Assembly (NCBI GenBank): GCA_038524795.1
Contig: JBCBIJ010000014.1
Location: 5,441 to 69,440 of the forward strand
Source of the DNA: Pseudomonadota bacterium
GTDB taxonomy: Bacteria; Pseudomonadota; Gammaproteobacteria; Steroidobacterales; Woeseiaceae
Length of the DNA: 64,000 nucleotides
Reading direction: 5' to 3'
Shown here: piece after piece, positions 1 through 64,000 of the stretch
Position numbering within the stretch: position 1 is the first letter of the stretch
Layout of the letters: the number at the start of each line of letters is the position of its first letter
The notes under the pieces: model-generated
What the model was told of the DNA's origin: nothing
Seen by the model: only the letters and a program-made list of their open reading frames with translations
The model's database searches: none
Made by a program: the position numbers and the translations under genes

Positions 1-89
1 GCGTGCGCTGCATGCTGGCGGAGGTCTACCTGCCGCACGCCCAGGCGCTACAATAGCGGGCTAGCACCTGCCCTTTGAACGAGACCACC

Positions 90-917
90 ATGACTGATCG
101 CGACCGCATCCTTATGTGTCCGCCGGACCACTTCACTGTCGATTACGCCATCAACCCCTGGATGGGCGGTAACGAGGGCAAGCTCGACTCTGCGCTCGCA
201 CAGCAGCAATGGGAAAACCTCGTTGCTGCGATCGGTGAATACGCCGACGTCGTCACGATGACGCCGCAGCCCGACCTGCCGGACATGGTGTTTACGGCCA
301 ACGCGGGCGCCGTCTACGGCGACAAGGCCATTGCCAGCCATTTCATGCCGCACGAGCGCCGTCCCGAAGAGCCGCACTTCAAGCGCTGGTTCCGCGACAA
401 CGGATTCGAGCTGCTCGACCTTGATGAGAAGCTGGGCTTCGAAGGCGCCGGTGACTGTCTTGCGGATCGCGGCGGTCCCTGGCTCTGGACGGGCTACGGC
501 TTTCGCACTGAGATCGAGGCGCACCCCGTCATCGAAGCGTTCTTCGGCCGTGAACTCGTGTCGATCCGTCTCACCGACGAACGCTTCTACCACATCGATA
601 CGTGTTTCTGTCCGCTCACAGACGGCTTCCTCATGTACCACCCACCCGCGTTCGACTTCGAGTCGCGCATGAAGATTGAGACGCGCGTGCCGCCGCACAA
701 GCGCATCATCTGCGACACGCTCGACGCCGGTAACTTTGCCTGCAACGCGGTTAATGTCGGGCTGGAGGTGTTCGTGCACAAAATGTCGGAGCCGCTCAAG
801 GCGCGCCTCATGTTGGCAGGCTTCCGCGTGCACGAAATCGACCTGTCGGAGTTTCTGAAATCGGGCGGCTCGGCCAAGTGTCTGACCCTCAAGCTCACGG
901 AACCGGTTAACCACTGA
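90..917 (+). CDS. amidinotransferase-fold enzyme (DDAH / arginine-deiminase-like)
   Basis: ORF 75-917 with ATG at 90. Has HIDTCF and a C-terminal SGGSAKCLTL motif, the catalytic-Cys context typical of this fold. Its stop overlaps the next ATG (TGATG at 915-919). Confidence 0.7.
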   Translation: MTDRDRILMCPPDHFTVDYAINPWMGGNEGKLDSALAQQQWENLVAAIGEYADVVTMTPQPDLPDMVFTANAGAVYGDKAIASHFMPHERRPEEPHFKRWFRDNGFELLDLDEKLGFEGAGDCLADRGGPWLWTGYGFRTEIEAHPVIEAFFGRELVSIRLTDERFYHIDTCFCPLTDGFLMYHPPAFDFESRMKIETRVPPHKRIICDTLDAGNFACNAVNVGLEVFVHKMSEPLKARLMLAGFRVHEIDLSEFLKSGGSAKCLTLKLTEPVNH

Positions 918-2713
918 TGCAGGTCGGCTACACGGTCGCAGCTCGCGAGCCTGCCAGACACCTCTTCGATGTCACGCTTCGCGTTGATGGCGTCGCCGAA
1001 GGGCCGCTAGAGCTCGTGTTGCCGGCCTGGATACCGGGCAGCTACATGGTGCGCGACTACGCGCGCCACATCGTGAGCCTCGAGGCGAAAGGCGATGCCG
1101 ACGCCGCGCTGGCCGTGCACAAGACGGACAAGTCGACCTGGGTGGTCGCGGTCGCGGCGGCGGGCGGGATCACTGTTGCGATGCGCGTCTACGCCTGGGA
1201 TCTGTCGGTTCGCGGTGCGCATCTCGACGACACCCACGCCTACTTCAATGGCACCAGTCTGTTCCCGCGTGTGACAGGCTACACGGGCGCCATCACGCTC
1301 GACATCGAGGCGCCTGCCGGGCTCGGTGAGGCCGCCTGGGTCGCTACGGCCATGCGTGCGCAGTACGTCGATGCGCGCGGTTTTGGTCGCTACGTCGTCG
1401 ACGACTACGCTGAGCTCATCGATCACCCCGTCGAGATCGCCGAGCAGCAGTGCATTGAGTTCGAAGCAGCGGGCCTGCCGCACCGATTCATTGTGCGCGG
1501 CGCACCGGAACTCGACGCGCCTCGGTTTGCCGCGGACCTCGAGAAAATCTGCGCGGCCCAGCACAAACTGTTGGGCACGCCCGAAGACCTGGATCGCTAC
1601 ACATTCCTGGCGTATGCATTGCCCGGCGGTTACGGCGGTCTGGAGCACCGCTGGTCGAGCTCGCTCGTGGTCGACCGCGACGCGCTGCCCGTTCCCGGTG
1701 TCGCGAGTACGGGTGACGGCTATCGCGATTTGCTGGGCCTAATTAGCCACGAGTACTTCCACCTCTGGAATGTACGCAGGCTCATGCCCGCCGTGCTATC
1801 GCCGCCCGACCTGTCAGGCGAAGTGCATACGGGGCTGCTTTGGGTGTTTGAAGGCATTACGTCCTACTACGATGACCTCATGCTGGTGCGCTCGGGCGCG
1901 ATCGATGCCGAGAGCTACCTGGAGGTCGTGGGCCGGACGCTCACACGCGTGCTGCGTACCCCGGGCCGGCTCGTGCAGAGCATCGAAGATTCGAGCTTTG
2001 ACGCCTGGACCAAGTTCTACAAGCAGGATGAGAACGCGGCCAACGCCATCATCAGCTACTACGCCAAGGGCGCCATTGTGGCCCTGGCGCTCGACCTCAA
2101 GCTGCGGGCGGAATCCACAACCACGCTCGATGACGTAATGCGCGAATGCTGGCGACGGTTCTACCTGGAAGGCGAGGGCATGCCCGAGCGCGGGCTCGAA
2201 CCCGTGGCAGCAGAACTCTCGGGGCTCGATCTGAAGGCGTTCTTCGACGTCGCGATTCGGGGCACCGAAGACATCGATCTCGCGGCCTTGCTCAAACCCT
2301 TTGGTGTGGCGCTCAGTCTGCGTGCCGCCGCAGGCAAGGACGACAAAGGCGGCAAGTCCGCCGAGAACCTGCCCAAAGCCTGGTGTGGCGTCGGTATGGA
2401 TCCGCGCGACACAGCGCGTATCGCCCGTGTGCTCAACGGCAGCCCAGCTGCGGCGGCGGGTGTGAGCGCCGGAGACCGACTGGTCGCCATTGACGGTACA
2501 CGTTGCGACAGTGCCAGGCTTGAGACGCTGTTGCAGCGTCACGCGCCTGGTGATGCGTTACGGGTCACCGTGTTCCGTGGGGATCAGTTGCGTGAGTTCA
2601 GCATGACCCTCGTCGAGCCGCCGACCGATACGGCGTGGCTGGCACGCGACGATGCCGCCGATGCTGCCGTCAGGCAGCGCTTTGCGGACTGGCTGCAGGC
2701 GCCGGTGGCTTAG
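917..2713 (+). CDS. M61 family (glycyl aminopeptidase-like) zinc metallopeptidase with C-terminal PDZ domain
   Basis: 598-aa ORF with HEYFHLWNV (HExxH) plus a downstream E. The C-terminal segment GVSAGDRLVAIDG is PDZ-like. Strong GC3 bias. Confidence 0.8.
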   Translation: MQVGYTVAAREPARHLFDVTLRVDGVAEGPLELVLPAWIPGSYMVRDYARHIVSLEAKGDADAALAVHKTDKSTWVVAVAAAGGITVAMRVYAWDLSVRGAHLDDTHAYFNGTSLFPRVTGYTGAITLDIEAPAGLGEAAWVATAMRAQYVDARGFGRYVVDDYAELIDHPVEIAEQQCIEFEAAGLPHRFIVRGAPELDAPRFAADLEKICAAQHKLLGTPEDLDRYTFLAYALPGGYGGLEHRWSSSLVVDRDALPVPGVASTGDGYRDLLGLISHEYFHLWNVRRLMPAVLSPPDLSGEVHTGLLWVFEGITSYYDDLMLVRSGAIDAESYLEVVGRTLTRVLRTPGRLVQSIEDSSFDAWTKFYKQDENAANAIISYYAKGAIVALALDLKLRAESTTTLDDVMRECWRRFYLEGEGMPERGLEPVAAELSGLDLKAFFDVAIRGTEDIDLAALLKPFGVALSLRAAAGKDDKGGKSAENLPKAWCGVGMDPRDTARIARVLNGSPAAAAGVSAGDRLVAIDGTRCDSARLETLLQRHAPGDALRVTVFRGDQLREFSMTLVEPPTDTAWLARDDAADAAVRQRFADWLQAPVA

Positions 2714-3347
2714 CCCGCCGCTGGCGCTGCCAGCGCCAGTACACGCGAATCCCGAGCAGGCCCGTGAGCACGGCCGCGTAAATCGCGGGCTCCGTGATGT
2801 CGGATTTCACCTGCCACCAGAAGTGCCAGACGCCCAGGATGCCGACCAGGTAGACGCTGTTGTGCAGCTTTTGCCAGCGTTGACCAAGCCTGCGGCGCGC
2901 GGCGAGTGTGGAGGTTGCCGTCATGGCGAGCAGCAGCACCAGGGCGATCATGCCCAGCGTGATGTAAGGGCGCTTCACGATGTCTTCGATTACGGGCGCC
3001 AGCGCGAGGCCCTGGTCGAGCACAAGGTACACGGCGAAGTGCAGCGTGACGTAGAACGCGGCGAACAGCCCGATCATGCGGCGGAACTGGGCCATCCAGT
3101 TGAACCCCGTCAGCCGCCGCAGCGGTGTCACGGCCAGCGCGAACATCGTGAACCGAAGCCCGAGCGTGCCGAAATCCTCGAGCAGGGTCTCGACCGGGTT
3201 GGCGCCCAGGCTCAGACCGGCGATTCCGAATGTCGCGGCAACAAGCCAGGCAAAGGGCGCCAGCGACAGCGCGAACACGAGCGGCTTGCCGATGAAGCGC
3301 ACGCGGTTGCGTGTGCTGAGGCCACGTTGTGGGCTCGCGGTAGTCAC
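2670..3347 (-). CDS. msrQ: protein-methionine-sulfoxide reductase heme-binding membrane subunit MsrQ (YedZ)
   Basis: Multi-TM protein with the WHFWWQVKSD motif typical of YedZ. A GTG at 3347 lies 1 nt after the msrP stop; the longer ORF to 3452 would overlap msrP and is rejected. Confidence 0.8.
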   Translation of the reverse strand: MTTASPQRGLSTRNRVRFIGKPLVFALSLAPFAWLVAATFGIAGLSLGANPVETLLEDFGTLGLRFTMFALAVTPLRRLTGFNWMAQFRRMIGLFAAFYVTLHFAVYLVLDQGLALAPVIEDIVKRPYITLGMIALVLLLAMTATSTLAARRRLGQRWQKLHNSVYLVGILGVWHFWWQVKSDITEPAIYAAVLTGLLGIRVYWRWQRQRRAKPPAPAASPQSAA

Positions 3348-3348
3348 G

Positions 3349-4299
3349 TCAGAAGTAGCGCCGCAGGTCCAGCCCGTCGTAGAGGCTCGCGACTTCCTCG
3401 CCGTAACCGTTGAAGGGCAGCGTGTCGATGCGCGGTGCGAACAGGCCGCCACCGATGCGGCGTTCTGTCGCCTGCGACCAGCGCGGGTGGTCGACCTCAG
3501 GGTTCACGTTGGCGTAGAAGCCGTACTCGCGCGGCTGCGACATGTTCCAGCTCGTGGCCGGCTCATTCCGCTCGAAGCTAATCGAGACGATCGACTTGAT
3601 GCTCTTGAAGCCGTACTTCCAGGGCACGACGAGTCGCATGGGCGCGCCATTCTGGTTGGGCAGCACGCGGCCGTAAACGCCGACGGCCATGATAGTCAGT
3701 GGGTGCATGGCCTCAGCGATGGTCAGGCCCTCGCGGTAAGGCCAGGCCAGCGTGCGGTAGCGCTGCCCGGGCAGCTGCTCGGGATCGACGAGCGTTTTGA
3801 AGGCGACGTATTTGGCGTCCGACGTCGGCTTGAAGCGCTTCAGGATGTCGCCGAGGGGGATGCCGACCCAGGGAACGACCATGGACCAGGCCTCCACGCA
3901 GCGCAGCCGGTAGATCCGTTCCTCGAGCTGGTGCGGCTTGATGAAGTCCTCGATATCGAAGGTGCCCGTGTTCTCGGCCGCACCGCTGACTTTAATGCTC
4001 CAGGGGCGTGGTTTCAGATACTGGGCGTTGCGCGCAGGGTCGCTCTTGCCCGTGCCGAGCTCGTAGAAGTTGTTGTAGGTTGTGACGTCCTCATAGCTGT
4101 TGGGCGTCTCGTCGGTCGAGTAGGGGCTCTTCGCGATATTGGCCAGCTCACCCTCAGCGGGCAGCTCTGCGGCCTGCGGCGAGCACGCGGGTAGGGCGAT
4201 GCCGGCAGCCAGGCCAGCCATGAGCTGGCGGCGGTTCAGGTAATTCGACTCGCTCGTGATCTCACTGGGGCGAATCGGGTCGGGCCGTTTGATGAGCAT
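3349..4299 (-). CDS. msrP: protein-methionine-sulfoxide reductase molybdopterin catalytic subunit MsrP (YedY), Tat-exported
   Basis: ATG at 4299 (MLIKRPD...) with an [11 protein letters not shown] Tat-like signal. The C-terminus [24 protein letters not shown]...[20 protein letters not shown] closely matches E. coli YedY as I recall it. Confidence 0.9.
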
Positions 4300-4327
4300 G
4301 TGTGTGTCCTTTGCTGCCGCGCTGCCG

Positions 4328-5077
4328 TCAGGGCAGCTTGGTGCCGTTAAGGCTCCAGTCGTAGTCCTGGAAGTCCAGGTCCCAGTCGTCGTTCTCGAGG
4401 CTCTCGCGCAGGCGGTCGTCGGTAACGTACTGTGCCAGGTAACCCTGCAGGCTTCCGCCAGCAGATTCGAATTCGTCTTCATACCAATCAAAGATGCGCG
4501 ACAGGTCCGCCTTGCGGCGCTCTAGGTCGAAGCGATTGCTGGCCGGGTTATTGATAAACGCAGCCGTGACCTCGTCGAGTTGCGTACGGAGCGACGCGCC
4601 ATCGTAGAGCCAGCTTTGCAGCGGCGGGCAAGACTTTGAGGAGCACACGATCGCAAAGTGAATGCGCGGGTCACCGGCGGCGATGATGAAGTCGTGCTCA
4701 AGCTCGAACAGCGTCATCGACGTGTTGAGCAGCGCGTACTCGCGACGCTTGAAGAACCGCAGCCGGCCCCAGAGCGTGCTTGGCGAGTAGCCGTCGAGGA
4801 TACCCTGGATGGACGTGGCGTTGTAGGCGTTGATGTAGAACGCGAGTTTTTCGTCGTTGCTGGCTGAGGTCGCGGGCGCCGTCTTCGCCAGCGCCGTCAT
4901 CATGCTGGCGAATTCGGACGAACCAGCAAACGCCGGGTAGTCGACGTCACCCTCGGTCACGCTTGCCGCGAGCAGCTCGCCGAAAGGTGCGAACACCTCA
5001 GCCGGCTCGGCGGCCAAAGTGGGCGCGAACAGCGCGAGCACGAACGCGAGCAGGCTACCAGGGAATTTCCTGGCCAT
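4328..5077 (-). CDS. DUF547 domain-containing exported protein
   Basis: Start [23 protein letters not shown] gives a signal peptide. [22 protein letters not shown] and DYDWSLN are motifs characteristic of DUF547. The start could also be 5110. Confidence 0.7.
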
Positions 5078-5813
5078 CCCAAGCGAAAAATTTGCCGTTG
5101 TCGTCATCATCGAGTTGGTCCAATACAGTCAGCAGATAGTTCACGGACTGCGCTACATCAAACAGCTTGTCGTCACTGACGTTGCCGCGGAACGGTGCAC
5201 TCAGGTCGGTCGCGACCGTTCCCGGGTGCAGGGCCACGCAGCGTACTTTGCGATAGCGGCGGGCCAGCTCAATCGACAGCGTCTTCGTCAGCATGTTTTG
5301 TGCGGCCTTGGCCGCCCGGTAGGCGTACCAGCCGCCGAGCCGGTTGTCGCTGATGCTGCCGACGCGGGCCGACAGGGTGGCGACAGTGCAAGGCTCACGG
5401 CGCGGTAACAACGGGGCAAGGTGCTTGACGAGCAGCAGTGGTCCAACGGCGTTGACCGCGAAACTGCGCTGGATATTACCGGCATCGACGTCTTCGAGCC
5501 GCCGTTCGGGTTGCATGTCGCCCGCGTGGAGCAGGCCGATGGTGTTGAGAACCCAGTCGAGGCGGTCGCTTTGCTCGGCCACTGTGGCTGCCGCAGCTGC
5601 CACGCTGTCGGGGTCTGCGATGTCCATCGTCACGGGCACAATGCAGTCACCGTGGGTGTCCCGCAGTGCCGCGATGGCGTCACTGTCGCCGGGTTGGCGC
5701 GCCGCCACGAAGAGGCGCTCGACGCTGGAGCGTTGTGCAAGCGCGCGGGCAAAACCTGCGCCGATACCGCGGCTGGCGCCGGCGATAAACACGGATGTTG
5801 GTTGGACGTTCAT
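5055..5813 (-). CDS. SDR family oxidoreductase (C-factor-like short-chain dehydrogenase)
   Basis: N-terminal GASRGIG dinucleotide motif and the YRAAKAA catalytic YxxxK. 252 aa. Confidence 0.85.
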   Translation of the reverse strand: MNVQPTSVFIAGASRGIGAGFARALAQRSSVERLFVAARQPGDSDAIAALRDTHGDCIVPVTMDIADPDSVAAAAATVAEQSDRLDWVLNTIGLLHAGDMQPERRLEDVDAGNIQRSFAVNAVGPLLLVKHLAPLLPRREPCTVATLSARVGSISDNRLGGWYAYRAAKAAQNMLTKTLSIELARRYRKVRCVALHPGTVATDLSAPFRGNVSDDKLFDVAQSVNYLLTVLDQLDDDDNGKFFAWDGQEIPW

Positions 5814-5820
5814 GAGCTCA

Positions 5821-5846
5821 GAAATCGCTGAATTATCAGTGATTTC
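5821..5846. promoter_or_regulatory. 26-bp imperfect palindrome (candidate operator or bidirectional hairpin)
   Basis: GAAATCGCTGAATTATCAGTGATTTC, with about 10 of 11 arm positions complementary. It is AT-rich relative to its surroundings. It lies 8 nt upstream of the SDR start and 31 nt downstream of the hydrolase stop. Confidence 0.25.
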
Positions 5847-5877
5847 GACGAATCAGGCGGGTCAGATGCAGCGCGCC

Positions 5878-6846
5878 TCAACGTGCAGGGTAACGTCGGC
5901 CCAGCCACTCGAGCATGAGCCGATTCACCGTCTCGGGGTGCTCCTGCTGCGTCCAGTGCCCGCAGTTCTCGAGTACATGCACCTCCAGATCATCGACATA
6001 GCGCCGCATGGTGTCGATGTGGGCCGGTGCGATGAGAACGTCGTCGTTGGCCCCGATGAACAGCGTGGGCACGCATACGCGCTGCTCGACGTCCTTTGTC
6101 AGGGCCCAGTTGCGGGTCCAGTTGCGGTACCAGTTGATGGGTGGCGTGAAGCCCGACTCTCGGAAGGCTTTGACATAAACCGCCAGCTCCTCGTCGTCGA
6201 ACAGTGGCGTGCCCGGTAGCTCGCGCTTCCGCATCTCACGCAGCATGCTGAATGCGTGTCGCGCTTCAGGTGGCGTGGCATCGAAGGCCGCTCGTGTGGC
6301 GGGCAAGCGACGGTACATGGCGCGCAGGAAGCGCTCAGGGTCTGCGTCAAAAGCCCGGTCGGCCTCGTCGGAGTCCTGAAAGTTAACGATGTAGAAGTCA
6401 TCGCCAAGGACCTTCCGCGACATGACCATTGGATCGATGTCCCGGCGCGGCGCAAAGGGAATGTTCAGCGCGATGAAGCCGCGCATACGCTCGGGGCGCA
6501 TGAGCACCATCTGCCAGAGCAAGAGCGCGCCCCAATCATGACCGACAAACACGGCATCTTCGTGGCCCAGCGCGTCCAACAGACCGCACAGATCGTCCAT
6601 GAGGTGGAAGATGTCGTAGGCCTCGACGGATTCGGGCCGGCTGCTGCCCGCATAGCCACGCTGGTCGGGGGCGACAAAGCGGTAGCCGGCGTCGACGAGC
6701 GCTGCGACCTGGTGGCGCCATGAGTAGGCGATCTCCGGGAAGCCGTGGCAAAGGATAATGGGGGGCGAAGTGGGGTCGCCGGCCAGGTGGACGTCTAGGG
6801 TGATGCCATTGGTGGCGATTTGGGTCGGTTCAGGGAACGTGGGCAT
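5878..6846 (-). CDS. alpha/beta hydrolase, epoxide-hydrolase-like
   Basis: From ATG 6846 (MPTFPEPTQIATNGITL...). Has HGFPE, a GHDWGA nucleophile elbow, and a C-terminal GHWTQQEHPE. The 513-aa track ORF extends antisense through the ileS leader and is rejected. Confidence 0.8.
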   Translation of the reverse strand: MPTFPEPTQIATNGITLDVHLAGDPTSPPIILCHGFPEIAYSWRHQVAALVDAGYRFVAPDQRGYAGSSRPESVEAYDIFHLMDDLCGLLDALGHEDAVFVGHDWGALLLWQMVLMRPERMRGFIALNIPFAPRRDIDPMVMSRKVLGDDFYIVNFQDSDEADRAFDADPERFLRAMYRRLPATRAAFDATPPEARHAFSMLREMRKRELPGTPLFDDEELAVYVKAFRESGFTPPINWYRNWTRNWALTKDVEQRVCVPTLFIGANDDVLIAPAHIDTMRRYVDDLEVHVLENCGHWTQQEHPETVNRLMLEWLGRRYPAR

Positions 6847-6912
6847 TCCCGAAGTATCGCGGGTGGGAGGTTGTGGCGCCAGTTGGGGGTTGTGCCAGTG
6901 GGCCGGTGCGCC

Positions 6913-7012
6913 GGGCGACAAGAAGCCATCGCGGGTACGCAGTTCGTACATCCCTGTACGCTCGTGGGCGACGTCCCTGTCGCCCACGCCCCGCGATGGC
7001 TTCTCGTCGCCC
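6913..7012. repeat. compound palindromic element (long stem enclosing two hairpins)
   Basis: Arms 6917-6935 GACAAGAAGCCATCGCGGG and 6990-7008 CCCGCGATGGCTTCTCGTC pair with 1 mismatch. Inner hairpins are GTACG/CGTAC (6935-6949) and GTGGGCGAC/GTCGCCCAC (6964-6987). Confidence 0.4.
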
Positions 7013-7115
7013 GACACACCTACGTTTGTGGTATCGCCGTGGACTCGCTGTTGCCGCGTTTTGGGTGCCGCCTGCTCTCGCTTTGGTTGTGTTTGCGCGC
7101 TAAGATCGCGGCGAA

Positions 7116-7378
7116 CGCGATGACGGGGCCAGTAGGGCCGATCACGCAGGTATGAGCGAGCGGGAGACGGTGAGAGTCCCGCGCCTGCGCCGGACCTGAA
7201 CATCTCCCTCGAGCGGCGCCCCGAACCCCGATAGCGGGCAGTAGACGGCGACGGCTGGTTCCCGACACGGACCGGGTCTCGTACCCACAGAGGCAGCGCG
7301 CGCGAGCATGCTGTGAAACCGGGTGGTACCGCGGAATCCCGCCCCGGACGCTTTAGTGAAGGCGCCCGGGGTTTTTTG
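7116..7378 (+). promoter_or_regulatory. T-box leader (tRNA-sensing transcription attenuator), putative Ile specifier
   Basis: Stem I elements appear in canonical order. These are GCGAUGA 7117-7123, AGUA 7131-7134, hairpin GCGGGA-GACGGUGAGAG-UCCCGC 7160-7182, GAAC-AUC-U 7198-7205 and CUCGAGCG 7208-7215. The T-box sequence AAACCGGGUGGUACCGCGG is at 7316-7334. The antiterminator is CCGGG[UGGUACC]GCGG-AAUC-CCGC-CCCGG (7319-7347), and it competes with the terminator at 7342-7377. Confidence 0.8.
7342..7377 (+). terminator. intrinsic terminator of the ileS leader (attenuator)
   Basis: Stem CCCCGGACGC / GCGCCCGGGG (one A-C mismatch), a 10-nt loop, then TTTTTT at 7372-7377, 22 nt before the ileS ATG. 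Its 5' arm is shared with the antiterminator. Confidence 0.75.
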
Positions 7379-7399
7379 TGCCCGGGCGAGGACGAGACC

Positions 7400-10543
<3,144 letters not shown>

Positions 10544-10736
10544 GCGCCCTGCTTGCAGGGTCTTCGAAAAACCTGCTATAAGTTTGGGCGAAGGGGAGAG
10601 TCACGCACTCGGTGTTGCTGTCGGTGTCCCAGCGGTCCGGTCCAGGATCGCGATGCCGAATCCTGAAGAGATCATCGATGCCCGACCTCAGCGCCCGAAA
10701 GGGCAAAAAGAACACGCGAGCTATCGCGGGGGATCT

Positions 10737-11129
10737 ATGTCGGCCATAAAAGACTCGTTTCACGAGGCTCTGGTCATTTTGACCAGCCACGAGAACGCAA
10801 AAACGCGGCTTACCAAGGCGTGGGTGGACACCTTGGAGCACCTGGCCTCAGACGAGCTTCCCGACAGTATCCGCGACCAGTTCAACCGCATGCGCAAGCA
10901 GCTCACAGCGCGGCGTCCGGTCAACAACGAAAACCCCATTGTGGCCACGATTCGCAAGATGTCTCCGGCCGAGGCAGCCCGCTTTGGCTGCGAGATCGTG
11001 AACATGTACGCCAATGTCATGGCTGGCGATCACCCCGTACAGCTGCGAATCGTCGATGTTGCGGCCGAGTCTCAGCCTGATAACGGCGAGGGCAAGGACG
11101 GCGTACCGGACTTTCTGTCCCGCCACTAG
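10737..11129 (+). CDS. hypothetical protein
   Basis: ORF 10584-11129 has good GC3 bias from about 10737 onward, and GGGGGA lies 5 nt upstream of the ATG at 10737. An alternative ATG is at 10653. I recognise no family. Confidence 0.45.
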   Translation: MSAIKDSFHEALVILTSHENAKTRLTKAWVDTLEHLASDELPDSIRDQFNRMRKQLTARRPVNNENPIVATIRKMSPAEAARFGCEIVNMYANVMAGDHPVQLRIVDVAAESQPDNGEGKDGVPDFLSRH

Positions 11130-11162
11130 GCCTCATCGGCCTCGCGTTCCCAGGGCTCAGTA

Positions 11163-12380
11163 CTACCCCGTTGTCGGCGTTGTCGCGCGCCGTATCAGGA
11201 TCGGCAGCACGAGCGTGGCCGAGAACATCGTGACGCTCGCGCCGACAATGAAGACTGCCATGGGCTGGGGCGACGCCAGGCCCCAGAGCGCGACGACCTG
11301 TGTTGCGACGCCTGCGATGAGCTGCTGCGAGCAGCCGACGATGCCGGACGCCGTCCCCGCGTAATTCTTGCTCTGCAACACGGCGGCGCTTTGCAGGCTC
11401 GGTGAGGACAGGCCGTTGGCGAATGCCAGCACGACCATGGGCAGGAACATGCGTTCGGGCGACAGGGTGCCGGTCGACACGGAAACGACCATAACCAGTG
11501 CGCCCACCAGCGCCAGGCTTGTGCCAATCCGAATCATGTTGAGCATGCCGATCTCTGACGCAAGCCGCGACGAGAGAAACGTCCCGAACATGTAACCACC
11601 CGACAGCAGGATGAAGTACTTGCCGTAGGTCGTTGGTGGCTCGCCCAGCGTGTTTTCCATGACGTAGGGCACGACAGAGATAAACGTGTAGAACACGGAC
11701 AGTGAGAGTGCGCTCTGCAGTGAGTAGACCAGGAACAGGGGTTTCTTGAGCAGCGAGACCGTGCCCGCGATAAACGGCTCGGGGTTTTTTACCTGCCGGC
11801 GCGTCTCGGGCAGTTTCGCGAACGCAATCGTGGTGACCACGGCGATCATCACGGCGGATGCTGCAAACACACTGCGCCAGCCGTACCAGTCCGTGAGATA
11901 GCCGCCAAACAGCGGCGCGATCATGGGTACGACCACGATGACCACAATGACCGACGACAGCCGCGCCGCCATGCCCTCGCTGCCGTAGCGGTCACTGAGC
12001 ACGGCACGTGTGACCACCATGCCGCCCGCGCTGCCGAAGGCTTGGACGATGCGCGCGACGACCAGCGCGCCAACGGATGGCGCCAGCGCGCACGCGAGCG
12101 TTCCAAGCAGGCAGATGATGAGGCTTGCGATCGCCGTCGCGCGCCGGCCAAAACGGTCGGCCAGCGGGCCGTAGACGAGCTGCGCGGGCCCGACGGTAAA
12201 TACGAATGCCGAAAAGGTGAGCTGCACGGCGCGGCTGCTCGCCTCAAGATCGCGACCGATGCCCGGCAGGGCGGGCAGGTAGATCTGCATGACGAGCGGC
12301 GCGATCGAGGTGATCGCGGCCAATAGGAAGATCAGCGGGCGGTCGCTCGCTGAGGTTGACTGAGGTCGCACCGAGGTCAC
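11163..12380 (-). CDS. MFS transporter, Bcr/CflA-type drug efflux family
   Basis: 405 aa with 12 predicted TM segments. Has the GPLADRFGRR motif A between TM2 and TM3. GTG start. Confidence 0.85.
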   Translation of the reverse strand: MTSVRPQSTSASDRPLIFLLAAITSIAPLVMQIYLPALPGIGRDLEASSRAVQLTFSAFVFTVGPAQLVYGPLADRFGRRATAIASLIICLLGTLACALAPSVGALVVARIVQAFGSAGGMVVTRAVLSDRYGSEGMAARLSSVIVVIVVVPMIAPLFGGYLTDWYGWRSVFAASAVMIAVVTTIAFAKLPETRRQVKNPEPFIAGTVSLLKKPLFLVYSLQSALSLSVFYTFISVVPYVMENTLGEPPTTYGKYFILLSGGYMFGTFLSSRLASEIGMLNMIRIGTSLALVGALVMVVSVSTGTLSPERMFLPMVVLAFANGLSSPSLQSAAVLQSKNYAGTASGIVGCSQQLIAGVATQVVALWGLASPQPMAVFIVGASVTMFSATLVLPILIRRATTPTTG

Positions 12381-12393
12381 GATGCGGCGACGC

Positions 12394-12624
12394 TCAGCTG
12401 CGACCCGGAACCTGAAGGAATTCGGTGCGTGTGCTGCGGGCCGTGCCGAAGGTACCCATCCTCTGGCTCGTCACCATAGACACGCCCCACTTGTGGATGC
12501 CGCGCGCAACGCGTCTCGGCGTGTGGAGCAGACTCTCGCGTGTCACGTCTTCGTCGGCCCATCGCAGCAGTACGCTTACTGCTTCTTCTGCCTGCTTTCG
12601 CGCAGGCTTACGCGACCTCAGCAT
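12394..12624 (-). pseudogene. folE: internally deleted GTP cyclohydrolase I (folE) remnant
   Basis: [29 protein letters not shown] resembles the FolE N-terminal helix region. It is joined directly to [31 protein letters not shown], which resembles the FolE extreme C-terminus. The catalytic core of roughly 110 aa is missing. Confidence 0.5.
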
Positions 12625-12713
12625 CTTTTTCCCGGTGGCCAACGAACTCTCCCATAGTGCGTGCTGCAGTGTAACCGAAGCCGTTTTGCGCTGCGCCGAC
12701 AAAGGAGATGCAC

Positions 12714-13280
12714 ATGAACACCTTACTCAAGCACGGCGCGATCGCGCTGTCCGCCCTGATTCTGATGTCGGGCTGCGCCAGTTTCGGCGACGCTGACCGT
12801 CCTGAAATTGAAACCGCGAGTCGGGTGGACCTCGACCGGTTCATGGGTCGCTGGTACGTCATCGCACACATCCCGACCTTTATCGAGACCAAGGCCTACA
12901 ATGCGGTCGAAGCCTACGAACGACGCGATGCCGACACGATCGACACCACGTTCTCGTTTAACAAGGGTGGTTTCGATGGGAAGCTCAAGACCTACACGCC
13001 AGTCGCGACGGTTCGGCCGAACACGGGTGATGCGATTTGGGGCATGCAGTTTGTCTGGCCGTTCAAGGCCGAGTACCGCGTGATCTGGGTTGATGATGCC
13101 TACGGCGTCACGGTGATCGGGCGCAACAAACGTGACTACGTCTGGATCATGGCGCGGGAGCCCGAACTCGATGCGGGAATGCGCGCGGAGATTGATCAGT
13201 TCCTGGCCGCACAGGGCTATGACCTTTCGAAGATGCGCGAGGTACCACAGCGCTGGGATGGCCGCGGCGAGGCAGGCTAG
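12714..13280 (+). CDS. blc: outer-membrane lipocalin Blc (lipoprotein)
   Basis: Lipobox LMSGC and the lipocalin signature [19 protein letters not shown] lies 7 nt upstream of the ATG at 12714. Confidence 0.85.
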
Positions 13281-13304
13281 CCTGCAACATGTGCCCCAGG
13301 AGCG

Positions 13305-15053
13305 TTACTGAGCCTGAGACTGCGGCAAGTGCCCTACGGCATGAGATCCTGGGAGATTGTCACCAATGAAGCGCTCATCCCGGGGCTGACCGAGTGTCAG
13401 GTAGTCGATGCGACCAAACGGCGACACTGCCGCCGGGTCGGCGTCGTAGCGAGTCGTCTGCATCATTTCACGCTCCCGGTCCGTCAGCGTCGATTCGTCG
13501 AAGCGGAATGTGTACCGATAGGTGAGGCCTACGGACCGTACCGGCTTGCCGTCCTCAAACCTGGGCCGGAACGGTGCTTGCCGAAGTTGCCTTGATACGT
13601 GCTTGTCCAAAACACCGCGCGGCTCAGCTTTGAGCACCCGGACATTGCGTACCCGTCCCCGCTGGTCGACGTCGAAGAGCACGTCGACGAAGCCACGATT
13701 GGGATAGCGCGTCGCAGTGCCCAGTTCGTTGGCGGGATCCATGGCGGCGGACCGCGCGTCGATGGACGTGACCGGCACGGGCCTCGCAAACAGCGTATCG
13801 CGCAAATCTGGCTGATCCTCGAGACTGGCCCAGGCTCGACGGTAGGGACGCCGTGATTTGCGCGACTGGTCCAACGACTGGTACCAGTCGCCCTGTGTGA
13901 CGAGCGTGTTCGCCAGCACCGACGGATCTTCCTGCGAGTGTTCACGGGCGATGCGTACTGCGCGTGCCATAGCGCGAACGGCTTGATCGTAAGAGACTTG
14001 ATCGACGCCTTCTGGCGTGCCGGCCCGTCGCGGCGCGCAGCTTTGAAGTCCGCCTGGACACATGCGCATTCGGCGCATCTGAGCCTCGAGGCGTGCGATT
14101 TCGTAGTTGCGATAGGTGTTCGTCGTGCCCACGCGAAGTCGGCCGCCAGACGAGTTCGAGCCACCCCAGATATTGTCGCCTTCCCGGACACGTACCGCGG
14201 CGTTGGCGAGCGCCACGAGCGGCTCAATCAGTCGCGCGTCGTTTTTCCCGTGGTGTTTACCCATCTCACGCACGAGCCGACGGTAGTACCGGACCGCGGA
14301 CAAGTGGTTGCCCAGGCGTGCGTGCCACATCGCGCGTTGCTCAATGGCATCGAGACGTAGGTCGTCGTTGCCCTCAAAGTGACGCTCTCGCAGCCGGTAC
14401 GCTGTGTCTTGAAGGTCGTCTGCCTCGTTACGATCATCCGCTGCAAAGTGGGCACGGCTCATTGCGTCGATGATGCCAACCTGGTCGAGATTATTGACGC
14501 CGCCGGTCACGTGCGACACATGGATTGCCCGTTCGAAGGCAGCAATCGCACTGTCCAAGTCCCCAATCGCCAATTGCGCATTCGCGAGCCCAAGCAGCGG
14601 GTTGATCAGGTTGGCCGATACGATCCGGCCCGATTGCGTTTCACGCATCCCGATCGCGGCGTTGAAGTTCTCAATAGCCGCTGCAAAATCGGCATCGCTG
14701 GCTTGGACGATGGCAAGGTTGGTCAGTGCGCGCGCGGCATAGTCGTGAGCGCTACCGTAGGACTCGGTCGCCAACGCGACGACCTGCTTCGCGTTCTGCA
14801 CCGCACGCTCCGTGTCGCTGCGCAGACTCTCCAGAAAGGCCTCCTGGGCTGCGGCGAGTGCGCCACCGGCCGGTGTTGCGAGTTCAGCCTCGGTGAGGTC
14901 GAGCATTTCCGGTACCGCCATCGCGCCAGCCTGCGCATGCAGCATCGAAGAGAGGCCCAGCGCAAGCGCGGCGAAAACGATGCGTGCGGCTGACAACAAC
15001 GCCGCGGGCGGCTTGCGGTGTGAGCTTGCAGATGCGCGTGTTCGGGTGGACAT
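13305..15053 (-). CDS. exported TPR-repeat protein with TonB-C-terminal-like domain (paralog 1)
   Basis: Signal/TM segment AALLSAARIVFAALALGLSSMLHAQA, followed by TPR-like helical repeats. The C-terminal module is YPNRGFVDVLFDVDQRGRVRNVRVLKAEPRGVLDKHVSRQLRQAPFRPRFEDGKPV. Paralogous to 16820-18547. Confidence 0.7.
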   Translation of the reverse strand: MSTRTRASASSHRKPPAALLSAARIVFAALALGLSSMLHAQAGAMAVPEMLDLTEAELATPAGGALAAAQEAFLESLRSDTERAVQNAKQVVALATESYGSAHDYAARALTNLAIVQASDADFAAAIENFNAAIGMRETQSGRIVSANLINPLLGLANAQLAIGDLDSAIAAFERAIHVSHVTGGVNNLDQVGIIDAMSRAHFAADDRNEADDLQDTAYRLRERHFEGNDDLRLDAIEQRAMWHARLGNHLSAVRYYRRLVREMGKHHGKNDARLIEPLVALANAAVRVREGDNIWGGSNSSGGRLRVGTTNTYRNYEIARLEAQMRRMRMCPGGLQSCAPRRAGTPEGVDQVSYDQAVRAMARAVRIAREHSQEDPSVLANTLVTQGDWYQSLDQSRKSRRPYRRAWASLEDQPDLRDTLFARPVPVTSIDARSAAMDPANELGTATRYPNRGFVDVLFDVDQRGRVRNVRVLKAEPRGVLDKHVSRQLRQAPFRPRFEDGKPVRSVGLTYRYTFRFDESTLTDREREMMQTTRYDADPAAVSPFGRIDYLTLGQPRDERFIGDNLPGSHAVGHLPQSQAQ

Positions 15054-15141
15054 GGTTTGTTCCCAACGGCGGCTTGACCGCGATCCCGCGGCTGACATCA
15101 TTATAGACATCGCGGCGTCGCAATCGATCCGTGGTCCGAGC

Positions 15142-15789
15142 TCAGGCGCCGGTTGGAATCGGACAGCTTACGCCCGTACCCCCGATCCCACAGTAACCGC
15201 CTGGGTTCTTGGCCAAATATTGCTGATGATAGTCCTCGGCAAAATAGTACGTTCCGAGTTCCGCAATCTCGGTCGTGATGGCACCGAGCCCGGCGTCGTT
15301 AAGGCGCGCCTGGTAGCTGTCTCGCGACGACCGCGCGGCAGCGAGCTGCGCTGCCGACGCTGTGTAGACGGCTGAGCGATACTGCGTGCCGCGGTCATTG
15401 CCCTGACGCATACCCTGCGTCGGGTCGTGCGCTTCCCAGAATGCGCTCAGCAAAACGTCGTAACTCACGACCGCTGGATCAAAGACGACTGAAACGACCT
15501 CGGCATGGCCTGTGTGGCCACTGCACACTTCTTCATAGGTCGGATTGGGCGTGTAGCCGCCCGCGTAGCCAACCGACGTTGAATACACCCCTTCCATCTG
15601 CCAAAACACGCGTTCGGCGCCCCAGAAACAGCCCAGACCGAAGACTGCCTGCTCCAGGTGCTCCGGGAATGGTTCGGTTAACCTGTTGCCGTTGACGAAG
15701 TGCTTGTCCGCGACTGGCAGTGCCGTATCGCGGCCGGGCAGCGCGTCGCTAGGGTCGGGCAGGCCAGTCGGTTTGCGGGCGAATAGCAT
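15142..15789 (-). CDS. msrA: peptide-methionine (S)-S-oxide reductase MsrA
   Basis: GCFWGAE active-site motif and HDPTQ...[10 protein letters not shown]. 215 aa. Confidence 0.95.
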
Positions 15790-15883
15790 GGCAGTCTCCT
15801 GGAGGTGTCACTCGGCATTCTAGTATGTGGGGCGCCCAGCGTGATTCAATAGCCGCCCGCGCAGCGACTCATCAATGAAATAG

Positions 15884-16798
15884 ATGCAATCACCCCGCCC
15901 GCAGCACTGGTTTCTGCTGTTCTTGCTCGTTGTCCTTTGGGGGTCCCGTTACGCCGCTGTCGAGGTCGCACTGGTTGAATATCGGCCTCTCGACGTCGTC
16001 TTTCTGCCACTCGTGATCGCTGGCGTGATGCTCTGGTTCGTCATGCGGGCGTCGGGCGAGCGGCTGCCCAAAGATATGCGGTCGTGGCTGTTCTTCAATG
16101 CCATGGCGCTGTTTGGAAACGGATTGCCCTACTTCCTCGAAGCATGGGGACAGCTCTATATCGAGTCGTCGCTCGTCGGGATTCTCATGTCCGTGTCCCC
16201 CTTGTCGGTGCTCGTCCTGGCGCACCTGCTGTTGCCTGATGAGCGTGCGACGCGTGGCCGCGTGCTGGGGTTTGTGGTCGGCCTTGTCGGCGTCATTGTG
16301 CTCATCGGGCCGAGTGCACTGTCAGGTATCGGCGGCGGTGTGATGCGGACCGTAGCGCAACTGGCAGTGCTGGGCGCCGCCGTTTGCTATGGCCTGGCAG
16401 CCGTGATCACACGCCTTTCGCCAGCTCACTCCTACCGGATCGTGTCGGCGGGCGTGCTGATCGCTGCTGCGCTCCAGCTCGCGCCAGTCTGGTTTCTGTC
16501 TGGCGGAATGCAGATGTCGCCTTCGCTCGGCGAGCCCACCTTTGCCGTGATCGGTGTCGGCACCCTGTGTATCGGACTTGCCGCACTGGTGTTCTTCAAG
16601 CTCATCGGTGAGTCGGGTGCTTCATTTCAGTCGCTGTCGAACTACCTGACGCCGTTATGGGCCACGCTCATCGGGTATCTGTTACTGGACGAGCGTTTGC
16701 CGCGCAACGCCTATTTGGCGCTTGGGATTATTCTCGCATCGCTCTGGCTGACAGCGCGTTCAAAAGACCGGCAGAGCCTGCCTGACCCGAGCCTCTGA
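15884..16798 (+). CDS. DMT superfamily (EamA-like) transporter
   Basis: 304 aa with about 10 TM segments in two EamA-like halves. Confidence 0.8.
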   Translation: MQSPRPQHWFLLFLLVVLWGSRYAAVEVALVEYRPLDVVFLPLVIAGVMLWFVMRASGERLPKDMRSWLFFNAMALFGNGLPYFLEAWGQLYIESSLVGILMSVSPLSVLVLAHLLLPDERATRGRVLGFVVGLVGVIVLIGPSALSGIGGGVMRTVAQLAVLGAAVCYGLAAVITRLSPAHSYRIVSAGVLIAAALQLAPVWFLSGGMQMSPSLGEPTFAVIGVGTLCIGLAALVFFKLIGESGASFQSLSNYLTPLWATLIGYLLLDERLPRNAYLALGIILASLWLTARSKDRQSLPDPSL

Positions 16799-16819
16799 AC
16801 CGCGCTACCGACGTGCTGG

Positions 16820-18547
16820 CTAGCTGCCGTCTGCGGCGTCCGTCGTTTCGACCGCGTCGCCCTGTTCCGTTGCGCTCGCTTCGGAGTCGTTGTCGTCTGC
16901 CGCGGGCGGCGGGGTTTCAGTGTCCGATTCGGCAGCAGCCTCATCGTTCGCAGGGTCTTGTGCGGCTGCGTTCTCCACTTCCGGTGCTGGTGTGGCGTCG
17001 GTCGCCGCGGGTGACACCGGGCCAGATACGCCTTCGCCGATGAACGGTTCGTTCCGCCGACGCGGGTCAAGATTCACGTTGCGGCGAATCGGATTCGCGT
17101 CGTCAACACCTTCCGCGTTCGAGGGACTGGCGCTAGTCGCGGCTGCAATAGTCTCTCGGTCGCGCTCGGTCAGGTCAGATTCGTTGTATCGGAACGAATG
17201 GCGGTACGCCAAGCCCGTGAAGGAGACGGGTTGTCCGGCCCGGAACGCCGGTCGGAATCGAAAGCGACGAATCTGGCGGCGCAGGTGTGTGTCCATGATT
17301 CCGGGAGGGTCTCCCGCAATGATGCGCACATTGACGGGTCTACCCAGTGGGTCGACATCGAATGCAATGTCCGTATAGCCACGGTTCGGAAACCGGGACG
17401 CTGAGGCAGAGGCGCCATTTCGCAATCCGTGCACGGTACGAAATCGCGCGCTTAGGATTGGCACAGGATTGGCGAACAACTCATCTCTAACCGGATGCAG
17501 TTCGGCGTTGCTATTCAAGGTCTTCCAGGCCTCGCGGTAGGGCAGGCGGGAGTTGCGCGTTCGATCTAAGGTGGCAAGCCAGTCACCTTGCTCGACCAGT
17601 GTTCTCGCGAATCGCTCTGTGTCTTCTTCGGCGCGTTCTCGAGCAATGCGAACGGCGCGTGCCATGGCTCGGCGACCTTCGTTCACGGCGGGCTCGCCGA
17701 AGTCTTCGATTCGCACCGCGGCGTTGGCGAGCGATACCAGGGGTGCGATGAGGCGAGGGCTGTCGTCGCCATACTTTTTGGAGATTGACCGTTCGAGCCT
17801 GCGATACACCTGAACGGCTTCCGCGCTGTTGCCCAGTGCGACGTACCATCGCGCCCGTTGCGCCAGCGCGTCGATGTAGCCGTCTGACTCCTCATCAAAT
17901 CGACGCTGTTTCAGCCGAAAAATGGTGTCCTGCAAGTCGCTCGCCGTGTCGAGGTCGCCCTGGAAGAAATACGCGCGGCTCAATGCGTCGATAACGGGAA
18001 CCTGGTCAAGGTTTGAGGGGCCTTCATTCACATGCGTGATGTGTATTGCGCGCTCGTAAATCGGAATCGCTGCATCTATTTCGTTGAGGGCCATGAACGA
18101 GGCGGCGAGTCCCCGTAGTGGGTTGATGAGCTCGGGGTCGACCAACGTTCCATCCGCACGCTCGCGCGCCACGATAGCTGAGCGATAGTTCTCAATCGAT
18201 GTCGCGTACTCTTTGTTATTGAATTGCACAATGGCGAGGTTAGTGAGCGCCCGCGACAGATTCTTGTGGTCCTCGCCAAACGTCGCCGCAGCCAGCGCCA
18301 CGATCTCCTTTGCCAACTCCTGAGCGCGTTGCGGATCGTCAGTGAGGCTCGTCCTAAATGAGTTTTGCAGTGATTCCAGTTCCGCACCGGGCGGGCTTAT
18401 CCGTTCCTCTTCGCTGATCTCAAGGAATTCTGGCGCCGCGGGCGCGACCGTCTGAGCGTCCACCCCGGCCGCGAGCGTGACGCCGAACAGGGTGACGATG
18501 AAACCGCTTACGTGTGCGGTGAGACTGAGTCTGATGCTTCGAGTCAT
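16820..18547 (-). CDS. exported TPR-repeat protein with TonB-C-terminal-like domain (paralog 2), acidic C-terminal tail
   Basis: Collinear with 13305-15053. Shared blocks include ALTNLAIVQ, ERAIH(V/I)(S/T)HV, MARAVRIARE, FPNRGYTDIAFDVDPLGRPVNVRIIAGDP and FRPAFRAGQPV. The tail is rich in D, E and A. Confidence 0.7.
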   Translation of the reverse strand: MTRSIRLSLTAHVSGFIVTLFGVTLAAGVDAQTVAPAAPEFLEISEEERISPPGAELESLQNSFRTSLTDDPQRAQELAKEIVALAAATFGEDHKNLSRALTNLAIVQFNNKEYATSIENYRSAIVARERADGTLVDPELINPLRGLAASFMALNEIDAAIPIYERAIHITHVNEGPSNLDQVPVIDALSRAYFFQGDLDTASDLQDTIFRLKQRRFDEESDGYIDALAQRARWYVALGNSAEAVQVYRRLERSISKKYGDDSPRLIAPLVSLANAAVRIEDFGEPAVNEGRRAMARAVRIARERAEEDTERFARTLVEQGDWLATLDRTRNSRLPYREAWKTLNSNAELHPVRDELFANPVPILSARFRTVHGLRNGASASASRFPNRGYTDIAFDVDPLGRPVNVRIIAGDPPGIMDTHLRRQIRRFRFRPAFRAGQPVSFTGLAYRHSFRYNESDLTERDRETIAAATSASPSNAEGVDDANPIRRNVNLDPRRRNEPFIGEGVSGPVSPAATDATPAPEVENAAAQDPANDEAAAESDTETPPPAADDNDSEASATEQGDAVETTDAADGS

Positions 18548-18784
18548 AGCGTCTCAGGCGCGCTGCGTCGATCAAATGGAGCTGCCGATGGCAGGAAGTA
18601 GACAACGCGACTTACGTATAGTTTAGCCTGTTGTTGCGTTCACGACGCGCGTGGCGTTGGATTTGCCGCCGCGAACGGGTTAAGGCGGGCGTTGACGATG
18701 GCTGCTCAGGCCGTCGAAGTCGCCCCATGTTGATCAATCACATGCAGTCGAATGCGCAACCGTCTCACTACTGGGGAAAACGAC

Positions 18785-20296
18785 ATGGGAGCTCTCAGAC
18801 ATCGCGCGGTAGCTGGCACTCTGCTGATTTGCGCGGCCGCGTCAGTAAGCGCCGAAACGGCCATCACGATCTATAGCAAGGCGTCCCCGGGGGCCGTGGA
18901 TCCGCGGTTGTACCGGCCGGGCGTCGGGGGTTCTGGCTACTTGGGCGCGTCACTGCCCGGCTACGCGATCGTTCGCGACGACCGCAGCATGACTTTGCAG
19001 GCCGGTCGGGGGCAGTACGCCCGAGACGACGTGGCCGCACTCATCGATCCGACGACTGTTCGCTTCGAGTCTCTCACGGACCCCGACGGCACGCGCGTGC
19101 TCGAACAGGATTTTCGCTTCGACCTCGTGGACAGAGACAAACTGCTGGAGCGATACCTCGACCGAGAGGTGATTGTGACCCAGCGCCAGGGCGACGATGT
19201 CCGTGAACGCCGCGGTACGCTGCTTAGCACCCGCGGAGGCATCGTGCTGCGGGACGGCGATGGCAGTGTCGATGTGTTGTCGGACTGGAATCACGTCGGG
19301 CTGGGCGAGTTGCCGGGCGGACTCATGACGCGACCCACGCTCGTGTGGGAAGTGGCCGCCGAGCGCGGCGGCGCACATGACACTCGGGTCAGCTATGAGA
19401 CGGCGGGTATCACCTGGTGGGCTGACTACAACCTGGTTTGGACGCCCAAGGGCAATGGTGATGCCGGCACACTGGGTGTCGGTGCCTGGGTGAGCATCGT
19501 GAATCAGAGCGGCGCAAGTTTTGAGGACGCAAAACTCAAGCTCGTGGCGGGCGATGTGCAGCGTGTGACGGCCCAGCAGTCCTACCAAGGACGACGCGAG
19601 CGACTCACAGCCTCATTTGCGGATGCCAATGGATTTGAGGAGAAGGCCTTCTTCGAGTTTCACCTGTACACGCTGGGCCGTGAAACGACATTGCCCAACA
19701 ACGCGACGAAGCAAATCGAGCTGTTCCCGCAGGCCACCGCGGTTCCTGCCCAAAAGCAACTCGTCTACTACGGATTTCCCGACGGCCGTTTCGCGGGCCA
19801 GGGCATCGTCGACCGGGGCTTCGGCATGCAGTCGAACCCCAAAGTGGACGTGTATCTCGAATTTGAGAACCGCAAACGCGACGGGTTGGGTATTCCACTG
19901 CCCGCTGGCCGTCTGCGCGTGTCCCAGCTCGATGACGCTGACGGCACACTCGAGTTTATCGGCGAGGACGTTATCGACCACACGGCGCGCAACGAGCCCG
20001 TGCGTGTACGTCTGGGCAGCGCGTTTGATGTCACCGGCGAACGCAAACAGGTCGACTACGCCATCGACACGCGGGCGCGTTGGATCGAGGAGACCATTGA
20101 GATCACACTCACGAATCGCAAGGACGTGGCCCAGCAGGTCACCGTTGCGGAGTCACTTTACCGTTACGCGAACTGGGCGATCTCGGGCGAGAGTGATAAC
20201 TACGAGAAGATCGATAGTCGTACCGTTCACTTCGACGTGCGTGTACCGGCCGACGGTAGCAAGACGGTGCGCTACCAAGTGCGTTACACCTGGTAG
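18785..20296 (+). CDS. DUF4139-like exported protein
   Basis: ATG at 18785 with signal MGALRHRAVAGTLLICAAASVSA. The architecture and the C-terminal VRYQVRYTW resemble the DUF4140/DUF4139 family from memory. Not verified by HMM. Confidence 0.55.
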   Translation: MGALRHRAVAGTLLICAAASVSAETAITIYSKASPGAVDPRLYRPGVGGSGYLGASLPGYAIVRDDRSMTLQAGRGQYARDDVAALIDPTTVRFESLTDPDGTRVLEQDFRFDLVDRDKLLERYLDREVIVTQRQGDDVRERRGTLLSTRGGIVLRDGDGSVDVLSDWNHVGLGELPGGLMTRPTLVWEVAAERGGAHDTRVSYETAGITWWADYNLVWTPKGNGDAGTLGVGAWVSIVNQSGASFEDAKLKLVAGDVQRVTAQQSYQGRRERLTASFADANGFEEKAFFEFHLYTLGRETTLPNNATKQIELFPQATAVPAQKQLVYYGFPDGRFAGQGIVDRGFGMQSNPKVDVYLEFENRKRDGLGIPLPAGRLRVSQLDDADGTLEFIGEDVIDHTARNEPVRVRLGSAFDVTGERKQVDYAIDTRARWIEETIEITLTNRKDVAQQVTVAESLYRYANWAISGESDNYEKIDSRTVHFDVRVPADGSKTVRYQVRYTW

Positions 20297-20359
20297 GTCG
20301 CGGGCGTATCGAGGTAGGCGTATGCGTCGAGGTGACGTTGCCGGCGCTTTCTGGTCCGA

Positions 20360-21034
20360 TTAAGCCCAGATAGCGACGGCTGCGAGCGCCAATGCGACGC
20401 CCGCCGTGAGCACCGTACGCAATTCACGGTACCAACCCGGAAACAGCTCCCAGGCCACGGTGCGCTCCCAGCCGTACCAGCCGACGAACGCCGCGACAAA
20501 CACCCAGAGATCAATCGGGGCAGGCAGTCCCAGCGCCACCCAAGCCACCAGTGCCGGCAGGACGCTGGCGGCGAGCCAGGTCCGCCGCGCAGGCAATGCC
20601 GGCTGGGCGACGGCGACACCCCAGTGCACCGCGCCGACAAAACTCAGAATGGTGGCAGCGTAGCCCGTGAGCCAAGCGCGAGTGTCGATACCGGCCAGGG
20701 CCCAGTTCAGCAAGAGCGCCAGCGCGAGCGCAAAAAAAGGCAGGAGGCCGCCGTAGCCGAGAACCCTTGCCACCGAAGCGGCTTGTGGCTCGCCGGCATT
20801 GCGCCCGCCCAGCGCATCCGCAAGTTCGGGCTCCCCTCCGACGAAACGGTCGTCGAGAAACACCATGGGGAGGTTCTGCCAGTCGTGTTGCGTCTTGAGT
20901 TCGCGGTAACGCGAACGCTCGACCTCACTGCCCATCCCCAGGATCTCGACCGAGCACGGCAGGCCGTGCGCGGCGGCCAGAGCCTGCACACCGCGCACAT
21001 CCGTTGCCGTACTGGCGAGAACCCGAACTTCCAT
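20360..21034 (-). CDS. fusion protein: Cys-less glutaredoxin-like domain + DUF3429-like membrane domain
   Basis: The N-terminus has a Grx fold pattern (LPMVFLDDRFVGGEPELADAL) but no CxxC. The C-terminal half has 4-5 TM segments with SFVGAVHWG. The ATG at 21034 lies 4 nt after the mscS stop. Confidence 0.6.
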   Translation of the reverse strand: MEVRVLASTATDVRGVQALAAAHGLPCSVEILGMGSEVERSRYRELKTQHDWQNLPMVFLDDRFVGGEPELADALGGRNAGEPQAASVARVLGYGGLLPFFALALALLLNWALAGIDTRAWLTGYAATILSFVGAVHWGVAVAQPALPARRTWLAASVLPALVAWVALGLPAPIDLWVFVAAFVGWYGWERTVAWELFPGWYRELRTVLTAGVALALAAVAIWA

Positions 21035-21038
21035 GCAA

Positions 21039-21914
21039 TCAGTCCGTGACAACCTGGTGCAGGTGCACGTCCTGTTGCGGGTATGGAATCGAGATGCCTT
21101 CCGCGTCCAGACGTTCCTTGATGGCCAGCGTCAGCGCGAAGTGCGTGGGCCAGTAGTCGCTCGTCTTGACCCAGGGACGTACGACAAAGTCGACGCTCGA
21201 CGCACCCAGGTTGCTGACCTCGATGGTCGGCGCAGGCTCTGCCAGTACATTTTCGTTGGCGTTGACCACCTCGGTCAGAACGGCCTTGGTCTTCTGCAAA
21301 TCATCGCCGTAGCCCACACCGATGACCATGTCGATCCGACGTGTGTCGTTGGCCGAGTAATTGGTGATGGCGTCCGCCGTGACGTTGGCGTTGGGTACCA
21401 CCACGCGGCGGTTGTCGGGCGTGATGAGGATCGTGTTGAAGATTGTCACGGCGTCGACGCTGCCCGCGACACCCGCGGCTTCCACGTAGTCGCCTTTCTC
21501 ATACGGCCGGAAGAACACGATGAGGACGCCCGACGCGAAGTTGGCCAGTGAGCCCTGAAGCGCAAGACCGACGGCCAGGCCGGCGGCACCGAGGACGGCG
21601 ACAAACGACGCCGTGGGTACACCCATGAAGCTGATGGCGGCCAGCAAAATGACCAGCGTCAACAGCACACTCAGGATGTTGCCGAGGAAGCTCTGCAGCG
21701 TCTCGTCGACACCCACGCGGGCCATGGCCTTGCGGATACCGCCCACGACCATACGTGCGATCATGCGACCGATGATGAAGATGGCGAGCGCGCCGGCAAT
21801 CTTGATACCCAGATCGATGGCGAGTTCCTGCCCCTGCGTCAGCAGGCCGCCGACGTCAACGTCAGCGAGGTTTTCGGGCAATGCGAGGCCCTGTGGTTCG
21901 TCTTGACCAAACAC
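21039..21914 (-). CDS. mechanosensitive ion channel, MscS family
   Basis: 291 aa with three N-terminal TM segments. GDYVEAAGVAGSVDAVTIFNTILITPDNRRVVVPN is the typical MscS beta-domain. Confidence 0.85.
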   Translation of the reverse strand: MFGQDEPQGLALPENLADVDVGGLLTQGQELAIDLGIKIAGALAIFIIGRMIARMVVGGIRKAMARVGVDETLQSFLGNILSVLLTLVILLAAISFMGVPTASFVAVLGAAGLAVGLALQGSLANFASGVLIVFFRPYEKGDYVEAAGVAGSVDAVTIFNTILITPDNRRVVVPNANVTADAITNYSANDTRRIDMVIGVGYGDDLQKTKAVLTEVVNANENVLAEPAPTIEVSNLGASSVDFVVRPWVKTSDYWPTHFALTLAIKERLDAEGISIPYPQQDVHLHQVVTD

Positions 21915-21971
21915 GATCGTCCCCTGTTGGATTAAAGATGGAAGCGAATGCTACGGGCTCCGCCCGAGCAA

Positions 21972-22862
21972 TCAAGCGCTTTGCTTCGCGTCGCCCTTGC
22001 TAGCCAGCGCCAAAGCATTGCCCGCAACGGCGATCACGAGCCCCGCGAGCGCCAGCGCCGACCACCGGTAGCCTTCAAAGAGCGTTGAGATCACGAGCGC
22101 AACCACGGGCAGCATGACCGCGGTGTAGGCTGACTTCGCGGCGCCGATGCGGTCGAGCAGCACGAGGTAGAGCCCGAATGCAACCGCGGTTCCCGGTATC
22201 GCGAGGAACACAAGCGAGCCCAGGTAAGGGAAGCGCCAGTCAAACGAGAACGGCTCACCAAGCAAAAGCGCAAACGCCGCCGAGCACACGGCGCCGATGG
22301 CCATGCCGTGGGCATTCACGGCAACAACGGGCAAACGCCGCCGCGTGTTGGAGATGGCGGCCATGTTGCCGAACGAGGCCATGAGCGCGCCCATGAGGAT
22401 GAGCCCCGCGCCGCGCACCGAATCGTCGGCAAGCGTGAGCTGGCTGACCTCGGGCCAGAACATCATGCCGATTCCGGCGAGCGATAAGGCACTCGCGACG
22501 ACGGCGCCAAGCCGGATCGGTGTGCCGAAGAACACGCGTTCATTGATGAGGTTCATGACCACCATGGCCGTGAACAGCACGGCTACAAGTCCGCTCGTGA
22601 CGTACTCGGTGCCGTGGTAGACGAAGTAGTAGTTTGCCGAGAACATAAAGACACCCTGGGTGGCGACCATGGGCATCTCGGCGCGTGTGATGCGCAGGCG
22701 GCGGCCACGGATGAGACCAAAGATCACGAGTGCGATGGCGGCCAGCGCAAAGCGATACACGAGCGACGCCTGCGGTGACACCGTCCCCAGCTGGAACTTG
22801 ATCATGATCCAGGTCGAGCCCCAGATGAGCACAACCGCGGCGTAGATCAGCGCCGTGTGCAC
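21972..22862 (-). CDS. DMT superfamily (EamA-like) transporter
   Basis: 296 aa with about 10 TM segments. Directly abuts the upstream gene's stop. Confidence 0.8.
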   Translation of the reverse strand: MHTALIYAAVVLIWGSTWIMIKFQLGTVSPQASLVYRFALAAIALVIFGLIRGRRLRITRAEMPMVATQGVFMFSANYYFVYHGTEYVTSGLVAVLFTAMVVMNLINERVFFGTPIRLGAVVASALSLAGIGMMFWPEVSQLTLADDSVRGAGLILMGALMASFGNMAAISNTRRRLPVVAVNAHGMAIGAVCSAAFALLLGEPFSFDWRFPYLGSLVFLAIPGTAVAFGLYLVLLDRIGAAKSAYTAVMLPVVALVISTLFEGYRWSALALAGLVIAVAGNALALASKGDAKQSA

Positions 22863-23975
22863 TCAGGGTGCCGGTTCGGTGCGCGTACGGTAGATGCGGT
22901 AGGGCGCGCCGGCCTCGACCTGCTCGGGACTGCCGAACAGATAGTCCTGCAGTGCGCTGTCGCCGTACCAAAGCGCGCCGTCGTCGCTAACGGCGACGCC
23001 CGAGGGCCAGCGCAGATCTTCTGGCGCCGCGAAGGCGCGCGGACGCCGGTCATCGCTAATACGGATGATCGAGCCGTTCTCAATATCGGTAACCAGCAGA
23101 TCGCCGGCATCGTCGATGGCTACGCCCGCACTCAGCGGCTTATCGCTGTAACGCTCAATGCTGCCCTCAAGCGTTTGCGGTGCCACTGCGGGGTCGCCGA
23201 GCATTTCTGTGGCGACGCGGTAGAGCCCGTCGTGCGAGGTGGCGGCCAGGTACAGCCAACGCTCATCGGCGTCGAGCGCAACGCCCGCGATTCCGGGCAT
23301 TACCGAAAACAAACCGCCGAAGAACTGCATGCGTTTGCCGCGCGCCTCGATCCGGTAGCCCTGGCTGGTCACAGGCATAGCCTGCTCGAGAACGCGCCGC
23401 GCGGTGCCTGAGGCGACGTCATAGACGATCAGTGCGGGTTTGCGGCGGAACAGGCTCGTGTCGGCCACATACACCGTCGCGCCGTCACGGGTGACGGCTA
23501 ACGACTGCAGGAAGCTGCCGCGGGGCGCAGTCGCGCCGTCGAAACTGTGCTCGTGGACGCGCTCGCCTGAGTCGGCGTCGAAGGCCATGAGCCGGGCGGG
23601 GGCCGTGCCGTGCTTGCCGTGGTCCAGCACCCAGAGCCGGTTGTTGCCGTCGAGTGCCAGGCCCAGGGGCGTTATGAAGTCGTCTTGCTGTGCAGCGCCG
23701 TCCGGAAACGGCGCGGCGATGCCGTCCTCGATGCGCAGCAGTTGGTTGCCCTGTGGGCGAGAGGCTGAGTGCACCGTGAAGAACACGCGCTCGCGATCGC
23801 CGACCGCGATGCCCCCGATGGGCTCGGCGTACTCGAACACAATTTCGGTGCGGGTTGCATCCGAGCCCTGCTGAATTACGAGTTCAGGGTAAGGACGCCC
23901 GCCGCCGTAAATCAGACGTACGACGAGCAGGGCGACGAGAAACAGGGCGGCAAAGCCCAGTAACACGCGAGTCAT
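22863..23975 (-). CDS. MRJP/yellow-like beta-propeller protein (membrane-anchored or secreted)
   Basis: N-terminal TM/signal segment. NRLWVLDHGKHG, VYVADT, ALIVYDVASG and LYLAATSHDGLYRV resemble the major-royal-jelly/yellow family pattern. From memory, not HMM-verified. Confidence 0.55.
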   Translation of the reverse strand: MTRVLLGFAALFLVALLVVRLIYGGGRPYPELVIQQGSDATRTEIVFEYAEPIGGIAVGDRERVFFTVHSASRPQGNQLLRIEDGIAAPFPDGAAQQDDFITPLGLALDGNNRLWVLDHGKHGTAPARLMAFDADSGERVHEHSFDGATAPRGSFLQSLAVTRDGATVYVADTSLFRRKPALIVYDVASGTARRVLEQAMPVTSQGYRIEARGKRMQFFGGLFSVMPGIAGVALDADERWLYLAATSHDGLYRVATEMLGDPAVAPQTLEGSIERYSDKPLSAGVAIDDAGDLLVTDIENGSIIRISDDRRPRAFAAPEDLRWPSGVAVSDDGALWYGDSALQDYLFGSPEQVEAGAPYRIYRTRTEPAP

Positions 23976-23996
23976 TCAGACATTCCGGACGAGCAA

Positions 23997-24647
23997 TCAG
24001 CCGCGATGATCGTGCAAGCGCAGAACTTGATCAACACACCGCGTGACGTGCGCCTCGCGCTCATCCGGGTCGATGTCCGTCATATGGCGCATGAGGCGAC
24101 GCTTTAGATAATGCGATTCGACGAGACACAAAAAGTCACTGGCGGCCCGCTTCGGGTCATCGATCTGGCACTCGCCGCGCGCGCTACGCTCACTCAGCAC
24201 GTGCGAGATGGCGGCGAGCGTTTGTTCGGGTCCCGTCTCCCAGAACGCATAGGACAGCTTGGGAAAGGCCGTGGTTTCGGCGATGAGCAGCCGGTACATG
24301 GACACCACGTCCTCGTCGGACAACAGGTCGAGGAAGCGGCGCGCCGTGGTCTCAAGGACCTCGCGGAGCGGCGTCTCGTCCGCAAAGTCCTTCATGTCGA
24401 GCCCATAGCGGCGGATTTTGGTCAGGATGCACTCGCGAAACAGCGCGTCCTTGTTCGCGAAGTGCGAATAGACGGTCTGTTTGGAAACCCCGGCGGCCGT
24501 GGCAATGGCGTCCATCGAGGTGCGTTCGTAGCCCTCGCTCATGAAATGGCCCGTGGCCGCACGCATGATCGCCATGCGCTTGCTGTCGCTCTTGGGGCGG
24601 CCAGCGCGCGTCGGCGTCGGTTCAGTGTTGGGCAGGGCCTCGCTCAT
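23997..24647 (-). CDS. TetR/AcrR family transcriptional regulator
   Basis: The HTH region FMSEGYERTSMDAIATAAGVSKQTVYSHFANKDALF is the canonical TetR N-domain. Divergent from the RND operon. ATG at 24647. Confidence 0.9.
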   Translation of the reverse strand: MSEALPNTEPTPTRAGRPKSDSKRMAIMRAATGHFMSEGYERTSMDAIATAAGVSKQTVYSHFANKDALFRECILTKIRRYGLDMKDFADETPLREVLETTARRFLDLLSDEDVVSMYRLLIAETTAFPKLSYAFWETGPEQTLAAISHVLSERSARGECQIDDPKRAASDFLCLVESHYLKRRLMRHMTDIDPDEREAHVTRCVDQVLRLHDHRG

Positions 24648-24760
24648 AATCAAACTGGACAGTTCCGTAATTGTTGTCTAATATCAAACTATACCGTCTA
24701 GTATATCACTCACGCCTCCACACGCCACTCCGGCGTGTTTCCCCCAAAGAGGACACCGAC
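24648..24760. promoter_or_regulatory. divergent TetR / RND promoter-operator region
   Basis: A 113-bp AT-richer spacer. It contains a direct repeat of ATCAAACT (24649-24656 and 24683-24690) and the inverted repeat TATAC-cgtcta-GTATA (24690-24705). The operator assignment is a guess. Confidence 0.3.
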
Positions 24761-25924
24761 ATGCGCCCCTTTTCGCGCCCCATCCGGACAATTCCGGCCC
24801 TTGCCTGCATGATCCTGCTCGCCGCCTGTGGCGACGCGCCGCCGCCGCCCGAAGCGCCCAGCGCGCTGGCCATTGCCCCCTACACGGCCGTAGAGGTCGA
24901 TAGTTACGAGGTCGCTCAACGCTTCAGCGGCCAGGTCGAGGCCGCGCGTCGTTCGTCGCTGGGCTTCGAACTCGGCGGTGAATTGGCCGCCGTGCTGGTC
25001 GACGAGGGCGCAACGGTAAGCGCCGGGACCGTGCTGGCACGGCTCGACACGGCCCGCCTCATCGCCGCGCGCGCCGAGGCGAGCGCGGCCGTCGATCAGT
25101 CTCGGGCGCAGGCTGAGCTGGCTGCCGCCACGCTCAAGCGTGTTGAGGGCGCGCTCGAATTTGACGGTGTGTCGATCCAGGAGGTCGACGAGGCGCGCGA
25201 GCGCTCGCAGCGCACTGACGCAGCGGCGATTGCTGCCGAGGCGCAATTGCGCCGCATCGAGATCGACCTCGCCAAGTCCGAAATCCGCGCGCCTTACGAT
25301 GCGGCTGTCGTGGGTCGCTTCGCCGACGAAGGGCAGGTGTTGGGTGCGGGCCAGGCCGTGCTCGAAGTCCAGGAGGCCGCATCGCTTGAGGTTCGGCTGT
25401 CCGTCACGGGCGACGTTGTGGACTCACTCGCGAACGGCGCCCGGGTCGAACTCGATATCGATGGGCGTGCCGCGGCTGCAACGGTCGGCGCTGTGATCGC
25501 GCGACGCGACCTGCGCACGCGCGCCATCGAGGTCATCCTCGAACTCGATGACGGCGCACCGGCCCGGGTCGGTGACATCGCCGAACTGCGCTTCGACCGC
25601 ACTGTCCGTGACACGGGCTTCTGGGTGCCCGTTGACGCGCTGACCGAAGGGGCACGTGGGGTCTGGAACGTACTTGCCGTGCGCGAGGGCGACCGTGGCA
25701 ACAGCGATACTGAGGCGTCCAAGCGCACGGGCGCCACGCATGTGCTCGAGCGTCGCCCCGTCGAGATCATCTACCAGGAGGCGGACCGCGTGTTCGTGCG
25801 CGGTGCGCTTGAAGACGGTGACACGATCGTCGGTGGTGGCTTGCACCGCGTGGTCGCGGGGCAGGGTGTGCGCATCGCGCCCCAGCTGCGCGCCGAGAAC
25901 GACGCCGGGGTCGAAGCGCCATGA
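24761..25924 (+). CDS. RND efflux periplasmic adaptor (membrane fusion protein), lipoprotein
   Basis: AGAGGA RBS and ATG at 24761. Lipobox LLAAC, coiled-coil hairpin and barrel-sandwich motifs. Its stop overlaps the next ATG (ATGA). Confidence 0.85.
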   Translation: MRPFSRPIRTIPALACMILLAACGDAPPPPEAPSALAIAPYTAVEVDSYEVAQRFSGQVEAARRSSLGFELGGELAAVLVDEGATVSAGTVLARLDTARLIAARAEASAAVDQSRAQAELAAATLKRVEGALEFDGVSIQEVDEARERSQRTDAAAIAAEAQLRRIEIDLAKSEIRAPYDAAVVGRFADEGQVLGAGQAVLEVQEAASLEVRLSVTGDVVDSLANGARVELDIDGRAAAATVGAVIARRDLRTRAIEVILELDDGAPARVGDIAELRFDRTVRDTGFWVPVDALTEGARGVWNVLAVREGDRGNSDTEASKRTGATHVLERRPVEIIYQEADRVFVRGALEDGDTIVGGGLHRVVAGQGVRIAPQLRAENDAGVEAP

Positions 25925-28900
25925 AGCCGCGCGGCAAACAGAGCGGCGTCTCGCGCGCCGCCGAACGCTTGTACGAGAACGGCTACCTGCTCTGGCTCAC
26001 GATCATCATCGTGTTGCTTGCGGGCTGGTCGTCGCTGTCCAACCTGCCGCGGATCGAAGACCCGCGCATCACCAACCGTTACCCCAACGTCATCACGTTG
26101 CTGCCGGGCGCCTCGGCCGAGCGCGTGGAAGCGCTGGTCACGGAGAAGCTCGAGGACGCGCTCGAGGAACTCAACGAGATCAAGAAGATCGAGTCGACCT
26201 CGCGCAACGGCATCTCATCGCTCTCCATCGAGCTCGCTGACGACATTGGTCCCGGCGAGAACGAGCAGGTCTTCTCGAAGATCCGCGATCGCATTAGCGA
26301 CACCGTGCCCGACCTGCCCGAGGGCGCGTCCGAACCCATTTTCGATGACAAGATCGAGGCCGTGGCCTTCAGTGTGCTCGTCGCCGTGCGTTGGACGCAG
26401 CCTGGTGATCCGCCGCTGGGGCTTATGTACCGCATCTCGGATCAGCTCGCCGAGGAACTTCGAGCCCTGTCGGGCACTGACATTGTGCGCTACTACGGCG
26501 AGCCCGAAGAGGAAATTAGCGTCACTGTAGACCCGGATACTCTGGCGCAAATGGGGCTGACCGCTGGCGATGTGTCGCGCCTCATCGCCGCAGGTGACCC
26601 GAAACTGCCTGCGGGTGCGCTGCGCAACAACAACCGCAACCTGTTCCTTGAAGTCGAGGGCGAGTTTGATTCCGCTGCTACGGTCGCCAACACCCCGCTG
26701 GTTCAGAACCAAAGTGGTGGCGCAATCCGACTCGGTGACATCGCCGACGTGCGCCGCGGCTGGCGCGAGCCTGCCGAGGAGATCGCGTGGACCAACGGGT
26801 CGCGCAGCGTTTTGCTGGGCGTGCGTACCGACGAGAACATTCGCCTTGATCGCTGGGCTGTGCGTGCGCGTGACGCCGTGCACGCCTTCAATGAACAGCT
26901 CGGCGCGGGCGCCGAGGCCACCATTGTGTTCGACCAGAGCCGCTACACCGAGGCCAGGCTCTCGACCCTGGGCGGCAACCTCATGGCAGGTGCGCTGGTC
27001 GTCATGCTCGTCGTCTTTGTCGGTATGGGCTGGCGCGCCGCGCTAATCGTCGGCTCGGCGCTGCCTTTGTCGGCATCCATCACGGTGTTTGGCCTGGGTC
27101 CCGCGGGTCAGCAGATCCACCAGATGTCGATTTTCGGGATGATCGTGGCCATTGGTCTGCTCATCGATGCCGCGATCGTGATGACCGACGAGGTGAAGAA
27201 GCATCTCGACGCGGGCAGCGAACGCAAAGCCGCACTGCGCCACGCCGTGAGCCACCTCTTTGTGCCCCTGTTAGCCTCAACGCTGACCACCGTGCTTGGC
27301 TTTATGCCCGTGTTCCTGTTGCCGGGTGCCATGGGCGATTTCGTCGGCCCAATCGCCATTTCCGTGGTGCTCGCGCTGACGGCGTCATTCGTGTTGGCCG
27401 TGTCGGTGATACCGGCGCTGGCGGCGCGTTTTATCCGCCGTTGTGAGCCCGGCCAGCAACGTCACTGGTGGAGCGACGGCGCGAGCAATGAGCGCCTCGC
27501 GCAGCGTTACCGAAAACTGGTCACGGCAGCCGTGCGCCGCCCCGTCGTCACCCTCCTGGCTTGCCTCGTACTGCCGATCTCGGGCTTCGTGCTTGCGGGC
27601 ACACTTGGGCAAGAGTTTTTCCCAACGGCCGATCGCGACCAGTTCGAGATTCAGGTCTGGATGCCGTCAGGTACCGCGATCGAGGCGACCAGCGATCTCA
27701 CGCGTGAGATCGACGAGCGGCTCGCGCGCGAGGCCGGCATCACCGATGTGCACTGGCTTGTGGGACACAGCTTCCCAACGATCTACTACAACCGCATCAT
27801 GCGGAACCGCAACAACTCCGCGTACGCGCAAGCTGTGGTGTTTACGGACACGGTCGAGAGTGCCGACGCGCTAACACGCGTGCTGGGTGCGGAGCTTTCG
27901 GACGCCTTCCCCGACGCGCGCATTGTCGTGAACCCCTACTCGCAGGGGCCGCCCGTTGAGGCGCCCGTGGGCTTCACCATTGAGGGCCCTGACGTGGGAG
28001 AGCTGATCCGTCTTGGCAACGAGGCGCGGCGCGTGATGCATACGATTCCTGAAATCGTGCAGACGCGATCCTCGATCACGGGTGGCGAGCCCAAGCTCTC
28101 GTTTATCGCTGACGAGATCGCCGTGCGCCAGGCCGGGCTCACGCTCGACGCCGTCGCCGGGCAGCTGCAGGCCAGTCTCGAGGGCCGCACGGGCGGTTCG
28201 GTGCGCGAAGGTCGTGAAGAGCTGCCCGTGCGCATTCGCTACCGTGCTGATGCGCGTGACGCGCTGGACTCCCTGAATGCCGCCAAGCTAGTCACGAGCG
28301 GCGCCGTCATCGACGCGCAGAACATTGGCGCGCTCGAGCTAACGCCCGAGTCGGGCCGGATTTCGCGCCGCGACAGCGTGCGTGCCAACAAGGTACTCGG
28401 TTACATCACGCGTGACGCGCTCGCCGTCGATGTCGCCAATGCCATTTCCGTCGCGCTGGACGAGGCCGGTTTCGAGTTGCCGCCGGGCTACACGCTGCGT
28501 GCGGCCGGTGACAGTGACGCGCAGGCCGATGCCATCGGCAATCTGCTGACCTACCTGCCAATCCTGGGCATGCTCATGCTCGCCACGATCATCCTGTCCT
28601 TCCGCAGCATTCGGCTCGCGACCGTCATCGCCATTGTGGCGTTCCTTTCGGTCGGGCTGGGCATGCTGGGCCTCTGGATTGGTGGCTACGCGCGCGGCTT
28701 TAACGCCGTGATCGGTGTTGCAGGCCTCATTGGTGTGGCCATCAACGGCACGATTGTCGTGATTGCCGCGATCCGCTCCGATGCGGGCGCCTGCGCGGGC
28801 GACTGCGAGGGCATCGTTGAAGCCACGGTCGGCGCGACGCGTCACATCGTGTCGACGGTATTCACAACGATCGGCGGTTTCGTCCCGCTGATTCTCTCCG

Positions 28901-29058
28901 GCGGCACATTCTGGCCACCCCTGGCCATCGTCATCGCCGGTGGTGTCGGCTTCTCGATCACGTTGTCGCTGTTCTTCACGCCGGCCGTGTACCGGCTGCT
29001 CTGCCAGATTGGTGAACGGACAGGCAAACCTTTGGCGCTCGCGGAGGTGCCGGCATGA
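25921..29058 (+). CDS. RND efflux transporter permease (AcrB/HAE family)
   Basis: 1045 aa with 12-TM AcrB-like topology and two large periplasmic loops. Confidence 0.9.
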   Translation: MKPRGKQSGVSRAAERLYENGYLLWLTIIIVLLAGWSSLSNLPRIEDPRITNRYPNVITLLPGASAERVEALVTEKLEDALEELNEIKKIESTSRNGISSLSIELADDIGPGENEQVFSKIRDRISDTVPDLPEGASEPIFDDKIEAVAFSVLVAVRWTQPGDPPLGLMYRISDQLAEELRALSGTDIVRYYGEPEEEISVTVDPDTLAQMGLTAGDVSRLIAAGDPKLPAGALRNNNRNLFLEVEGEFDSAATVANTPLVQNQSGGAIRLGDIADVRRGWREPAEEIAWTNGSRSVLLGVRTDENIRLDRWAVRARDAVHAFNEQLGAGAEATIVFDQSRYTEARLSTLGGNLMAGALVVMLVVFVGMGWRAALIVGSALPLSASITVFGLGPAGQQIHQMSIFGMIVAIGLLIDAAIVMTDEVKKHLDAGSERKAALRHAVSHLFVPLLASTLTTVLGFMPVFLLPGAMGDFVGPIAISVVLALTASFVLAVSVIPALAARFIRRCEPGQQRHWWSDGASNERLAQRYRKLVTAAVRRPVVTLLACLVLPISGFVLAGTLGQEFFPTADRDQFEIQVWMPSGTAIEATSDLTREIDERLAREAGITDVHWLVGHSFPTIYYNRIMRNRNNSAYAQAVVFTDTVESADALTRVLGAELSDAFPDARIVVNPYSQGPPVEAPVGFTIEGPDVGELIRLGNEARRVMHTIPEIVQTRSSITGGEPKLSFIADEIAVRQAGLTLDAVAGQLQASLEGRTGGSVREGREELPVRIRYRADARDALDSLNAAKLVTSGAVIDAQNIGALELTPESGRISRRDSVRANKVLGYITRDALAVDVANAISVALDEAGFELPPGYTLRAAGDSDAQADAIGNLLTYLPILGMLMLATIILSFRSIRLATVIAIVAFLSVGLGMLGLWIGGYARGFNAVIGVAGLIGVAINGTIVVIAAIRSDAGACAGDCEGIVEATVGATRHIVSTVFTTIGGFVPLILSGGTFWPPLAIVIAGGVGFSITLSLFFTPAVYRLLCQIGERTGKPLALAEVPA

Positions 29059-30467
29059 AGCGCGCGACAGGCATTCTCTTAAGCGTGGCGGTACTGGCGG
29101 GTTGTGCCGCTGGCCCCGACTATGAGGCACCGAGCTTCGGTGACGAGGCCGAATGGCGCCAGAGCGTCGACGCAGAAGCCGTTGGCGACGCGGGCTGGTG
29201 GGTCGACTATGACGACCCGACGCTTGCGGCGCTTGTGGCTCAGGCTCTTGACCAGAACCGCGAACTCGAGGCAGCCCTGGCCCGTGTCGAGGCTGCTGTT
29301 GCGGGTCGCCGCGCGGCTTTTGGTGCCCGGCTGCCTGCTGTCATCGCCGACGCGCGTTACACCAATTTCGAACAGAGTCTTGTCACGCCGCGGGTGGCCG
29401 AGCAGCTCATCCGCTCGGGCATCATTCCGCGCGATGGTGAGTTCTACAACACCACGCTGGAGGCGAGCTGGGAGCTTGATCTCGCCGGTGGCATTCGGCG
29501 CAGCGTCGAGCGCGCAGATGCGCAGGCGCAGGCCGCCGTTGCGGCGGCCGAGGCCGTCGCATTGCAGGTTGCCGCCGAGACCGTGTCGGCCTACACCGAC
29601 TGGCAGACGTTTTCGCATCGCGTTATCGCGGCAGAGCGCAACGTGGCATTGCAGGCGGAGTCGCTGGCGATCATCGAAGGCAAGGTCCGGCTTGGCCTCA
29701 GTCGCCGGCTGGATGCCGTGCGCGCAGGCTCGGCGCTGGCAGAGCTCAAGGGCCGTGTGCCGCCGCTCGTCGCGGCGCGAGAGGCCGCGTTGGAACGGCT
29801 TGCCGTGCTGGTCGGCAGCGAGTCTTCGGCGCTTGCGCTGACCGTGCGTGACCCCGATCCCGCGGGGCCCGGCACCATTGCAGCGGGGCTCAAAAGCGAT
29901 GTGCTGCGTCGGCGTCCCGACGTGCGCGCCGCCGAACGAACGCTGGCCGCCGCAGTGGCGGATCAAGGTGTTGCCGCGGCGGCGTTCTTCCCCAGCCTGA
30001 CTTTGTCGGCCAGTGGCGGTTTCGAAGCGGGCGCCACGAGCGACCTGTTAAGTGGTGATGCCCGGAGCATCAACGTGTTGCCATTCCTGCGTTGGCCCGT
30101 GTTCCAAGGTGGTCGCCTGCGCGCGGCCAAAGCCAAAGCCGACGCGCGCCAGCGTGAGGCGTTGGCCAACTACGAGCAGGCGGTTCTGCGTGCTTTCGCA
30201 GACAGCGAATCGGCGATCGCAGGCTACTCGGCGGCGAACCAGGCCGTACTCGCCGTCCGTGAGGCGCAGAAGCTGGCGGCGGAGGCCGAGTCGCTGGCCG
30301 CACGGTTGTACCGCGAAGGTCTCGTGGATTACCTGGCTCTGCTGGACGCGCAGCGCCAGCTCGCGACGGTTGATGATGCGCTGGCGGCGGCCGAAGGCGA
30401 AGTCCTGTTGGCCGCAACGCGGCTCTACAAGGCGCTTGGCGGTGACTGGGACAGCGCCGGGTCGTAG
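29055..30467 (+). CDS. efflux outer-membrane factor lipoprotein, NodT family
   Basis: Lipobox LAGC followed by GPDY. Two OEP repeats. ATGA overlap with the permease gene. Confidence 0.9.
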   Translation: MKRATGILLSVAVLAGCAAGPDYEAPSFGDEAEWRQSVDAEAVGDAGWWVDYDDPTLAALVAQALDQNRELEAALARVEAAVAGRRAAFGARLPAVIADARYTNFEQSLVTPRVAEQLIRSGIIPRDGEFYNTTLEASWELDLAGGIRRSVERADAQAQAAVAAAEAVALQVAAETVSAYTDWQTFSHRVIAAERNVALQAESLAIIEGKVRLGLSRRLDAVRAGSALAELKGRVPPLVAAREAALERLAVLVGSESSALALTVRDPDPAGPGTIAAGLKSDVLRRRPDVRAAERTLAAAVADQGVAAAAFFPSLTLSASGGFEAGATSDLLSGDARSINVLPFLRWPVFQGGRLRAAKAKADARQREALANYEQAVLRAFADSESAIAGYSAANQAVLAVREAQKLAAEAESLAARLYREGLVDYLALLDAQRQLATVDDALAAAEGEVLLAATRLYKALGGDWDSAGS

Positions 30468-30833
30468 ATGAACGGCTTGCCCGGCAACCGCGCGACGTTG
30501 CGTCTGGTGCTGGGCTTGGCGCTTGTGGCCAGTGCGGCCGCGTCGCTGATCTTCATGCTGCTGATCGTGGCCAGCACAGACTGGGACGAGGCCTGGCTTC
30601 AGTTTGCCTTGTTGCCCGTGGCGCTGCTGCTGGTATTCGCGGCGGGCCTCGTACTTATCGCGCACTGGCGTCGCACGAGCGCCAGCGTGCTGCCGCCGTC
30701 CGTACCCGTTCTAGTGGCCGGATTCGTGCTCGTGCTCGGTGCGCAGGTGGCCTTTATCGGCGCGGTCTGGGCCGGCATCGCCTGTATGGCCTTTGGCCTC
30801 GGCATGCTGTTGTTGCGGGGCCGCGTTACCTGA
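30468..30833 (+). CDS. small 4-TM membrane protein, last gene of the RND operon
   Basis: Its ATG immediately follows the OMF stop (TAGATG). 121 aa with four hydrophobic segments. No family recognised. Confidence 0.55.
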   Translation: MNGLPGNRATLRLVLGLALVASAAASLIFMLLIVASTDWDEAWLQFALLPVALLLVFAAGLVLIAHWRRTSASVLPPSVPVLVAGFVLVLGAQVAFIGAVWAGIACMAFGLGMLLLRGRVT

Positions 30834-30839
30834 GGCCCG

Positions 30840-31691
30840 TCAGCCGTTGACCGCGGTAGATACGCCGAGTGCTGCCGTGAGCGCCTCGAGTGCTTCGGCG
30901 GCGCCCGTCGATACCTTGGCCGTGGCGATGTCGTCCGCACGCGTACGGCCCCGATTCATGATGTAGAGCGGCTTATCCAATTCGCGCGTGCGCCGCGCGA
31001 AGCGAAAGCCCGAGAACACCATGAGTGACGAGCCCACGACGAGCAGCGCGTTTGCATTCGCAACAGCATCGTAGGCGGCGTCGACGCGCTCGCGCGGCAC
31101 GTTCTCGCCAAAGAACACGACTTCAGGTTTGATGATGCCCCCGCAGCGTGGGCAGTCGGGTACGGTGAACGCGCTGTAGTCGGCGCCTTCGATGATGGCG
31201 TCGCCGTCGGGCGCCTCGCGCACCGAGGAGACCAGCGCGCGGAACTCGCGATTGGCGTCGGCGATCGTGCCTTGCCAGTCGGCACGCGGCAGCACGAGGC
31301 CGCAGTTCTGGCAGGCCACCTCGTCGAGCCGGCCGTGCAGGTCGATGACATCGTGACTGCCGGCGGCCTGGTGCAGGCCGTCAACGTTTTGCGTGATCAG
31401 CCGCTCAACGTGGCCTGCGCGCTGGAGCTGCGCGAGCGCCGCGTGCGCGCGGCCTGGCTGGGCCTCGTTCATGCGCGGCCAGCCCAGCATGCTGCGCGCC
31501 CAGTAGCGCTGGCGCACGGCGCCTTGTTCCATGAAGTCCGCGTACATCACGGGGCGGGCATTTTTCCATTCGCCCTCGTCGTCGCGGTAGTCGGGAATGC
31601 CCGAGTCGGTGCTGCAGCCGGCGCCCGTGAGCACCGCGACGCGGCCCCCATGGTCGAGCAGTTCCGCCAGCGCCTCGATAGGTTCGTTCAT
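30840..31691 (-). CDS. NAD-dependent protein deacylase, Sir2 family
   Basis: GAGCSTDSGIPDYR, QNVDGLH, IDLHG and the zinc ribbon CQNCG...CPRCGG. The ATG at 31691 overlaps the upstream stop (ATGA). Confidence 0.85.
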   Translation of the reverse strand: MNEPIEALAELLDHGGRVAVLTGAGCSTDSGIPDYRDDEGEWKNARPVMYADFMEQGAVRQRYWARSMLGWPRMNEAQPGRAHAALAQLQRAGHVERLITQNVDGLHQAAGSHDVIDLHGRLDEVACQNCGLVLPRADWQGTIADANREFRALVSSVREAPDGDAIIEGADYSAFTVPDCPRCGGIIKPEVVFFGENVPRERVDAAYDAVANANALLVVGSSLMVFSGFRFARRTRELDKPLYIMNRGRTRADDIATAKVSTGAAEALEALTAALGVSTAVNG

Positions 31692-33091
31692 GCCAGGGTA
31701 TCCAGGTTGATGCGATCCCCGGGGCGAGGCTGGGTGACGCGGCAACCGTGATCGCGTTGTAGCCGATCGGCCAGTGCCTCGCCCGAGTCAGGCTCACCGT
31801 GCACGAGCCAGACGGGTGGCGTGCCGCCCAGGCCGCCGTACCAGCGCGACAGGTCCGCCGCGTCGCCGTGTGCGGAGAGGCCGCCGACGGTGTGGATCTG
31901 CGCCCGCACCCGGATGGTCTCGCCATGAATGCGGACACTGTCGTGGCGGTCCACGAGGCGGCGCCCCAATGAGCCCGGGGCCTGCCAGCCAACGATCACA
32001 ACGTGGGCATTGCGCCGCCAGAGGTTGTGTTTGAGGTGATGCAGCACGCGTCCGCCGTTGCACATGCCGCTGCCCGCGATGATCAACGCGCCGCGCTCCA
32101 AGCGATTGATGACGCGCGACTCGGCAGGCGAACGGGTCAGGTAGAGGTTGTCGAGCGGCGGCATGCCTTCCGAGTCGGACAGGCGCCGCGCCTCGTCGTC
32201 GTGTAAGTGCTTGTGCGACCAGTAGACCTCGCTGGCCTCGATGGCCATCGGGCTGTCGAGAAAGATGCGCCAGCGATCCACCTGCCAGTCGTCGGCGTGT
32301 TTGCCCAACAGGTACAGAAGCTCCTGGCTGCGCCCGATCGCGAACGCGGGCACGATGATATTCCCGCCGGTTTCCGCAGCGCGCTTCAGGATATGGCCCA
32401 GCTCGGCCACGGTTTCGCTGCGCTCGCGGTGCAGCCTGCCGCCATAGGTACTTTCCATAAGTACGAGGTCACTGCCCTTTGGTGACACCGGATCCTCAAG
32501 AATGGGCGTGTCGTACTGGCCAAGATCGCCTGAAAAGGTCAAAGTACGAGGTCCGTTCGCGGTTTCGACGCGGAGCTGGACGCAAGCCGAGCCAATAATG
32601 TGACCGGCGTCATGAAACGTCGCTTGCAGGCCCGGCACCACCTCGAAGGGCTCGCCGTAGATGTGGCCGCGCAGCAGGCGCTCCACGCCGGCCGCGTCCG
32701 AGGCGGTGAACAGAGGTTCGACAGGAGGTCGACCCGAGCGTGCCCGTTTGATGTTCTCACGCGTGGCATCGCGCTCGGCCAGTGACGCGGCGTCGGCGAG
32801 CAGGATCGGTACCAATCCTGCGCTGGCATTTTGGGTGTGAATCGTGCCCCGAAAGCCGCGCTGGCGAAGCAAAGGCAGGCGCCCGCTGTGATCCAGGTGG
32901 GCGTGGCTCAGTACCACGGCATCGATGTCGGCAGGGTCGAACGGGAACGGATCGCGGTTGCGTGCTTCATTGCGCCGACCGCCCTGGATCATGCCGCAGT
33001 CGAGGAGCACGCTGCGGCCGCCGACGCGCAGGACGTGGCAGGAGCCCGTGACCTCGCCTGCGGCGCCGTAAAACTCGAGGCTGTTGGTCAT
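31688..33091 (-). CDS. MBL-fold beta-CASP hydrolase (CPSF73/RNase-J-like RNA-metabolising family)
   Basis: HAHLDHSG motif with the downstream beta-CASP and C-terminal SAHGD motifs. 467 aa. Confidence 0.85.
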   Translation of the reverse strand: MTNSLEFYGAAGEVTGSCHVLRVGGRSVLLDCGMIQGGRRNEARNRDPFPFDPADIDAVVLSHAHLDHSGRLPLLRQRGFRGTIHTQNASAGLVPILLADAASLAERDATRENIKRARSGRPPVEPLFTASDAAGVERLLRGHIYGEPFEVVPGLQATFHDAGHIIGSACVQLRVETANGPRTLTFSGDLGQYDTPILEDPVSPKGSDLVLMESTYGGRLHRERSETVAELGHILKRAAETGGNIIVPAFAIGRSQELLYLLGKHADDWQVDRWRIFLDSPMAIEASEVYWSHKHLHDDEARRLSDSEGMPPLDNLYLTRSPAESRVINRLERGALIIAGSGMCNGGRVLHHLKHNLWRRNAHVVIVGWQAPGSLGRRLVDRHDSVRIHGETIRVRAQIHTVGGLSAHGDAADLSRWYGGLGGTPPVWLVHGEPDSGEALADRLQRDHGCRVTQPRPGDRINLDTLA

Positions 33092-33269
33092 TGGGGCCGG
33101 CAGTACAGGTAGGAGAGGGGAACTGTCTCAACGTCGCAATTTCGGCCCGCAGGCCCGGTTCTGCGGCGTTTTTGACAGAATATTTTTGGTGTCATGTGAA
33201 GAACGTCACGGACCGCTTGTCGCCGATCGCCTACGGTTGCAATTCCACTAGGCCCAGGCCGGACCAGGA

Positions 33270-35156
33270 ATGCTGAAGAAGATACTCATCGCACTGACTG
33301 CGGCATCCATTGTCGTCCTGCTCGCGATTCTCGTTCGCGAGTCGCGGTCCGTCAGTGCCCAGTTCTACATCGACTATAGCAACTACGTCTCTGCCTTGCG
33401 TCAGGGCCAGCGCGACTACGAAACCCTCGCGGACACGCTGAGCGTCACGGCCCGCCAGGCTCAGACCGTGCCTGAGACCGTGGCCACGCTGTCGAGCCGC
33501 CTGAAGAGCGGCACCGAGACGCTGCGCGCACCCGCCCAGAACATTCGCAGCGCCGACGTCATGGCGTCGGCCTCTGCCTATATCTCGACGCTGAACGGCA
33601 TGCTCACAAGTGTGACGGAGTTCTCAGACGCACAAGACCGGATCGCCGCAGCGGCGACCGTGCTGCGTGATGATGGCCCCGCAGCCGTGCGCCTGCTGCG
33701 GGACCGGGGCAACGAAGCCCCTTCGCAAGTGTTGTTTGGCCTGACAGCGGAGTTGCTCGACTTCGCCACGGGCGAGTCGACGGTCCCCGTTGAAGAGCTG
33801 CAGCGCCGTCTTGACGCGTTCACGGCAGAGATCGACGCCAACCGGCAGCCGCGCGCCCTGTCGGGCGTCCTCGATGCCGCCAGCGTGCTGCTGGCCGAGC
33901 GGGGCACGGCTGAGTCGGCACTGACCAAACTGACGGGCAGCGCCTACGCCAGCCGTGCCCAGGATCTTTACGGCGCTGTGGCCTCGATGAACGCGGCGGT
34001 CACCTCGCGTGCCGACCGGGCGCGGCTGCTGCTCGCGGCCGTGTGTGTGCTGCTCATTTTGGGCATTGCGCTGATCGGTCTGCGCCTGCGTCAGAGCAAC
34101 GCGACACTGGCCGACGCCAACATCGAGCTCGAGCAATTCAACGTCTCGCTCGAAGAACGTGTGAACGAACGGACCCGTGAGCTGAGCGCGGCGCTCGAGG
34201 AGCTTCGCGAGTCGCAGGCCCAGCTCGTACAGGCCGAGAAGATGTCGTCGCTGGGTGAGCTCGTGGCCGGCATCAGTCACGAGATCAACACGCCGCTCTG
34301 GTACCTGCTCAGCAACACCACGACGATCCGTGAGCGCCTGGGCAGCTTCAACAATTTCGCAGACATCGCCGACGACATGCTGCGGGTGGTCCGCGAGGGC
34401 GGGTCCGACAAGCAGAAGTTTGTGGCCCAGCTCAAGCGCCTGGATGCCGCACTCAACAAGGATGGTCTGCGCGACGACCTTGACGAGTGCAACGACCTGC
34501 TTGAAGACAGTGTCGAAGGCCTCGAGCAGCTTTCCGAGATGGCTCAGTCACTTAAGGACTTCAGCCGTCTTGACCGCGCCGCCACGGCGCAGGCTGACCT
34601 CAATGAGGGCCTCGAGAAGACGCTTGTGATCGCCAAGAACGCGCTCAAGGGCGGCATCAAGATCGAGAAGAACTTTGCTGAACTGCCGCTCGTGACCTGT
34701 TCGCCGAGCCAGATCAATCAGGTGTTCCTGAACCTCATTAAGAATGCTTCTGATGCCATGGAGCGCGATGGTACGCTGACGCTGAGCTCCTGGGCCGACG
34801 ACGATTACGTGCACGTGAGCGTCAAAGACTCGGGCCACGGCATGGACGATGCAACACTGGCCAAGATCCGCGACCCCTTCTTTACCACCAAGGAAGTGGG
34901 CAAGGGTACGGGCCTGGGCCTTTCCATCAGCCAGAAGATTGTCGACTCACACGACGGGCGGCTGGACATTCAGTCCACGCTCGGCGAGGGTTCGACGTTC
35001 ACTTTGAGCCTCCCGCGTTCGGAATCTGCGCCAATGAGTGACATGGCCCGCGAGCTCGCCGAGCTTGAAGCCATGACAGGCGACACCCTGCGGATCGAGG
35101 GTCTGGTGCTGGACGAAGAGAATGAACTCGACTTTCCTGCGGAAAAATCCGCCTGA
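33270..35156 (+). CDS. sensor histidine kinase with large N-terminal extracytoplasmic helical sensor domain
   Basis: Two TM segments flank a domain of about 230 aa. Has the H-box SHEINTPL and the N, G1 and G2 boxes (NLIKNASDA, DSGHGM, GTGLGLS). Confidence 0.9.
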   Translation: MLKKILIALTAASIVVLLAILVRESRSVSAQFYIDYSNYVSALRQGQRDYETLADTLSVTARQAQTVPETVATLSSRLKSGTETLRAPAQNIRSADVMASASAYISTLNGMLTSVTEFSDAQDRIAAAATVLRDDGPAAVRLLRDRGNEAPSQVLFGLTAELLDFATGESTVPVEELQRRLDAFTAEIDANRQPRALSGVLDAASVLLAERGTAESALTKLTGSAYASRAQDLYGAVASMNAAVTSRADRARLLLAAVCVLLILGIALIGLRLRQSNATLADANIELEQFNVSLEERVNERTRELSAALEELRESQAQLVQAEKMSSLGELVAGISHEINTPLWYLLSNTTTIRERLGSFNNFADIADDMLRVVREGGSDKQKFVAQLKRLDAALNKDGLRDDLDECNDLLEDSVEGLEQLSEMAQSLKDFSRLDRAATAQADLNEGLEKTLVIAKNALKGGIKIEKNFAELPLVTCSPSQINQVFLNLIKNASDAMERDGTLTLSSWADDDYVHVSVKDSGHGMDDATLAKIRDPFFTTKEVGKGTGLGLSISQKIVDSHDGRLDIQSTLGEGSTFTLSLPRSESAPMSDMARELAELEAMTGDTLRIEGLVLDEENELDFPAEKSA

Positions 35157-35167
35157 GCCAGGCAACA

Positions 35168-36379
35168 ATGGGCGCGAATCAAGCACAATCCATGAGTACT
35201 GACCGGGGCGCAGCAACAGTTTTGGATCGCAAGCCACGCGTCGTTTTCGTCGATGACGAAAAACGCGTGCTTAACGCTATGCGGGCCCTGTTTCGGCGTG
35301 ACTATGAACTCTACCTGACCACGTCGGGCGAGGAAGCCGTGAAATTCTGTGTCGAGCACGACGCGGATGTCATCGTGGCCGACCAGCGCATGCCCGAAAT
35401 GGAGGGCGTTGAGGTGCTGGGCGCCGTGCGCGAACAGGCGCCGCGCACGATGCGCATCCTGCTCACGGGCTATGCCGACCTTGATGCCATCGAAGGCTCT
35501 ATCAATGTTGGTGAAGTGTTCCGCTTTCTGTCGAAGCCGTGCCCGCCCGACAACCTGCGTGCAACGATCGACCAGGCCGTTCAGGCCTCGGCCGCGCCCG
35601 TACTGACTCCGGATTCGCCGACGTCGCAGCCACAGCCGGCTGCGCCGACGGGTGATGCTGACAGCGACGACGACGCACCGGCGGATTCGCTGGCCACGCA
35701 GACTCGCCCGATTTCGCGTCGCAAGTCGCCGTCGCTTGTGCCCGCCATGCTCGCGTCGCAGCCGGAGGCGGAAGAAACGCCCGATGAGGACGACCTCGAA
35801 GCCCAGGGCGAACAGGTCGTGCTGTCCGGCGATTCGGTCCAGATTCGGAACTCTGAGTCGTTCCGCGATATGGAAAGTGTGGGCGTTGTCGTGTTCACGC
35901 TGTCCGATGACTTTTTCAAGGAAGTCGACGGTGCGATGCAGGGCCGCTACAAGCTCTACCACGCGAATCGCTTGCTCAAGGTGCTTGAGCTCATCTCAGC
36001 CAAGAAGGCTGGCGTGTTGATTTCCGAGGTTGCCAGTGAAGGCGGCGTGTTGCGCAAGGTGCTGAACAAGTTCAAGCAGCACCTGCCCGAACTCATTGCC
36101 ATCGTGGTCAGCGATGACCGCGACGCGGCGGAGATGATCTCGCTGATTAACCACGGCCAGGTCTTCCGCTATATGGCGAAGCCCGTCAATCACGACCGGC
36201 TCATGCAGAATGTTAACGGCGGCGCGCTGCGCCACCTGCAGATGCGTGCTGATCCCAGCCTGGTTCCGCGTATGGCCGTGGAACAAACTCAGGATGAACC
36301 TGAGCAGTCGGGTGCCGTGGACCAGCTGTTCAAGCGGATTCGCTCGATCGGCAGTATCTGGAAACGCAAGAAGGACTAG
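35168..36379 (+). CDS. response regulator with canonical REC plus C-terminal pseudo-receiver, no output domain
   Basis: REC1 has VDDE, ADQRMPEMEG, LTGY and SKP. A Pro/Asp/Ala-rich linker follows. REC2-like has SDD, then LISEVAS (Glu where the phospho-Asp is expected), VSDD and AKP. Confidence 0.8.
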   Translation: MGANQAQSMSTDRGAATVLDRKPRVVFVDDEKRVLNAMRALFRRDYELYLTTSGEEAVKFCVEHDADVIVADQRMPEMEGVEVLGAVREQAPRTMRILLTGYADLDAIEGSINVGEVFRFLSKPCPPDNLRATIDQAVQASAAPVLTPDSPTSQPQPAAPTGDADSDDDAPADSLATQTRPISRRKSPSLVPAMLASQPEAEETPDEDDLEAQGEQVVLSGDSVQIRNSESFRDMESVGVVVFTLSDDFFKEVDGAMQGRYKLYHANRLLKVLELISAKKAGVLISEVASEGGVLRKVLNKFKQHLPELIAIVVSDDRDAAEMISLINHGQVFRYMAKPVNHDRLMQNVNGGALRHLQMRADPSLVPRMAVEQTQDEPEQSGAVDQLFKRIRSIGSIWKRKKD

Positions 36380-36382
36380 GCC

Positions 36383-37771
36383 ATGAGCGACGAGGCCGTG
36401 CTCGACGCCCCCGTACCGGCGGAGAAGAAATCATTCGACACACCGATCCTGATCGGTGCACTCGTGGTGATTGCAGCCATGGCGGCCTGGTTCTTTCTGG
36501 GTTCGGACGGCAAAGTCGTCGAGAGCGCGCCTGCGGTGGCCGCTGAGCCCACGCCTGAGCAGGCCGAGGTTCAGGCCGTCGTAGCGGCGGAAACGCCTAA
36601 CGGTGAGCTGTTGTCCCGCGCACGTCTCGCTGCAGACGCCGGCATGCTCACGGAGCCTGCGGGCAGCAACGCCCTTTATTACTACGCATTGTTCCTCGAG
36701 CAGGCGCAGGCTGACGACACCGTCGTCGCCGAAGTCGATGCCGTGGTGAACCGTGTGGGCAGCTTGGTCGATGCCGCTCTGGGCGGCGAGGACTGGGCGC
36801 GCGCCAACTACGTTGTCGAGCAGCTCAATAACTCGGGCTTCGAGCACAACAGTATTGCGCGGTTTGAACAGCGTCTCGGCGATTTCAGGCAATCGCAGTC
36901 GTCGTTGGCGCTCACCGCGGCCGACAGCGGCGATGAGGCGCAGGCCAACGCCATTCTCGATACGCTGGCCGCGCTGCCGCGCACGCAGGCCGGCGAGTTG
37001 CTGGCCTTGCGCGCCGACGTCCGCGATCGGATCGATGCGCAGCGTGTCGCGGCGCAGGCTGCCGCAGAACGCGCCGCCGCCGCTGAGCGTCAGCGAGCTC
37101 AGCAGCAGCAACAACAGGCTGCCGCGCGCGCAGCCGCACGCACAGCGCCTTCCACGGCCACCTCAACACCGACTCCGCCGCCGGCGGCGCCACAACAGGA
37201 TGCCGGCGAGATCGCCGTGCGTGAGGCATTGGCCGCGGGCAGTTTCCGCGGTCGCAGTGGCGCTGTCGCCCTGCTGGATAACGTGTCCAACGCGTCGACG
37301 CGCCAGTCCTTGCAAGGCGAGGTCGTCGCCGCACTGGCTTCGGGTATTCGCGACGCTTCTGTCGCGGCAGATCCGGGCACTGCTGACCGCTTGTACCGCG
37401 AGTACGGCAAGCTCGTAACCGCCGACACGTCGGAGAAGACTGAACTGCTCGCAGCGGTGGATCAGGCCTTCATCGCCGCTGCGACGTCCGAAGTAGTCTC
37501 GGCCGCGACACTGCGCCGCACGAAGGCGGTTGCTCCCATTTATCCACGTCGCGCGCTGCAGCGCGGCGTCAATGGCCGCGTGAAGGTCGAGTTTACGGTC
37601 GGTACCGACGGCAAGACCCGCGAAATCGAAGTGGTTGAAAGCAGCTCAGGCTCGCTGTTTGACCGTTCTGCGCTACGCGCCATCTCCGAGTGGGAATACG
37701 AGCCGCGGCTCGTTCGTGGACAAGCGGTCGCGCAGCGCGTTTACGCCTACCTCGACTACAACCTCGAATAG
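36383..37771 (+). CDS. TonB C-terminal domain protein with N-terminal TM anchor and Ala/Gln-rich linker
   Basis: The C-terminus is canonical TonB_C: PIYPRRALQRGVNGRVKVEFTVGTDGKTREIEVVESSSGSLFDRSALRAISEWEYEP. Starts 3 nt after the regulator gene. Confidence 0.8.
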   Translation: MSDEAVLDAPVPAEKKSFDTPILIGALVVIAAMAAWFFLGSDGKVVESAPAVAAEPTPEQAEVQAVVAAETPNGELLSRARLAADAGMLTEPAGSNALYYYALFLEQAQADDTVVAEVDAVVNRVGSLVDAALGGEDWARANYVVEQLNNSGFEHNSIARFEQRLGDFRQSQSSLALTAADSGDEAQANAILDTLAALPRTQAGELLALRADVRDRIDAQRVAAQAAAERAAAAERQRAQQQQQQAAARAAARTAPSTATSTPTPPPAAPQQDAGEIAVREALAAGSFRGRSGAVALLDNVSNASTRQSLQGEVVAALASGIRDASVAADPGTADRLYREYGKLVTADTSEKTELLAAVDQAFIAAATSEVVSAATLRRTKAVAPIYPRRALQRGVNGRVKVEFTVGTDGKTREIEVVESSSGSLFDRSALRAISEWEYEPRLVRGQAVAQRVYAYLDYNLE

Positions 37772-37850
37772 AGCCCAACCCCCTGTCGCTGACCACGCGC
37801 CGCAGATGCGGTAGCGTGTCGCTGGTTCTGCTCGCCCGGGGGGTCGCGAC

Positions 37851-38756
37851 GTGCTCGATGCCGTGCGCCTAAATTTCTCTGCCGACGCGCTGGTGGCCCT
37901 CAATGTGCTGCTGGCCGCCATCATGTTCGGCATCGCGCTCGACCTCGACTTCGCGGACTTTCGTCGCGTTAGCCGGCGCCCGCGCGCGCTCATCACCGGG
38001 CTACTGTCGCAGTGGCTGGTGCTTCCGGCCGTGACGCTTGTGCTCGTGATATTGGTCGCACCGCCGCCCTCAATCGCGCTCGGCATGATTATCGTGGCCG
38101 CCTGCCCGGGTGGCAGTGTCAGTAACTTCTTCTCGCACCTGGCACGCGGCGACGTCGCGCTCAGCGTCACGATGTCTGCCATCACGAGCTCGTTCGCGTT
38201 TCTTGCGACGCCGCTCAACATCGCGCTCTGGGGCAGCGTGTTGCCCGAGACACGCGAACTGCTGCGCAGCGTGGAAATCGACGTGGTCCGTATGCTGTTC
38301 ATCGTTGTGCTGGTGCTCGTCGTGCCGACGATTGCGGGGTGTTGGCTGGCTACGCGGCGGCAGGCGATCGCGCAGCGCCTGCGCCTGCCGTTTCGCCGGT
38401 TCTCGATGCTCGTGTTCGCGGGGTTTGTGATCGCGGCGTTCGCGGCTAACTGGTCTCTGTTTGTCGAATGGGCTGAGGTCATCGCGGGCGTGGTCATGCT
38501 GCATAACGGGGCTGCGTTGGCTGCGGGCTTTCTGCTTGCGACGCTCGTTGGGTTGCCGCCGCGCGTGCGGCGCAGTGTGACCATCGAGACGGGCATCCAA
38601 AATTCGGCGCTGGGACTGACGCTGATCTTCGCGTTCTTCGACGGCCTGGGCGGGATGGCGCTTGTGGCCGGCTGGTGGGGCGTCTGGCACCTGGTCAGCG
38701 GTGCCGCGCTCGCACGTTTCTGGGGCGTGCGGGACGTCGAACCCGCGCCAGCCTGA
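37851..38756 (+). CDS. bile acid:sodium symporter (BASS) family transporter
   Basis: GTG start. Has ACPGGSVSN and GIQNS motifs and about 9-10 TM segments. Confidence 0.8.
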   Translation: MLDAVRLNFSADALVALNVLLAAIMFGIALDLDFADFRRVSRRPRALITGLLSQWLVLPAVTLVLVILVAPPPSIALGMIIVAACPGGSVSNFFSHLARGDVALSVTMSAITSSFAFLATPLNIALWGSVLPETRELLRSVEIDVVRMLFIVVLVLVVPTIAGCWLATRRQAIAQRLRLPFRRFSMLVFAGFVIAAFAANWSLFVEWAEVIAGVVMLHNGAALAAGFLLATLVGLPPRVRRSVTIETGIQNSALGLTLIFAFFDGLGGMALVAGWWGVWHLVSGAALARFWGVRDVEPAPA

Positions 38757-38787
38757 GGGCCAACCCCTTTTCTTGTATCCTGCGCCC

Positions 38788-39429
38788 ATGAACACCGTTA
38801 CACAGCGACTGGTGCGGCGCCTGGCCGCGGTGGGGCTCGCGGCGTCACTCGGGGTGCCTGCAGCGCAGGCCGAGGTGCTGCACGCCGCTGAGACGGGCTT
38901 TGTCGTTCGTCACGAGCGAACAGTCCTTGCACCGCCAGAAACGGCCTGGCGCATGTTGTTGGGCCACGTCGGCGAGTGGTGGCACCCGGACCACACCTAC
39001 TCGGGCAATGCCGAGAGCCTCTACATCGAGGCGCGACCGCTGGGCTGCTTCTGCGAGCGTATCGGGACCAATGACGTGGTCGTCCACCTCACGGTGACCA
39101 TGCTGCGCGAGAACAAGCTGCTGCGGCTGACGGGTGGTCTTGGGCCTCTGGGACTCATGGGTGTTGATGGCAATCTGACCGTCAGCCTGTTGCCCAGCGA
39201 AGATGCCACCGATATCGCGCTTGAGTACCGGGTGGGGGGTTATGACCCCGAAGGTCTGGAGCGCATTGCGCCGGCCGTGGACGGCGTGCTCGGTGAGCAG
39301 ATGGACCGGTTTGTCCGCTTTGTCGAGTCGGGTTCACCCGACGACTCGGTCCCGGAAGATGTCATGCCGGGTACGGAGATGGACGCGCCGGCAGACGTTG
39401 CAACGGACGCGCCTGCGACCGAGGGCTAA
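38788..39429 (+). CDS. SRPBCC (AHSA1/START-like) family exported protein
   Basis: ATG at 38788 with a signal peptide ending AAQA. The ~150-aa core matches the SRPBCC pattern, followed by an acidic C-terminal tail. Confidence 0.6.
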   Translation: MNTVTQRLVRRLAAVGLAASLGVPAAQAEVLHAAETGFVVRHERTVLAPPETAWRMLLGHVGEWWHPDHTYSGNAESLYIEARPLGCFCERIGTNDVVVHLTVTMLRENKLLRLTGGLGPLGLMGVDGNLTVSLLPSEDATDIALEYRVGGYDPEGLERIAPAVDGVLGEQMDRFVRFVESGSPDDSVPEDVMPGTEMDAPADVATDAPATEG

Positions 39430-39459
39430 AAAAAGAGCCGGTGCCATTACGGCACCGGC
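39428..39459 (-). terminator. intrinsic terminator (minus-strand operon; possibly bidirectional)
   Basis: GCCGGTGCC-attac-GGCACCGGC is a 9-bp perfect stem (39437-39459). An A7 run at 39428-34 gives a U-tract on the minus strand. It sits between convergent genes. Confidence 0.75.
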
Positions 39460-39514
39460 ACGAGCGACAGGCGGAAACGACCTGCTTTCGTCAGGAGTCG
39501 TCTGACGGCAGACG

Positions 39515-41095
39515 TCAGACGAGCGGATTGAAGGCGGTCAGGCTGTCGCGCAGCTGTACGTTACCCAGGCCGTGGTTCGGGAACAGGACTTCGAAGTTGG
39601 CCTGTTCACCGTGAATGGCGAGGTAGTTGAGCACCACCGCTTCCACGAGCAAGTTCACGTTGTTGGCGATCGGGCTCGAGCCTGTTTCACCAGAACCATC
39701 CGGTCGGAAGTAACCGATCTGCTGGTGGTTTTCGGGGGGTAGGCTGTCGCCCGAGAACAGCTGCGGTCTGCCGTTCGGGTTGTAGACCAGGATGAACGAC
39801 GCCGCCGTACTCTGGTTGTCCGAGGCCCATTCAAGCTTGCCGCGACCGTCGACGGTATCGTCGATCATGCCGTTACTCGACAGCGAGCCGTCCGAGAACA
39901 CGTACATGAACAGCGGGACGCCACGGCGAGCCGCGTACTCGAGCGCGGCGCCCATGCAACGACCGGCGCGCAAGTCACGCACCTCACCGCGTGCACGACG
40001 ACCACCGTGGTAGTCGTAGCCGCCCATGGTGATGGTGCCGGCGCCCGCGTAACCATTGGCAACGAGCTTCATGACCGAGGCGGTCTTGCGGAATTCGCGG
40101 TCGTCGTCGTACTCGGCCTGCGAGAAGATGCCTGCGGGACCCACGAGGTCCTGGTCGAGCGACGGGTTGAGCTGCGAGGGGTCACCAAAGCGGTCGGCGA
40201 GGTCGGCTGACTTCAGGTAACCGCAAGCGACAAGGTCTTTGACCACGGCATCTGCGTCGATCTTGGTATTCACCTGACCGAGCTTCTGGTCACTGAGTCG
40301 GTACACAGACTCGAGCACGGCTACTGCGTCTTCCTGAGAGAGCAGGCCGACGAGTTTGCCCGTGTCTACAAGGCCTGTAACGTCGCCGGGGCGATCGACT
40401 TTCGAGGGCCGCAGGGCCGGATCGATCATTGCGGCGGGGGCCATCGAGTTACCACCGGACTCCGACGTACGCGATCCGATCAGATCGAGCAGCTCACCGC
40501 GTGCACCCGTTTTGGCGATGCCGTACATCGGGTTGTGCGGGTTGTTGCCCGTGTCGTTCTCCGAACGTGCCACGAGGATGGCCCCGTTGGTGTTCGCGAG
40601 CGTCGCCGGTGAGGCGCGCTCGAGGATCCCGCGTAGAAACGCGGAGTCCGAGTGGAACGCCAAACCCAGGTCCGTGTTGATGAAGTCGTTGGTACCCGTA
40701 TCGGGGTTGACCGCATCAGGTGTCTGGTCACCGGGCAGGCCGAGCTTGTTGTAGCCAGCCGTCGACAGGAAGTCCATCTGCCCGCCGGGACCGCCGACGA
40801 GCACGTTGGAGCCCGCCATGTTGGCGCCACCCGCGAGGTCGAAGCAGACGAACGGCACCTTGCCGGCGCCTGCCAGTTCGAGGCCGCAGCCCGCACGCAG
40901 CGGTTGCAGGTCAGATGAGAGCGCGGCGCGCGCTTCCATCGGATTGGCGAACAGGCTGAACAGGCCGCCCGACATGAGCGTCGATGTACCCGCCATCAGA
41001 CCCGTGGCGACAAACTCACGACGAGTCGTCGGGCGTTTGTGATCCGGGTGCAGAATCGGCGTATCCGGGTGCAGATTCTCTTTTCGCTTTGCCAT
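39515..41095 (-). CDS. Tat-signal periplasmic protein, DUF1501-like (unknown function)
   Basis: AGGAAC RBS and ATG at 41095. Twin-arginine TRREFVATGLMAG. FDLAGGANM, MGGYDYHGG and VFSDGSLSSNG are reminiscent of DUF1501 (GG-D, GG-D-H, SEFGR) motifs. From memory. Confidence 0.6.
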   Translation of the reverse strand: MAKRKENLHPDTPILHPDHKRPTTRREFVATGLMAGTSTLMSGGLFSLFANPMEARAALSSDLQPLRAGCGLELAGAGKVPFVCFDLAGGANMAGSNVLVGGPGGQMDFLSTAGYNKLGLPGDQTPDAVNPDTGTNDFINTDLGLAFHSDSAFLRGILERASPATLANTNGAILVARSENDTGNNPHNPMYGIAKTGARGELLDLIGSRTSESGGNSMAPAAMIDPALRPSKVDRPGDVTGLVDTGKLVGLLSQEDAVAVLESVYRLSDQKLGQVNTKIDADAVVKDLVACGYLKSADLADRFGDPSQLNPSLDQDLVGPAGIFSQAEYDDDREFRKTASVMKLVANGYAGAGTITMGGYDYHGGRRARGEVRDLRAGRCMGAALEYAARRGVPLFMYVFSDGSLSSNGMIDDTVDGRGKLEWASDNQSTAASFILVYNPNGRPQLFSGDSLPPENHQQIGYFRPDGSGETGSSPIANNVNLLVEAVVLNYLAIHGEQANFEVLFPNHGLGNVQLRDSLTAFNPLV

Positions 41096-41118
41096 GGTAT
41101 CGGTTCCTGAGTTGATTC

Positions 41119-43581
41119 TTACTGCACCAGCATCGAGGCGCTGCCCAACGCTGCTGCGCAGACGGCCGTGCCGACGGTTTCGGTGCGGTCTGCCGCACAG
41201 TTGTTGCCACACGCGGTGAGGCGGGTAATGAGCGCGTTCAGCTCGCCTTCCATATCGGCGCGCAGCGGCTCCGTGCCCAGATTGACGCCGGCCACGGCGT
41301 CAATGACCGGGTCGATCACCAGATCACGGCCCGCCTGGCTGGAGAACGCGCTGCCAGCCGGTGCATTGAAGTCCACGCCCGGGAAGAACGAGGCGCGCAA
41401 CGCCGTGTCCTGAACCAGCGCGTTGCAGTACTCCACCGCCATCTGCGAGATGCCGACCTGCTGTGAGGCCAGGAAGCCACCGAACAGCGGACTCGAAGGC
41501 ATCTGCTGACGCACGGCTTCGTAGGTCAGCATGACTTCGGGGTGCGTACGCGGCACGCCCGTCGCCTGCGCCATCGTTTCGGCAACTTCGTCGAAGATGC
41601 GCACGCCGATGTCGACCTGGTCCGGAATGTCCGCCGCGTCACCCGATGCCAGCGGCACGGGGTCGGTGCGAACGTTCACGTTGTCACCCAGCACGTCGAA
41701 GGTCAGGAAGAACTCGTCGGAGTCGGGGCCCTGTTCCTGCTGGAACACGGCACCGTACGGCGACAGCGGCTGACCGAGCTCGGCGAGCAGATCACTCGAG
41801 AGGCTCTCGTTGACCGTGCGGAAGGCCTGGCCAACCGGTGCTTCCACACCGTTCACGCCGACACGGATGCCCTGGACGGGGATGCCGTCCCAGGTGGCTG
41901 CGTTGTCGAGCGAGATGAAGTGCGGCGCGTTGAAGAGGTAGCTGTAGTTGTCGAACTGGGCGACTTCGAACAGCACGTAGGCCTCAGGCACATCCACAAG
42001 GTGCGAGACGCTGAACAGCAGGTAGAACTTCTCACCGACGCCGGCATCGAAGTTCTGCAGGATCTGTTCGGGCGTCAGCACGCGGTTGTGAATCGAGACG
42101 TAGCGGAACGTACCGGCGAACAGGCCGTCACTCGACACTTCGTTGCCGAGCACGAACGCGAACGTGTCGTCCCAGTCGGCGATGCTGCCACCACCGGTTT
42201 CATCGTTGATGTCCACGAGCTGGCCGTTGAGCCAGAGGCTGCGGCCATTGACGGGGTCCCAGTTGGCGACGACGTGCTGCAGCGTTGCCTGCAACAGTTC
42301 GTCGGCCGAAGGCGTTTGCAGCGCAGGCATACCGTTGCCGTCCGTGACGTCAGAGCGGTTTGCGAACGTGTAGTCGTAAAGCGTCTGGCCCAGCGTAAAA
42401 TTCCGCGCCGTCGGGCCGGCCGAGTAACTCACAATGCGCGACTCTTCCTGGACCACGTTGGCGGGCACAACCCAGGCTTCGACCGAGTACTCGCCCGTTG
42501 CCTTGATCATGTCATGCAGCTTCTTGCTGTCCGCGGTACGGCCCTGGGCCTTACCGTTGCGGATCTCGATGCCCCAGCCGCCGACCCAGCCGACGTCACC
42601 GGACAGCGTAAGGTCGAGCGCCGGCGACACGCCACTCGTGTCGTAAGCGATGAGGCCTTCGCCCGTCTTGAACTCATACGTCGCAATGGCGTTGGCTTCG
42701 TAACGGCTGCCGCCACTGGCGACGATGCCGTCAAGAATCGTGAGTGCCTTACTGACGGTCAGGCTCGGGTCCACCGCAGTCGGTGTGATCGAGTTGGCCA
42801 TGGCTTCGATGGCCGCCTGCATTTCATTCGCATCCGAGCCACAGTCGCTCCAGCAGTTGTGGAACTCGTTGCGCAGGCGCAGTACGAGGCGCGAGAGTGC
42901 CGGGTCGTTGAGCTTGATCTTCGGCTTGGCCGCGTCGTAGGCGACCTCGACATCAGGCTCAGCGAGGAACGGCGACTGCGCGAACTGAGCACCCGAGGTG
43001 TGGCAGCCCGTGCAGTACTGCGTGAGGATCGGGTGCACGGTGCTTGCGAACAAAGCGGGGTCACCCGGGAAGTTGCGGCTCGCGCCCGGATCCTTGATGA
43101 CCGGTGACTCGAGGTCGATCGTGCGGCCGCCGCCGGCAACGAGGTCGCCCGCCCAGCCAGAAATCCACGTTCCCATGAGGTCGCCACACACAGCGTCGCT
43201 ACCCGACCAGCAGTTGTGGCCACCGGCCACCTTGGTCGCGAGCAGCGAATCGTTCGGTGAGCTCAGGTCGACAGCCGTGTTGGCTGCCTCGTAAGCGAGG
43301 TTGATATCGTCATCCCGGGCGAAGACGGGCGCTTGCCCACCTTGGCCGTGGCAAGCGCCACAGCCCGCTTCGGACTGAATGTTGTCCCACAGGTTCAGCT
43401 TAAAGGACTGAACGTCTGCCGTGGCCGGTGCCGGGCCGTTGTAGCCCGACGTATCGGGTACGGACGTGACCGGGTTGACCTGCGTTTCAGCGCCGCCTCC
43501 CGAGCAGGCACTGATCACCGCTGAGGCGGCGAGAAGGCCGGTCAGGCGGCTGACGGTAATGGCTGTTTTATGCATCGTCAT
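41119..43581 (-). CDS. lipoprotein with two CxxCH (PSCyt-like) modules and a LamG-like jelly-roll domain
   Basis: GAGGA RBS and lipobox VISAC. CGACHGQGG and CTGCHTSG are each followed about 40 aa later by an HNCW motif. YSVEAWVVPAN...LQHVVANWDPVNGRSLWLNGQLV is the LamG_3 pattern. 820 aa. Confidence 0.65.
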   Translation of the reverse strand: MTMHKTAITVSRLTGLLAASAVISACSGGGAETQVNPVTSVPDTSGYNGPAPATADVQSFKLNLWDNIQSEAGCGACHGQGGQAPVFARDDDINLAYEAANTAVDLSSPNDSLLATKVAGGHNCWSGSDAVCGDLMGTWISGWAGDLVAGGGRTIDLESPVIKDPGASRNFPGDPALFASTVHPILTQYCTGCHTSGAQFAQSPFLAEPDVEVAYDAAKPKIKLNDPALSRLVLRLRNEFHNCWSDCGSDANEMQAAIEAMANSITPTAVDPSLTVSKALTILDGIVASGGSRYEANAIATYEFKTGEGLIAYDTSGVSPALDLTLSGDVGWVGGWGIEIRNGKAQGRTADSKKLHDMIKATGEYSVEAWVVPANVVQEESRIVSYSAGPTARNFTLGQTLYDYTFANRSDVTDGNGMPALQTPSADELLQATLQHVVANWDPVNGRSLWLNGQLVDINDETGGGSIADWDDTFAFVLGNEVSSDGLFAGTFRYVSIHNRVLTPEQILQNFDAGVGEKFYLLFSVSHLVDVPEAYVLFEVAQFDNYSYLFNAPHFISLDNAATWDGIPVQGIRVGVNGVEAPVGQAFRTVNESLSSDLLAELGQPLSPYGAVFQQEQGPDSDEFFLTFDVLGDNVNVRTDPVPLASGDAADIPDQVDIGVRIFDEVAETMAQATGVPRTHPEVMLTYEAVRQQMPSSPLFGGFLASQQVGISQMAVEYCNALVQDTALRASFFPGVDFNAPAGSAFSSQAGRDLVIDPVIDAVAGVNLGTEPLRADMEGELNALITRLTACGNNCAADRTETVGTAVCAAALGSASMLVQ

Positions 43582-43591
43582 CGTTCTGTCC

Positions 43592-44761
43592 TCAGTCGCC
43601 CATGCAGTAAGTGGCTGCTTCGGCGAAGGTGGTCTTCAACCGGTAGTTGCTGCCCACGAGCGACGCCGTCATGGCGTCGACCTGTGCGCGGTCCGCGGCA
43701 TCGCCGGGCTTACGCAGGCAGACGTTCTCGAACACCTTCTCGACCTGGCACTGGGCAAACGCCTGGCTGCCCGCGAGTTCGCGGCCCATCGACTTGGCGC
43801 CTTGGCCTGACCCCGTCTGTGCGGGGTCCCAGCCCAAAAGGGCGTTGCGACCGTCGCGCCAGTAGTTCGACCAGGCGTCGTCCGGCGTACGGAAGCCGAA
43901 CGGGAAGTTGGTGTCGTTGTTGAAGTACTTGGGATGAACGGCGCCGTCGGTGTATTCGATGCGGCCCGTCTCCTCGTTGTAGTTGTAGAAGGCAAACGCC
44001 TGCGCGAGCGGGTCCATCCCGCTGTGGCAGCTAATGCAGTTACCCAGGAACAAACGGCTGTCGCCACCCGGGCTGCGCGTGACGTCCTGGCGGATACGAT
44101 CCGGCGGACGGGTCACGTCAGCCACCTGCTCGAGGTCGCGGCAGAGGTGGTTCATGAGGGTGAAGCGCAGCATCGCGCGGTTCGTACCCGCGATGAAGAA
44201 GGCTTCAGCGGCGGCACGTGTGGTCATGACGCCGGCGGTCGCAGCGGCTGGCAGGTCGGTTTGTGCCGACTGCGTGGTCGCGACAAGGTTGGCCTGCAGG
44301 TCGATCGCGTTCTGCTCGAGCGCCTCGTAGTGATCGTTGTTGGTCATCGAGTAGCCGGGGATACCCAGGCCGGCTGCGCCAACATAGAGGTGATCGCCAA
44401 ACAGCACTTCGTTGAAGGGCACGTCATCGCGAATCATGCCGATTACCGTTGCCGTGTAGTCGTTGAGCGGCGCGAAGATATCGCCGTCACGATTCGTCCA
44501 GGGCGTCGCCCAGTTTTTCAACGTCACGCTGTAAAACGCGCTGTTCTGCATTGCCGTCTCGGCGGCTGCGATGGCGTTGCCGCCAGCGACCTGCGCCTCC
44601 ATGGCATCGAGTACGGCCGCCGTCGGGGGTACGCCCGCGAGTCGGTCGTGAATGCGCTTGGCCTGCTCGCGCGGACCCGCCCAGGCGCTGGCAATGGACA
44701 ATGCCAGCGTGAGTCCCGCTGCCCCAAGTCGTGCCGTTCGTGAAATCGTCTGTGTATTCAT
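43592..44761 (-). CDS. exported CxxCH protein, DUF1585/DUF1588-like (unknown function)
   Basis: ATG at 44761 with signal ending ASAWA. AGVMTTRAAAEAFF and NCISCHSGMDPLAQAF resemble the DUF1588/DUF1585 pattern. 389 aa. Confidence 0.6.
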   Translation of the reverse strand: MNTQTISRTARLGAAGLTLALSIASAWAGPREQAKRIHDRLAGVPPTAAVLDAMEAQVAGGNAIAAAETAMQNSAFYSVTLKNWATPWTNRDGDIFAPLNDYTATVIGMIRDDVPFNEVLFGDHLYVGAAGLGIPGYSMTNNDHYEALEQNAIDLQANLVATTQSAQTDLPAAATAGVMTTRAAAEAFFIAGTNRAMLRFTLMNHLCRDLEQVADVTRPPDRIRQDVTRSPGGDSRLFLGNCISCHSGMDPLAQAFAFYNYNEETGRIEYTDGAVHPKYFNNDTNFPFGFRTPDDAWSNYWRDGRNALLGWDPAQTGSGQGAKSMGRELAGSQAFAQCQVEKVFENVCLRKPGDAADRAQVDAMTASLVGSNYRLKTTFAEAATYCMGD

Positions 44762-45658
44762 TTCGACCCTGCTTTGACCGATCGCCGTGCCACATGGCAG
44801 CGGCGGTGACCTCGTTCGTTTTCCGTCTGCGGTGGTCTCAAGCACACCGCGTTGCGTCCCGTTCGCGAGCCCTGCCGGAGTCTGATCGCAGTTCACTGTC
44901 GTTGCAGTGATGGCGCTCACAATCCCGACGCTGGTGTGGCGTCGCACCCACATGTGGGCAGCTCTTGGCGGTTCGCTACACGGAAGTGGTTGCAATCGGC
45001 GTGCCAGCCCTGGGCGTTTCGGGCGTCTGAGGGCCGTGCGGCAGGAAAATCAACGGCTTAGCAAAAAAGGCCCCGTGTCGCAGGTGACGAGCATATGTAA
45101 AGCCGTTGTCGGGGGGTTGGGACAGTAGGGTGGCAGGGCGTAGTTAAATCATTGAAAAATAACAAATAAAAATTTGTCGCTGGAGTGAGACAGGGGTGCC
45201 GCGCATTGGCACCAGTGGTTTTGCCCGATGCGCGTGCGCCAGTTCACAAAAATGCGTCGTTCGCCGAAGACCGGTCTGTTTGGACACCAAATCAGGCTGA
45301 TTAGACGCAAGACCCCTAGTTCTCTTGGGTTTTGCGTGCGGGCGTATTTGCGGAATTCGGCGCTGTCGGACGCCGCCAGGTGTGCTGTCGTCTTTTCGAG
45401 ACATTACGAGTCACGACACCGATTTCTATACTCGCGCCGTTCCGAGGTTGCTGTGGCAGGTGCCCAGCTGGGTCGGAGCGCACAGTTCGGACCGATGCCA
45501 ACTGGCGCTGCGGGCGAACTGTGAAGTTGTTAACAGAATGCGCGACGGGCGATCGTCACCATGCCGTTACGTTCAATCGGCAGGTATGCGGTGCAGTCAG
45601 GTCTGGGACCTGGGCACGGCGAAGGCGACGCCTCGAAAAGCGCTTCGAGGTGCTCCCA

Positions 45659-48316
45659 ATGGACAAAGCGGTAACGGTGAAAACAAGTCATACAACGTGT
45701 GTCCGCGCGCTCGCACTCGTGCTGGCGCTCGCAACGGCGGCAGGCTGCAGTTCCTCCGGCAGCGAAGGCGACCAGGTCGGCTTCGGTGCGGGCCAGGCGC
45801 CTGATCCCGTCGCGCTCGAATTTCCGATTGTTTACGTCCAACGCCCGATTCCCCTCGATGACGACGGCGCGCTCGTGGAGGAAGACATCCGCGAGGTGCT
45901 GTCCTTCAACCCTGGTGCTGACCTGTTTTTCCGCGACCGCGCGTCGCCCAGTACGCCCGATGTGAATCTCACGGGCGACTTCACCATGGGTCTGGCCGAT
46001 ATTCGGGACGTCACCGTGTCGTTCGATGCGACAAAGGTGGCGTTCGCGATGCGTTACCCGTTCGATCCCGACGCCGACGACGAGGAGCAGGTGACGTGGA
46101 ACATCTGGGAGTACGACATCCCGAGCGACACGCTGCGGCGTGTGATCTCGTCTGACATCACGGCGGAAGCGGGCCACGACATCGCCCCGCAGTTCCTGCC
46201 CGACGGGCGACTCGTGTTCAGTTCGACGCGCCAGCGCCAGTCCGTGGCCATCCTGCTCGACGAGGGCAAGCCGCAGTTTCCGGCTTTCGACGGCGACGAC
46301 AATGAGCCCGGCTTCCTGCTGCACACAATGACGACCGACGGTACGGACATCGAACAGATCGGCTTCAACCAGAGCCATGAACTCAATCCGGTCGTACTCG
46401 ATGACGGCTCAGTCGTGTTTTCGCGTTGGGACAACGTCGGCGGCACCAACGAGTTCAACCTCTACAAGATGAATCCCGACGGCACAAACCTGCAGCTGCT
46501 GTACGGCGCGCAGAGCCATGATGTCGACAACGACGGTCAGCAGGAGCAGTTCATGCAGCCGCAGGTGCTGCCTGATGGCACGCTCATCTCGCTGCTCAAG
46601 CCGTTCACCGGGCCGACGACGGGCGGCGCACTCGTCGATATCGACGTGTCGACCTACCTTGAGAACACGCAGCCCAGTGTGAATAACACGGGTATGGCCG
46701 GCCCTGCCCAAACGCCGGCGACGATCAACAATGTGCTTGCCGCCGCCGACCAAATATCGCCGGGCGGCCGCTATCGCTCGGTGTATCCGCTGCGTGACGG
46801 CACGGACCGTCTGCTCGTAAGCTGGAGCCAGTGCCGCTTGCAAGACATCGACATGGTCATTCTTGCCTGCACACCTGACAACCTGGCTAACCCGGATCTC
46901 ACCCAGGCACCGCCGCTGTACGGCATCTGGATGTACGACCGCGAGCAGGAAACGCAGGCGCCCGTCGTGACGCCTGTCGAGGGCGTGATCTTCTCGGACA
47001 TCGTTGTGGCGGAGCCGCGCGATGTGCCGCTGGTGCTGCTCGCAGGTTCCAATACCTTCCTGCTCGATCCGGATATCGGTGACGAAGGTGTTGGTGTACT
47101 CAACATTCGCACCGTGTACGACGTTATGGGTGTCGACACAGCGCCAGGCGGCATCGACGTGCTCGCCGATCCTGCGCAAACCCTCGCTGCAGAGCGTCCC
47201 GCACGCTTCCTGCGACTCGAGAAGGCCGTTTCCATGCCCGACGAGGAACTCGTCGATGTGCCGGGATCAGCCTTTGGCGTCGGCGGTGGCCAGGGCTTCC
47301 GCGAAATTCTGGGTTACACGATGATCGAGCCCGATGGCTCGGTCATGGTCAAGGTGCCGGCCGACATCGCCTTCACCATGTCGATCACCGATGCCAACGG
47401 CCGCCGCATCTCGGCGCGTCATAACAACTGGCTACAGATTCGCCCCGGCGAAGAGCTCAAGTGCCAGGGCTGCCACGATGGCGGCAGCGGCCTGTCACAC
47501 GGTCGCGCCGATGCGTTTGCCTCGGCACACGACGGCGGGCAGAACATTAGCGTGCCATTTCCGAACACGGACCCTGCGCTGTTCATCGACACGCCGGGCG
47601 AAACGATGGCCGAGGTGCGCGCCCGCGTGTCGTGCTCAACGGATAACTGCTCGTCGCTGCAGCCGACCGTCGACGTGACCTATCGAGACGTTTGGACCGA
47701 TGAGGTCGCCGCCGGTCGCCAGGCCGATCCTGATATCGATCTGCGTTACGCCGACCTGCTGTCGCCACGTCCCGTGCAGCCGTCCTGCGAGCAGAATTGG
47801 ACAGCCAGCTGCCGCACGGTCATCCATTACGAGGATCACATTCACCCGCTGTGGTCGGTGCCGCGCGTGACACTCGACGGCATGGGTAACGTGGTCAGCG
47901 ACTTCACTTGCATTTCCTGCCACACGGATCGCGATGCCGCGAACCAGTTACAGGTGCCTGCCGGCCAGCTCAACCTGACGGACGGCCTCGCGCCTGAGGA
48001 GCAGGATCAGTTCGAGGCTTACCGCGAACTCGTGATTGCCGACGTCGAGGTCGAATTGAACATGGGTGCGCTGCAGCCGCGTCTCGTGCAGGTTGATACG
48101 GACCCGGTTACGGGCGATCCGATTTTCGCGACCGTTAATGTCCCGCCAAGCGCGCGCGGCGCGGGCGCGAATGCGTCACCTGTGTTCTTTAGCCGATTCG
48201 CGCCGGGCGGCACGCACGCCGGCTACCTCAACGAGGGTGAGTTGCGCCTGATTGCCGAGTGGCTCGACATCGGTGCGCAGTACTACAACGACCCATTCCG
48301 GGTACCCCAGGACTAA
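45659..48316 (+). CDS. lipoprotein with PD40/TolB-like beta-propeller repeats and C-terminal double CxxCH region
   Basis: Lipobox ATAAGC. Repeats are DIAPQFLPDGRLVFSSTR, LNPVVLDDGSVVFSRWD, YKMNPDGTNLQLLY and PQVLPDGTLISLL. Has KCQGCHDGG and TCISCHTDRD. The track ORF start at 45332 is rejected. Confidence 0.65.
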   Translation: MDKAVTVKTSHTTCVRALALVLALATAAGCSSSGSEGDQVGFGAGQAPDPVALEFPIVYVQRPIPLDDDGALVEEDIREVLSFNPGADLFFRDRASPSTPDVNLTGDFTMGLADIRDVTVSFDATKVAFAMRYPFDPDADDEEQVTWNIWEYDIPSDTLRRVISSDITAEAGHDIAPQFLPDGRLVFSSTRQRQSVAILLDEGKPQFPAFDGDDNEPGFLLHTMTTDGTDIEQIGFNQSHELNPVVLDDGSVVFSRWDNVGGTNEFNLYKMNPDGTNLQLLYGAQSHDVDNDGQQEQFMQPQVLPDGTLISLLKPFTGPTTGGALVDIDVSTYLENTQPSVNNTGMAGPAQTPATINNVLAAADQISPGGRYRSVYPLRDGTDRLLVSWSQCRLQDIDMVILACTPDNLANPDLTQAPPLYGIWMYDREQETQAPVVTPVEGVIFSDIVVAEPRDVPLVLLAGSNTFLLDPDIGDEGVGVLNIRTVYDVMGVDTAPGGIDVLADPAQTLAAERPARFLRLEKAVSMPDEELVDVPGSAFGVGGGQGFREILGYTMIEPDGSVMVKVPADIAFTMSITDANGRRISARHNNWLQIRPGEELKCQGCHDGGSGLSHGRADAFASAHDGGQNISVPFPNTDPALFIDTPGETMAEVRARVSCSTDNCSSLQPTVDVTYRDVWTDEVAAGRQADPDIDLRYADLLSPRPVQPSCEQNWTASCRTVIHYEDHIHPLWSVPRVTLDGMGNVVSDFTCISCHTDRDAANQLQVPAGQLNLTDGLAPEEQDQFEAYRELVIADVEVELNMGALQPRLVQVDTDPVTGDPIFATVNVPPSARGAGANASPVFFSRFAPGGTHAGYLNEGELRLIAEWLDIGAQYYNDPFRVPQD

Positions 48317-48330
48317 TCGAAGGACCGCCA

Positions 48331-49104
48331 GTGAGCCCACGCCTTAGTTCATGCATCTCCGCAGTATTCGCGATGGTCGTGGTGCTTGCCGGCACGCTGG
48401 CAGTCGCGCCTGCGGCATTCGCCGACGAGAAGCCGCTGCGTACGGTTGAAGTTGCGGATCCGTACCTCGAGATGCACACGGGGCCGGGCAAAGGGTATCC
48501 GATCACGAACGTCGTCGAACGCGGCGAGTCGGTACAGATCGTTCGCCGCAAGACGGACTGGTTCAAGGTGCGCACGGACCGCGGACGTGAAGGCTGGGTC
48601 AATATCGTGCAGCTTGAGCTGACGCTCGACGAATTCGGCGAGCGAACGGCCATCGAACGGATCGGTCGCGACGAGTTTCTCCAGACGCGCTGGGAAACAG
48701 GAATCATGACGGGCGACTTTGCGGGCTCCGACGCGCTTGCGGTCTATGGCGGCTACTCGATCAGCCGCAACCTGTCGGTGGAAGTTTGGGGCTCGCAACT
48801 TGTGGGCAACTTCTCGAATGGCTGGCTTGGCACTGTCAACGTCGTGCACGAAACGTTCCCTGAATGGCGCGTCTCGCCGTACTTCACGATCGGCACCGGC
48901 ATTGTCAGCACGTCGCCGAAGTCGACGCTCGTATCGCAGGAGGACCGCACCGACCAGGTGGCGCTCGTCGGCGGCGGGTTTCGCGCCTATGTCACGCGCC
49001 GCTTCGTGCTGCGCGCCGAATACAAAAGTTACGTGGTCCTCACGAGCCGCGACGAAAACGAGGAAGTGGAAGAATGGAAAGTCGGCTTCGGTTTCTTTTT
49101 CTGA
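48331..49104 (+). CDS. exported SH3b domain + outer-membrane beta-barrel protein
   Basis: AGGA lies 6 nt before the GTG at 48331. Signal ends AAFA. SH3b pattern YPITNVVERGESVQIVRRKTDWFKVRTDRGREGWV. Alternating beta-strands end in GFGFFF. Confidence 0.6.
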   Translation: MSPRLSSCISAVFAMVVVLAGTLAVAPAAFADEKPLRTVEVADPYLEMHTGPGKGYPITNVVERGESVQIVRRKTDWFKVRTDRGREGWVNIVQLELTLDEFGERTAIERIGRDEFLQTRWETGIMTGDFAGSDALAVYGGYSISRNLSVEVWGSQLVGNFSNGWLGTVNVVHETFPEWRVSPYFTIGTGIVSTSPKSTLVSQEDRTDQVALVGGGFRAYVTRRFVLRAEYKSYVVLTSRDENEEVEEWKVGFGFFF

Positions 49105-49751
49105 GCGTGACTGTACTGGTCATGCCGGCGCTGACGGGCTGCTCGTCGCTGCCGTTCTTCGGCCCGGGTGAAGACACCCAGGTCGCAGAGGCGCCCGAGC
49201 AGGTCATCGAGCCCGAGGTGGAGCGCCGCGAGATCGTGCAGCCGAGGATCGATACCGAGGACTTCGAAATTGGTGTGTACGCAGGCGGTATGAGTGTCGA
49301 AGACTTCGGCGTGAATGCGGTCTACGGCGCAACAATCGCCTACCACCTTAATGAAGCGCTGTTTGTCGAGGGCGCTATCGGTCGCACCGACACGGAAGAG
49401 ACGAGCTTCGAGCTACTCAGTGGTGCAGCGCAGATTCTCAACGACGACGAGCGCGAGTTCACCTACTACAACGCATCGATCGGATGGAACATCTTTCCGG
49501 GCGAGGCGTTTTTCGGCCGCGGTCGCGCGTTTAACCAGTCCTTCTACGTGATCGCGGGGCTGGGCAGTACGCGGTTTGGCGGCGACGACCAGTTCACGAT
49601 CAACGTCGGCGCTGGCTACCGCCTGTTGTTCAACGATGTCTTCGCGCTCCGTGTCGACTTTCGCGACCACGCCTTTGATACCGATCTGCTCGGTGAGAGC
49701 AAGACGGCACACAACCTGACCGGCCACGTCGGTTTCACGTTTTTCTTCTGA
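49074..49751 (+). CDS. outer-membrane beta-barrel lipoprotein (paralogous barrel)
   Basis: ATG at 49074 with lipobox LTGC. Alternating beta-strand pattern ending GFTFFF. Overlaps the previous gene by 31 nt. Confidence 0.6.
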   Translation: MESRLRFLFLSVTVLVMPALTGCSSLPFFGPGEDTQVAEAPEQVIEPEVERREIVQPRIDTEDFEIGVYAGGMSVEDFGVNAVYGATIAYHLNEALFVEGAIGRTDTEETSFELLSGAAQILNDDEREFTYYNASIGWNIFPGEAFFGRGRAFNQSFYVIAGLGSTRFGGDDQFTINVGAGYRLLFNDVFALRVDFRDHAFDTDLLGESKTAHNLTGHVGFTFFF

Positions 49752-49767
49752 TTGCGAGGTAAGACCC

Positions 49768-50013
49768 ATGCACCGCAAAACCACACATCGAATCGCCCGC
49801 GTCGCACTGGCGCTGTGTCTCGTCACAGCCTCAGCCGCCTGCTCGAACATCGAACCCTGGGTCAAACCCTATGAGCGCGATCGCCTCGCTGATCCGATCA
49901 TGTTCCTTGACCACGACCCCGTATCGACCTCTTACATGTACCACGTGTTCGAGTCGCGCGAGGGCGCACGCGGCGCCGAGGGCGTCGTTGGCGGCGGCTG
50001 CGGCTGCAACTGA
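49768..50013 (+). CDS. DUF4266-like small lipoprotein
   Basis: 81 aa with lipobox SAAC. Has WVKPYERDRLADPIM and a C-terminal GGGCGCN tail. Family assignment is from memory. Confidence 0.6.
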   Translation: MHRKTTHRIARVALALCLVTASAACSNIEPWVKPYERDRLADPIMFLDHDPVSTSYMYHVFESREGARGAEGVVGGGCGCN

Positions 50014-50045
50014 TCGAGACCACGGAACACCGGACGGAATTCGCA

Positions 50046-51179
50046 ATGCGTAATCGCCTGCTGCTCATCATCGGACTCATCGCCACGTTGTGGACGGCGA
50101 CGGCTGAATCTGCCGTACTGCCCGACGAGCGTACCGACTTGCTCTACCACCGCTACGAAGGTGACAACATCACCATCGAAGGTCCTTCGGTGCTGATTCG
50201 CAAGAACGTTGGCAAGAGTGTTTCCGTTTCAGCGAACTACTACGTCGACATGATCACGAGTGCATCGATCGACGTTGTGACGACGGCGAGTCCGTACGAG
50301 GAAGAGCGCAAGCAGGGCTCCATCGGTGTCGACTACCTGCGTGGCGGCACGATGATGTCATTCGGCCTGACGCGCAGCACGGAGTCCGATTTCGAAGCGG
50401 AGACCTGGAGCCTCGCGGTCAGCCAAAACCTGTTTGGTGACCTCACCACGGTTACGATCGCCTACAGCCTCGGTGACGACGTTGTCGGCATGTCCACCGA
50501 TGAGACATTCGCGCGCGATGTGGCGCGCCAGGCCTACGGCATCGGCATCAGCCAGATCTTCACCAAGAACCTCATCATGGGCTTCAATTTCGAAGCCATT
50601 ACCGACGAGGGCTTCTTGCGTAACCCGTACCGCTCGGTGCGCTATCTCAACGACGATGGCACGAGCTTCAGCTACCAAAGCGAGCGTTACCCGAACACGC
50701 GAACGAGTTCGGCTGCCTCCATCTCGGGTCGCTACTACCTGCCGTACCGCGCTGCGATTAACGGCCAGATCCGTGGCTTCTCCGATACCTGGGGCATCAC
50801 GTCGATGACCTATGAGCTCGGGTACACGCACCCATGGCGCGACTTCACGTTCTCGACGCGCGTGCGCTACTACACCCAGGACCAGGCCGACTTCTATTCG
50901 GATCTGTTCCCGCGTTTTGACTTCCAGAACTTCCTGGCGCGCGATAAGGAGCTCTCGACCTTTACGAGCACCACGTTCCGCGCCGCCGTGGCCTGGGACA
51001 TCGGGACCGACGGATTTGGGCCGTTCAGCAAAGCGCGACTCACCGCATTCTGGGACCACATCCTTTTCGACTACGAGAACTTCAGCGACCTGCGTGTTGA
51101 GGGCGTACTGCCCGGCGAGGAGCCGAATTTCACATTCGAAGCGGACGTCGTCCAGCTGCTGTTCTCAGTCTGGTACTGA
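50046..51179 (+). CDS. DUF3570-like outer-membrane beta-barrel protein
   Basis: Signal peptide followed by LLYHRYEGDNITIEGPS and long alternating beta-strands ending LLFSVWY. It follows DUF4266, a pairing I recall from other genomes. Confidence 0.6.
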   Translation: MRNRLLLIIGLIATLWTATAESAVLPDERTDLLYHRYEGDNITIEGPSVLIRKNVGKSVSVSANYYVDMITSASIDVVTTASPYEEERKQGSIGVDYLRGGTMMSFGLTRSTESDFEAETWSLAVSQNLFGDLTTVTIAYSLGDDVVGMSTDETFARDVARQAYGIGISQIFTKNLIMGFNFEAITDEGFLRNPYRSVRYLNDDGTSFSYQSERYPNTRTSSAASISGRYYLPYRAAINGQIRGFSDTWGITSMTYELGYTHPWRDFTFSTRVRYYTQDQADFYSDLFPRFDFQNFLARDKELSTFTSTTFRAAVAWDIGTDGFGPFSKARLTAFWDHILFDYENFSDLRVEGVLPGEEPNFTFEADVVQLLFSVWY

Positions 51180-52598
51180 TCCTGGCAGTGGCGGTGGCCG
51201 CCACTCACCGATGAACGCTTCGCGTTGCAGCACCACAAGTTGCAGCAGCGTGGCGGCAGCTGTGTCGATCGTATCCCCCACCACGACATAGGCGGTGCCG
51301 TCGCCCTCACGCGGTAGCGCGTGAACCAGACGCGCCTCCTCAGTGGCCCGTTTCCGGACTCGTTCGAGGGCCGCGGCGGGAATCCAGTTCGACAGTCGGC
51401 TCAATGTATCGGGCGTTGCAATCGCCACTACGGGTAGTGCCGCGTGTCGTTTTGCTGCCGTGCGCATACCGTCGGCAGTCACGACATCAACAAACGCCGT
51501 GGCTGGCGTGAGCCGTTCCTGAGCCAGGCGCTGAGCAGGCCCGAGCTCAGGATCCGTCAATACGAACGCCACCGTGTGCAGCGTGCTATCGAGTCGCCCG
51601 CACTCGCTGCCCAGCGCGTCACGCGCTATGCGGACGTAATCGCGTACGAACGCGGCACCGAGCATGTTGCCGTCCACCAGCTGCCGTTCCATTCTCGTGC
51701 GCAGCGCCTTGGCGATGCGGTCAACGCGAATGTCTGCGTAATAGGATTCCGGTAGCGCTTCATAGCTTGCGAACGCTGCGGGACCCAGCAGGCGCGATTC
51801 GACGATGCCGTTGCCGATGGCGCTCGCCACGGCCTCGTCAAAGAAGTGGTAGGCGGTAACGGCGCAGCTTCCAGGCGCCGACAGAAAGGCGTCGACGAGT
51901 TCGCGACGCTGAGCTTCGGGCATGCCTTCCTGCCAGTGGTGCACAAACTCATGCACGATGACCGGCAGGCGGCTGTCCGCCGTATCCGCCAAGGGCGTTT
52001 CCACATACGCGACCCGCTGACCCAGTGTGGCCAGGCTGCCGCTGCGTGCGCCTTCGATGGCGATCAGCGAGACAGGCGGCAGGTCATCCGATGATTGCCC
52101 GAACAGCGCGGCGATTTGTGGCAACAGAGTTTCCAGCTCGATGCGTGACGCGGCCGTTTCGAGCCCGATGCGTTGGCGCGCGAGTTCGGGCGCAATCTCT
52201 CGCTGCCAGGGCCGCGATGTCCGCCAGAGCAGTTTGTCGATCAGTGCGCGCCGCGCCGGGGGCGGTAACGCCCGTCCCGGTGCGGCGCCCGCCCGGTGCC
52301 GCGATGAGACATCACGCAGATCCGATGCCGTTGGCAGGGCGAGGGCGCCGGAGTCTTGAGCCGGCAAGGCCGTCCGCGCCGATTCACGCCAGCGCTCGAC
52401 ATCGCCGGCGTCGATGTAGTCGGCGAGCGGCAGCTGGTCGCGCGTGCAGCGGACGAGCCCGGCCAGGCAGTCCAGCTCGTAGCTCAGGTTGTCGATGTGC
52501 GTATGGCGCACATGAATGGGCGACAGTGTGCGCGCCTGCAGGGGGACGCAGGCAAGCAGCATCGCTAGTGTCACGACTCTCCGCATGGCGCAGAGCAT
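51165..52598 (-). CDS. exported HExxH protein (putative zinc metallopeptidase), unknown family
   Basis: Signal MRRVVTLAMLLACVPLQA and VIVHEFVHHW. Start is 52598 or 52586. Its 3' end overlaps the convergent DUF3570 gene by 15 nt. Confidence 0.5.
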   Translation of the reverse strand: MLCAMRRVVTLAMLLACVPLQARTLSPIHVRHTHIDNLSYELDCLAGLVRCTRDQLPLADYIDAGDVERWRESARTALPAQDSGALALPTASDLRDVSSRHRAGAAPGRALPPPARRALIDKLLWRTSRPWQREIAPELARQRIGLETAASRIELETLLPQIAALFGQSSDDLPPVSLIAIEGARSGSLATLGQRVAYVETPLADTADSRLPVIVHEFVHHWQEGMPEAQRRELVDAFLSAPGSCAVTAYHFFDEAVASAIGNGIVESRLLGPAAFASYEALPESYYADIRVDRIAKALRTRMERQLVDGNMLGAAFVRDYVRIARDALGSECGRLDSTLHTVAFVLTDPELGPAQRLAQERLTPATAFVDVVTADGMRTAAKRHAALPVVAIATPDTLSRLSNWIPAAALERVRKRATEEARLVHALPREGDGTAYVVVGDTIDTAAATLLQLVVLQREAFIGEWRPPPLPGSVPD

Positions 52599-52636
52599 AG
52601 GGTGCGGACTCGCGATCGGCAATTTCGCGGGCCCAC

Positions 52637-52672
52637 AAAAAACGCCGCGACCTTGCGGACGCGGCGTTCTTT
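52637..52672 (-). terminator. intrinsic terminator downstream of the MerR-family gene (bidirectional shape)
   Basis: AACGCCGCG-(10 nt)-CGCGGCGTT, flanked by an A-run upstream and TTCTTTC downstream. On the minus strand the stem is followed by TTTTTTG. Confidence 0.75.
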
Positions 52673-52721
52673 CAACAGGCGGTATCGCGCCAGCGTGGCG
52701 CCAAATGCCTATTCCTTTGGG

Positions 52722-53738
52722 CTATCGCCGTTTGGGTAAGAACCCTTCGGCTTCGGCCAGTGTGCCCAACGCTTCTTCCATGATGCTCCGGGCTTTGGCC
52801 GTCATGTGGTAGAGGTACGTGTGCAGCGCCGCATCCTGCTCATTGCGGTTTTCGCACTGTGCGCTGTATTCCTCAAACGCGCAGAGGTTCTGCACGAGGT
52901 CTGCCGTGTGCTTCGGACACTCGCATTCGACGGTCGTGCTCGTGCGTGCCAGCTGTGCCAACTCGACATCGTTGAATCGACGGCGTGGCACAGCTTCCTG
53001 CGGGTTGATCTCCAGTGCAGCGGCACCCGTGGGCGCCACGTCCTCGAGCACGGGGCGGTTTTCCGCGCCGCGACGCAGCAGCTGGTAGAGCGTCTGCGTG
53101 GTCACCGGTGAGCGCAGCAGTTCGACACGGTCGGCTGCCAGTGCCTCGAGATCCGCTTTTGTACCGAAGTTAAACAGCACAATGGCACGGCGCGTACCCG
53201 AGAGGCGGCGCAGGCGGGCCACGACCTGTCGCACTTCAGGGTCGATGACGGGGAACTCGAGCAGCAGAACGTCCGGCTCGATACTACGGATTTGCTCCGA
53301 GAACTCGTCGAGGTCAGTGGCGTTAATGCAGACTTCCATCTTGCCGGCGCTGTTCAGCCGCTCCGCAAGGTTCTCCAACGAGAAACCGCCGTAGGCAGCG
53401 ACACGAACGAGCCCCACCGAGGCGACCAGTTGCAGGCTGCTCGATTGTTCGATGAGCTGATCGCGACGCGACTTGAGCTCTTCTGTCGACAGGTTAGCGA
53501 TCTGACCAATCGACGACCCGTTGTCGGAGAGCGATTTGAGCAACGACAGTTTTTCGATGTCAGCTTTCGAATACACACGACGACCACTGTCAGTGCGGTC
53601 GGCAACGACAGCGCTGTAGCGTCGTTCCCAGATCCGCAGGGTGTGCGTCGAAATGCCCGTCAGTCGTGCAACAGCACCGATCGAGTAACCGGCAGATTTG
53701 GTATCTTCGTCAATAACGGCAGACTTCTCTGTAGCCAT
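52722..53738 (-). CDS. MerR family transcriptional regulator with flavodoxin-like middle domain and Cys-rich C-terminal domain
   Basis: GAGG RBS and ATG at 53738. The HTH is YSIGAVARLTGISTHTLRIWERRY. The C-terminus is VECECPKHTADLVQNLCAFEEYSAQCENRN. Confidence 0.8.
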   Translation of the reverse strand: MATEKSAVIDEDTKSAGYSIGAVARLTGISTHTLRIWERRYSAVVADRTDSGRRVYSKADIEKLSLLKSLSDNGSSIGQIANLSTEELKSRRDQLIEQSSSLQLVASVGLVRVAAYGGFSLENLAERLNSAGKMEVCINATDLDEFSEQIRSIEPDVLLLEFPVIDPEVRQVVARLRRLSGTRRAIVLFNFGTKADLEALAADRVELLRSPVTTQTLYQLLRRGAENRPVLEDVAPTGAAALEINPQEAVPRRRFNDVELAQLARTSTTVECECPKHTADLVQNLCAFEEYSAQCENRNEQDAALHTYLYHMTAKARSIMEEALGTLAEAEGFLPKRR

Positions 53739-53826
53739 GGGTGTACCTCGCAAGACGCTCGCGGTGCGTCTGGCAGTGGGGGTTGATCTTCGCGAGTTGG
53801 ACAATAGCACAGAAACCTATACATCG

Positions 53827-56800
53827 CTACTGCGTGTCGAGGTTTCTGCGATCTCTGTCGAAGAATGCCCTGAGGGCTGCCGTTGTATGCGAAACATCAT
53901 TTAATTCAGCGAGTTGCTTCGGTTTTCCCTGTGCAACGATGCGGCCACCCGCTGCACCACCTTCCGGACCCATGTCGATGATCCAGTCGGCTTCGGCAAT
54001 AATGTCGAGATTGTGTTCTATTATCAGTACCGAGTGCCCTGCATCGACGAGCCGGTGTAGGACCCGGATCAGTTTTTCGACGTCCGCCATGTGCAGCCCG
54101 ATGGTTGGCTCGTCGAGCACATAGAGCGTGTGCTGCGGATTGTCGACGGCCTCAAGTACGGGCCGCGCCGGGTCGGGGCGTGCCTTGGCCAGTTCACTGA
54201 CGAGCTTGATGCGCTGCGCCTCGCCACCTGACAGGGTGGGGCTTGGCTGGCCCAGTGTCAGGTAACCCAGGCCAACGGCGTCCAGCAGCTTGAGCGCGTG
54301 GTGGATTTTCGGGTGTGCAGCAAAGAATTCGACGGCATCCGAAACGGCCATCTGCAGAATGTCGCCGATGCTTTGGCCGCGGTAGCGGATCCCGAGGGTG
54401 TCGGGTGTGAAGCGCTTGCCGCCGCAGGCCTCACAGGGCACCTGTACGTCTGGCATGAAGCTCATCTCGATACGTCGCATGCCCTGGCCGTCACATTCGG
54501 GACAGCGACCCTCTTTGGTGTTGAACGAGAATCGGCTTGCCGTGTAGCCACGCATGCGCGCCTCGGGCGTTTGCGCGAATAGCTTGCGGATGTCGTCCCA
54601 GAACCCAACGTAGGTCGCGGGGCAGGAGCGTGGGGTCTTGCCGATCGGCGTTTGGTCAACCTCCAGCACGCGGCTGATCGATTCCCAGCCCTCAAGCGCC
54701 TGGCACCCGACAAGCGGTGCCTGTTTGCGCCCCCGCCGGCGACCCGCCGACACCAGACGGGCCACGTTGGTTTCGACGACGCCGCGAATGAGCGAGCTCT
54801 TGCCGCTGCCCGACACGCCGGTCACCGCGACAAGCGCGCCCAGGGGCAGGCGCGCTGAGACGCGCTTTAGATTGTTGAGTGTGGCCTGTTTGACGGCGAG
54901 TGCGGGTGCACTGCGCCGACGCGGGTTGACGTCTCGCGGCGTCTCGACAACGGGGTGTTGCAAGGGCTCACGGAGCATGCGGCCCGTGAGCGACTCGCTC
55001 GCGCGCTCGATACGGCGCAGGTTGCCCTCGGCAACGATTCGGCCGCCGCGTGTTCCGGCGCCCGGTCCGATGTCGATGATGTGCTGAGCGCCCCGGATCG
55101 TGTCCTCGTCGTGCTCGACCACCACGACCGTGTTGCCGCTCTTCTGCAAGGCCTGCAGCGTGCCCAGTAGTTTGGCGTTGTCGCGCGCGTGCAAGCCAAT
55201 CGTTGGTTCGTCGAGGATGTAGCAGACGCCGCGCAGATTGGAGCCGAGTTGTGCCGCGAGCCGGATGCGTTGCGCCTCGCCACCTGAAAGGGTCGGTGCG
55301 CTGCGCGACAACGTCAGATAACCAAGCCCAACTCGCTCGAGAAAGCCAAGTCTGCCTTCGAGTTCGGCGATGATGTCGCGCGCCACTTCAGCATCGCGGC
55401 CTTTGAGATTGAGGGTCGTGACCCAGGCCAGCGCATCGGAGACAGGCATATCGGCGTAGCTCGCAATATTCTGATCCCGGAAAGTGACCGCCAGGGCTTC
55501 TTCGTTGAGCCGGGCGCCGTTGCAGGTCCCGCAGGTCTCCTCCGACTCACTGGCCGTGCTGCGCCACCACTGCGTGTCGTCCTCTTCCTCATCGCTGTCG
55601 ATGCCCGTGCCCGAGCAACTGGGACACCACCCTCGTGGAGAGTTGTAGGAAAACAGGCGCGGATCGAGTTCCGGGAAGCTGCGAGCGCAGCTTGGGCAGG
55701 CGCGCACGGTCGAGTAGAGCGTATCGTCGCCATCGGCATTCACAATCACGTTGCCCTTGCCGAAATCGAGTGCGTCCGACAGCGCGGCATTCAGCGCCTG
55801 CTCCTTGCGCGCATCGATACGCATCGTGGCCACAGGTAGCTCGATGTTGTGCTCGACGAAGCGATCCAGCCGTGGCCAGGGATCCACCGGGGTGAGCTCG
55901 CCGTCCACGCGCAGGGTCTCGAAGCCCTTGCGGCCCGCCCACGCAGCGAGGTCTGTGTAATAGCCCTTGCGACCGATGACCAGCGGCGCAAGCAGCGTGA
56001 TGTCACAGCCCTTGTGTCGTTTCTGCAGCAGCGCTGAAATTTGTTCGGGCGTCTGCGGCTCGATGGGAACGTTGCAGTCAGGGCAGTGCGCCGTGCCCAG
56101 CTTGACGAACAACAGGCGCAAGAAGTGGTAGACCTCGGTCATCGTGCCGACGGTGCTTTTGCGGCCGCCGCGGCTCGTGCGCTGCTCAATGGCTACCGTG
56201 GGCGGTATGCCGAGGACGGCATCCACATCGGGCCGGCTCGCAGGTTGCACGAACTGTCGCGCGTAGGCGTTCAGAGACTCGAGGTAACGGCGCTGGCCTT
56301 CGTTAAAGAGGATGTCAAAGGCGACGGTGCTTTTGCCGCTTCCCGACACGCCCGTGATGACGGTGAAGGTGTCGCGCGGAATCGAAACATCGACGTCACG
56401 CAGGTTGTGTTCCCGCGCGTGGCGGATTTCGATGGCGCGCGCGGCGCGTTCGCGTTTCGCAGGCAGGTACTCGGCTGCAGTCTCCGCAGCCATTTGCATG
56501 GGGTCCTGAGTCTTGCGGTAGCGCCCCAGGGCAATACCCGTGTGGTTGTCCTTGGCATCGATGAGTCCCTCAACCGGACCGGCGTAGCCGAGCTTGCCGC
56601 CCCCTTCGCCACCTTCCGGACCCAGGTCGACGATCCAGTCGCTGGCGTCGATGACATCGAGGTTGTGCTCGATAACGACAATGCTGTGGCCCTCATCGAT
56701 GAGCTTGTCGAACGCGCCCAAGAGTCGTTCGATGTCGCTGAAGTGCAGCCCAGTGGTCGGCTCGTCGAACAGGAACAGCTTGCCTTTGCCGAACCGCTTC

Positions 56801-59340
56801 GACTGCGCCTCAACCAGGTGCTTGGCGAGCTTAAGCCGCTGTGCCTCGCCGCCTGACAGGGTGGGCACGGGCTGACCCAGCCTGAGGTAGTCAAGCCCGA
56901 CGTCAACAAGCGGCTGTAGTGATCGCGACACCGCCGGCGTCTCCGCAAAAAACGCGAGCGCCTCTGTCACGGTCATGTCCAGCACATCGGCAATCGACTT
57001 GGACGGGCCATCATCATTCGCGGGCCAGACGTGTACCTCCAGAATCTCGTCGCGAAAGCGCTTGCCATCGCACACAGGGCAGCGCAGGTACACGTCTGAG
57101 AGGAATTGCATCTCGACGTGCTCGTAGCCCGTGCCACCGCAATGCGGGCAGCGCCCATCGCCCGAGTTAAAGCTGAACTTCCCCGGCTTGTAGCCGCGTT
57201 CGACGGCCAGCGGCTGCTCGCAGAACTGCTTGCGTATGGCATCGAAGGCACCGACGAAGCTGGCCGGATTCGAGCGTGCGGTCTTGCCGATCTGCGCCTG
57301 GTCCACGTAGACCACGTTCTCGATGGCATCGGGGTTGACCAGGGTGTCGTGCGCGCCGGGTAGATCGCCGCCGCCGCCGAAGTGCCGCCGCAATGCCGGA
57401 TAGAGAACATCGCCGACGAGAGTTGATTTGCCGCTGCCCGAAACGCCTGTGACGCACACGAGCCCACCGAGCGGAAAGTCCACATCGATGTCTTGCAGAT
57501 TGTGCGCCCGTGCGCCACGCACTCCGACGCTTCCGCGGGCCGCATCGAGCTCCCGCCGCTGGCGGCAGTCAGCCACGCGCCGCTTCCCCGTCAGGTAGGC
57601 ACCCGTGCCTGAGCGGCGACGGGCAAGACCCTTGATGGTGCCGTTAAAGACAATCTGGCCGCCGCGCTCGCCGGGACCGGGACCGATGTCCACGATGCGG
57701 TCGGCGACGTGCATGATCTGCGGATCGTGCTCGACCACGATAAGCGTATTGCCTGCGTCACGCAGTCGCGTGAGCACCGCGTTAATGCGGCTGACGTCGC
57801 GCGGGTGCAGACCGATGGAGGGTTCATCGAGCACAAACAGCGTATTGACCAGCGACGTGCCGAGCGCCGTTGTCAGGTTGATGCGCTGCACTTCGCCACC
57901 GGACAACGTTCGTGATTGGCGGTCGAGCGTCAGGTAACCGAGCCCCGTTTCAGCGAGAAAGCTGATGCGCCCGCGGATCTCCTCAAGCAACAACTCCGCG
58001 GCCTCTGCCACGGCGGCCGGCGGTCGCCAGGCGTCGAAAAAAGCAGCCAATCGTGTGATCGGCAGCAGCATCAGCTCATGCATGTTGAGCCCAGGTGGCG
58101 CACCCTCTCGTGTGGCACCCGCTGCGTCGGTGGCGGCCTTGTCTCCGAGCCGCCAACGCAGGCCCGCCGGTTTCAGCCGTGCACCATTGCAGGCCGGGCA
58201 GGTTTCGTAACTGCGGTAGCGCGAGAGCATGACGCGCACGTGCATCTTGTAGGCCTTGCTCTCGAGCCAGTCGAAGAACGCTGTGACGCCGGGCCACAGG
58301 CCCTTGCTGACACTGCCCTCGCCGTCGAAGACCCAGGCCTGGTCATCGGCATCGAGGTCCTCCCATGGAGTGTTGACCGAAATGCCCGCTTTACGGGCGC
58401 GACGCAGCAGCCGCGTCTGCAGGTCGCTGTAGCTCTTGCCCTGCAGTGGCTTGATGGCGCCGTCCTCAAGCGACAGGCGTGGGTCGGGTACGACGAGCGC
58501 CCTGTCGATCCCCATGACGCGACCGAACCCCCGACAGGTCTCGCAGGCCCCCAGCGGCGAGTTAAACGAGAACATGCTCGGCGTGGCCGGGGAAAACTCA
58601 AGATCACAGCTCGCGCAATGCAGGCGCGATGAGAACCGCGCTGTGGCCTGGGCGTCCTCTTCGGCATCAAGGTCCACAATGGCGACGTGACCGTCACCCC
58701 GCGACAACGCTTCCTCGATGGCTTCGATGGCGCGCTCATAGCGGTCGGGGTCCAGCCGCAGTCGGTCCTGCACGACCTGCAACGCGTCATCGCGCCGTTT
58801 GAGGATGCGCGTGTACCCCTGTTGCGCCAGGAAGCGCTCGATTTCATCGGCAGAGAAATTCTCTGGTATCGCCGCCTCGAAGGTGATGGCGACGCGGCGG
58901 CCCGGCCAGCGCTCGAGCACAGCATCCCAAATGGACTGCGGGTGATCCTCTCGAACCAGTTCGCCGTTGACGTCGCAGTAAAGGTCGGCCGCCCGCGCGA
59001 ACAGGAGCTTCAGGTGGTCGTTGAGCTCGGTCATCGTGCCCACCGTTGACCGCGATGTGCGCACGGGATTGGTCTGATCGATGGCGATGGCGGGCGGGAT
59101 GCCGTCGATACGATCAACGGCAGGTTTGTCCATGCGGTCGAGGAACTGGCGCGCGTAGGGGGAGAAGGTCTCGACGTAACGGCGCTGGCCCTCGGCATAA
59201 ATCGTATCGAACGCCAGCGAGGACTTGCCACTGCCCGAGACGCCCGTGACGACAATGAGCTCACCGAGCGGCAGGTCAATGTCGACGTTGCGCAGGTTGT
59301 TCTGGCGGGCACCGCGGACGGCGATCCGGTCTCGGGCCAT
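53827..59340 (-). CDS. tandem-duplicated UvrA-like ABC ATPase (two fused UvrA units, four nucleotide-binding sites)
   Basis: 1837 aa from ATG 59340. Four Walker A sites are present: [36 protein letters not shown] and [12 protein letters not shown]. There are four LSGGE signatures and UvrA zinc modules (CASC..CETC, CPHC..CPVC, CPDC, CPSC..CPSC, CPEC..CEAC). Confidence 0.9.
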
Positions 59341-59529
59341 GTCAGGCTGCTCCGGTTTGGCGGGGGTTGGCGTCGCGCCACAGCGGGCGAATGATGCGAC
59401 CGGCGGCAAGCTGACACGCGGCCGCAGCGGGACAGCCGTTATACTGTGCCCGCGCCGTTGCAACAACGTCGACCCCGCCCGGACAACCCGAACCGCCTCG
59501 CAAACAGGCAGCGCGACATCAGGACCCCC

Positions 59530-60129
59530 ATGCAGGACGATACTTTTCCGCCCGTGATTTTCTTTCTGTTGCTGAGCAACGCGCTGATTTTTGTCGGCGG
59601 CCAGTTCATGCCTCAGTTCGGGCTGATCATGTACGCCAATTTCGCGCTGTTCTCGATCCCGGACCTATTCGCGCTGTGGCAGCCTGTGACCTATTCGTTT
59701 CTCCACGGCAGCGTCACGCACCTTGTTGTCAACATGTTTGCGCTATGGATGTTCGGGCGCACGATGGAGATTGTCTGGGGTTCCCGGCGGTTCCTGATCT
59801 ACTACTTTGTGTGCGTACTGGGCGCCGCGGCGGCGCAGCTCGCACTCGCCGCCATCACAGGGCGGCCGTCGATCACGGTCGGTGCCTCTGGCGGTGTATT
59901 CGGCGTCCTCCTGGCGTTCGGCATGACCTTTCCGAACCAGCGAATTCTGCTGTTGTTCCCGCCCATCCCCCTGCCGGCAAAGTACTTTGTGCTGCTGTAC
60001 GGGTTTGTTGAGCTGTACCTCGGTTTCACACGCGCCAATTCTGGCGTGGCGCATTTCGCCCACCTCGGCGGCATGGTCGTCGGGCTCGTGCTCATCTTGT
60101 ACTGGCGCTCGCAGCGCCGAATCCGCTAA
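59530..60129 (+). CDS. rhomboid family intramembrane serine protease
   Basis: GASGGVFG (catalytic Ser), HFAHLGG (catalytic His) and HGSVTHLVVNM. 199 aa with 6 TM segments. Confidence 0.85.
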   Translation: MQDDTFPPVIFFLLLSNALIFVGGQFMPQFGLIMYANFALFSIPDLFALWQPVTYSFLHGSVTHLVVNMFALWMFGRTMEIVWGSRRFLIYYFVCVLGAAAAQLALAAITGRPSITVGASGGVFGVLLAFGMTFPNQRILLLFPPIPLPAKYFVLLYGFVELYLGFTRANSGVAHFAHLGGMVVGLVLILYWRSQRRIR

Positions 60130-60695
60130 TGGCGCTTGTCACAAAGACGCGCGTGACGGCGGTATTCGCTGTGGGCTTTGCACTCGCAGCTTGTCGGCCT
60201 GAAACGCCAGCCCCGGTGCCCTTGCCCGAGACCAGCGGCGCGGCGCCTGATGTCACCGCGGGTATCGAGACGCTCGCCGCCGAACTCCTGGCCAGTGATT
60301 CTGCGATCAGCGGCGCCGCGGTGCTCACGGCTGACAATGGTGAGCTCATCCTCGCGGCAGCACTTGATGGCCTCGCGCCCGGCGCCTACGCCATCCACGT
60401 CCACCGCGGCACCAACTGCACGGGCACCGACGCAGACAGCGCGGGCGCACGCTTTTCACTGCCCGGAGACGCGGAGCGCCTGGCCGACAGCGGACAACCG
60501 CCGGCCGGCGCCTTTGGGGGGTTCGACGTTGGCAGCACGCGGCAGGCGAAGTTTTCCATCGAGAAGGGCTCGGATCTGGAGCCGGCGCGTTTTCTCGGCC
60601 TTGCTGTGGTGGTGCATGCCGGGGCCGATAGCGCGTCCGGGGAGCCGACCGGGCGGCTTGTGGCTTGTGGGGAGCTTCGGCCCATCGCGCGCTGA
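60129..60695 (+). CDS. Cu,Zn-superoxide-dismutase-like lipoprotein with degenerate metal site
   Basis: Lipobox LAAC, YAIHVHRGTNC and VVVHAGAD. The His/Asp ligands of the Zn site and the bridging His appear replaced (SAGARFSLPGD). Its ATG overlaps the rhomboid stop (TAATG). Confidence 0.65.
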   Translation: MALVTKTRVTAVFAVGFALAACRPETPAPVPLPETSGAAPDVTAGIETLAAELLASDSAISGAAVLTADNGELILAAALDGLAPGAYAIHVHRGTNCTGTDADSAGARFSLPGDAERLADSGQPPAGAFGGFDVGSTRQAKFSIEKGSDLEPARFLGLAVVVHAGADSASGEPTGRLVACGELRPIAR

Positions 60696-60719
60696 CTGGT
60701 TGCGCTCTGCTTCCGGGTT

Positions 60720-60798
60720 GCGGGCCGGGGGATGGCGCTTTGCTCCATGGCTCGCTTCGCTGCGCTTTACTTCCGTAAAACGCCATCCCCCGTCCCGC
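60720..60798 (+). repeat. hairpin repeat element, copy 1 (33-nt conserved core as loop)
   Basis: The stem pairs GCGGG-cc-GGGGGATGGCGCTTTG with TAAAACGCCATCCCCC-gt-CCCGC. The loop/core CTCCATGGCTCGCTTCGCTGCGCTTTACTTCCG is at 60743-60775. It lies 25 nt after the SOD-like gene stop. Confidence 0.7.
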
Positions 60799-60991
60799 AG
60801 CCCTCACGACCTAGGAGCATTTAGGGTGCTCTTGCTTTGCGGTCGGACGGTCACTCGACGACCAGTACTGGAATAAGCCAAATGCTAAGACTCACAACCT
60901 CAAAGTGTTGGAGCGAGCCACGCCTATCCCTGGGGTGATGTTGAGCTTGGGAGGAACCTTCCAGAGACATCATGATTCACGCGCTGTCCGA

Positions 60992-61080
60992 GGGTTTTGC
61001 TGGGCACGGTGGTGCTTTTCGGAAGTAAAGCGCAGCGAAGCGAGCCATGGAGAAAAGCACCACCGTGCCCAGCAAAGCCC
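60992..61080 (-). repeat. hairpin repeat element, copy 2 (same core, inverted)
   Basis: 28-bp stem GGGTTTTGCTGGGCACGGTGGTGCTTTT / AAAAGCACCACCGTGCCCAGCAAAGCCC with one G-T pair. The core at 61020-61052 is the exact reverse complement of 60743-60775. It lies 21 nt after the srkA stop. Confidence 0.7.
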
Positions 61081-61100
61081 GGCAAAAGCACGCAATTACC

Positions 61101-62084
61101 TCAGTCGCTAATCACAGGCTCGTCGAGAGCAGCAAACTGCTCCCGCAAAGAAAGAATGTGCTCGTTCCAATACCGCTCGGTCCCGAACCAGGGAAACGCC
61201 TGAATAAACGCCGGGTCGTCGCGCCGCCGATGCAGCCAGGCTGCGTAATGCATGATGCGTAAGGTGCGCAGCGACTCAACGAGCGCGAGTTCGCGGCGGT
61301 CGAAATTTCGAAAGGTCTCGTAGCCCTCGAGAAGAAACCCGAGTTGCCGGCTGCGTGCCTCTTCGTCACCGGACAGGAACATCCAGAGGTCTTGCACGGC
61401 CGGGCCGATGCAGCAGTCGTCGGTGTCAACGATGTGCAGCTGTTCGCCGTCCTCGAGAATATTGCCGGGGTGCAGGTCGCCGTGGATCGGGATCTCCGTG
61501 ACGCGGCCCACGGCCTCGAACTGGGCGTCGACGCGGTCGAGCAGGTCGTCGATGAGGCTTTCGTAGGCATCGACGAGTGTGGGCGGGACGGCATCGGCCT
61601 CTAGCAGGTAGTCGCAAGGCTCGTGACCCAGGCGTTCACTGTCGAGGATAGGCCGAGACGGCATCGGATGTATGGCGCCTATCTGGTGTATTCGTGCGAC
61701 GAGTCGCCCAAGTTGCCGTAGCGTGTCCGGTGCATCGAGATCGGGCCAGCGACCACCGCGACAAGGGTATAGCGCGAAACGAAAGCCGCCGTGCTCGTGC
61801 AGCGTTCCGTTGTCACCGAGCGGCGCAACGACGGGAATCTCGGCTGCCGCAAGCGCCTGCGCAAAGGCGTGCTCTTCGCGTAACTGTTCATCACTCCAAC
61901 GGCCATTGCGGTAGAACTTGGCCACAATCGGCGGCGCGTCAAAGATGTCGATGCGGTAGACGCGATTCTCGTAGCTGTTCAGTGGCAACAGCCCACCCGT
62001 CGCCTCGTGGCCGGCGCTTTCGACGGCGTCGAGGATGTCGTCGGGCAACAGTTGGTCGAACCCTGGGGCAGCACGATGGGTCAT
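61101..62084 (-). CDS. srkA: stress response serine/threonine kinase SrkA (YihE/RdoA family)
   Basis: LNSYENRVYRI, IVAKFYRNGRWS and IHGDLHPGNIL are collinear with E. coli YihE. 327 aa. Confidence 0.85.
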   Translation of the reverse strand: MTHRAAPGFDQLLPDDILDAVESAGHEATGGLLPLNSYENRVYRIDIFDAPPIVAKFYRNGRWSDEQLREEHAFAQALAAAEIPVVAPLGDNGTLHEHGGFRFALYPCRGGRWPDLDAPDTLRQLGRLVARIHQIGAIHPMPSRPILDSERLGHEPCDYLLEADAVPPTLVDAYESLIDDLLDRVDAQFEAVGRVTEIPIHGDLHPGNILEDGEQLHIVDTDDCCIGPAVQDLWMFLSGDEEARSRQLGFLLEGYETFRNFDRRELALVESLRTLRIMHYAAWLHRRRDDPAFIQAFPWFGTERYWNEHILSLREQFAALDEPVISD

Positions 62085-62182
62085 GCGCGCAAGCTTACGC
62101 GCAATGCCGGCTTGCGTGCGCCTTTGCCAATGCTATGCGACCATCTTTGGCCCAACAGACCACGCTGCTTGCCGGAGTTTTG

Positions 62183-63820
62183 ATGCACGCCTTGTCCCGC
62201 TTTTCTTTGGTCCTGCCGCTGCTTGCCGCGATAGCGCTTGGCGCGGTGTCGGCTTGTGCACAAACGCCCCAGGCCTCCGAACCCGCTGCTTCCGAGCGCG
62301 CATCTGCCGAAGACGAACGGCCTGAGTATTGGCGTGCACTGGGCCAACAGTCGCTAGCCGCAGCGCTGGCGCGGCCGCGCTACGAATCGGCGGCGCGCGG
62401 CATCATCCTGTTCGTGGGTGATGGCATGGGCGTCTCGACGATCACCGCCGCCCGCATTTATGCGGGACAGGTCGAAGGCGGCCGCGGCGAGGAAACTTCG
62501 CTGGGTTTTGAACAGTTCCCTTACACGTCGTTGATCAAGACCTACAACGTGAATCAGCAGACGCCGGATTCGGCCGGCACGATGAGCGCCATGATGACGG
62601 GCGTCAAAACGGACTCAGGTTTGTTGTCGGTGGGTCCGGCGACCGTTCGAATGGATTGTGAGAGCGGGCTCGCCAACACGGTACCGACTCTCATGGAGCA
62701 GCTTGAAGCGGCGGGTTGGTCCACGGGCGTGGTGTCAACGGCACGCCTCACGCACGCCACACCCGCCGCCGCGTACGGCCACGCACCCGAGCGCGGATGG
62801 GAGGACGACAGTGCACTGCCCAAGAGCGAGCGCGGCAAGGGTTGCAAGGACCTTGCGCTGCAGCTCGTTGAGATGTCGATCGGTGACGGGCTCGAAGTGG
62901 CGTTGGGTGGTGGTCGCCGGCACTTCTTGCCGCGGATGCGCGGCGGCCAGCCGTTTCCCGATCCCGAAAACCCGAGGCTCACCGGGCGTCGGCTGGACGG
63001 CCGCCATCTGGGCGAAGAGTGGGCGGCTCGGCCGCGCTCTGAGTGGATCTGGAATCAAGAGCAGTTCGACCAGATCGACATTGATGCGGTCGACCACCTG
63101 CTAGGCACGTTCAACCACTCGCACATGCAATACGAACTGGATCGCGAGAACGATCCAGGTGGCGAGCCTTCGCTTGCCGAAATGACAGCGCTCGCGATTC
63201 GTATGCTCAGTCGAAACCCAAACGGCTTCCTGCTCGTCGTTGAGAGTGGACGTATTGATCACGCGCACCACGCCACCAACGCCGTTCGCGCCTTTGCCGA
63301 TACCGTGGCGCTGGACGCGGCCGTGGCGGTAGCGGACGACATGACCGTCGACGATGAAACCCTGCTGCTGGTCACCGCCGACCACAGCCACGTGATGACC
63401 ATCGCGGGCTACGCGAGTCGCGGCAACCCGATTCTCGACATCGTGCGGGGCAACGACCGTCGCGGCGACGCCACGGGGCAGGCGGTGCTCGCCGAAGATG
63501 AGCAGCCATACACCACAATCGCCTACGGCAACGGACGAGGTGGGCGGTTATTGAAAAAGGCCGTCGATGAATACGGCAACGAGGCGATTTACGGCGAGTC
63601 GGTGAACAAACACCGTCGGCTCAATCTGGCCAAGATCAACACGACGCTGCCTGGTTACCACCAGGAGTCGTTCATCCCGTCAGGGGCGGAGACGCACGGC
63701 GGTGAGGATGTGGCCCTGTTCGCCAAGGGGCCCTGGGCGCATCTCGTCTCGCGCACCGAAGAGCAGAGCTACATCTATTACGTGATGCGCCACGCCAGTG
63801 GCATCGACGCCGCGGAGTAA
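62183..63820 (+). CDS. alkaline phosphatase (PhoA/eukaryote-like AP family), exported
   Basis: ATG at 62183 with a signal or lipoprotein leader (AVSAC). Has VGDGMG, the DSAGTMSAMMTG nucleophile motif, GRIDHAHH and TADHSH. The track ORF start at 61694 is rejected. Confidence 0.9.
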   Translation: MHALSRFSLVLPLLAAIALGAVSACAQTPQASEPAASERASAEDERPEYWRALGQQSLAAALARPRYESAARGIILFVGDGMGVSTITAARIYAGQVEGGRGEETSLGFEQFPYTSLIKTYNVNQQTPDSAGTMSAMMTGVKTDSGLLSVGPATVRMDCESGLANTVPTLMEQLEAAGWSTGVVSTARLTHATPAAAYGHAPERGWEDDSALPKSERGKGCKDLALQLVEMSIGDGLEVALGGGRRHFLPRMRGGQPFPDPENPRLTGRRLDGRHLGEEWAARPRSEWIWNQEQFDQIDIDAVDHLLGTFNHSHMQYELDRENDPGGEPSLAEMTALAIRMLSRNPNGFLLVVESGRIDHAHHATNAVRAFADTVALDAAVAVADDMTVDDETLLLVTADHSHVMTIAGYASRGNPILDIVRGNDRRGDATGQAVLAEDEQPYTTIAYGNGRGGRLLKKAVDEYGNEAIYGESVNKHRRLNLAKINTTLPGYHQESFIPSGAETHGGEDVALFAKGPWAHLVSRTEEQSYIYYVMRHASGIDAAE

Positions 63821-63830
63821 TCAACGCAGC

Positions 63831-64000
63831 TCAGTGGTCGCGCGTCGCAAGCACTATCGCCCGCAGTGGGCCGGGGTGCCCCTCGATGGTTCGGTTCGAA
63901 TCGACCGGGTCGAGTGCGTCGGACAGCGACTCAAACCGCATCCAGTCGGTCGCGCGCTGCTCGTCGACGGTGGTTGCTGTCACATCCACCACCTGGATGC
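63831..64000 (-). CDS. hypothetical protein, C-terminal fragment (gene continues beyond the window)
   Basis: My hand translation of the minus strand gives ...[45 protein letters not shown]-stop (TGA at 63831-63833). GC3 bias is strong. No family recognised. Confidence 0.4.

What the first reader, a model, noticed from the sequence alone, without database searches (positions are those of the whole stretch)
7116..7399. Complete T-box riboswitch-type leader with Ile-like specifier in front of ileS
The + strand upstream of ileS carries the T-box elements in the canonical order. The K-turn halves are GCGAUGA (7117-7123) and CUCGAGCG (7208-7215). The specifier-loop pieces are AGUA (7131-7134) and GAAC-AUC-U (7198-7205). 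A distal hairpin has a GGUGAGAG loop (7160-7182), and the invariant T-box sequence GGGUGGUACCGCG lies within 7316-7334. The T-box sequence folds into an antiterminator, CCGGG[UGGUACC]GCGG-AAUC-CCGC-CCCGG. Its bulge UGGU can pair with a tRNA 3' end ACCA. Its 3' arm (7342-7347) is also the 5' arm of a 10-bp terminator followed by U6 (7342-7377), so the two structures are mutually exclusive. T-box leaders are abundant in Firmicutes and only sporadic elsewhere (ileS in Actinobacteria, some Deinococcus-Thermus, Chloroflexi and Deltaproteobacteria). This example sits in an otherwise proteobacterium-like Gram-negative context, which would be an unusual host. Caveat: the AUC is preceded by GAAC rather than GAA and followed by U rather than the usual purine. 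The specifier register (AUC Ile versus CAU His) needs a proper fold.
Basis: partly seen in the sequence, partly recalled or inferred. Interest (0 to 1): 0.7.

Follow-up and report, generated by a model that had tools for sequence, protein, structure and literature searches.

The report
Isoleucine T-box riboswitch in a gammaproteobacterium
The leader in front of the isoleucyl-tRNA synthetase gene is a genuine, complete tRNA-sensing T-box riboswitch of the ordinary transcription-terminating kind, and its only unusual aspect is its host: a Woeseiaceae-like gammaproteobacterium, a group not normally credited with T-boxes.

Summary
Rfam RF00230 matches full length (1-219) at 49.6 bits, E 5e-10. That is below the gathering score of 93, so standard annotation would miss it. 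Homologous leaders precede ileS in 13 related gammaproteobacterial MAG loci (directly in 12; in L015 ahead of a GST-like ORF), and two of the eight scored (L014 103.8 bits, L004 99.4 bits) pass the gathering score. Stem I covaries strongly: all 22 pairs change on both sides across 48 leaders and 95% of cells are paired. The IIA/IIB pseudoknot also covaries. The window and the 12 directly adjacent relatives all have the UGGUACC-bulged antiterminator, mutually exclusive with a terminator plus U-tract. The specifier is AUC (Ile): GAA-N-AUC is fixed in 47 of 48 leaders, so the CAU (His) register is rejected. The U after AUC is unique within the clade. The regulated gene is a type-2 (eukaryote-like, MupA/B-like) IleRS. 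In a rough tree the gammaproteobacterial copies form one clade next to Chloroflexota, which also carry T-box-ileS. The best reading is that uncharged tRNA-Ile(GAU) stabilises the antiterminator and allows read-through into ileS. This is a new member of a known kind in an unusual host lineage, of moderate interest.

The parts
7078..7083 (+). Putative -35 hexamer (TCGCTT), weak
   Evidence: It aligns under the conserved CTTGTN of 12 relatives' leaders, 17 nt upstream of the -10. The consensus promoter scan does not detect it. Inferred only.
7101..7106 (+). Putative -10 hexamer (TAAGAT). The predicted transcription start is about 7113-7114, at the base of Stem I
   Evidence: It aligns with the TAnnnT (TAATTT, TAGTTT, TAGAAT) of relatives, with the same 7-nt spacing to the start of Stem I. 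Inferred only.
7116..7215 (+). Stem I. It contains the K-turn (GAUGA 7119-7123 / CGAG 7210-7213), the specifier loop (AGUA 7131-7134; GAA 7198-7200), the AG bulge AGCGA 7155-7159, and the distal loop GACGGUGAGAG 7166-7176
   Evidence: Rfam alignment. All 22 consensus pairs form in the window. RNAalifold on 13 sequences gives 19 of 22 pairs with compensatory changes. On 48 sequences, 22 of 22 pairs covary and 95.1% of cells are paired.
7202..7204 (+). Specifier codon AUC (Ile), followed by U7205 in place of the usual purine
   Evidence: GAA-N-AUC is present in 47 of 48 ileS leaders (the 48th, L034, reads CAA-A-AUC). The base after AUC is A in 13 of 14 gammaproteobacterial leaders and U only in the window. 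Outside the clade it is C 21, A 11, U 1.
7217..7250 (+). Stem II with S-turn (GAA 7223-7225 / AGUA 7240-7243). The lower helix is 7217-7220 with 7247-7250, and the upper helix is 7227-7230 with 7235-7238
   Evidence: Rfam alignment, fold of the isolated segment, and GAA...RNUAR conserved in relatives.
7252..7272 (+). Stem IIA/IIB pseudoknot. IIA is CGG 7252-7254 with CCG 7262-7264, followed by the F-box-like CCGACA. IIB is GUUC 7258-7261 with GGAC 7269-7272
   Evidence: On alignment A3, IIB has 4 of 4 pairs changed on both sides and 90% of cells paired, and slid controls give 41% or less. The structure was drawn by hand from these same sequences.
7274..7286 (+). Variable extra hairpin (GGGU-CUCGU-ACCC) between the pseudoknot and Stem III
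   Evidence: Fold of the isolated segment. It is present in most gammaproteobacterial leaders and absent in L002 and L014.
7289..7318 (+). Stem III (7293-7298 with 7309-7314) flanked by the conserved purines AGAGG ... GAAA
   Evidence: Fold. GAGG-Stem III-GAA is conserved in most of the gammaproteobacterial leaders. It matches the RRRxG-Stem III-AA motif described in PMC7583486.
7319..7347 (+). Antiterminator. Helix A1 is CCGGG/CCCGG, the 7-nt T-box bulge is UGGUACC 7324-7330, and helix A2 is GCGG/CCGC
   Evidence: The isolated segment folds to this shape (-13.2 kcal/mol) in the window and in all 12 relatives folded. The T-box core is invariant.
7341..7377 (+). Intrinsic terminator: a 13-bp stem with one A.C mismatch (7341-7372), then U6 at 7372-7377. 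Its 5' arm (7341-7347) overlaps the 3' strand of the antiterminator
   Evidence: -27.9 kcal/mol. Every relative folded has a hairpin plus U-tract at the same place, with stems from about 10 to more than 40 bp and unrelated sequences. This hairpin is also the only T-box element that the full-length MFE fold recovers.
7363..7387 (+). Post-terminator hairpin. The terminator 3' arm CGCCCGGG (7363-7370) can pair with CCCGGGCG (7380-7387), next to the Shine-Dalgarno sequence
   Evidence: -18.9 kcal/mol. It is also present in L003 and partly in L009. Its role is unknown.
7389..7392 (+). Shine-Dalgarno sequence AGGA, 7 nt before the ATG
   Evidence: Read from the sequence. It is not part of the terminator or the antiterminator.
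7400..10543 (+). ileS, a type-2 (eukaryote-like) isoleucyl-tRNA synthetase of 1047 aa
   Evidence: Pfam tRNA-synt_1 + Anticodon_1 + DUF5915. TIGR00392 at 946 bits, and MupA/MupB-like at about 820 bits. In the PDB, 8C8W and 1ILE score about 900 bits against 349 for S. aureus 1FFY. The N-terminus aligns with relatives from residue 1.

Best explanation
Window 7114-7377 is a functional class-I (transcription-attenuating) T-box riboswitch specific for tRNA-Ile. It controls a type-2 ileS gene in a Woeseiaceae-like gammaproteobacterium. Transcription probably starts near 7113, from a promoter whose -10 is TAAGAT. Stem I folds first and presents the specifier AUC (7202-7204) to the GAU anticodon of tRNA-Ile. 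Its distal AGCGA bulge and GGUG loop form the platform that stacks on the tRNA elbow. Stem II and the IIA/IIB pseudoknot buttress the codon-anticodon helix. If the bound tRNA is uncharged, its 3'-ACCA pairs with UGGU in the T-box bulge (7324-7327) and stabilises the antiterminator (7319-7347). That holds 7341-7347 away from the terminator, so RNA polymerase reads through into ileS. If the tRNA is charged, the more stable terminator (7341-7372 plus U6) forms and transcription stops at about 7377. Net effect: ileS expression rises when Ile-tRNA charging falls. What is shown here: the elements, their conservation and covariation, the mutually exclusive alternative helices, and the identity of the regulated gene. 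What is inferred: tRNA binding, the read-through response, the promoter, and the origin of the ileS-plus-leader unit by transfer from a T-box-bearing lineage such as Chloroflexota.
For: (1) RF00230 matches full length, model 1-219, at 49.6 bits and E 5e-10. Homologous leaders in the same clade score 50.6-103.8 bits, and L014 (103.8) and L004 (99.4) exceed the gathering score of 93. (2) Thirteen gammaproteobacterial MAG loci carry the same leader, directly before ileS in 12 and ahead of a GST-like ORF in L015. (3) Stem I covaries. RNAalifold gives 19 of 22 pairs with compensatory changes on 13 sequences. On 48 leaders from four phyla, 22 of 22 pairs change on both sides, 95.1% of cells are paired, 0 of 500 shuffles reach the observed values, and slid controls give 49% or less. 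(4) The IIB pseudoknot helix has 4 of 4 covarying pairs. (5) The specifier GAA-N-AUC is fixed in 47 of 48 leaders while N varies. AUC also obeys the 'C rule' for the third position (PMC7583486). (6) The window and all 12 relatives folded (13 leaders) give the same bulged antiterminator, and each has a stronger overlapping terminator with a U-tract. The terminator stems differ completely in length and sequence, and L059 carries a compensated change, CCCUGG/CCAGGG. (7) The gene is an IleRS (TIGR00392 at 946 bits), so specifier and regulated gene match. (8) Host: the nearest IleS sequences (62-77% identity) are all from Woeseiaceae or other Gammaproteobacteria MAGs from independent studies. Flanking genes match only those loci. 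The window encodes three TonB_C proteins and an AcrB pump.
Against: The Rfam score in the window itself is about half the gathering score, and nothing is reported at gathering threshold. Single-sequence folding of the whole leader does not recover Stem I and is no more stable than shuffled sequences (z = -0.28). The consensus Stem I fold is about 4 kcal/mol worse than the unconstrained fold. The base 3' of the specifier is U rather than the conserved purine, and the window is the only member of its clade with this. The -35 element is weak, and the consensus promoter scan finds nothing. No tRNA-Ile gene is available to check the anticodon or the discriminator base. There are no expression data. 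The covariation alignment A2 was fitted to the model structure, which favours that structure.
Confidence: 0.85

Rival explanations
1. The element is a decaying relic in this particular genome. The T-box came in with ileS but no longer responds to tRNA here, so ileS is expressed constitutively by leaky read-through or from another promoter.
For: Three features are out of line. The window is the only one of 14 gammaproteobacterial leaders with U instead of A after the specifier. It has the lowest Rfam score of the clade members tested. Its -35 hexamer has diverged from the clade consensus. Three related gammaproteobacterial ileS loci (L008, L012, L013) have lost or never had the leader.
Against: All 22 Stem I pairs, the pseudoknot, Stem III, the invariant T-box core, the antiterminator and a strong terminator with U6 are intact in the window. 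A strong terminator with no working antitermination in front of an essential gene would be deleterious. U or C after AUC occurs in 22 other apparently intact ileS leaders.
Confidence: 0.07
2. The T-box acts mainly on translation, as in actinobacterial ileS leaders, with tRNA binding controlling access to the Shine-Dalgarno sequence rather than termination.
For: Translational ileS T-boxes are well documented in Actinobacteria (PMC11297988, PMC12647780). A second hairpin (7363-7370 with 7380-7387, -18.9 kcal/mol) ends one base before the SD, and it recurs in L003 and L009. It could therefore modulate initiation.
Against: The SD (7389-7392) is not paired in either alternative structure. The helix that competes with the antiterminator is followed by U6 in the window and by a U-tract in all 12 relatives. 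Stem I is the long form with a distal platform, not the short actinobacterial form. The post-terminator hairpin is absent from most relatives.
Confidence: 0.05
3. The host assignment is wrong. The contig, and the similar MAG contigs, come from a Chloroflexota-like or other classical T-box lineage and were mis-binned, so there is no unusual host.
For: All the related sequences are metagenome-assembled, and taxon labels come from record titles only. No rRNA gene or ribosomal protein marker was examined in the window.
Against: Seventeen loci from independent studies and binning pipelines all carry gammaproteobacterial labels, some on contigs of 130 kb to 2.4 Mb. Their IleS sequences form one clade distinct from Chloroflexota, at about 50% identity to it. 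The window's flanking genes match only those loci. The 64-kb window encodes TonB_C proteins and an AcrB-type RND pump typical of diderms. In L013 the gene sits behind ribF, as in Proteobacteria.
Confidence: 0.05

Closest known systems
Class-I (transcriptional) T-box leaders of Bacillota, Rfam RF00230, for example B. subtilis tyrS and ileS
   Same: The domain order is the same. Stem I is long, with a K-turn, a specifier loop with S-turn, an AG bulge and a distal loop. Stem II with its S-turn, the IIA/IIB pseudoknot with an F-box-like sequence, and Stem III follow. The antiterminator has the 7-nt UGGNACC bulge and competes with an intrinsic terminator. The specifier follows the third-position 'C rule' (PMC7583486).
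   Different: The host is a diderm gammaproteobacterium. The sequence is 70% GC and scores only 49.6 bits against the largely AT-rich model. The base 3' of the specifier is U. There is an extra small hairpin between the pseudoknot and Stem III.
T-box leaders of type-2 ileS in Chloroflexota, some Actinomycetota and some Clostridia (loci L016-L077 here). ileS T-boxes in Chloroflexi and Deinococcus are reported in PMC2494555
   Same: They regulate the same gene type (IleRS2 with DUF5915). They share the GAA-N-AUC specifier, the AGCGA bulge (43 of 48 leaders), the GGUG distal loop, and a terminator plus U-tract. The IleS proteins are the nearest outgroup to the gammaproteobacterial clade.
   Different: Antiterminator helix A1 is CCGGG/CCCGG in the gammaproteobacterial leaders and mostly CAGGG/CCCUG in Chloroflexota. 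The base after AUC is mostly C there and A in the gammaproteobacterial clade. The IleS proteins are only about 50% identical.
Translational ileS T-boxes of Actinobacteria (Mycobacterium tuberculosis, Nocardia farcinica)
   Same: Ile specificity, the ileS target, and the Stem II / IIA-B pseudoknot / discriminator core (PMC11297988, PMC12647780).
   Different: Those have a short Stem I without the distal platform and sequester the Shine-Dalgarno sequence. This one has a long Stem I and an intrinsic terminator, and its SD is free.
Proteobacterial T-boxes reported so far: leuA leaders of Geobacter and Pelobacter (delta-proteobacteria), and a hisS cluster said to include 'isolated Gammaproteobacteria'
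   Same: These are T-box elements in Proteobacteria (PMC2494555, PMC3766115; PMC2965389 Figure 5 legend).
   Different: The regulated gene differs (leuA or hisS rather than ileS) and so does the class. Here the element is conserved across a whole set of related gammaproteobacterial lineages and is linked to a type-2 ileS.

Membership tests
T-box leader (Rfam RF00230) | Covariance-model score at or above the curated gathering score (93 bits) | tested here: not met
   The window scores 49.6 bits over the full-length model, with E 5e-10, and gives no hit at gathering threshold. Homologous leaders L014 (103.8) and L004 (99.4) do pass; six others score 50.6-85.6. The shortfall tracks GC content: the window hit is 70% GC with a composition-bias term of 16.3, and the two relatives that pass are the lowest-GC ones.
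T-box leader (Rfam RF00230) | Long Stem I with K-turn, specifier loop (S-turn AGUA/GAA), AG bulge (AGVGA) and distal-loop T-loop motif | tested here: met
   All are present at 7116-7215. The 22 pairs form in the window, and 22 of 22 covary across 48 leaders. AGCGA occurs in 43 of 48 and GGUG in 41 of 48.
T-box leader (Rfam RF00230) | Specifier codon at the fixed position in the specifier loop, matching the amino acid of the regulated gene, with C at the third position | tested here: met
   AUC at 7202-7204 lies upstream of an IleRS gene. GAA-N-AUC is fixed in 47 of 48 leaders.
T-box leader (Rfam RF00230) | [quoted passage not shown] | tested here: not met
   The window has U7205. The 13 other gammaproteobacterial leaders have A. 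Among the other ileS leaders, 21 have C and 1 has U, so the rule is already relaxed in this subfamily.
T-box leader (Rfam RF00230) | Stem II with S-turn, and Stem IIA/IIB pseudoknot with F-box | tested here: met
   Stem II is at 7217-7250 with GAA and AGUA. IIA/IIB is at 7252-7272, and IIB has 4 of 4 covarying pairs. The F-box is a variant, CCGACA against the consensus CCGUUA.
T-box leader (Rfam RF00230) | Invariant T-box sequence forming an antiterminator with a 7-nt bulge UGGNACC | tested here: met
   GGGUGGUACCGCG lies at 7321-7333. The bulged antiterminator folds in the window and in all 12 relatives folded.
T-box leader (Rfam RF00230) | Mutually exclusive terminator (class I) or sequestrator (class II) | tested here: met
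   The terminator 7341-7372 plus U6 shares 7341-7347 with the antiterminator. The energies are -27.9 against -13.2 kcal/mol. The same arrangement is found in all relatives folded.
T-box leader (Rfam RF00230) | Bulge base N of UGGN complementary to the discriminator base of the cognate tRNA, and anticodon complementary to the specifier | not testable with these tools
   There is no tRNA gene in the window or in 17 related loci. UGGU predicts discriminator A73 and AUC predicts anticodon GAU, as is usual for bacterial tRNA-Ile (general knowledge, not tested here).
T-box leader (Rfam RF00230) | tRNA-dependent, charging-sensitive read-through | not testable with these tools
   This needs in vitro transcription or in vivo expression data.
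Type-2 (eukaryote-like) isoleucyl-tRNA synthetase, IleRS2 | Closer to the IleRS2, T. thermophilus and eukaryotic enzymes than to the E. coli / S. aureus type, with the type-2 C-terminal domain | tested here: met
   In the PDB, 8C8W and 1ILE score about 900 bits, eukaryotic cytoplasmic IleRS about 700, and 1FFY 349. The DUF5915 C-terminal domain is present. The MupA and MupB models score about 820 bits, below their exception cut-offs.

The most novel reading that the evidence does not exclude
A whole clade of basal Gammaproteobacteria (Woeseiaceae and neighbouring lineages, which are abundant in marine sediments) acquired a type-2 ileS together with its T-box leader from a Chloroflexota-like donor. 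They have kept the riboswitch functional through long divergence (IleS down to about 62% identity). If so, this would be the first documented clade-wide, vertically maintained T-box system in Gammaproteobacteria. It would also show that the tRNA-sensing antitermination mechanism works with gammaproteobacterial RNA polymerase, tRNA modifications and termination factors.
Probability: 0.45. Interest if true: 0.6.

Novelty: new member of a known kind. Interest (0 to 1): 0.45.

Why it matters
T-box riboswitches are usually described as a Gram-positive device. Surveys list Firmicutes, Actinobacteria, Chloroflexi and Deinococcus-Thermus, and within Proteobacteria only a few delta-proteobacterial leuA leaders (PMC2494555, PMC3766115).

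A conserved, covarying T-box in front of ileS across a set of gammaproteobacterial lineages extends that host range. It gives a clean example of a regulatory RNA apparently travelling with its gene during transfer of an aminoacyl-tRNA synthetase.

It also shows a practical blind spot. High-GC members such as this one score about half the Rfam gathering threshold, so routine annotation would not flag them. T-boxes in GC-rich, non-Firmicute genomes are therefore probably undercounted.

The mechanism itself is textbook, so the value is in distribution and evolution rather than in new biochemistry.

Tried and rejected
- **Rfam at gathering threshold over the whole window:** no hits. The T-box appears only with the E-value threshold on the sub-region.
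- **Single-sequence MFE folding of the whole leader:** it recovers only the terminator and is no more stable than shuffles (z = -0.28). It was rejected as uninformative for a 70%-GC RNA, and domain-wise folds and comparative analysis were used instead.
- **My first Stem I energy check:** it used mis-indexed pairs and was redone.
- **Chloroflexota ileS leaders as translational (SD-sequestering):** I suspected this from their short hairpins. Listing the downstream sequences showed U-tracts after the hairpins, so the idea was dropped.
- **CAU (His) register:** rejected, because the base before AUC varies freely.
- **Consensus sigma-70 and terminator scan of 6950-7450:** found neither. The terminator is missed because of its internal mismatch and long stem. 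The promoter was inferred only from alignment with relatives.
- **tRNA search in the window and in 17 related loci:** none found, so the discriminator-base check could not be done.
- **Weak Rfam hits overlapping the terminator** (NsiR1, sX11, ncS037, CRISPR-DR9; E above 1): these are generic terminator or GC-palindrome matches.
- **Literature searches for T-box with Gammaproteobacteria plus ileS, with Woeseia, and with Pseudomonadota:** no report of this element. The two classic surveys, PMC2271356 and PMC2650889, are not held in the library.
- **MAFFT alignment A1:** it shifted the window row by one column near AGUA. This was corrected by realigning with the covariance model.
Full report
**1. 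The observation**

- the K-turn halves GCGAUGA (7117-7123) and CUCGAGCG (7208-7215)
- AGUA (7131-7134)
- GAAC-AUC-U (7198-7205, with AUC at 7202-7204)
- the distal hairpin 7160-7182, with loop GACGGUGAGAG
- the T-box core GGGUGGUACCGCG (7321-7333)
- the antiterminator CCGGG[UGGUACC]GCGG-AAUC-CCGC-CCCGG (7319-7347)
- a terminator plus U6 ending at 7377

The terminator is longer than described. It has 13 pairs with one A.C mismatch, spans 7341-7372, and folds at -27.9 kcal/mol.

**2. Is it more than chance?**

A whole-window Rfam scan at gathering thresholds reports nothing. With the E-value threshold on 7000-7450, RF00230 (T-box) matches full length (model 1-219, window 7111-7349) at 49.6 bits, E 5.1e-10. 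The family gathering score is 93. By Rfam's curated criterion the window sequence alone is therefore not a member, although the match is far beyond chance.

The other weak hits (NsiR1, sX11, ncS037, CRISPR-DR9; E above 1) only reflect the terminator and a GC palindrome.

**3. The regulated gene and its context**

The ORF starting at ATG 7400 (SD AGGA at 7389-7392) and ending at 10543 is an isoleucyl-tRNA synthetase:
- Pfam gives tRNA-synt_1, Anticodon_1 and the C-terminal DUF5915.
- TIGR00392 ileS scores 946 bits against a cut-off of 621, and the MupA/MupB models score about 820 bits.
- Against solved structures it matches the 1032-residue IleRS entries 8C8W, 8C8V and 8C8U, and T. thermophilus 1ILE, at about 900 bits. 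Eukaryotic cytoplasmic IleRS score about 700 bits. S. aureus 1FFY and the 921-residue bacterial IleRS score only about 350 bits.

It is therefore a type-2, eukaryote-like IleRS. Bacteria generally use either ileS1 or ileS2 as the housekeeping gene, and ileS2 is known for horizontal transfer (bioRxiv 10.1101/2022.02.09.479832).

The upstream gene is an alpha/beta-hydrolase on the minus strand (5878-7017). The leader therefore lies in a 382-bp divergent intergenic region.

The window comes from a 66-kb contig of a Logan assembly of SRR22824300. It is about 63% GC throughout, with no compositional anomaly at ileS. It encodes three TonB_C-domain proteins and an AcrB-type RND pump, which indicates a diderm.

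**4. Relatives and host**

A scan of one genome per GTDB species with the IleS protein gave two tiers of matches.
- The nearest relatives (62-77% identity) are 17 loci, all labelled Woeseiaceae, Gammaproteobacteria, Chromatiales, Acidiferrobacteraceae, Arenicellales or Pseudomonadota. They come from many independent studies and include contigs of 130 kb and 2.4 Mb.
- The next tier (about 50% identity) is mostly Chloroflexota, followed by Actinomycetota, Clostridia, Bacteroidota and others.

Woeseiaceae are Gammaproteobacteria. The window's flanking proteins find matches only in the gammaproteobacterial loci:
- the hydrolase in L001 and L005, at 55% identity
- a small ORF immediately after ileS in six loci
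- orf3076 in L002 and L014

I conclude that the host is a Woeseiaceae-like gammaproteobacterium. This rests on record titles and synteny, not on marker-gene phylogeny of the contig itself.

**5. Conservation of the leader**

The exact T-box core lies 72-142 nt upstream of ileS in 12 of the gammaproteobacterial loci, and further upstream in L015. The leaders are clearly homologous along their whole length.

The Rfam model scores eight of them at 50.6-103.8 bits. L014 (103.8) and L004 (99.4), the two lowest-GC members, exceed the gathering score. So the clade's leaders are bona fide T-boxes by the curated criterion. The window's low score goes with its 70% GC and a composition-bias term of 16.3.

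**6. Structure tested by covariation**

- **Stem I, 13 sequences.** RNAalifold on a MAFFT alignment of 13 Stem I regions independently predicts the T-box Stem I, and 19 of its 22 pairs show compensatory changes.
- **Stem I, 48 sequences.** MAFFT had shifted the window row by one column, so I built a covariance model (R1) and searched the window and 80 loci. It found 48 full-length Stem I matches, all upstream of ileS, and only one in the window, at 7114-7222 (85.8 bits).
- **Pair counts.** On the resulting alignment, 95.1% of cells are standard pairs and all 22 pairs change on both sides. None of 500 shuffles reaches the observed values, and sliding the 3' partners drops pairing to 49% or less. 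One caveat applies: this alignment is fitted to the model structure.
- **Stem I in the window.** All 22 pairs form. The constrained fold (-38.4 kcal/mol) is within 4 kcal/mol of the unconstrained one (-42.4).
- **Stem II.** It carries the S-turn (GAA 7223-7225, AGUA 7240-7243).
- **IIA/IIB pseudoknot.** IIA is 7252-7254 with 7262-7264, and IIB is 7258-7261 with 7269-7272. The IIB helix has 4 of 4 pairs with changes on both sides, for example GUCC/GGAC, ACCC/GGGU, GCUC/GAGC and GAUCU/AGAUC. It is 90% paired, against 41% or less in slid controls. I drew this structure by hand from the same sequences.
- **Stem III.** It spans 7293-7314 and is flanked by AGAGG and GAAA, matching the RRRxG-Stem III-AA motif in the review PMC7583486.

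**7. Specifier**

In the Rfam model, the 3' side of the specifier loop is GAA, one base, the codon, then one base. Across the 48 leaders the base after GAA varies (A 27, U 12, G 6, C 2) while AUC is fixed in all. The codon is therefore AUC (Ile), it matches the regulated gene, and it obeys the third-position C rule (PMC7583486). The CAU (His) register is rejected.

The base after the codon is A in the 13 other gammaproteobacterial leaders and U only in the window. Outside the clade it is C in 21, A in 11 and U in 1. So the window's U is a real oddity within its clade, but it falls inside the range tolerated by ileS T-boxes.

**8. Expression platform**

For the window and 12 relatives, the isolated discriminator folds into the same antiterminator with the 7-nt UGGUACC bulge (-9.6 to -13.5 kcal/mol). 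The longer segment folds into a terminator that uses the antiterminator's 3' strand and is followed by a U-tract (-24 to -85 kcal/mol).

The terminator stems range from about 10 to more than 40 bp and have unrelated sequences. L059 carries a compensated change (CCCUGG/CCAGGG). The SD is not part of either structure. This is therefore a class-I, transcription-terminating T-box. The Chloroflexota leaders also end in a hairpin plus U-tract, so my initial suspicion that they were translational was wrong.

**9. Promoter**

Relatives share CTTGTN, a 17-nt spacer, TAnnnT, and then 7 nt to the base of Stem I. The window keeps the -10 (TAAGAT, 7101-7106) at the same spacing. It has a weak -35 (TCGCTT, 7078-7083), and the consensus scan finds nothing. 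A start near 7113-7114 is inferred, not shown.

**10. Evolution**

A rough neighbour-joining tree of 79 IleS proteins (no support values) places the gammaproteobacterial sequences in one clade, sister to the Chloroflexota clade.

The gammaproteobacterial loci without a T-box next to ileS are scattered within the clade. They are L013, where ribF sits directly upstream as in typical Proteobacteria, plus L012 and L008. The simplest reading is a single acquisition of ileS2 with its leader, long vertical maintenance, and occasional loss. This is inference.

**11. What is known**

Surveys place T-boxes in Firmicutes, Actinobacteria, Chloroflexi and Deinococcus-Thermus. Within Proteobacteria they list only leuA leaders of Geobacter and Pelobacter (PMC2494555; PMC3766115).

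Full-text searches for T-box with Gammaproteobacteria plus ileS, with Woeseia, and with Pseudomonadota found no description of this element. One paper's figure legend mentions a hisS T-box cluster 'including isolated Gammaproteobacteria' (PMC2965389).

Because two clade members pass the Rfam threshold, some of these leaders may already be flagged in databases. I could not check that.

**12. Verdict**

Mechanistically it is a textbook Ile T-box. What is unusual is that it occurs, conserved across a clade, in Gammaproteobacteria, linked to a type-2 ileS. High-GC members like this one also escape standard annotation. I rate it as a new member of a known kind, with interest 0.45.

Noticed in passing
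window 7363-7387: The 3' arm of the terminator (CGCCCGGG, 7363-7370) is perfectly complementary to CCCGGGCG (7380-7387), which ends one base before the Shine-Dalgarno sequence. The hairpin folds at -18.9 kcal/mol. The same feature is present in L003 and partly in L009, but not in the lower-GC relatives. In read-through transcripts it could hold the freed terminator arm or affect translation initiation. Its role is unknown.
   Followed up: partly
window 10653-11129 (+): A 158-aa ORF directly downstream of ileS has no Pfam or NCBIfam match. It is conserved at the same position after ileS in L001, L002, L005, L007, L010 and L059 (29-38% identity). It may be co-transcribed with ileS and so fall under T-box control.
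   Followed up: partly
L015 2058-6147: In an Arenicellales MAG the T-box leader (Stem I 2058-2164, core at 2267, terminator) precedes a glutathione S-transferase-like ORF (2280-2987), which in turn precedes ileS. The leader would therefore control a GST-ileS operon.
   Followed up: partly
L025, L038, L039, L047 (about 1825-3001): In several Chloroflexota the Ile T-box precedes an AlaX-like trans-editing gene of about 244 aa (tRNA-synt_2c C-terminal region plus tRNA_SAD), which lies upstream of ileS.
   Followed up: partly
L013 2035-6115: A gammaproteobacterial MAG on a 2.4-Mb contig has ribF (FAD synthetase / riboflavin kinase) directly upstream of the type-2 ileS, with no T-box. This is the classic proteobacterial ribF-ileS arrangement but with the type-2 enzyme. 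The ileS reading frame appears broken there, probably by long-read sequencing errors.
   Followed up: partly
window 7274-7286: An extra small hairpin (GGGU-CUCGU-ACCC) lies between the IIA/IIB pseudoknot and Stem III. It is present in most gammaproteobacterial leaders, is larger in L001, L003, L004, L005 and L009, and is absent in L002 and L014.
   Followed up: no
window 45332-48316 (+) and 53827-59466 (-): A 994-aa protein has a hydrazine-synthase-alpha middle domain (HZS_alpha) plus a PD40 repeat. Nearby there is a mechanical ORF of 1879 aa that I did not examine.
   Followed up: no

What the first reader, a model, noticed from the sequence alone, without database searches (positions are those of the whole stretch)
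39515..51179. Bidirectional 11.7-kb locus of eight exclusively exported proteins of unknown function - candidate novel envelope system
Two divergent operons share a ~900-bp control region. The minus operon has gaps of 10 and 23 nt and a strong terminator at 39428-39459. It encodes a DUF1588-like CxxCH protein, an 820-aa lipoprotein with two CxxCH modules plus LamG, and a Tat-signal DUF1501-like protein. The plus operon has gaps of 14, -31, 16 and 32 nt. It encodes an 885-aa beta-propeller lipoprotein with two CxxCH motifs, an SH3b-plus-beta-barrel protein, a second beta-barrel lipoprotein, a DUF4266-like mini-lipoprotein and a DUF3570-like barrel. Every product has a Sec, lipoprotein or Tat signal, and none has an assigned biochemical function. 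Five CxxCH motifs in three families, a phosphatase/sulfatase-fold-like Tat protein and three predicted outer-membrane barrels together suggest a periplasm-to-outer-membrane assembly. Redox, metal or heme handling, or binding of a surface polymer via LamG, SH3b or the propeller, are possibilities, and all of these functions are speculation. The CxxCH-protein plus DUF1501 pairing is reminiscent of the abundant, uncharacterised PSCyt/DUF1501 gene pairs of Planctomycetes, here embedded in a different genomic background.
Basis: partly seen in the sequence, partly recalled or inferred. Interest (0 to 1): 0.75.

Follow-up and report, generated by a model that had tools for sequence, protein, structure and literature searches.

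The report
Conserved outer-envelope haem–flavin redox gene cluster
This is a real eight-gene cluster, kept intact in hundreds of sediment, soil and symbiont Gammaproteobacteria, that joins a known but unexplained flavin-carrying outer-membrane module to a look-alike of the anammox hydrazine-synthase alpha subunit and three other exported proteins; what it acts on is still unknown.

Summary

The eight genes are one conserved unit.
- A scan of species-representative genomes found at least 572 relatives of the 885-aa protein (P4).
- 51 of 52 loci with enough flank keep all eight genes in the same order. The exception carries assembly gaps.
- All five CxxCH motifs are conserved in 64-74 orthologues.

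Three annotations need correcting.
- P4 is a full-length structural homologue of hydrazine synthase alpha (Foldseek E 4e-29). It lacks the Tyr591 ligand and any beta/gamma partner, so it is not an anammox enzyme.
- DUF3570 and DUF4266 are not blanks. A DUF3570 protein was shown to be flavinylated by ApbE within a thioredoxin/DsbD-linked system (Méheust 2021). The motif here is a Gly-to-Ser/Thr variant.
- The Tat protein (P3) is not detectably DUF1501.

The 897-bp spacer holds the window's only perfect sigma-54 promoter, aimed at the minus operon. It also holds all three TGTC-N10-GACA palindromes in the window.

My best reading is a periplasm-to-outer-membrane thiol–flavin–haem electron-transfer system with an unknown substrate. 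I class it as a new variant of a known kind, interest about 0.66.

The parts
39437..39459 (-). Intrinsic terminator ending the minus operon
   Evidence: 10-bp stem with 8 G-C pairs and a 3-nt loop, followed by TCTTTTTTTA.
39515..41095 (-). P3: 526-aa Tat-exported protein, family not in Pfam or NCBIfam, possibly alkaline-phosphatase-superfamily fold. One of the two most conserved proteins of the cluster.
   Evidence: The twin-arginine motif is conserved, and DLAGGAN and GGYDYH are near-invariant. Pfam, NCBIfam and PDB sequence searches found nothing. The AF2 model has pLDDT 59.6 and pTM 0.67. All top Foldseek hits are alkaline-phosphatase-superfamily proteins, but the best E is only 7e-3. hhalign against DUF1501 gave 4%. 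Median identity across orthologues is 62%.
41119..43581 (-). P2: 820-aa lipoprotein with two tandem haem-c modules (CxxCH ... HNCW), a LamG domain and an unassigned C-terminal domain
   Evidence: Laminin_G_3 hits the window protein at E 2e-16 and all 31 orthologues tested. C74xxCH, C190xxCH and both HNCW motifs are invariant or nearly so.
43592..44761 (-). P1: 389-aa Sec-exported mono-CxxCH protein, a distant compact relative of the PVC PSCyt3/PSD2 proteins
   Evidence: CxxCH at 242 is conserved in 74 of 74 sequences. Sub-threshold PSD2 hits occur in 30 of 35 orthologues and PSCyt3 hits in 27 of 35.
44992..45006 (-). Sigma-54 (-24/-12) promoter pointing at the P1-P2-P3 operon
   Evidence: TGGCACGCCGATTGC is the only zero-mismatch match to TGGCAC-N5-TTGC in the 64-kb window. 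The equivalent site is present in 25 of 65 orthologous spacers, always facing P1 and never P4.
45107..45124 (.). Palindrome TGTC-N10-GACA, site 1 (candidate enhancer-binding-protein site)
   Evidence: The pattern occurs only three times in the window, and all three lie within about 300 bp of this spacer. It is conserved in related spacers.
45175..45192 (.). Palindrome TGTC-N10-GACA, site 2
   Evidence: In other Woeseiaceae-type spacers the nearest site lies about 168 nt upstream of the sigma-54 promoter.
45386..45403 (.). Palindrome TGTC-N10-GACA, site 3. It is followed by the conserved GACATTAC block and TATACT (45427-45432), a candidate plus-operon promoter.
   Evidence: The GACATTAC...TATA(C/A)T block is shared by 23 of 65 spacers.
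45520..45557 (+). Conserved promoter-proximal block TGTGA..GTTAAC..CGTC, about 100 nt upstream of P4
   Evidence: It is conserved in the window, L008 and L009. The related form TGTGATCGCGTTAACGGTA occurs in 23 of 65 spacers. Its function was not tested.
45659..48316 (+). P4: 885-aa lipoprotein, a three-domain dihaem cytochrome c homologous to hydrazine synthase alpha (beta-propeller, middle domain with haem I, C-terminal domain with haem II)
   Evidence: PF18582 hits at E 7e-14. The AF2 model has pLDDT 88.3 and pTM 0.86. Foldseek finds 5c2v_A at E 4e-29 with TM 0.62 over 959 columns; the next hit is TolB at 1e-10. C602xxCH aligns with the haem alpha-I site and H853 with alpha-His772. C30, both CxxCH motifs, H614 and H853 are invariant or nearly invariant in 42 diverse homologues.
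48331..49104 (+). P5: SH3b domain plus small outer-membrane beta-barrel
   Evidence: SH3_3 hits at E 1e-10. OMP_b-brl and TIGR04565 hits are sub-threshold. The protein ends in FGFFF.
49074..49751 (+). P6: lipoprotein with an OMP_myx_plus beta-barrel, translationally coupled to P5
   Evidence: TIGR04565 hits at E 6e-45. The 31-nt overlap with P5 is conserved in 68 of 73 loci.
49768..50013 (+). P7: DUF4266 mini-lipoprotein ending in GGCGCN (CXC thiol motif)
   Evidence: Pfam E 3.5e-22. The C-terminus GGCGCN is found in 66 of 67 sequences and the lipobox Cys in 67 of 67. The CXC motif is described in PMC8238504.
50046..51179 (+). P8: DUF3570 predicted outer-membrane barrel with two candidate FMN-attachment motifs, DMITSAS (68-74) and DVVTTAS (76-82)
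   Evidence: Pfam E 4e-34. The motifs are conserved in 71 sequences, whether or not ApbE is encoded locally. Motif 1 aligns with DTVSGAS of a canonical Vibrio DUF3570 that sits next to ApbE and DsbD. The protein ends in SVWY.

Best explanation
The eight genes encode one extracytoplasmic redox system, built from three modules and located between the periplasm and the outer membrane.

Module 1 (P7 and P8) is the known DUF4266/DUF3570 unit.
- P7 is a small lipoprotein with a C-terminal Cys-Gly-Cys.
- P8 is a predicted outer-membrane barrel. By homology, ApbE attaches FMN covalently at Ser74 and Ser82.
- In about half of the related loci this module carries its own TlpA-like thioredoxin. In about a quarter it carries ApbE.
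- This fits the published model in which reducing power arrives from the inner membrane through DsbD-type thiol carriers.

Module 2 (P4, P5, P6).
- P4 is a lipoprotein with the fold of hydrazine synthase alpha. It has a bis-His relay haem (C751xxCH plus H853) and a second haem (C602xxCH) at the position of the catalytic haem alpha-I.
- Two small barrels accompany it. They are made from overlapping genes, and one has an SH3b domain. I infer that they hold P4 at the outer membrane and cell wall.

Module 3 (P1, P2, P3).
- P1 (mono-haem) and P2 (dihaem, with LamG) are cytochrome-like proteins.
- They are paired with the strongly conserved Tat-exported protein P3, probably a metal-dependent enzyme.

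Inferred flow: thiols pass electrons to the flavins, the flavins pass them one at a time to the haems, and the haems deliver them to a small substrate at P4 haem I and/or at P3. The direction could be the reverse.

What is shown and what is inferred:
- Shown here: gene structure, export signals, motif conservation, co-conservation of the genes, the hydrazine-synthase-alpha fold, and the promoter motifs.
- Shown elsewhere: flavinylation of a DUF3570 homologue.
- Inferred: localisation, electron path, physical contacts and substrate.

In the window's lineage the minus operon is switched on through sigma-54 and an unidentified enhancer-binding protein.
For: Unity of the eight genes:
- 51 of 52 loci of at least 20 kb, from species spanning Woeseiaceae, Steroidobacteraceae, Nevskiaceae, Kangiellaceae, Pseudomonadales-labelled MAGs and Ca. 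Thiodiazotropha, keep all eight genes in the same order. The cultured isolate Aliiglaciecola sp. LCG003 has the same locus plus a thioredoxin gene.
- The single exception contains 300 N and truncated genes.
- Loci whose P4 is only 38-40% identical still keep the set.

The two operons are linked:
- ApbE's known substrate family, DUF3570, is in the plus operon. Yet ApbE sits on the minus-operon side in 9 loci and on the plus-operon side in 9. In L005 it lies directly downstream of P3 and the methyltransferase.
- The accessory set of a 170-210-aa protein and TPR proteins follows the minus operon in most loci that carry it and the plus operon in the rest. Where the plus-operon flank extends far enough, it continues into ExbB (L088, L092).

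Redox cofactor sites:
- All five CxxCH motifs are conserved.
- GGCGCN is conserved in 66 of 67 DUF4266 proteins.
- The DUF3570 motifs are conserved, and motif 1 aligns with the canonical SGAS of a Vibrio Trx-DUF4266-DUF3570-ApbE-DsbD cluster.
- DUF3570 flavinylation and the DsbD/thioredoxin model are published (PMC8238504).

P4:
- Foldseek finds hydrazine synthase alpha at E 4e-29.
- Both haem sites and the His772 equivalent are conserved.

Tight coupling of P5 and P6: the overlap is kept in 68 of 73 loci.

Regulation: a perfect sigma-54 promoter and three palindromes.
Against: - No inner-membrane electron donor is encoded in the core.
- The 64-kb window holds no ApbE, thioredoxin or DsbD.
- The P8 motifs read TSAS and TTAS rather than the published [S/T]GA[S/T]. 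Their flavinylation is untested.
- Haem binding by P1, P2 and P4 is predicted from motifs only.
- P3 has no recognisable family, and its model is of low confidence.
- The modules can exist apart. P4 with its barrel proteins occurs without the other genes in L089 (L091 is similar, but its contig is only 4 kb), and the DUF3570 module stands alone in Vibrio.
- No expression, interaction or phenotype data were found in the searchable literature.
- No substrate can be named.
Confidence: 0.5

Rival explanations
1. These are three independent systems that stay adjacent only through inherited gene order: a DUF3570 flavin module, a hydrazine-synthase-alpha-like cytochrome with its barrels, and a PSCyt-like/Tat trio. 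They have no shared function.
For: Each module occurs alone elsewhere: P4 with barrel proteins only in L089 (and possibly L091, a 4-kb contig), and Trx-DUF4266-DUF3570-ApbE-DsbD only in Vibrio. The sigma-54 promoter serves only the minus operon.
Against: The order is kept across several families even where flanking genes differ completely. ApbE and the accessory 170-210-aa/TPR genes attach to either operon in different genomes. That is hard to explain if the operons are unrelated.
Confidence: 0.15
2. The cluster is a periplasmic nitrogen-oxide or hydroxylamine-handling enzyme system. P4 uses its haem at the alpha-I position for N-N or N-O chemistry related to that of hydrazine synthase.
For: P4 matches hydrazine synthase alpha over its full length, and both haem sites and the His772 equivalent are conserved. 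NnrS and MOSC genes lie just downstream in some Woeseiaceae loci. HzsA-like proteins outside anammox bacteria have been read as nitrogen-loss markers (PMC11828985).
Against: The Tyr591 haem ligand of hydrazine synthase is absent. No beta/gamma (cytochrome c peroxidase-like) partner is present in the window locus, and the eight-gene order (plus the accessory genes listed) leaves no place for one in the related loci. Hägglund et al. found that key residues are not conserved in non-anammox homologues and rejected an anammox role (PMC12758564). The NnrS/MOSC neighbours are lineage-specific and absent from the window.
Confidence: 0.1
3. The cluster is a polymer- or ester-processing system like that proposed for the PVC PSCyt/partner pairs. 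P3 hydrolyses a phospho- or sulfo-ester on a glycan or envelope polymer bound by the LamG and SH3b domains, with the cytochromes assisting.
For: P2 has a LamG domain and P5 an SH3b domain. P3's top fold matches are all phosphatases, sulfatases or related enzymes. P1 carries weak PSCyt3/PSD2 signals. PVC PSCyt genes carry carbohydrate-binding modules and neighbour sulfatases (PMC5615132).
Against: The fold matches are not significant: no hit has E at or below 0.001 and TM is about 0.2. No glycoside hydrolases, sulfatases or transporters co-occur. The cluster appears once per locus and is highly conserved, unlike the expanded, variable PVC families. This reading does not explain the flavin/thiol module.
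Confidence: 0.12
4. The cluster handles a metal (iron, copper or manganese) by redox chemistry at the outer membrane, for uptake or detoxification.
For: Méheust et al. noted VIT1 iron transporters in 25 DUF3570 clusters. Heavy-metal ATPase and Cus/Czc-type efflux genes flank the locus in L005. A MerR-family regulator and a Cu/Zn superoxide dismutase lie near the window locus. ExbB follows the plus operon in some genomes.
Against: None of these neighbours is conserved across loci. No metal-binding motif or transporter belongs to the core.
Confidence: 0.08

Closest known systems
DUF3570/DUF4266 flavinylation-associated extracytosolic electron-transfer clusters ('DsbD systems') of Méheust et al. 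2021, eLife (PMC8238504)
   Same: P7 and P8 are clear members of DUF4266 and DUF3570. The C-terminal CXC is present. The candidate FMN motifs align with the canonical site. Many orthologous loci also carry the TlpA-like thioredoxin (25 of 52) and ApbE (12 of 52).
   Different: The window locus has no ApbE, thioredoxin or DsbD. The motif has Ser/Thr in place of Gly. The module is fixed inside an eight-gene unit with five haem-c sites, two extra barrels and a Tat protein. Neither the main text of that paper nor the truncated supplement I could search describes such a unit.
Hydrazine synthase alpha subunit (Kuenenia stuttgartiensis, PDB 5C2V) and the 'HZS_alpha domain' homologues surveyed by Hägglund et al. 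2025 (PMC12758564)
   Same: P4 has the same three-domain architecture (propeller, middle domain, C-terminal domain). It has CxxCH at the haem alpha-I and alpha-II positions. The distal His772 equivalent (H853) is kept.
   Different: There is no Tyr591 ligand and no beta/gamma partner genes. P4 is a lipoprotein and comes from aerobic or facultative Gammaproteobacteria. Its partners are small outer-membrane barrels. Unlike the clade I homologues in that paper, the His772 equivalent is retained.
PSCyt/PSD cytochrome-like proteins with adjacent DUF1501 or DUF1552 partners in Planctomycetes and Verrucomicrobia (He et al. 2017, PMC5615132)
   Same: CxxCH proteins, one with a Laminin_G_3 module, lie next to a Tat-signal protein of unknown function. 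P1 gives weak PSCyt3 and PSD2 matches.
   Different: No domain reaches Pfam thresholds. P3 gives no match to any alkaline-phosphatase-type Pfam family and is not detectably DUF1501 by profile comparison. DUF1552 itself was not compared profile-to-profile. The cluster is single-copy and highly conserved rather than expanded. The CxxCH functions are split over two genes.
Porin-cytochrome outer-membrane electron conduits (MtrCAB type)
   Same: Lipoprotein cytochromes are encoded next to outer-membrane barrels (from my own knowledge of MtrCAB).
   Different: There are no multihaem (deca-haem) proteins. The P5 and P6 barrels are small. Flavin would be covalently attached to a barrel protein rather than bound to a cytochrome. 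No homology was detected beyond weak generic cytochrome hits.

Membership tests
DUF3570/DUF4266 flavinylation-associated system (Méheust 2021) | A DUF3570 protein is present | tested here: met
   PF12094 hits at E 4.3e-34, 118.5 bits against a cut-off of 25.
DUF3570/DUF4266 flavinylation-associated system (Méheust 2021) | Two [S/T]GA[S/T] flavinylation motifs in DUF3570 | tested here: inconclusive
   The window has TSAS (71-74) and TTAS (79-82). Motif 1 aligns with DTVSGAS of an ApbE/DsbD-linked Vibrio DUF3570. Some orthologues have Gly at this position. Loci with ApbE carry the same Ser/Thr variant. The chemistry is untested.
DUF3570/DUF4266 flavinylation-associated system (Méheust 2021) | A DUF4266 protein with a C-terminal CXC | tested here: met
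   PF14086 hits at E 3.5e-22. The protein ends in GGCGCN, which is conserved in 66 of 67 sequences.
DUF3570/DUF4266 flavinylation-associated system (Méheust 2021) | ApbE and a thioredoxin-like protein in the cluster (DsbD in a subset) | tested here: not met
   tblastn with the ApbE and thioredoxin proteins of L005 found no match anywhere in the 64-kb window, and no DsbD was seen among the window genes scanned. Among 52 orthologous loci, thioredoxin is present in 25 and ApbE in 12. The rest of the source genome could not be searched.
Hydrazine synthase (anammox HZS alpha-beta-gamma) | Alpha-subunit three-domain fold with two haem-c sites | tested here: met
   Foldseek finds 5c2v_A at E 4.2e-29, target TM 0.62, over 959 columns. 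The CxxCH motifs at 602 and 751 are conserved.
Hydrazine synthase (anammox HZS alpha-beta-gamma) | Haem alpha-I ligated by Tyr591, with His587 diverted to zinc | tested here: not met
   The alignment of CQGCHDGGS with CSGCHYGS leaves no Tyr at His+4, where P4 has Ser610. The family consensus is CNGCHxxxSxxPHGR. The zinc ligand Cys303 was not examined.
Hydrazine synthase (anammox HZS alpha-beta-gamma) | Distal His772 of haem alpha-II | tested here: met
   H853 aligns with chain residue 745, which is alpha-His772, and is invariant in 42 homologues.
Hydrazine synthase (anammox HZS alpha-beta-gamma) | Adjacent beta (propeller) and gamma (cytochrome c peroxidase-like dihaem) subunit genes | tested here: not met
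   Gene calls with Pfam labels for the window locus and nine other loci show no such gene next to P4. The conserved eight-gene order in the 80 scanned loci leaves no place for one.
PVC PSCyt/PSD protein plus DUF1501 pair | PSCyt and PSD domains in the cytochrome-like protein | tested here: inconclusive
   Only sub-threshold hits were found: PSD2 in 30 of 35 orthologues (best E 1e-6) and PSCyt3 in 27 of 35 (best E 0.02). P2 has no PSCyt or PSD hit.
PVC PSCyt/PSD protein plus DUF1501 pair | The partner protein belongs to DUF1501 (PF07394) | tested here: not met
   No Pfam hit was found for P3 or 30 orthologues at E up to 10. hhalign of the P3 family against 30 genuine PF07394 proteins gave 4% probability, with only the Tat signal aligned. 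Both alignments have low diversity, so very remote homology is not excluded.
Alkaline phosphatase superfamily (for P3) | Alkaline-phosphatase-type alpha/beta core with metal-ligand Asp/His residues | tested here: inconclusive
   All 50 top Foldseek hits are alkaline phosphatases, sulfatases, LtaS-type enzymes or cofactor-independent phosphoglycerate mutases. However, the best E is 6.8e-3, TM is about 0.2 and the model pLDDT is 59.6. Invariant D86, D361/H363 and D402 are compatible with metal ligands, but this is inference only.
Sigma-54-dependent operon | -24/-12 promoter TGGCAC-N5-TTGC upstream of the operon | tested here: met
   A perfect match at 44992-45006 (-) is unique in the window. An equivalent site is found in 25 of 65 spacers, always facing P1.
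Sigma-54-dependent operon | A cognate enhancer-binding protein and its upstream sites | tested here: inconclusive
   Three TGTC-N10-GACA palindromes lie 100-400 bp upstream. No GAFTGA-containing protein is encoded in the window or within 10 kb in any locus.

The most novel reading that the evidence does not exclude
The cluster is a new kind of trans-envelope redox machine. A covalently flavinylated outer-membrane barrel (DUF3570) would carry electrons to or across the outer membrane, as a flavin-based counterpart of the porin-cytochrome conduits. It would be coupled to a hydrazine-synthase-alpha-like haem enzyme and a Tat-exported metalloenzyme. In many genomes a TonB/ExbB-type energising set would accompany it. 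Solving it would assign a first function to three large 'dark' families at once: the HZS_alpha homologues, DUF3570/DUF4266, and the PSCyt-like/partner pairs.
Probability: 0.15. Interest if true: 0.9.

Novelty: new variant of a known kind. Interest (0 to 1): 0.66.

Why it matters
- The cluster is widespread. It is found in at least 572 species-representative genomes. Hosts include Woeseiaceae (by my own knowledge among the commonest bacteria of marine sediments), soil Steroidobacteraceae and chemosynthetic symbionts.
- It bears on a current dispute. Proteins like P4 carry the 'hydrazine synthase alpha' domain, which recent surveys have used as evidence of anammox potential outside Planctomycetes (PMC11828985). 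A later study disputes that reading (PMC12758564). This cluster shows a large family of such proteins in a quite different, non-anammox context, and so warns against that use.
- It gives the orphan DUF3570 flavin module a fixed set of haem partners.
- It places all of these families in cultured, potentially tractable Gammaproteobacteria: Aliiglaciecola sp. LCG003, Lentisalinibacter sediminis and Steroidobacter denitrificans. Their function could be tested there.

Tried and rejected
- DUF1501 identity of P3. Pfam and NCBIfam found nothing. A PDB profile search found nothing. I fished genuine PF07394 proteins with a bait sequence written from memory, accepting hits only by their precomputed Pfam label. 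hhalign then gave 4%. The DUF1552 half of the bait returned nothing in the top 120 hits, so DUF1552 was not tested by profile comparison.
- A regex search for proteobacterial DUF1501-type motifs in the fetched loci found none.
- P1 against P2 by hhalign: only the CxxCH aligned.
- PDB sequence searches for P1 and P2 gave nothing useful.
- Rfam on the whole window and on the spacer gave no hits.
- The sigma-70 consensus scan found no promoter in the region.
- The hairpin at 45195-45213 is only marginally more stable than shuffled sequence, z -1.6.
- No enhancer-binding protein (GAFTGA) was found in the window or in any locus.
- The supplement of the eLife paper is truncated and gave no information on neighbours.
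- The JDVT-CTERM link to DUF4266/DUF3570 (Haft preprint) does not apply. None of the eight proteins ends in a transmembrane helix followed by an Arg cluster (my reading of the sequences).
- An anammox reading of P4 was rejected (see the membership test).

Full report
**1. The observation**

ORF listing and translation and independent gene calls on four near-identical MAG contigs agree on eight genes.

| Gene | Length | Coordinates | Strand |
|---|---|---|---|
| P3 | 526 aa | 39515-41095 | - |
| P2 | 820 aa | 41119-43581 | - |
| P1 | 389 aa | 43592-44761 | - |
| P4 | 885 aa | 45659-48316 | + |
| P5 | 257 aa | 48331-49104 | + |
| P6 | 225 aa | 49074-49751 | + |
| P7 | 81 aa | 49768-50013 | + |
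| P8 | 377 aa | 50046-51179 | + |

- The gaps are 23, 10, 897, 14, -31, 16 and 32 nt.
- The five CxxCH motifs are at P1 C242, P2 C74 and C190, and P4 C602 and C751.
- A strong terminator lies at 39437-39459 on the minus strand.
- Every product begins with a Sec signal (P1, P5, P8), a lipobox (P2, P4, P6, P7) or a twin-arginine signal (P3). This is read directly from the sequences.

**2. Family assignments**

Pfam and NCBIfam give these results.
- P2: Laminin_G_3, E 2e-16.
- P4: the HZS_alpha middle domain (PF18582), E 7e-14, plus PD40.
- P5: SH3_3, plus a sub-threshold outer-membrane barrel hit.
- P6: TIGR04565 OMP_myx_plus, E 6e-45.
- P7: DUF4266, E 4e-22.
- P8: DUF3570, E 4e-34.
- P1: only a sub-threshold PSD2 hit. 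Scanning 35 orthologues shows the weak signals recur: PSD2 in 30 and PSCyt3 in 27.
- P3: no hit in Pfam, NCBIfam or PDB sequences, even across 31 orthologues at E up to 10.

**3. Are the genes co-conserved?**

*How large the families are.* P4 has thousands of relatives. At least 3,832 proteins score at E up to 1e-5. There are 541 clusters at 50% identity with E below 1e-30.

*The genome scan.* I scanned one genome per GTDB species using an alignment of 42 diverse P4 homologues. This found at least 572 species with a relative and returned 80 loci. Nearly all are labelled Gammaproteobacteria:
- Woeseiaceae, Steroidobacteraceae, Nevskiaceae and Chromatiales
- MAGs labelled Pseudomonadales
- Kangiellaceae
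- Ca. Thiodiazotropha and a Lamellibrachia symbiont
- the cultured Lentisalinibacter sediminis, and a MAG labelled Steroidobacter denitrificans

*Order and motifs.*
- Six-frame BLAST shows all eight genes, in the same order and orientation, in 51 of 52 loci of at least 20 kb.
- The exception, L060, contains 300 N and truncated genes, so it is an assembly artefact.
- Aliiglaciecola sp. LCG003, a cultured isolate with a complete genome, has the same locus plus a thioredoxin gene.
- Loci whose P4 is only 38-40% identical also keep the eight genes.
- All five CxxCH motifs are conserved in 64-74 orthologues.
- The P5/P6 overlap of 31 nt is kept in 68 of 73 loci.
- P1 and P3 are the most conserved proteins, with median identity of 62%.

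*Accessory genes among the 52 long loci.*
- A cytoplasmic class I methyltransferase downstream of P3: 31 loci.
- A TlpA/ResA-like thioredoxin between P6 and P7: 25 loci.
- ApbE: 12 loci.
- A 170-210-aa exported protein followed by large TPR proteins, continuing into ExbB where the plus-operon flank reaches far enough (L088, L092).

ApbE lies on the minus-operon side in 9 loci and on the plus-operon side in 9. The 170-210-aa/TPR set also switches sides. ApbE's known substrate family is encoded in the plus operon. This shuffling therefore argues that the two operons serve one function.

*Modules also occur alone.*
- P4 with barrel proteins only, in L089; L091 looks the same but its contig is only 4 kb.
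- Trx-DUF4266-DUF3570-ApbE-DsbD only, in Vibrio aquimaris.

The unit is therefore a composite of three modules.

**4. P4 is a homologue of hydrazine synthase alpha**

- The AlphaFold model built on 42 homologues is confident, with pLDDT 88.3 and pTM 0.86.
- Foldseek against the PDB puts Kuenenia hydrazine synthase alpha (5C2V chain A) far ahead of anything else. It scores E 4e-29 with target TM 0.62 over 959 columns. The next hits are TolB propellers at 1e-10.
- In the sequence alignment, P4 CQGCH (602-606) matches the haem alpha-I motif.
- The C-terminal HAGYLNEGELRLIAEWLDIGAQYYNDP matches the segment containing alpha-His772. P4 H853, the equivalent residue, is invariant in the family.
- The unusual Tyr591 ligand is missing. 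An invariant His614 follows the motif instead.
- No beta or gamma subunit gene lies near P4 in the window locus or in the nine other loci for which annotated gene calls were returned. The conserved gene order in the 80 scanned loci leaves no room for one.

P4 therefore works from the same scaffold but is not hydrazine synthase. Hägglund et al. 2025 reached the same conclusion for other non-anammox homologues and found no homologue with a known function. The terms Gammaproteobacteria and Pseudomonadota do not occur in their main text. A 2025 survey used such proteins as anammox markers.

**5. P7 and P8 are a known module**

Méheust et al. 2021 showed three things.
- Chlorobium luteolum DUF3570 is flavinylated by its ApbE at two [S/T]GA[S/T] motifs.
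- The usual cluster is ApbE, DUF3570, a thioredoxin-like protein and DUF4266, often with DsbD.

Findings here:
- P7 ends in GGCGCN, which is found in 66 of 67 orthologues.
- P8 carries DMITSAS (68-74) and DVVTTAS (76-82). Both are conserved in 71 sequences, with or without a local ApbE.
- The first motif aligns with DTVSGAS of the Vibrio protein.

So the sites are homologous but have Ser/Thr in place of Gly. Whether they are flavinylated is untested. The window itself holds no ApbE or thioredoxin, and no DsbD was seen.

**6. P1, P2 and P3**

- P2 has two tandem modules, each with an invariant CxxCH and an invariant or nearly invariant HNCW. A LamG domain and an unassigned C-terminal domain follow.
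- The P3 model is weak, with pLDDT 59.6 and pTM 0.67. Its top 50 Foldseek hits are all members of the alkaline phosphatase superfamily, yet none is significant.
- hhalign of the P3 family against genuine DUF1501 proteins gave 4%.
- Some NCBI records name P3 homologues 'GspF'. Nothing here supports that name.
- The likeness to the PVC PSCyt/partner pairs, whose function is unknown (PMC5615132), is one of organisation. Demonstrable membership was not shown.

**7. The spacer between the operons**

- TGGCACGCCGATTGC at 44992-45006 (-) is the only perfect sigma-54 consensus in the 64 kb, and it faces P1.
- TGTC-N10-GACA occurs three times in the window, at 45107, 45175 and 45386. All three lie in this spacer. 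The chance expectation for the whole window is 1.5.
- 25 of 65 orthologous spacers have the sigma-54 site facing P1, and none faces P4. These are the long spacers, and the carriers that have a family label are Woeseiaceae. In most of them a palindrome sits about 168 nt upstream.
- Two conserved blocks lie upstream of P4: GACATTAC...TATACT and TGTGA..GTTAAC..CGTC.
- No enhancer-binding protein is encoded nearby.
- Other lineages have spacers as short as 215 nt, mostly under 500 nt, without these elements. This regulation is therefore lineage-specific.

**8. Interpretation**

The best-supported reading is a single periplasm-to-outer-membrane redox system that uses thiols, covalently bound flavin and five c-type haems.
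- P4 haem I and/or P3 would be the reactive sites.
- P5 and P6 would anchor the assembly.

Localisation, contacts, direction of electron flow and substrate are all inferred. I give this reading 0.5. The rivals and their confidences are:
- Independent modules held together by synteny: 0.15.
- Nitrogen-oxide or hydroxylamine chemistry: 0.10.
- PVC-like polymer or ester processing: 0.12.
- Metal handling: 0.08.

**9. Novelty**

Each module has known relatives, and one has published biochemistry. The fixed eight-gene combination, its wide distribution and its sigma-54 control did not turn up in the literature I could search. I class it as a new variant of a known kind.

Noticed in passing
window 51165-52574 (-): A 469-aa exported protein converges on P8 and overlaps its end by 15 nt. 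It has no Pfam or NCBIfam hit but carries a conserved HExxH motif (VIVHEFVHH), suggesting a secreted zinc metalloprotease. The locus of three related species (L008, L009, L011) also holds an orthologue at 30-35% identity: directly after P8 in L008 and L009, about 2 kb further downstream in L011.
   Followed up: partly
window 53827-59466 (-): A very long UvrA-like ORF (1,879 aa from stop to stop, called as 1,837 aa) with UvrA_DNA-bind and UvrA_inter domains. It is about twice the length of ordinary UvrA (roughly 940 aa, from my own knowledge). A 338-aa MerR-family regulator lies next to it (52722-53738).
   Followed up: no
L005 826-1452 and upstream; L088 6462-13248; L092 15971-22637; L093 1-3834: In loci that carry the thioredoxin, a 170-210-aa exported protein and two large TPR proteins (about 620 and 940 aa, YbgF/BamD-like) follow one or the other operon. 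Where the plus-operon flank reaches far enough (L088, L092), a third TPR protein (about 230 aa), a roughly 97-aa protein and ExbB follow as well. This may be a TonB-type energising set linked to the system. It is absent from the window.
   Followed up: partly
L005 3111-4469; L006 2180-3571; 31 of 52 related loci: A 450-465-aa cytoplasmic class I SAM methyltransferase lies directly downstream of the P3 orthologue in most Woeseiaceae-type loci. It has weak CARME/Methyltransf_11 hits and an N-terminal CxxC...CxxC motif. It is absent from the window locus.
   Followed up: partly
window 45195-45213 (+): The palindrome GGTGCC-N7-GGCACC is followed by a T-rich run and abuts the second TGTC-N10-GACA site. 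It is conserved in L008 and L009. It could be a protein-binding site or a weak terminator; its fold is only marginally more stable than shuffled sequence (z -1.6).
   Followed up: partly
P3 homologues P0142, P0153, P0220, P0228: Several NCBI records name this Tat-signal family 'general secretion pathway protein GspF'. Nothing in the sequence or model supports that name, so it looks like a propagated misannotation.
   Followed up: no
L015 and L063: Two contigs with the typical gammaproteobacterial locus are labelled 'uncultured Bifidobacteriaceae' and 'Rhodospirillaceae' MAGs. These are probably binning or labelling errors.
   Followed up: no
L094 (Vibrio aquimaris pTHAF100_a, 4531-9408): A textbook Trx-DUF4266-DUF3570-ApbE-DsbD cluster lies on a 1.3-Mb replicon. 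No annotated feature is listed for this stretch in the plasmid collection's gene table. I used it here as the canonical comparator.
   Followed up: yes
L006 15919-17626; L007 15697-16095: In some Woeseiaceae loci, NnrS and a small MOSC-domain gene follow the plus operon, and a conserved LemA-DUF2207-rhomboid block comes after them. NnrS and MOSC proteins are linked to NO and N-hydroxylated-compound stress (from my own knowledge). The association is lineage-specific.
   Followed up: no

What the first reader, a model, noticed from the sequence alone, without database searches (positions are those of the whole stretch)
39515..44761. Minus-strand trio: repeated CxxCH...HNCW modules, LamG domain and a twin-arginine partner
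In the 820-aa lipoprotein the two CxxCH motifs (CGACHGQGG and CTGCHTSG) are each followed ~40 residues later by an HNCW(S) motif (VAGGHNCWSGSDAVCGD and NEFHNCWSDCGSDANE). This indicates an internal duplication of a ~100-aa module with extra conserved Cys/His. A LamG-type jelly roll then follows, and then a long C-terminal region without recognisable motifs. The upstream 389-aa protein has one CxSCHxxxDP motif. The downstream 526-aa protein has a textbook TRREF Tat motif and GG-D/GG-DYH motifs. This suggests a folded, possibly cofactor-containing, alkaline-phosphatase-superfamily-like protein.
Basis: partly seen in the sequence, partly recalled or inferred. Interest (0 to 1): 0.6.

Follow-up and report, generated by a model that had tools for sequence, protein, structure and literature searches.

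The report
Haem-protein trio with Tat-exported enzyme
Three co-transcribed cell-envelope genes (a one-haem-motif protein, a two-haem-motif sugar-binding lipoprotein, and a Tat-exported protein with a phosphatase-like fold that no database describes) form the conserved core of a widespread bacterial envelope system whose function is unknown.

Summary
On the minus strand, 389-aa (A), 820-aa (B) and 526-aa (C) genes lie 10 and 23 nt apart and end in a strong terminator.

- **B** is a lipoprotein. Two ~100-aa modules (CxxCH, then HNCW...C 44-47 residues later) are true duplicates (hhalign 99.2%, E 3e-19). Their Cys and His are invariant in 68 orthologues and in relatives only about 30% identical. 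The module profile hits almost only class I c-type cytochromes in PDB. A LamG domain, a beta domain and a Cys-containing helical domain follow.
- **A** is a borderline PSCyt3/PSD2 (DUF1588/DUF1585) protein.
- **C** has an invariant twin-arginine and no Pfam or NCBIfam match. Its family has about 1,300 clusters at 50% identity. All top-50 Foldseek hits to its model are alkaline-phosphatase-superfamily enzymes, with weak E-values. Three collinear weak profile matches link it to DUF1501 (GGYDYH against GGWDTH).

Distant lineages split B into two genes (order A, Bc, C, Bn), which defines a four-part core. In Gammaproteobacteria the trio sits opposite an HZS-alpha-like haem lipoprotein, two outer-membrane barrels, DUF4266 and DUF3570. 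It is often followed by ApbE, TlpA, TPR proteins and ExbB-ExbD-TonB; here those lie on another contig.

Verdict: a new proteobacterial variant of the enigmatic planctomycete cytochrome/DUF1501 modules. The substrate is unknown.

The parts
43592..44761 (-). Gene A (389 aa). Sec-signal protein with one CxxCH (C242, C245, H246; window 44024-44038). Distant PSCyt3/PSD2 (DUF1588/DUF1585) relative.
   Evidence: ORF. Pfam PSD2 E 6e-4, 19.9 bits against a cut-off of 25.8. 50 of 53 orthologues hit PSD2 and 26 of 53 hit PSCyt3. C207, C242, C245, H246, C338, C348 and C386 are invariant. About a third of database homologues carry PF07624, and one is named 'DUF1585 domain-containing protein'.
41119..43581 (-). 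Gene B (820 aa). Lipoprotein with lipobox ISA-C26, two tandem CxxCH...HNCW modules, LamG, a beta domain and a helical Cys domain.
   Evidence: AF2 model mean pLDDT 80.5. C26 is invariant in 56 of 56 orthologues.
43132..43440 (-). B module 1 (residues 48-150). Cytochrome-c-like; C74-x-x-C77-H78, H122-N-C124-W125, C132.
   Evidence: Invariant residues. Helices 55-69, 74-78, 93-100, 113-119 and 129-144. The module profile hits cytochromes c555, c552, c4 and CcoP.
42778..43104 (-). B module 2 (residues 160-268). Duplicate of module 1; C190-x-x-C193-H194, H241-N-C243-W244, C247.
   Evidence: hhalign of module 1 against module 2: probability 99.2%, E 3.4e-19. These are the only two copies of the module in the whole genome.
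42052..42699 (-). B LamG / concanavalin-like jelly roll (about residues 295-510).
   Evidence: Pfam Laminin_G_3 E 2e-16, found in 56 of 56 orthologues. Foldseek finds lectin-type jelly rolls.
41698..42027 (-). B second beta-rich domain (about residues 519-628).
   Evidence: AF2 strands 519-628, pLDDT mostly 70-94. No family match.
41122..41613 (-). B C-terminal helical domain (about residues 657-820) with the conserved pair C719/C808. It is a separate 220-240-aa lipoprotein gene ('Bc') in distant lineages.
   Evidence: BLASTP of standalone proteins from L102, L106, L101 and L105 to B residues 657-820, E 5e-20 to 2e-4. Alignment.
39515..41095 (-). Gene C (526 aa). Tat-signal protein (RR at window 41018-41023; signal about residues 1-57) with a predicted alkaline-phosphatase-superfamily-like fold. 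GGYDYH at window 40007-40024.
   Evidence: No Pfam or NCBIfam hit. The family has 1,324 50%-identity clusters. Invariant residues: R25, R26, G89, G90, D181, D361, Y362, H363, D402, G403, D426, Q459, G461, N490. AF2 pTM 0.79. Foldseek result. hhalign to DUF1501.
39437..39459 (-). Intrinsic terminator ending the A-B-C operon: 10-bp stem with 8 GC pairs, then a T-run.
   Evidence: It lies about 55 nt after the stop codon of C.
45659..48316 (+). Divergent partner D. Lipoprotein with a PD40 beta-propeller, an HZS_alpha middle domain and two invariant CxxCH motifs.
   Evidence: Pfam HZS_alpha E 8e-14 and PD40. In the numbering of the 994-aa ORF (45332-48316, of which the annotated gene from 45659 is residues 110-994), C139, C711, C714, H715, C860, C863 and H864 are invariant in 44 orthologues. 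Syntenic in 64 of 80 loci.
48331..49751 (+). E and F: an SH3b plus outer-membrane beta-barrel protein, and a second beta-barrel lipoprotein.
   Evidence: Pfam SH3_3 and OMP_b-brl. Syntenic in 61 of 80 loci.
49768..50013 (+). G: DUF4266 lipoprotein with a C-terminal GGGCGCN tail.
   Evidence: Pfam DUF4266 E 3.5e-22. C25, C78 and C80 are invariant.
50046..51179 (+). H: DUF3570 protein with two conserved flavinylation-type motifs (residues 68-74 and 76-82).
   Evidence: Pfam DUF3570 E 4e-34. Motif conservation. DUF3570 was shown to be flavinylated by ApbE in PMC8238504.

Best explanation
The trio is one operon for three exported proteins that work together in the periplasm or at the outer membrane.

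- A is a Sec-exported protein of the planctomycete PSCyt3/PSD2 type with one c-type haem site.
- B is a lipoprotein, probably outer-membrane anchored because Ser follows the lipid Cys.
  - It has two tandem class-I-cytochrome-c-like modules. Each most likely binds a covalent haem through CxxCH. The His of the invariant HNCW motif is the likely distal ligand. The HNCW Cys likely forms a disulfide with the Cys 4-8 residues later.
  - A LamG ligand- or glycan-binding domain, a beta domain and a disulfide-stabilised helical domain follow.
- C is exported folded by the Tat pathway. It is a highly diverged alkaline-phosphatase-superfamily, DUF1501-like metalloenzyme. Its candidate metal and nucleophile residues are D86, D181/T182, D361, H363, D402 and D426.

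Proposed mechanism: A and B pass electrons to or from the reaction carried out by C on a substrate held by the LamG domain of B.

In Gammaproteobacteria this core is linked to a flavin, thiol and haem relay (ApbE, TlpA, DUF4266, DUF3570 and the HZS-alpha-like haem lipoprotein D) and to a TonB-ExbBD energy module.

What is shown: gene structure, motif conservation, domain homology, synteny and gene fission. What is inferred: haem binding, ligation, metal site, electron flow and the existence of a complex. The substrate is unknown.
For: **Operon**
- Gaps of 10 and 23 nt between the genes, and a strong terminator after C.

**Conservation and synteny**
- Thousands of homologues exist for each protein.
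- The order A-B-C is kept in all 80 species loci where the contig allows.
- C is 65-70% identical across gammaproteobacterial orders.
- C is found in 17 of 151 sampled gammaproteobacterial families.

**Haem modules**
- CxxCH, HNCW and the extra Cys are invariant.
- Duplication: E 3e-19.
- 16 of 18 PDB profile hits are class I cytochromes c.
- 46 of 56 orthologues give sub-threshold Cytochrome_CBB3 hits.
- The AF2 helix order fits class I cytochrome c.
- CcmE is present in the genome.

**Protein A**
- 50 of 53 orthologues hit PSD2 and 26 of 53 hit PSCyt3.

**Protein C**
- RR is invariant in 70 of 70 family members.
- Its signal aligns to the Tat signals of NosZ and PaoA.
- TatC is present in the genome.
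- All top-50 Foldseek hits are alkaline-phosphatase-superfamily members.
- Three collinear hhalign segments match DUF1501, including GGYDYH against GGWDTH.

**Functional linkage by gene fission**
- Distant loci L101, L102, L105 and L106 encode A, Bc, C and Bn as four genes.

**Wider system**
- DUF4266 and DUF3570 are adjacent.
- TlpA (47 of 63 loci), ApbE (15) and two TPR proteins (27-28) are found in the other loci, and ExbB-ExbD-ExbD (20-22 loci) with a TonB-like gene (15 loci) lie further downstream.
- The same genes are clustered on contig C5 of the window's own genome.

**Literature analogue**
- PSCyt/LamG proteins pair with Tat-exported DUF1501 proteins, function unknown (PMC3542564; PMC5615132).
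Against: - No cytochrome family reaches its curated threshold. Cytochrome_CBB3 scores 19 bits against a cut-off of 27. The best single-domain PDB hit has E 0.017.
- Foldseek E-values for C are 0.015 or weaker and TM-scores are about 0.2. No hit reaches E 0.001 or better.
- hhalign to DUF1501 gives only 46% probability for the best segment. Part of that segment is the Tat signal.
- No Pfam DUF1501 hit appears even in distant family members.
- No model coordinates were available, so haem-pocket geometry and disulfides could not be checked.
- PSCyt-type domains have never been shown experimentally to bind haem.
- In distant lineages the core lacks the flavin, TonB and D-H genes nearby, so those links may be lineage-specific.
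Confidence: 0.6

Rival explanations
1. The CxxCH...HNCW modules do not bind haem. They are cytochrome-derived structural or metal-binding (Zn, Cu or disulfide) domains. B would then be a ligand-binding scaffold or sensor for enzyme C, not an electron carrier.
For: - All cytochrome family matches are below threshold.
- Each module has two extra invariant Cys.
- The planctomycete PSCyt domains they resemble in context have no biochemical proof of haem binding (PMC3542564; PMC5615132).
Against: - The complete haem c signature is invariant over very divergent sequences: CxxCH plus a His 44-47 residues downstream, where class I cytochromes place the distal ligand.
- PDB profile hits are nearly all genuine cytochromes aligned over the N-terminal helix and CxxCH.
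- The Ccm maturation system is present.
Confidence: 0.12
2. C is not a catalytic alkaline-phosphatase-superfamily enzyme. It is either a non-enzymatic folded Tat passenger (a binding or assembly factor) or an enzyme with a different, new fold. On this reading its resemblance to DUF1501 and phosphatases is convergent or an artefact of weak matches.
For: - Foldseek gives no hit with E of 0.001 or better, and TM-scores are about 0.2.
- No Pfam, NCBIfam or PDB sequence hit.
- hhalign probability is 46% or lower.
- The DUF1501 'DH' motif (D389, H390) has no clear counterpart in C.
Against: - All 50 best structural neighbours come from a single superfamily.
- The three profile segments are collinear. 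They place beta1-GG and beta-GG(Y/W)D(Y/T)H in register.
- Acidic and His residues stay invariant (D181, D361, H363, D402, D426) at only 28% mean column identity, as expected for a metal active site.
- 65-70% identity across orders indicates strong functional constraint.
Confidence: 0.15
3. Sox-like carrier chemistry. The Gly-rich C-terminal Cys arm of the DUF4266 lipoprotein (GGGCGCN) carries a substrate as a thiol adduct. The haem proteins oxidise or conjugate it, possibly with His/Cys-ligated haem through HNCW. The sulfatase- or phosphatase-fold protein C hydrolyses the product. This parallels SoxY, SoxAX and SoxB.
For: - The DUF4266 tail GGGCGCN is invariant.
- A Cys lies next to the putative distal His in each module.
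- C is Tat-exported and hydrolase-like.
- Hosts include the sulfur oxidisers Thiodiazotropha and Sedimenticola, and Woeseiaceae.
- The resemblance to Sox rests on my own knowledge of that system. It was not tested here.
Against: - The distant split loci have the A/B/C core without DUF4266 nearby.
- Many hosts are ordinary heterotrophs such as Alteromonadaceae, Microbulbifer and Colwellia.
- The published context for DUF4266 and DUF3570 is a DsbD/TlpA/ApbE electron relay, not a carrier pathway.
- No sequence similarity to any Sox protein was seen.
Confidence: 0.07

Closest known systems
PVC-type DUF1501 (PF07394) Tat proteins paired with PSCyt1/PSCyt2/PSD1 proteins that often carry Laminin_G_3 (Kamneva et al. 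2012, PMC3542564; He et al. 2017, PMC5615132)
   Same: - Adjacent genes for a CxxCH protein with a LamG domain and a Tat-signal protein of about 400-500 aa.
- The Tat protein has a beta-strand followed by GG, and a GG-aromatic-D-x-H motif.
- Both are predicted to be periplasmic.
- In both cases the function is unknown.
   Different: - C does not match PF07394. It shows only weak collinear profile similarity.
- B has no PSCyt1, PSCyt2 or PSD1 domain. Instead it carries a distinct HNCW cytochrome-like module in tandem and a different C-terminal helical domain.
- The host is a gammaproteobacterium that also has two canonical DUF1501 genes elsewhere.
PSD3/PSD5/PSD4-PSCyt3-PSD2 proteins (DUF1587/1595/1592/1588/1585) paired with DUF1552 (HXXSHH)
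   Same: A carries the C..CH..DP motif and a C-terminal region that hits PSCyt3 and PSD2. It lies in an operon with a Tat-signal protein.
   Different: - A is only 389 aa and lacks PSD3, PSD4 and PSD5.
- Its PSD2 score is below the cut-off in this genome (23.1 against 25.8 bits).
- The genome has no DUF1552.
- The Tat partner is C.
Class I c-type cytochromes (Aquifex c555, Hydrogenobacter c552, c4, CcoP)
   Same: The N-terminal helix, CxxCH, about 100-aa size, helix order and a distal ligand position 44-47 residues after the proximal His.
   Different: - The distal residue is His within HNCW rather than Met.
- Each module has an extra Cys pair.
- Scores are below family thresholds.
- The modules are fused to LamG in a lipoprotein.
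ApbE-associated DUF3570 / DUF4266 / thioredoxin-like (DsbD-linked) flavinylation system (Meheust et al. 2021, PMC8238504)
   Same: - DUF4266 and DUF3570 are encoded in the divergent operon.
- TlpA and ApbE are adjacent in many other genomes and are clustered on contig C5 here.
   Different: - That paper does not describe the A/B/C trio, the HZS-alpha-like lipoprotein or the TonB module.
- Here the flavinylation motifs read [ST][ST]AS instead of [ST]GA[ST].
Alkaline-phosphatase superfamily enzymes (sulfatases, cofactor-independent phosphoglycerate mutase, alkaline phosphatase, MCR-1/EptA)
   Same: These are the predicted structural neighbours of the core fold. C has an Asp after beta1 and a D-x-H motif after a central strand.
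   Different: - No sequence-level match.
- No sulfatase C/S-x-P-x-R signature.
- C has a large helical insertion at residues 236-345.
- The nucleophile is uncertain (T/S182?).

Membership tests
c-type cytochrome, class I (B modules 1 and 2) | CxxCH haem-attachment motif, conserved | tested here: met
   C74/C77/H78 and C190/C193/H194 are 99-100% conserved in 68 orthologues and in distant split homologues.
c-type cytochrome, class I (B modules 1 and 2) | Distal axial ligand (Met or His) about 40-60 residues after CxxCH, before the C-terminal helix | tested here: met
   Invariant H122 and H241 lie 44 and 47 residues after the proximal His and just before helices 129-144 and 247-263. Their role as ligand is inferred.
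c-type cytochrome, class I (B modules 1 and 2) | Match to a curated cytochrome c family above threshold | tested here: not met
   Cytochrome_CBB3 scores 19 bits against a cut-off of 27, and the best orthologue has E 6.4e-5. The PDB profile search gives 16 of 18 hits to cytochromes, but the best single-domain E is 0.017.
c-type cytochrome, class I (B modules 1 and 2) | Covalently bound haem | not testable with these tools
   This needs a haem stain, spectroscopy or mass spectrometry. CcmE is present in the genome.
Laminin_G_3 (PF13385) | Pfam match above the gathering score | tested here: met
   60.9 bits against a cut-off of 27.6, E 2e-16. Found in 56 of 56 orthologues.
PSCyt3-PSD2 (DUF1588-DUF1585) proteins (gene A) | PSD2 and PSCyt3 Pfam matches above the gathering scores | tested here: inconclusive
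   - The window protein scores 19.9-23.1 bits against a cut-off of 25.8.
- 50 of 53 orthologues hit PSD2 (best E 1.5e-6).
- 26 of 53 hit PSCyt3 (best E 0.006).
- About a third of database homologues carry a precomputed PF07624 hit.
PSCyt3-PSD2 (DUF1588-DUF1585) proteins (gene A) | Adjacent DUF1552 (HXXSHH) partner | tested here: not met
   No PF07586 match anywhere in the genome.
DUF1501 (PF07394) (gene C) | Pfam match | tested here: not met
   No hit for C or for 10 distant family members at E up to 1. The same genome's true DUF1501 proteins score 106-122 bits.
DUF1501 (PF07394) (gene C) | Twin-arginine signal, beta1 followed by GG-x-D, and GG[WF]D[TH]H | tested here: inconclusive
   - The Tat signal is met.
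- GGAN stands in place of GGxD, although D86 precedes it.
- GGYDYH aligns with GGWDTH.
- hhalign gives three collinear segments, E 2e-4, 0.019 and 0.39.
Alkaline-phosphatase superfamily (gene C) | Core alpha/beta fold | tested here: inconclusive
   The AF2 model has pTM 0.79. All top-50 Foldseek PDB hits are superfamily members, but E is 0.015-0.2 and TM-scores are about 0.2.
Alkaline-phosphatase superfamily (gene C) | Conserved metal ligands (Asp after beta1; D-x-H) and a nucleophile | tested here: inconclusive
   D/E86 is conserved in 69 of 70 members. D361, H363, D181, D402 and D426 are conserved in 70 of 70. The candidate nucleophile T/S182 is conserved in 63 of 70. The assignment to sites is inferred because no coordinates were available.
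Tat substrate (gene C) | S/T-R-R-x-F-L-K motif with a hydrophobic region, and Tat machinery present | tested here: met
   The sequence is T-T-R-R-E-F-V followed by a hydrophobic stretch and ARA|A. RR is invariant in 70 of 70 members. The signal aligns with the NosZ and PaoA signals. TatC is present. Actual Tat dependence cannot be tested here.
DUF3570/DUF4266/TlpA/ApbE flavinylation system (context genes G and H) | DUF3570 and DUF4266 Pfam matches, and co-located TlpA-like and ApbE genes | tested here: met
   - DUF4266 E 3.5e-22 and DUF3570 E 4e-34.
- TlpA and ApbE are not in the window. They are clustered on contig C5 of the same genome.
- They are adjacent to the locus in 47 and 15 of 63 other genomes respectively.

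The most novel reading that the evidence does not exclude
The trio is the catalytic head of a previously undescribed machine in the outer part of the cell envelope, built from about 17 genes. In it, a TonB-ExbBD motor, a DsbD/TlpA thiol relay, an ApbE-flavinylated DUF3570 barrel, a DUF4266 carrier thiol and five c-type haems (in A, B and D) feed a Tat-delivered enzyme with an alkaline-phosphatase-type fold.

That enzyme would perform a new extracytoplasmic chemistry. One possibility is Sox-like oxidation and hydrolysis of a carrier-bound substrate. Another is redox-coupled modification of an envelope or environmental glycan held by the LamG domain.
Probability: 0.15. Interest if true: 0.85.

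Novelty: new variant of a known kind. Interest (0 to 1): 0.6.

Why it matters
- **An undescribed large family.** Protein C has about 1,300 clusters at 50% identity. It is 65-70% identical across gammaproteobacterial orders, yet has no Pfam or NCBIfam model and no solved structure. NCBI sometimes mislabels it 'GspF'.
- **An old puzzle made tractable.** The cytochrome/DUF1501 and DUF1552 gene pairs of Planctomycetes and Verrucomicrobia have had no known function since 2004. The trio is a proteobacterial counterpart found in cultivable Microbulbifer, Paraglaciecola, Alteromonas, Colwellia and Lentisalinibacter strains. The question therefore becomes testable by genetics.
- **A defined minimal system.** The gene-fission pattern (A, Bc, C, Bn) defines the minimal functional unit.
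- **A biochemical handle.** The HNCW module is a distinct, strictly conserved cytochrome-like domain.
- **A new link between systems.** The association with the ApbE/DUF3570 flavinylation system and with TonB-ExbBD connects three poorly understood envelope systems into one testable unit.

Tried and rejected
- **PDB sequence searches with A, B and C as single sequences:** only noise.
- **PDB search with the diverse C profile:** only the Tat signals of NosZ and PaoA.
- **hhalign of the shallow C alignment against single DUF1501 proteins:** only the Tat signal aligned. A deeper alignment was needed.
- **Foldseek with the whole B model:** it saw only the LamG jelly roll, as lectin-like domains of neurotoxin binding regions and trans-sialidases. 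This is a generic fold match and says nothing about the cytochrome-like modules.
- **DUF1552 as the partner family:** absent from the genome.
- **Pfam on distant C relatives and on extra genes in the split loci:** nothing informative, apart from a CARME-type methyltransferase and a peptidase.
- **The 485-aa ORF at 51165-52622 and the upstream transporter, SRPBCC and TonB-C genes as system members:** rejected. They are not conserved outside the genus.
- **Literature searches** for DUF names, HNCW and HZS_alpha: no functional study of this module.

Full report
**1. What is in the sequence**

- A: 43592-44761, 389 aa.
- B: 41119-43581, 820 aa.
- C: 39515-41095, 526 aa from the ATG. The longest ORF begins at an upstream GTG.

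The gaps between the genes are 10 and 23 nt. A 10-bp GC-rich hairpin with a T-run lies about 55 nt after C. The three genes are therefore almost certainly one operon.

The window belongs to a complete 3.65-Mb genome assembled from a metagenome (a MAG), recorded as 'Pseudomonadota bacterium J06632_16'. Its nearest named relatives are Woeseiaceae.

**2. Protein B**

- *Lipoprotein.* The lipobox is ISA-C26, and C26 is invariant in 56 of 56 orthologues.
- *The quoted motifs are all there.* In module 1 these are C74-G-A-C77-H78, then H122-N-C124-W125 and C132. In module 2 they are C190-T-G-C193-H194, then H241-N-C243-W244 and C247.
- *Conservation.* In 68 orthologues from 80 species loci (45-76% identity), every one of these residues is 99-100% conserved.
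- *Duplication.* Profile-profile comparison of the two modules gives 99.2% probability and E 3.4e-19 over 87 columns. A reversed control gives E 0.02. The internal duplication is real.
- *Cytochrome-like nature.*
  - A joint module profile searched against PDB returns 18 hits at E up to 10. Sixteen are class I c-type cytochromes: Aquifex c555, Hydrogenobacter c552, flavocytochrome c, c4 and CcoP. They align over the N-terminal helix, CxxCH and the following loop. The best single-domain E-value is 0.017.
  - 46 of 56 orthologues give sub-threshold Cytochrome_CBB3 hits.
- *Model.* The AF2 model has mean pLDDT 80.5. Each module shows the helix order of class I cytochromes, with HNCW just before the C-terminal helix.
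- *Uniqueness.* The module occurs nowhere else in this genome.
- *Remaining domains.* After the modules come a Laminin_G_3 domain (E 2e-16), a second beta domain (519-628) and a helical domain (657-820). The helical domain has a conserved C719/C808 pair.
- *Foldseek limit.* Foldseek on the whole chain detects only the jelly roll.

**3. Protein A**

- It has a Sec-type signal and an invariant C242-x-x-C245-H246 within C..CH..DP.
- Fifty of 53 orthologues hit Pfam PSD2 (DUF1585). Twenty-six hit PSCyt3 (DUF1588) at the CxxCH, and six hit PSCyt2.
- The window protein is just under the PSD2 cut-off: 23.1 against 25.8 bits.
- About a third of database homologues carry PF07624, and NCBI names one of them a DUF1585 protein.
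- A is therefore a short, borderline member of the planctomycete-type cytochrome-like families.

**4. Protein C**

- *No known family.* It has no Pfam or NCBIfam hit and no PDB sequence relative.
- *A large family.* An exhaustive HMMER search finds 1,324 50%-identity clusters at E 1e-3 or better, and 342 at E 1e-30 or better. Members only 33-35% identical also lack any Pfam hit.
- *Invariant residues.* Seventy diverse members have a mean column identity of 28%. The invariant residues are R25, R26, G89, G90, D181, D361, Y362, H363, D402, G403, D426, Q459, G461 and N490. D/E86 is conserved in 69 of 70.
- *Tat signal.* The profile's only PDB matches are the Tat signals of NosZ and PaoA. TatC is present in the genome.
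- *Fold.* The AF2 model has pTM 0.79 and no Foldseek hit at E 0.001 or better. However, all 50 best hits belong to the alkaline-phosphatase superfamily: cofactor-independent phosphoglycerate mutase, sulfatases, alkaline phosphatases, MCR-1 and ENPP.
- *Link to DUF1501.*
  - The genome's two genuine DUF1501 proteins, and those of relatives, carry a Tat signal, a beta-strand followed by GGxD, and GG[WF]D[TH]H.
  - hhalign of the two family alignments gives three collinear local matches. The first covers the Tat signal, beta1 and GG (E 2e-4). The second covers LGLP (E 0.39). The third covers a helix, a strand and GGYDYH against GGWDTH (E 0.019).
- I read C as a very divergent DUF1501-like member of the alkaline-phosphatase superfamily, with moderate confidence.

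**5. Conservation and gene fission**

- C-type genes were found in 587 or more species genomes. They occur in 17 of 151 evenly sampled gammaproteobacterial families.
- In all 80 fetched loci the order A-B-C is kept wherever the contig allows.
- Distant C relatives (30-35% identical) sit in loci with a split architecture:
  - A (41-45% identical);
  - then a 220-240-aa lipoprotein matching B residues 657-820;
  - then C;
  - then a ~460-aa lipoprotein with a single CxxCH...HNCW...C module plus a beta domain.
- One locus (L104) has a fused B with one module.
- In all these distant modules the signature C..CH / H-N-C / C is retained. The Trp of HNCW is Gly in L104.
- This fission-fusion pattern is strong genomic evidence that A, the cytochrome module, the helical domain and C act together.

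**6. Wider system**

- *The divergent operon.* It lies across a ~900-bp intergenic region and is syntenic in almost every locus. It encodes:
  - D, a PD40 propeller lipoprotein with an HZS_alpha domain and two invariant CxxCH;
  - two outer-membrane barrel proteins, one with SH3b;
  - a DUF4266 lipoprotein ending in GGGCGCN;
  - a DUF3570 protein.
- *What is known about these families.* DUF3570 is a proven ApbE flavinylation substrate. It is normally found with DUF4266, a TlpA-like redoxin and DsbD (PMC8238504).
- *The extended operon in other genomes.* There the A-B-C operon continues with the following genes:

| Gene | Loci (of 63 with more than 3 kb of DNA downstream of C) |
|---|---|
| Zn-ribbon methyltransferase | 9 |
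| ApbE | 15 |
| TlpA with CGPC (either here or after DUF3570) | 47 |
| Two large TPR proteins | 27-28 |

A TPR lipoprotein (26 loci), ExbB and the first ExbD (22 loci each), the second ExbD (20 loci) and a TonB-like gene (15 loci) follow further downstream; these four counts are over all 80 fetched loci.

- *The window's own genome.* The same genes lie together on contig C5 in the order ApbE, TlpA, TPR, TPR, TPR lipoprotein, ExbB, ExbD, ExbD, TonB-like. ApbE, TlpA and the two large TPR proteins are 41-49% identical to the locus-linked versions. The methyltransferase lies on contig C3.
- *Limit.* The split loci of distant lineages lack these accessory genes nearby. The trio, or quartet, is therefore an autonomous core that Gammaproteobacteria have coupled to a flavin, thiol, haem and TonB apparatus.

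**7. Mechanism (inferred)**

- A and the haem modules of B act as one-electron carriers.
- The most economical reading of HNCW...C is a distal His ligand with an adjacent disulfide. His/Cys ligation cannot be excluded.
- LamG binds the substrate or a partner. C, folded and perhaps metal-loaded in the cytoplasm, performs the chemistry.
- The direction of electron flow and the substrate are unknown.
- The families of the superfamily that act in the envelope (phosphoethanolamine and phosphoglycerol transferases, sulfatases) suggest ester chemistry on a glycan-like molecule.
- A Sox-like carrier-thiol scheme is a speculative alternative.

**8. Comparison with known systems and novelty**

- The closest described systems are the PVC modules: DUF1501 with PSCyt1/PSCyt2/PSD1 (with or without Laminin_G_3), and DUF1552 with PSCyt3/PSD proteins. 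[quoted passage not shown]
- The trio shares their logic but fails the Pfam membership tests for DUF1501, PSCyt1/2 and PSD1. Only A is a borderline PSD2/PSCyt3 member.
- I found no paper describing the HNCW module, the C family or this locus.
- Earlier AI notes of this scan on other genomes reached similar readings. I used them only as leads and re-derived the points cited here.
- I class the finding as a new variant of a known but functionally unexplained kind of system. It is of above-average interest because it is widespread, strongly conserved, lacking any family model, and present in cultivable strains.

Noticed in passing
Own genome contig C5:16086-27000 (L112) and C3:201330-202664 (L113); other loci L007-L073 downstream of C: - In many other genomes, genes directly follow the A-B-C operon: methyltransferase, ApbE, TlpA (CGPC), two large TPR proteins, a TPR lipoprotein, ExbB, ExbD, ExbD and a TonB-like gene.
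- In this genome they are absent from the window but clustered on contig C5. The methyltransferase is on C3.
- The full system is therefore about 17 genes, split over three loci here.
   Followed up: partly
L101, L102, L105, L106 (distant relatives of C); L104: - The split architecture is A, then Bc (220-240-aa helical lipoprotein), then C, then Bn (~460-aa lipoprotein with one CxxCH...HNCW module).
- A CARME-type SAM methyltransferase (PF07942) lies nearby in 3 of 5 loci. In L105 it has a sub-threshold PqqD-like C-terminus.
- L104 sits in an assembly with more than a million contigs, so it is probably a bacterial contaminant of a eukaryote assembly.
   Followed up: partly
window 41039-41041 (His19 of C): His19 lies six residues before the twin arginines, in the part of the signal that is normally cleaved off and variable. 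It is conserved in 68 of 70 family members that are otherwise only about 30% identical. It may be a contact for a dedicated Tat proofreading chaperone.
   Followed up: no
window 50247-50297 (H, DUF3570 residues 68-84): The two flavinylation-type motifs read D-x-[VI]-[ST]-[SG]-A-S and D-V-[VI]-T-T-A-S. The final A-S is invariant in 32 orthologues. The published consensus [ST]GA[ST] has Gly where this subfamily mostly has Ser or Thr.
   Followed up: partly
window 39515-41095 homologues in public databases: NCBI names several C homologues 'general secretion pathway protein GspF'. No similarity to GspF/T2SSF was detected, so this looks like a propagated misannotation.
   Followed up: partly
window 44762-45658: A ~900-bp non-coding region separates the divergent A-B-C and D-H operons. 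No sigma-70-like promoter matched the simple scan. A hairpin with a T-run lies at 45195-45213 on the plus strand.
   Followed up: no
window 45659-48316 (D): The HZS_alpha-domain propeller lipoprotein has two invariant CxxCH and further invariant His (H331, H349, H697, H723, H962). A 2025 survey reports that such HZS_alpha-domain proteins are widespread and none has an experimentally confirmed function (PMC12758564).
   Followed up: partly
Own genome contig C6:44776-46020 and 53714-54511 (L082, L081): Two canonical DUF1501 Tat proteins (GGFDTH and GGWDTH) are encoded elsewhere in the same genome, each preceded by a ~400-aa ORF. The DUF1501-like C is therefore an additional, separate lineage and not a replacement.
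   Followed up: partly
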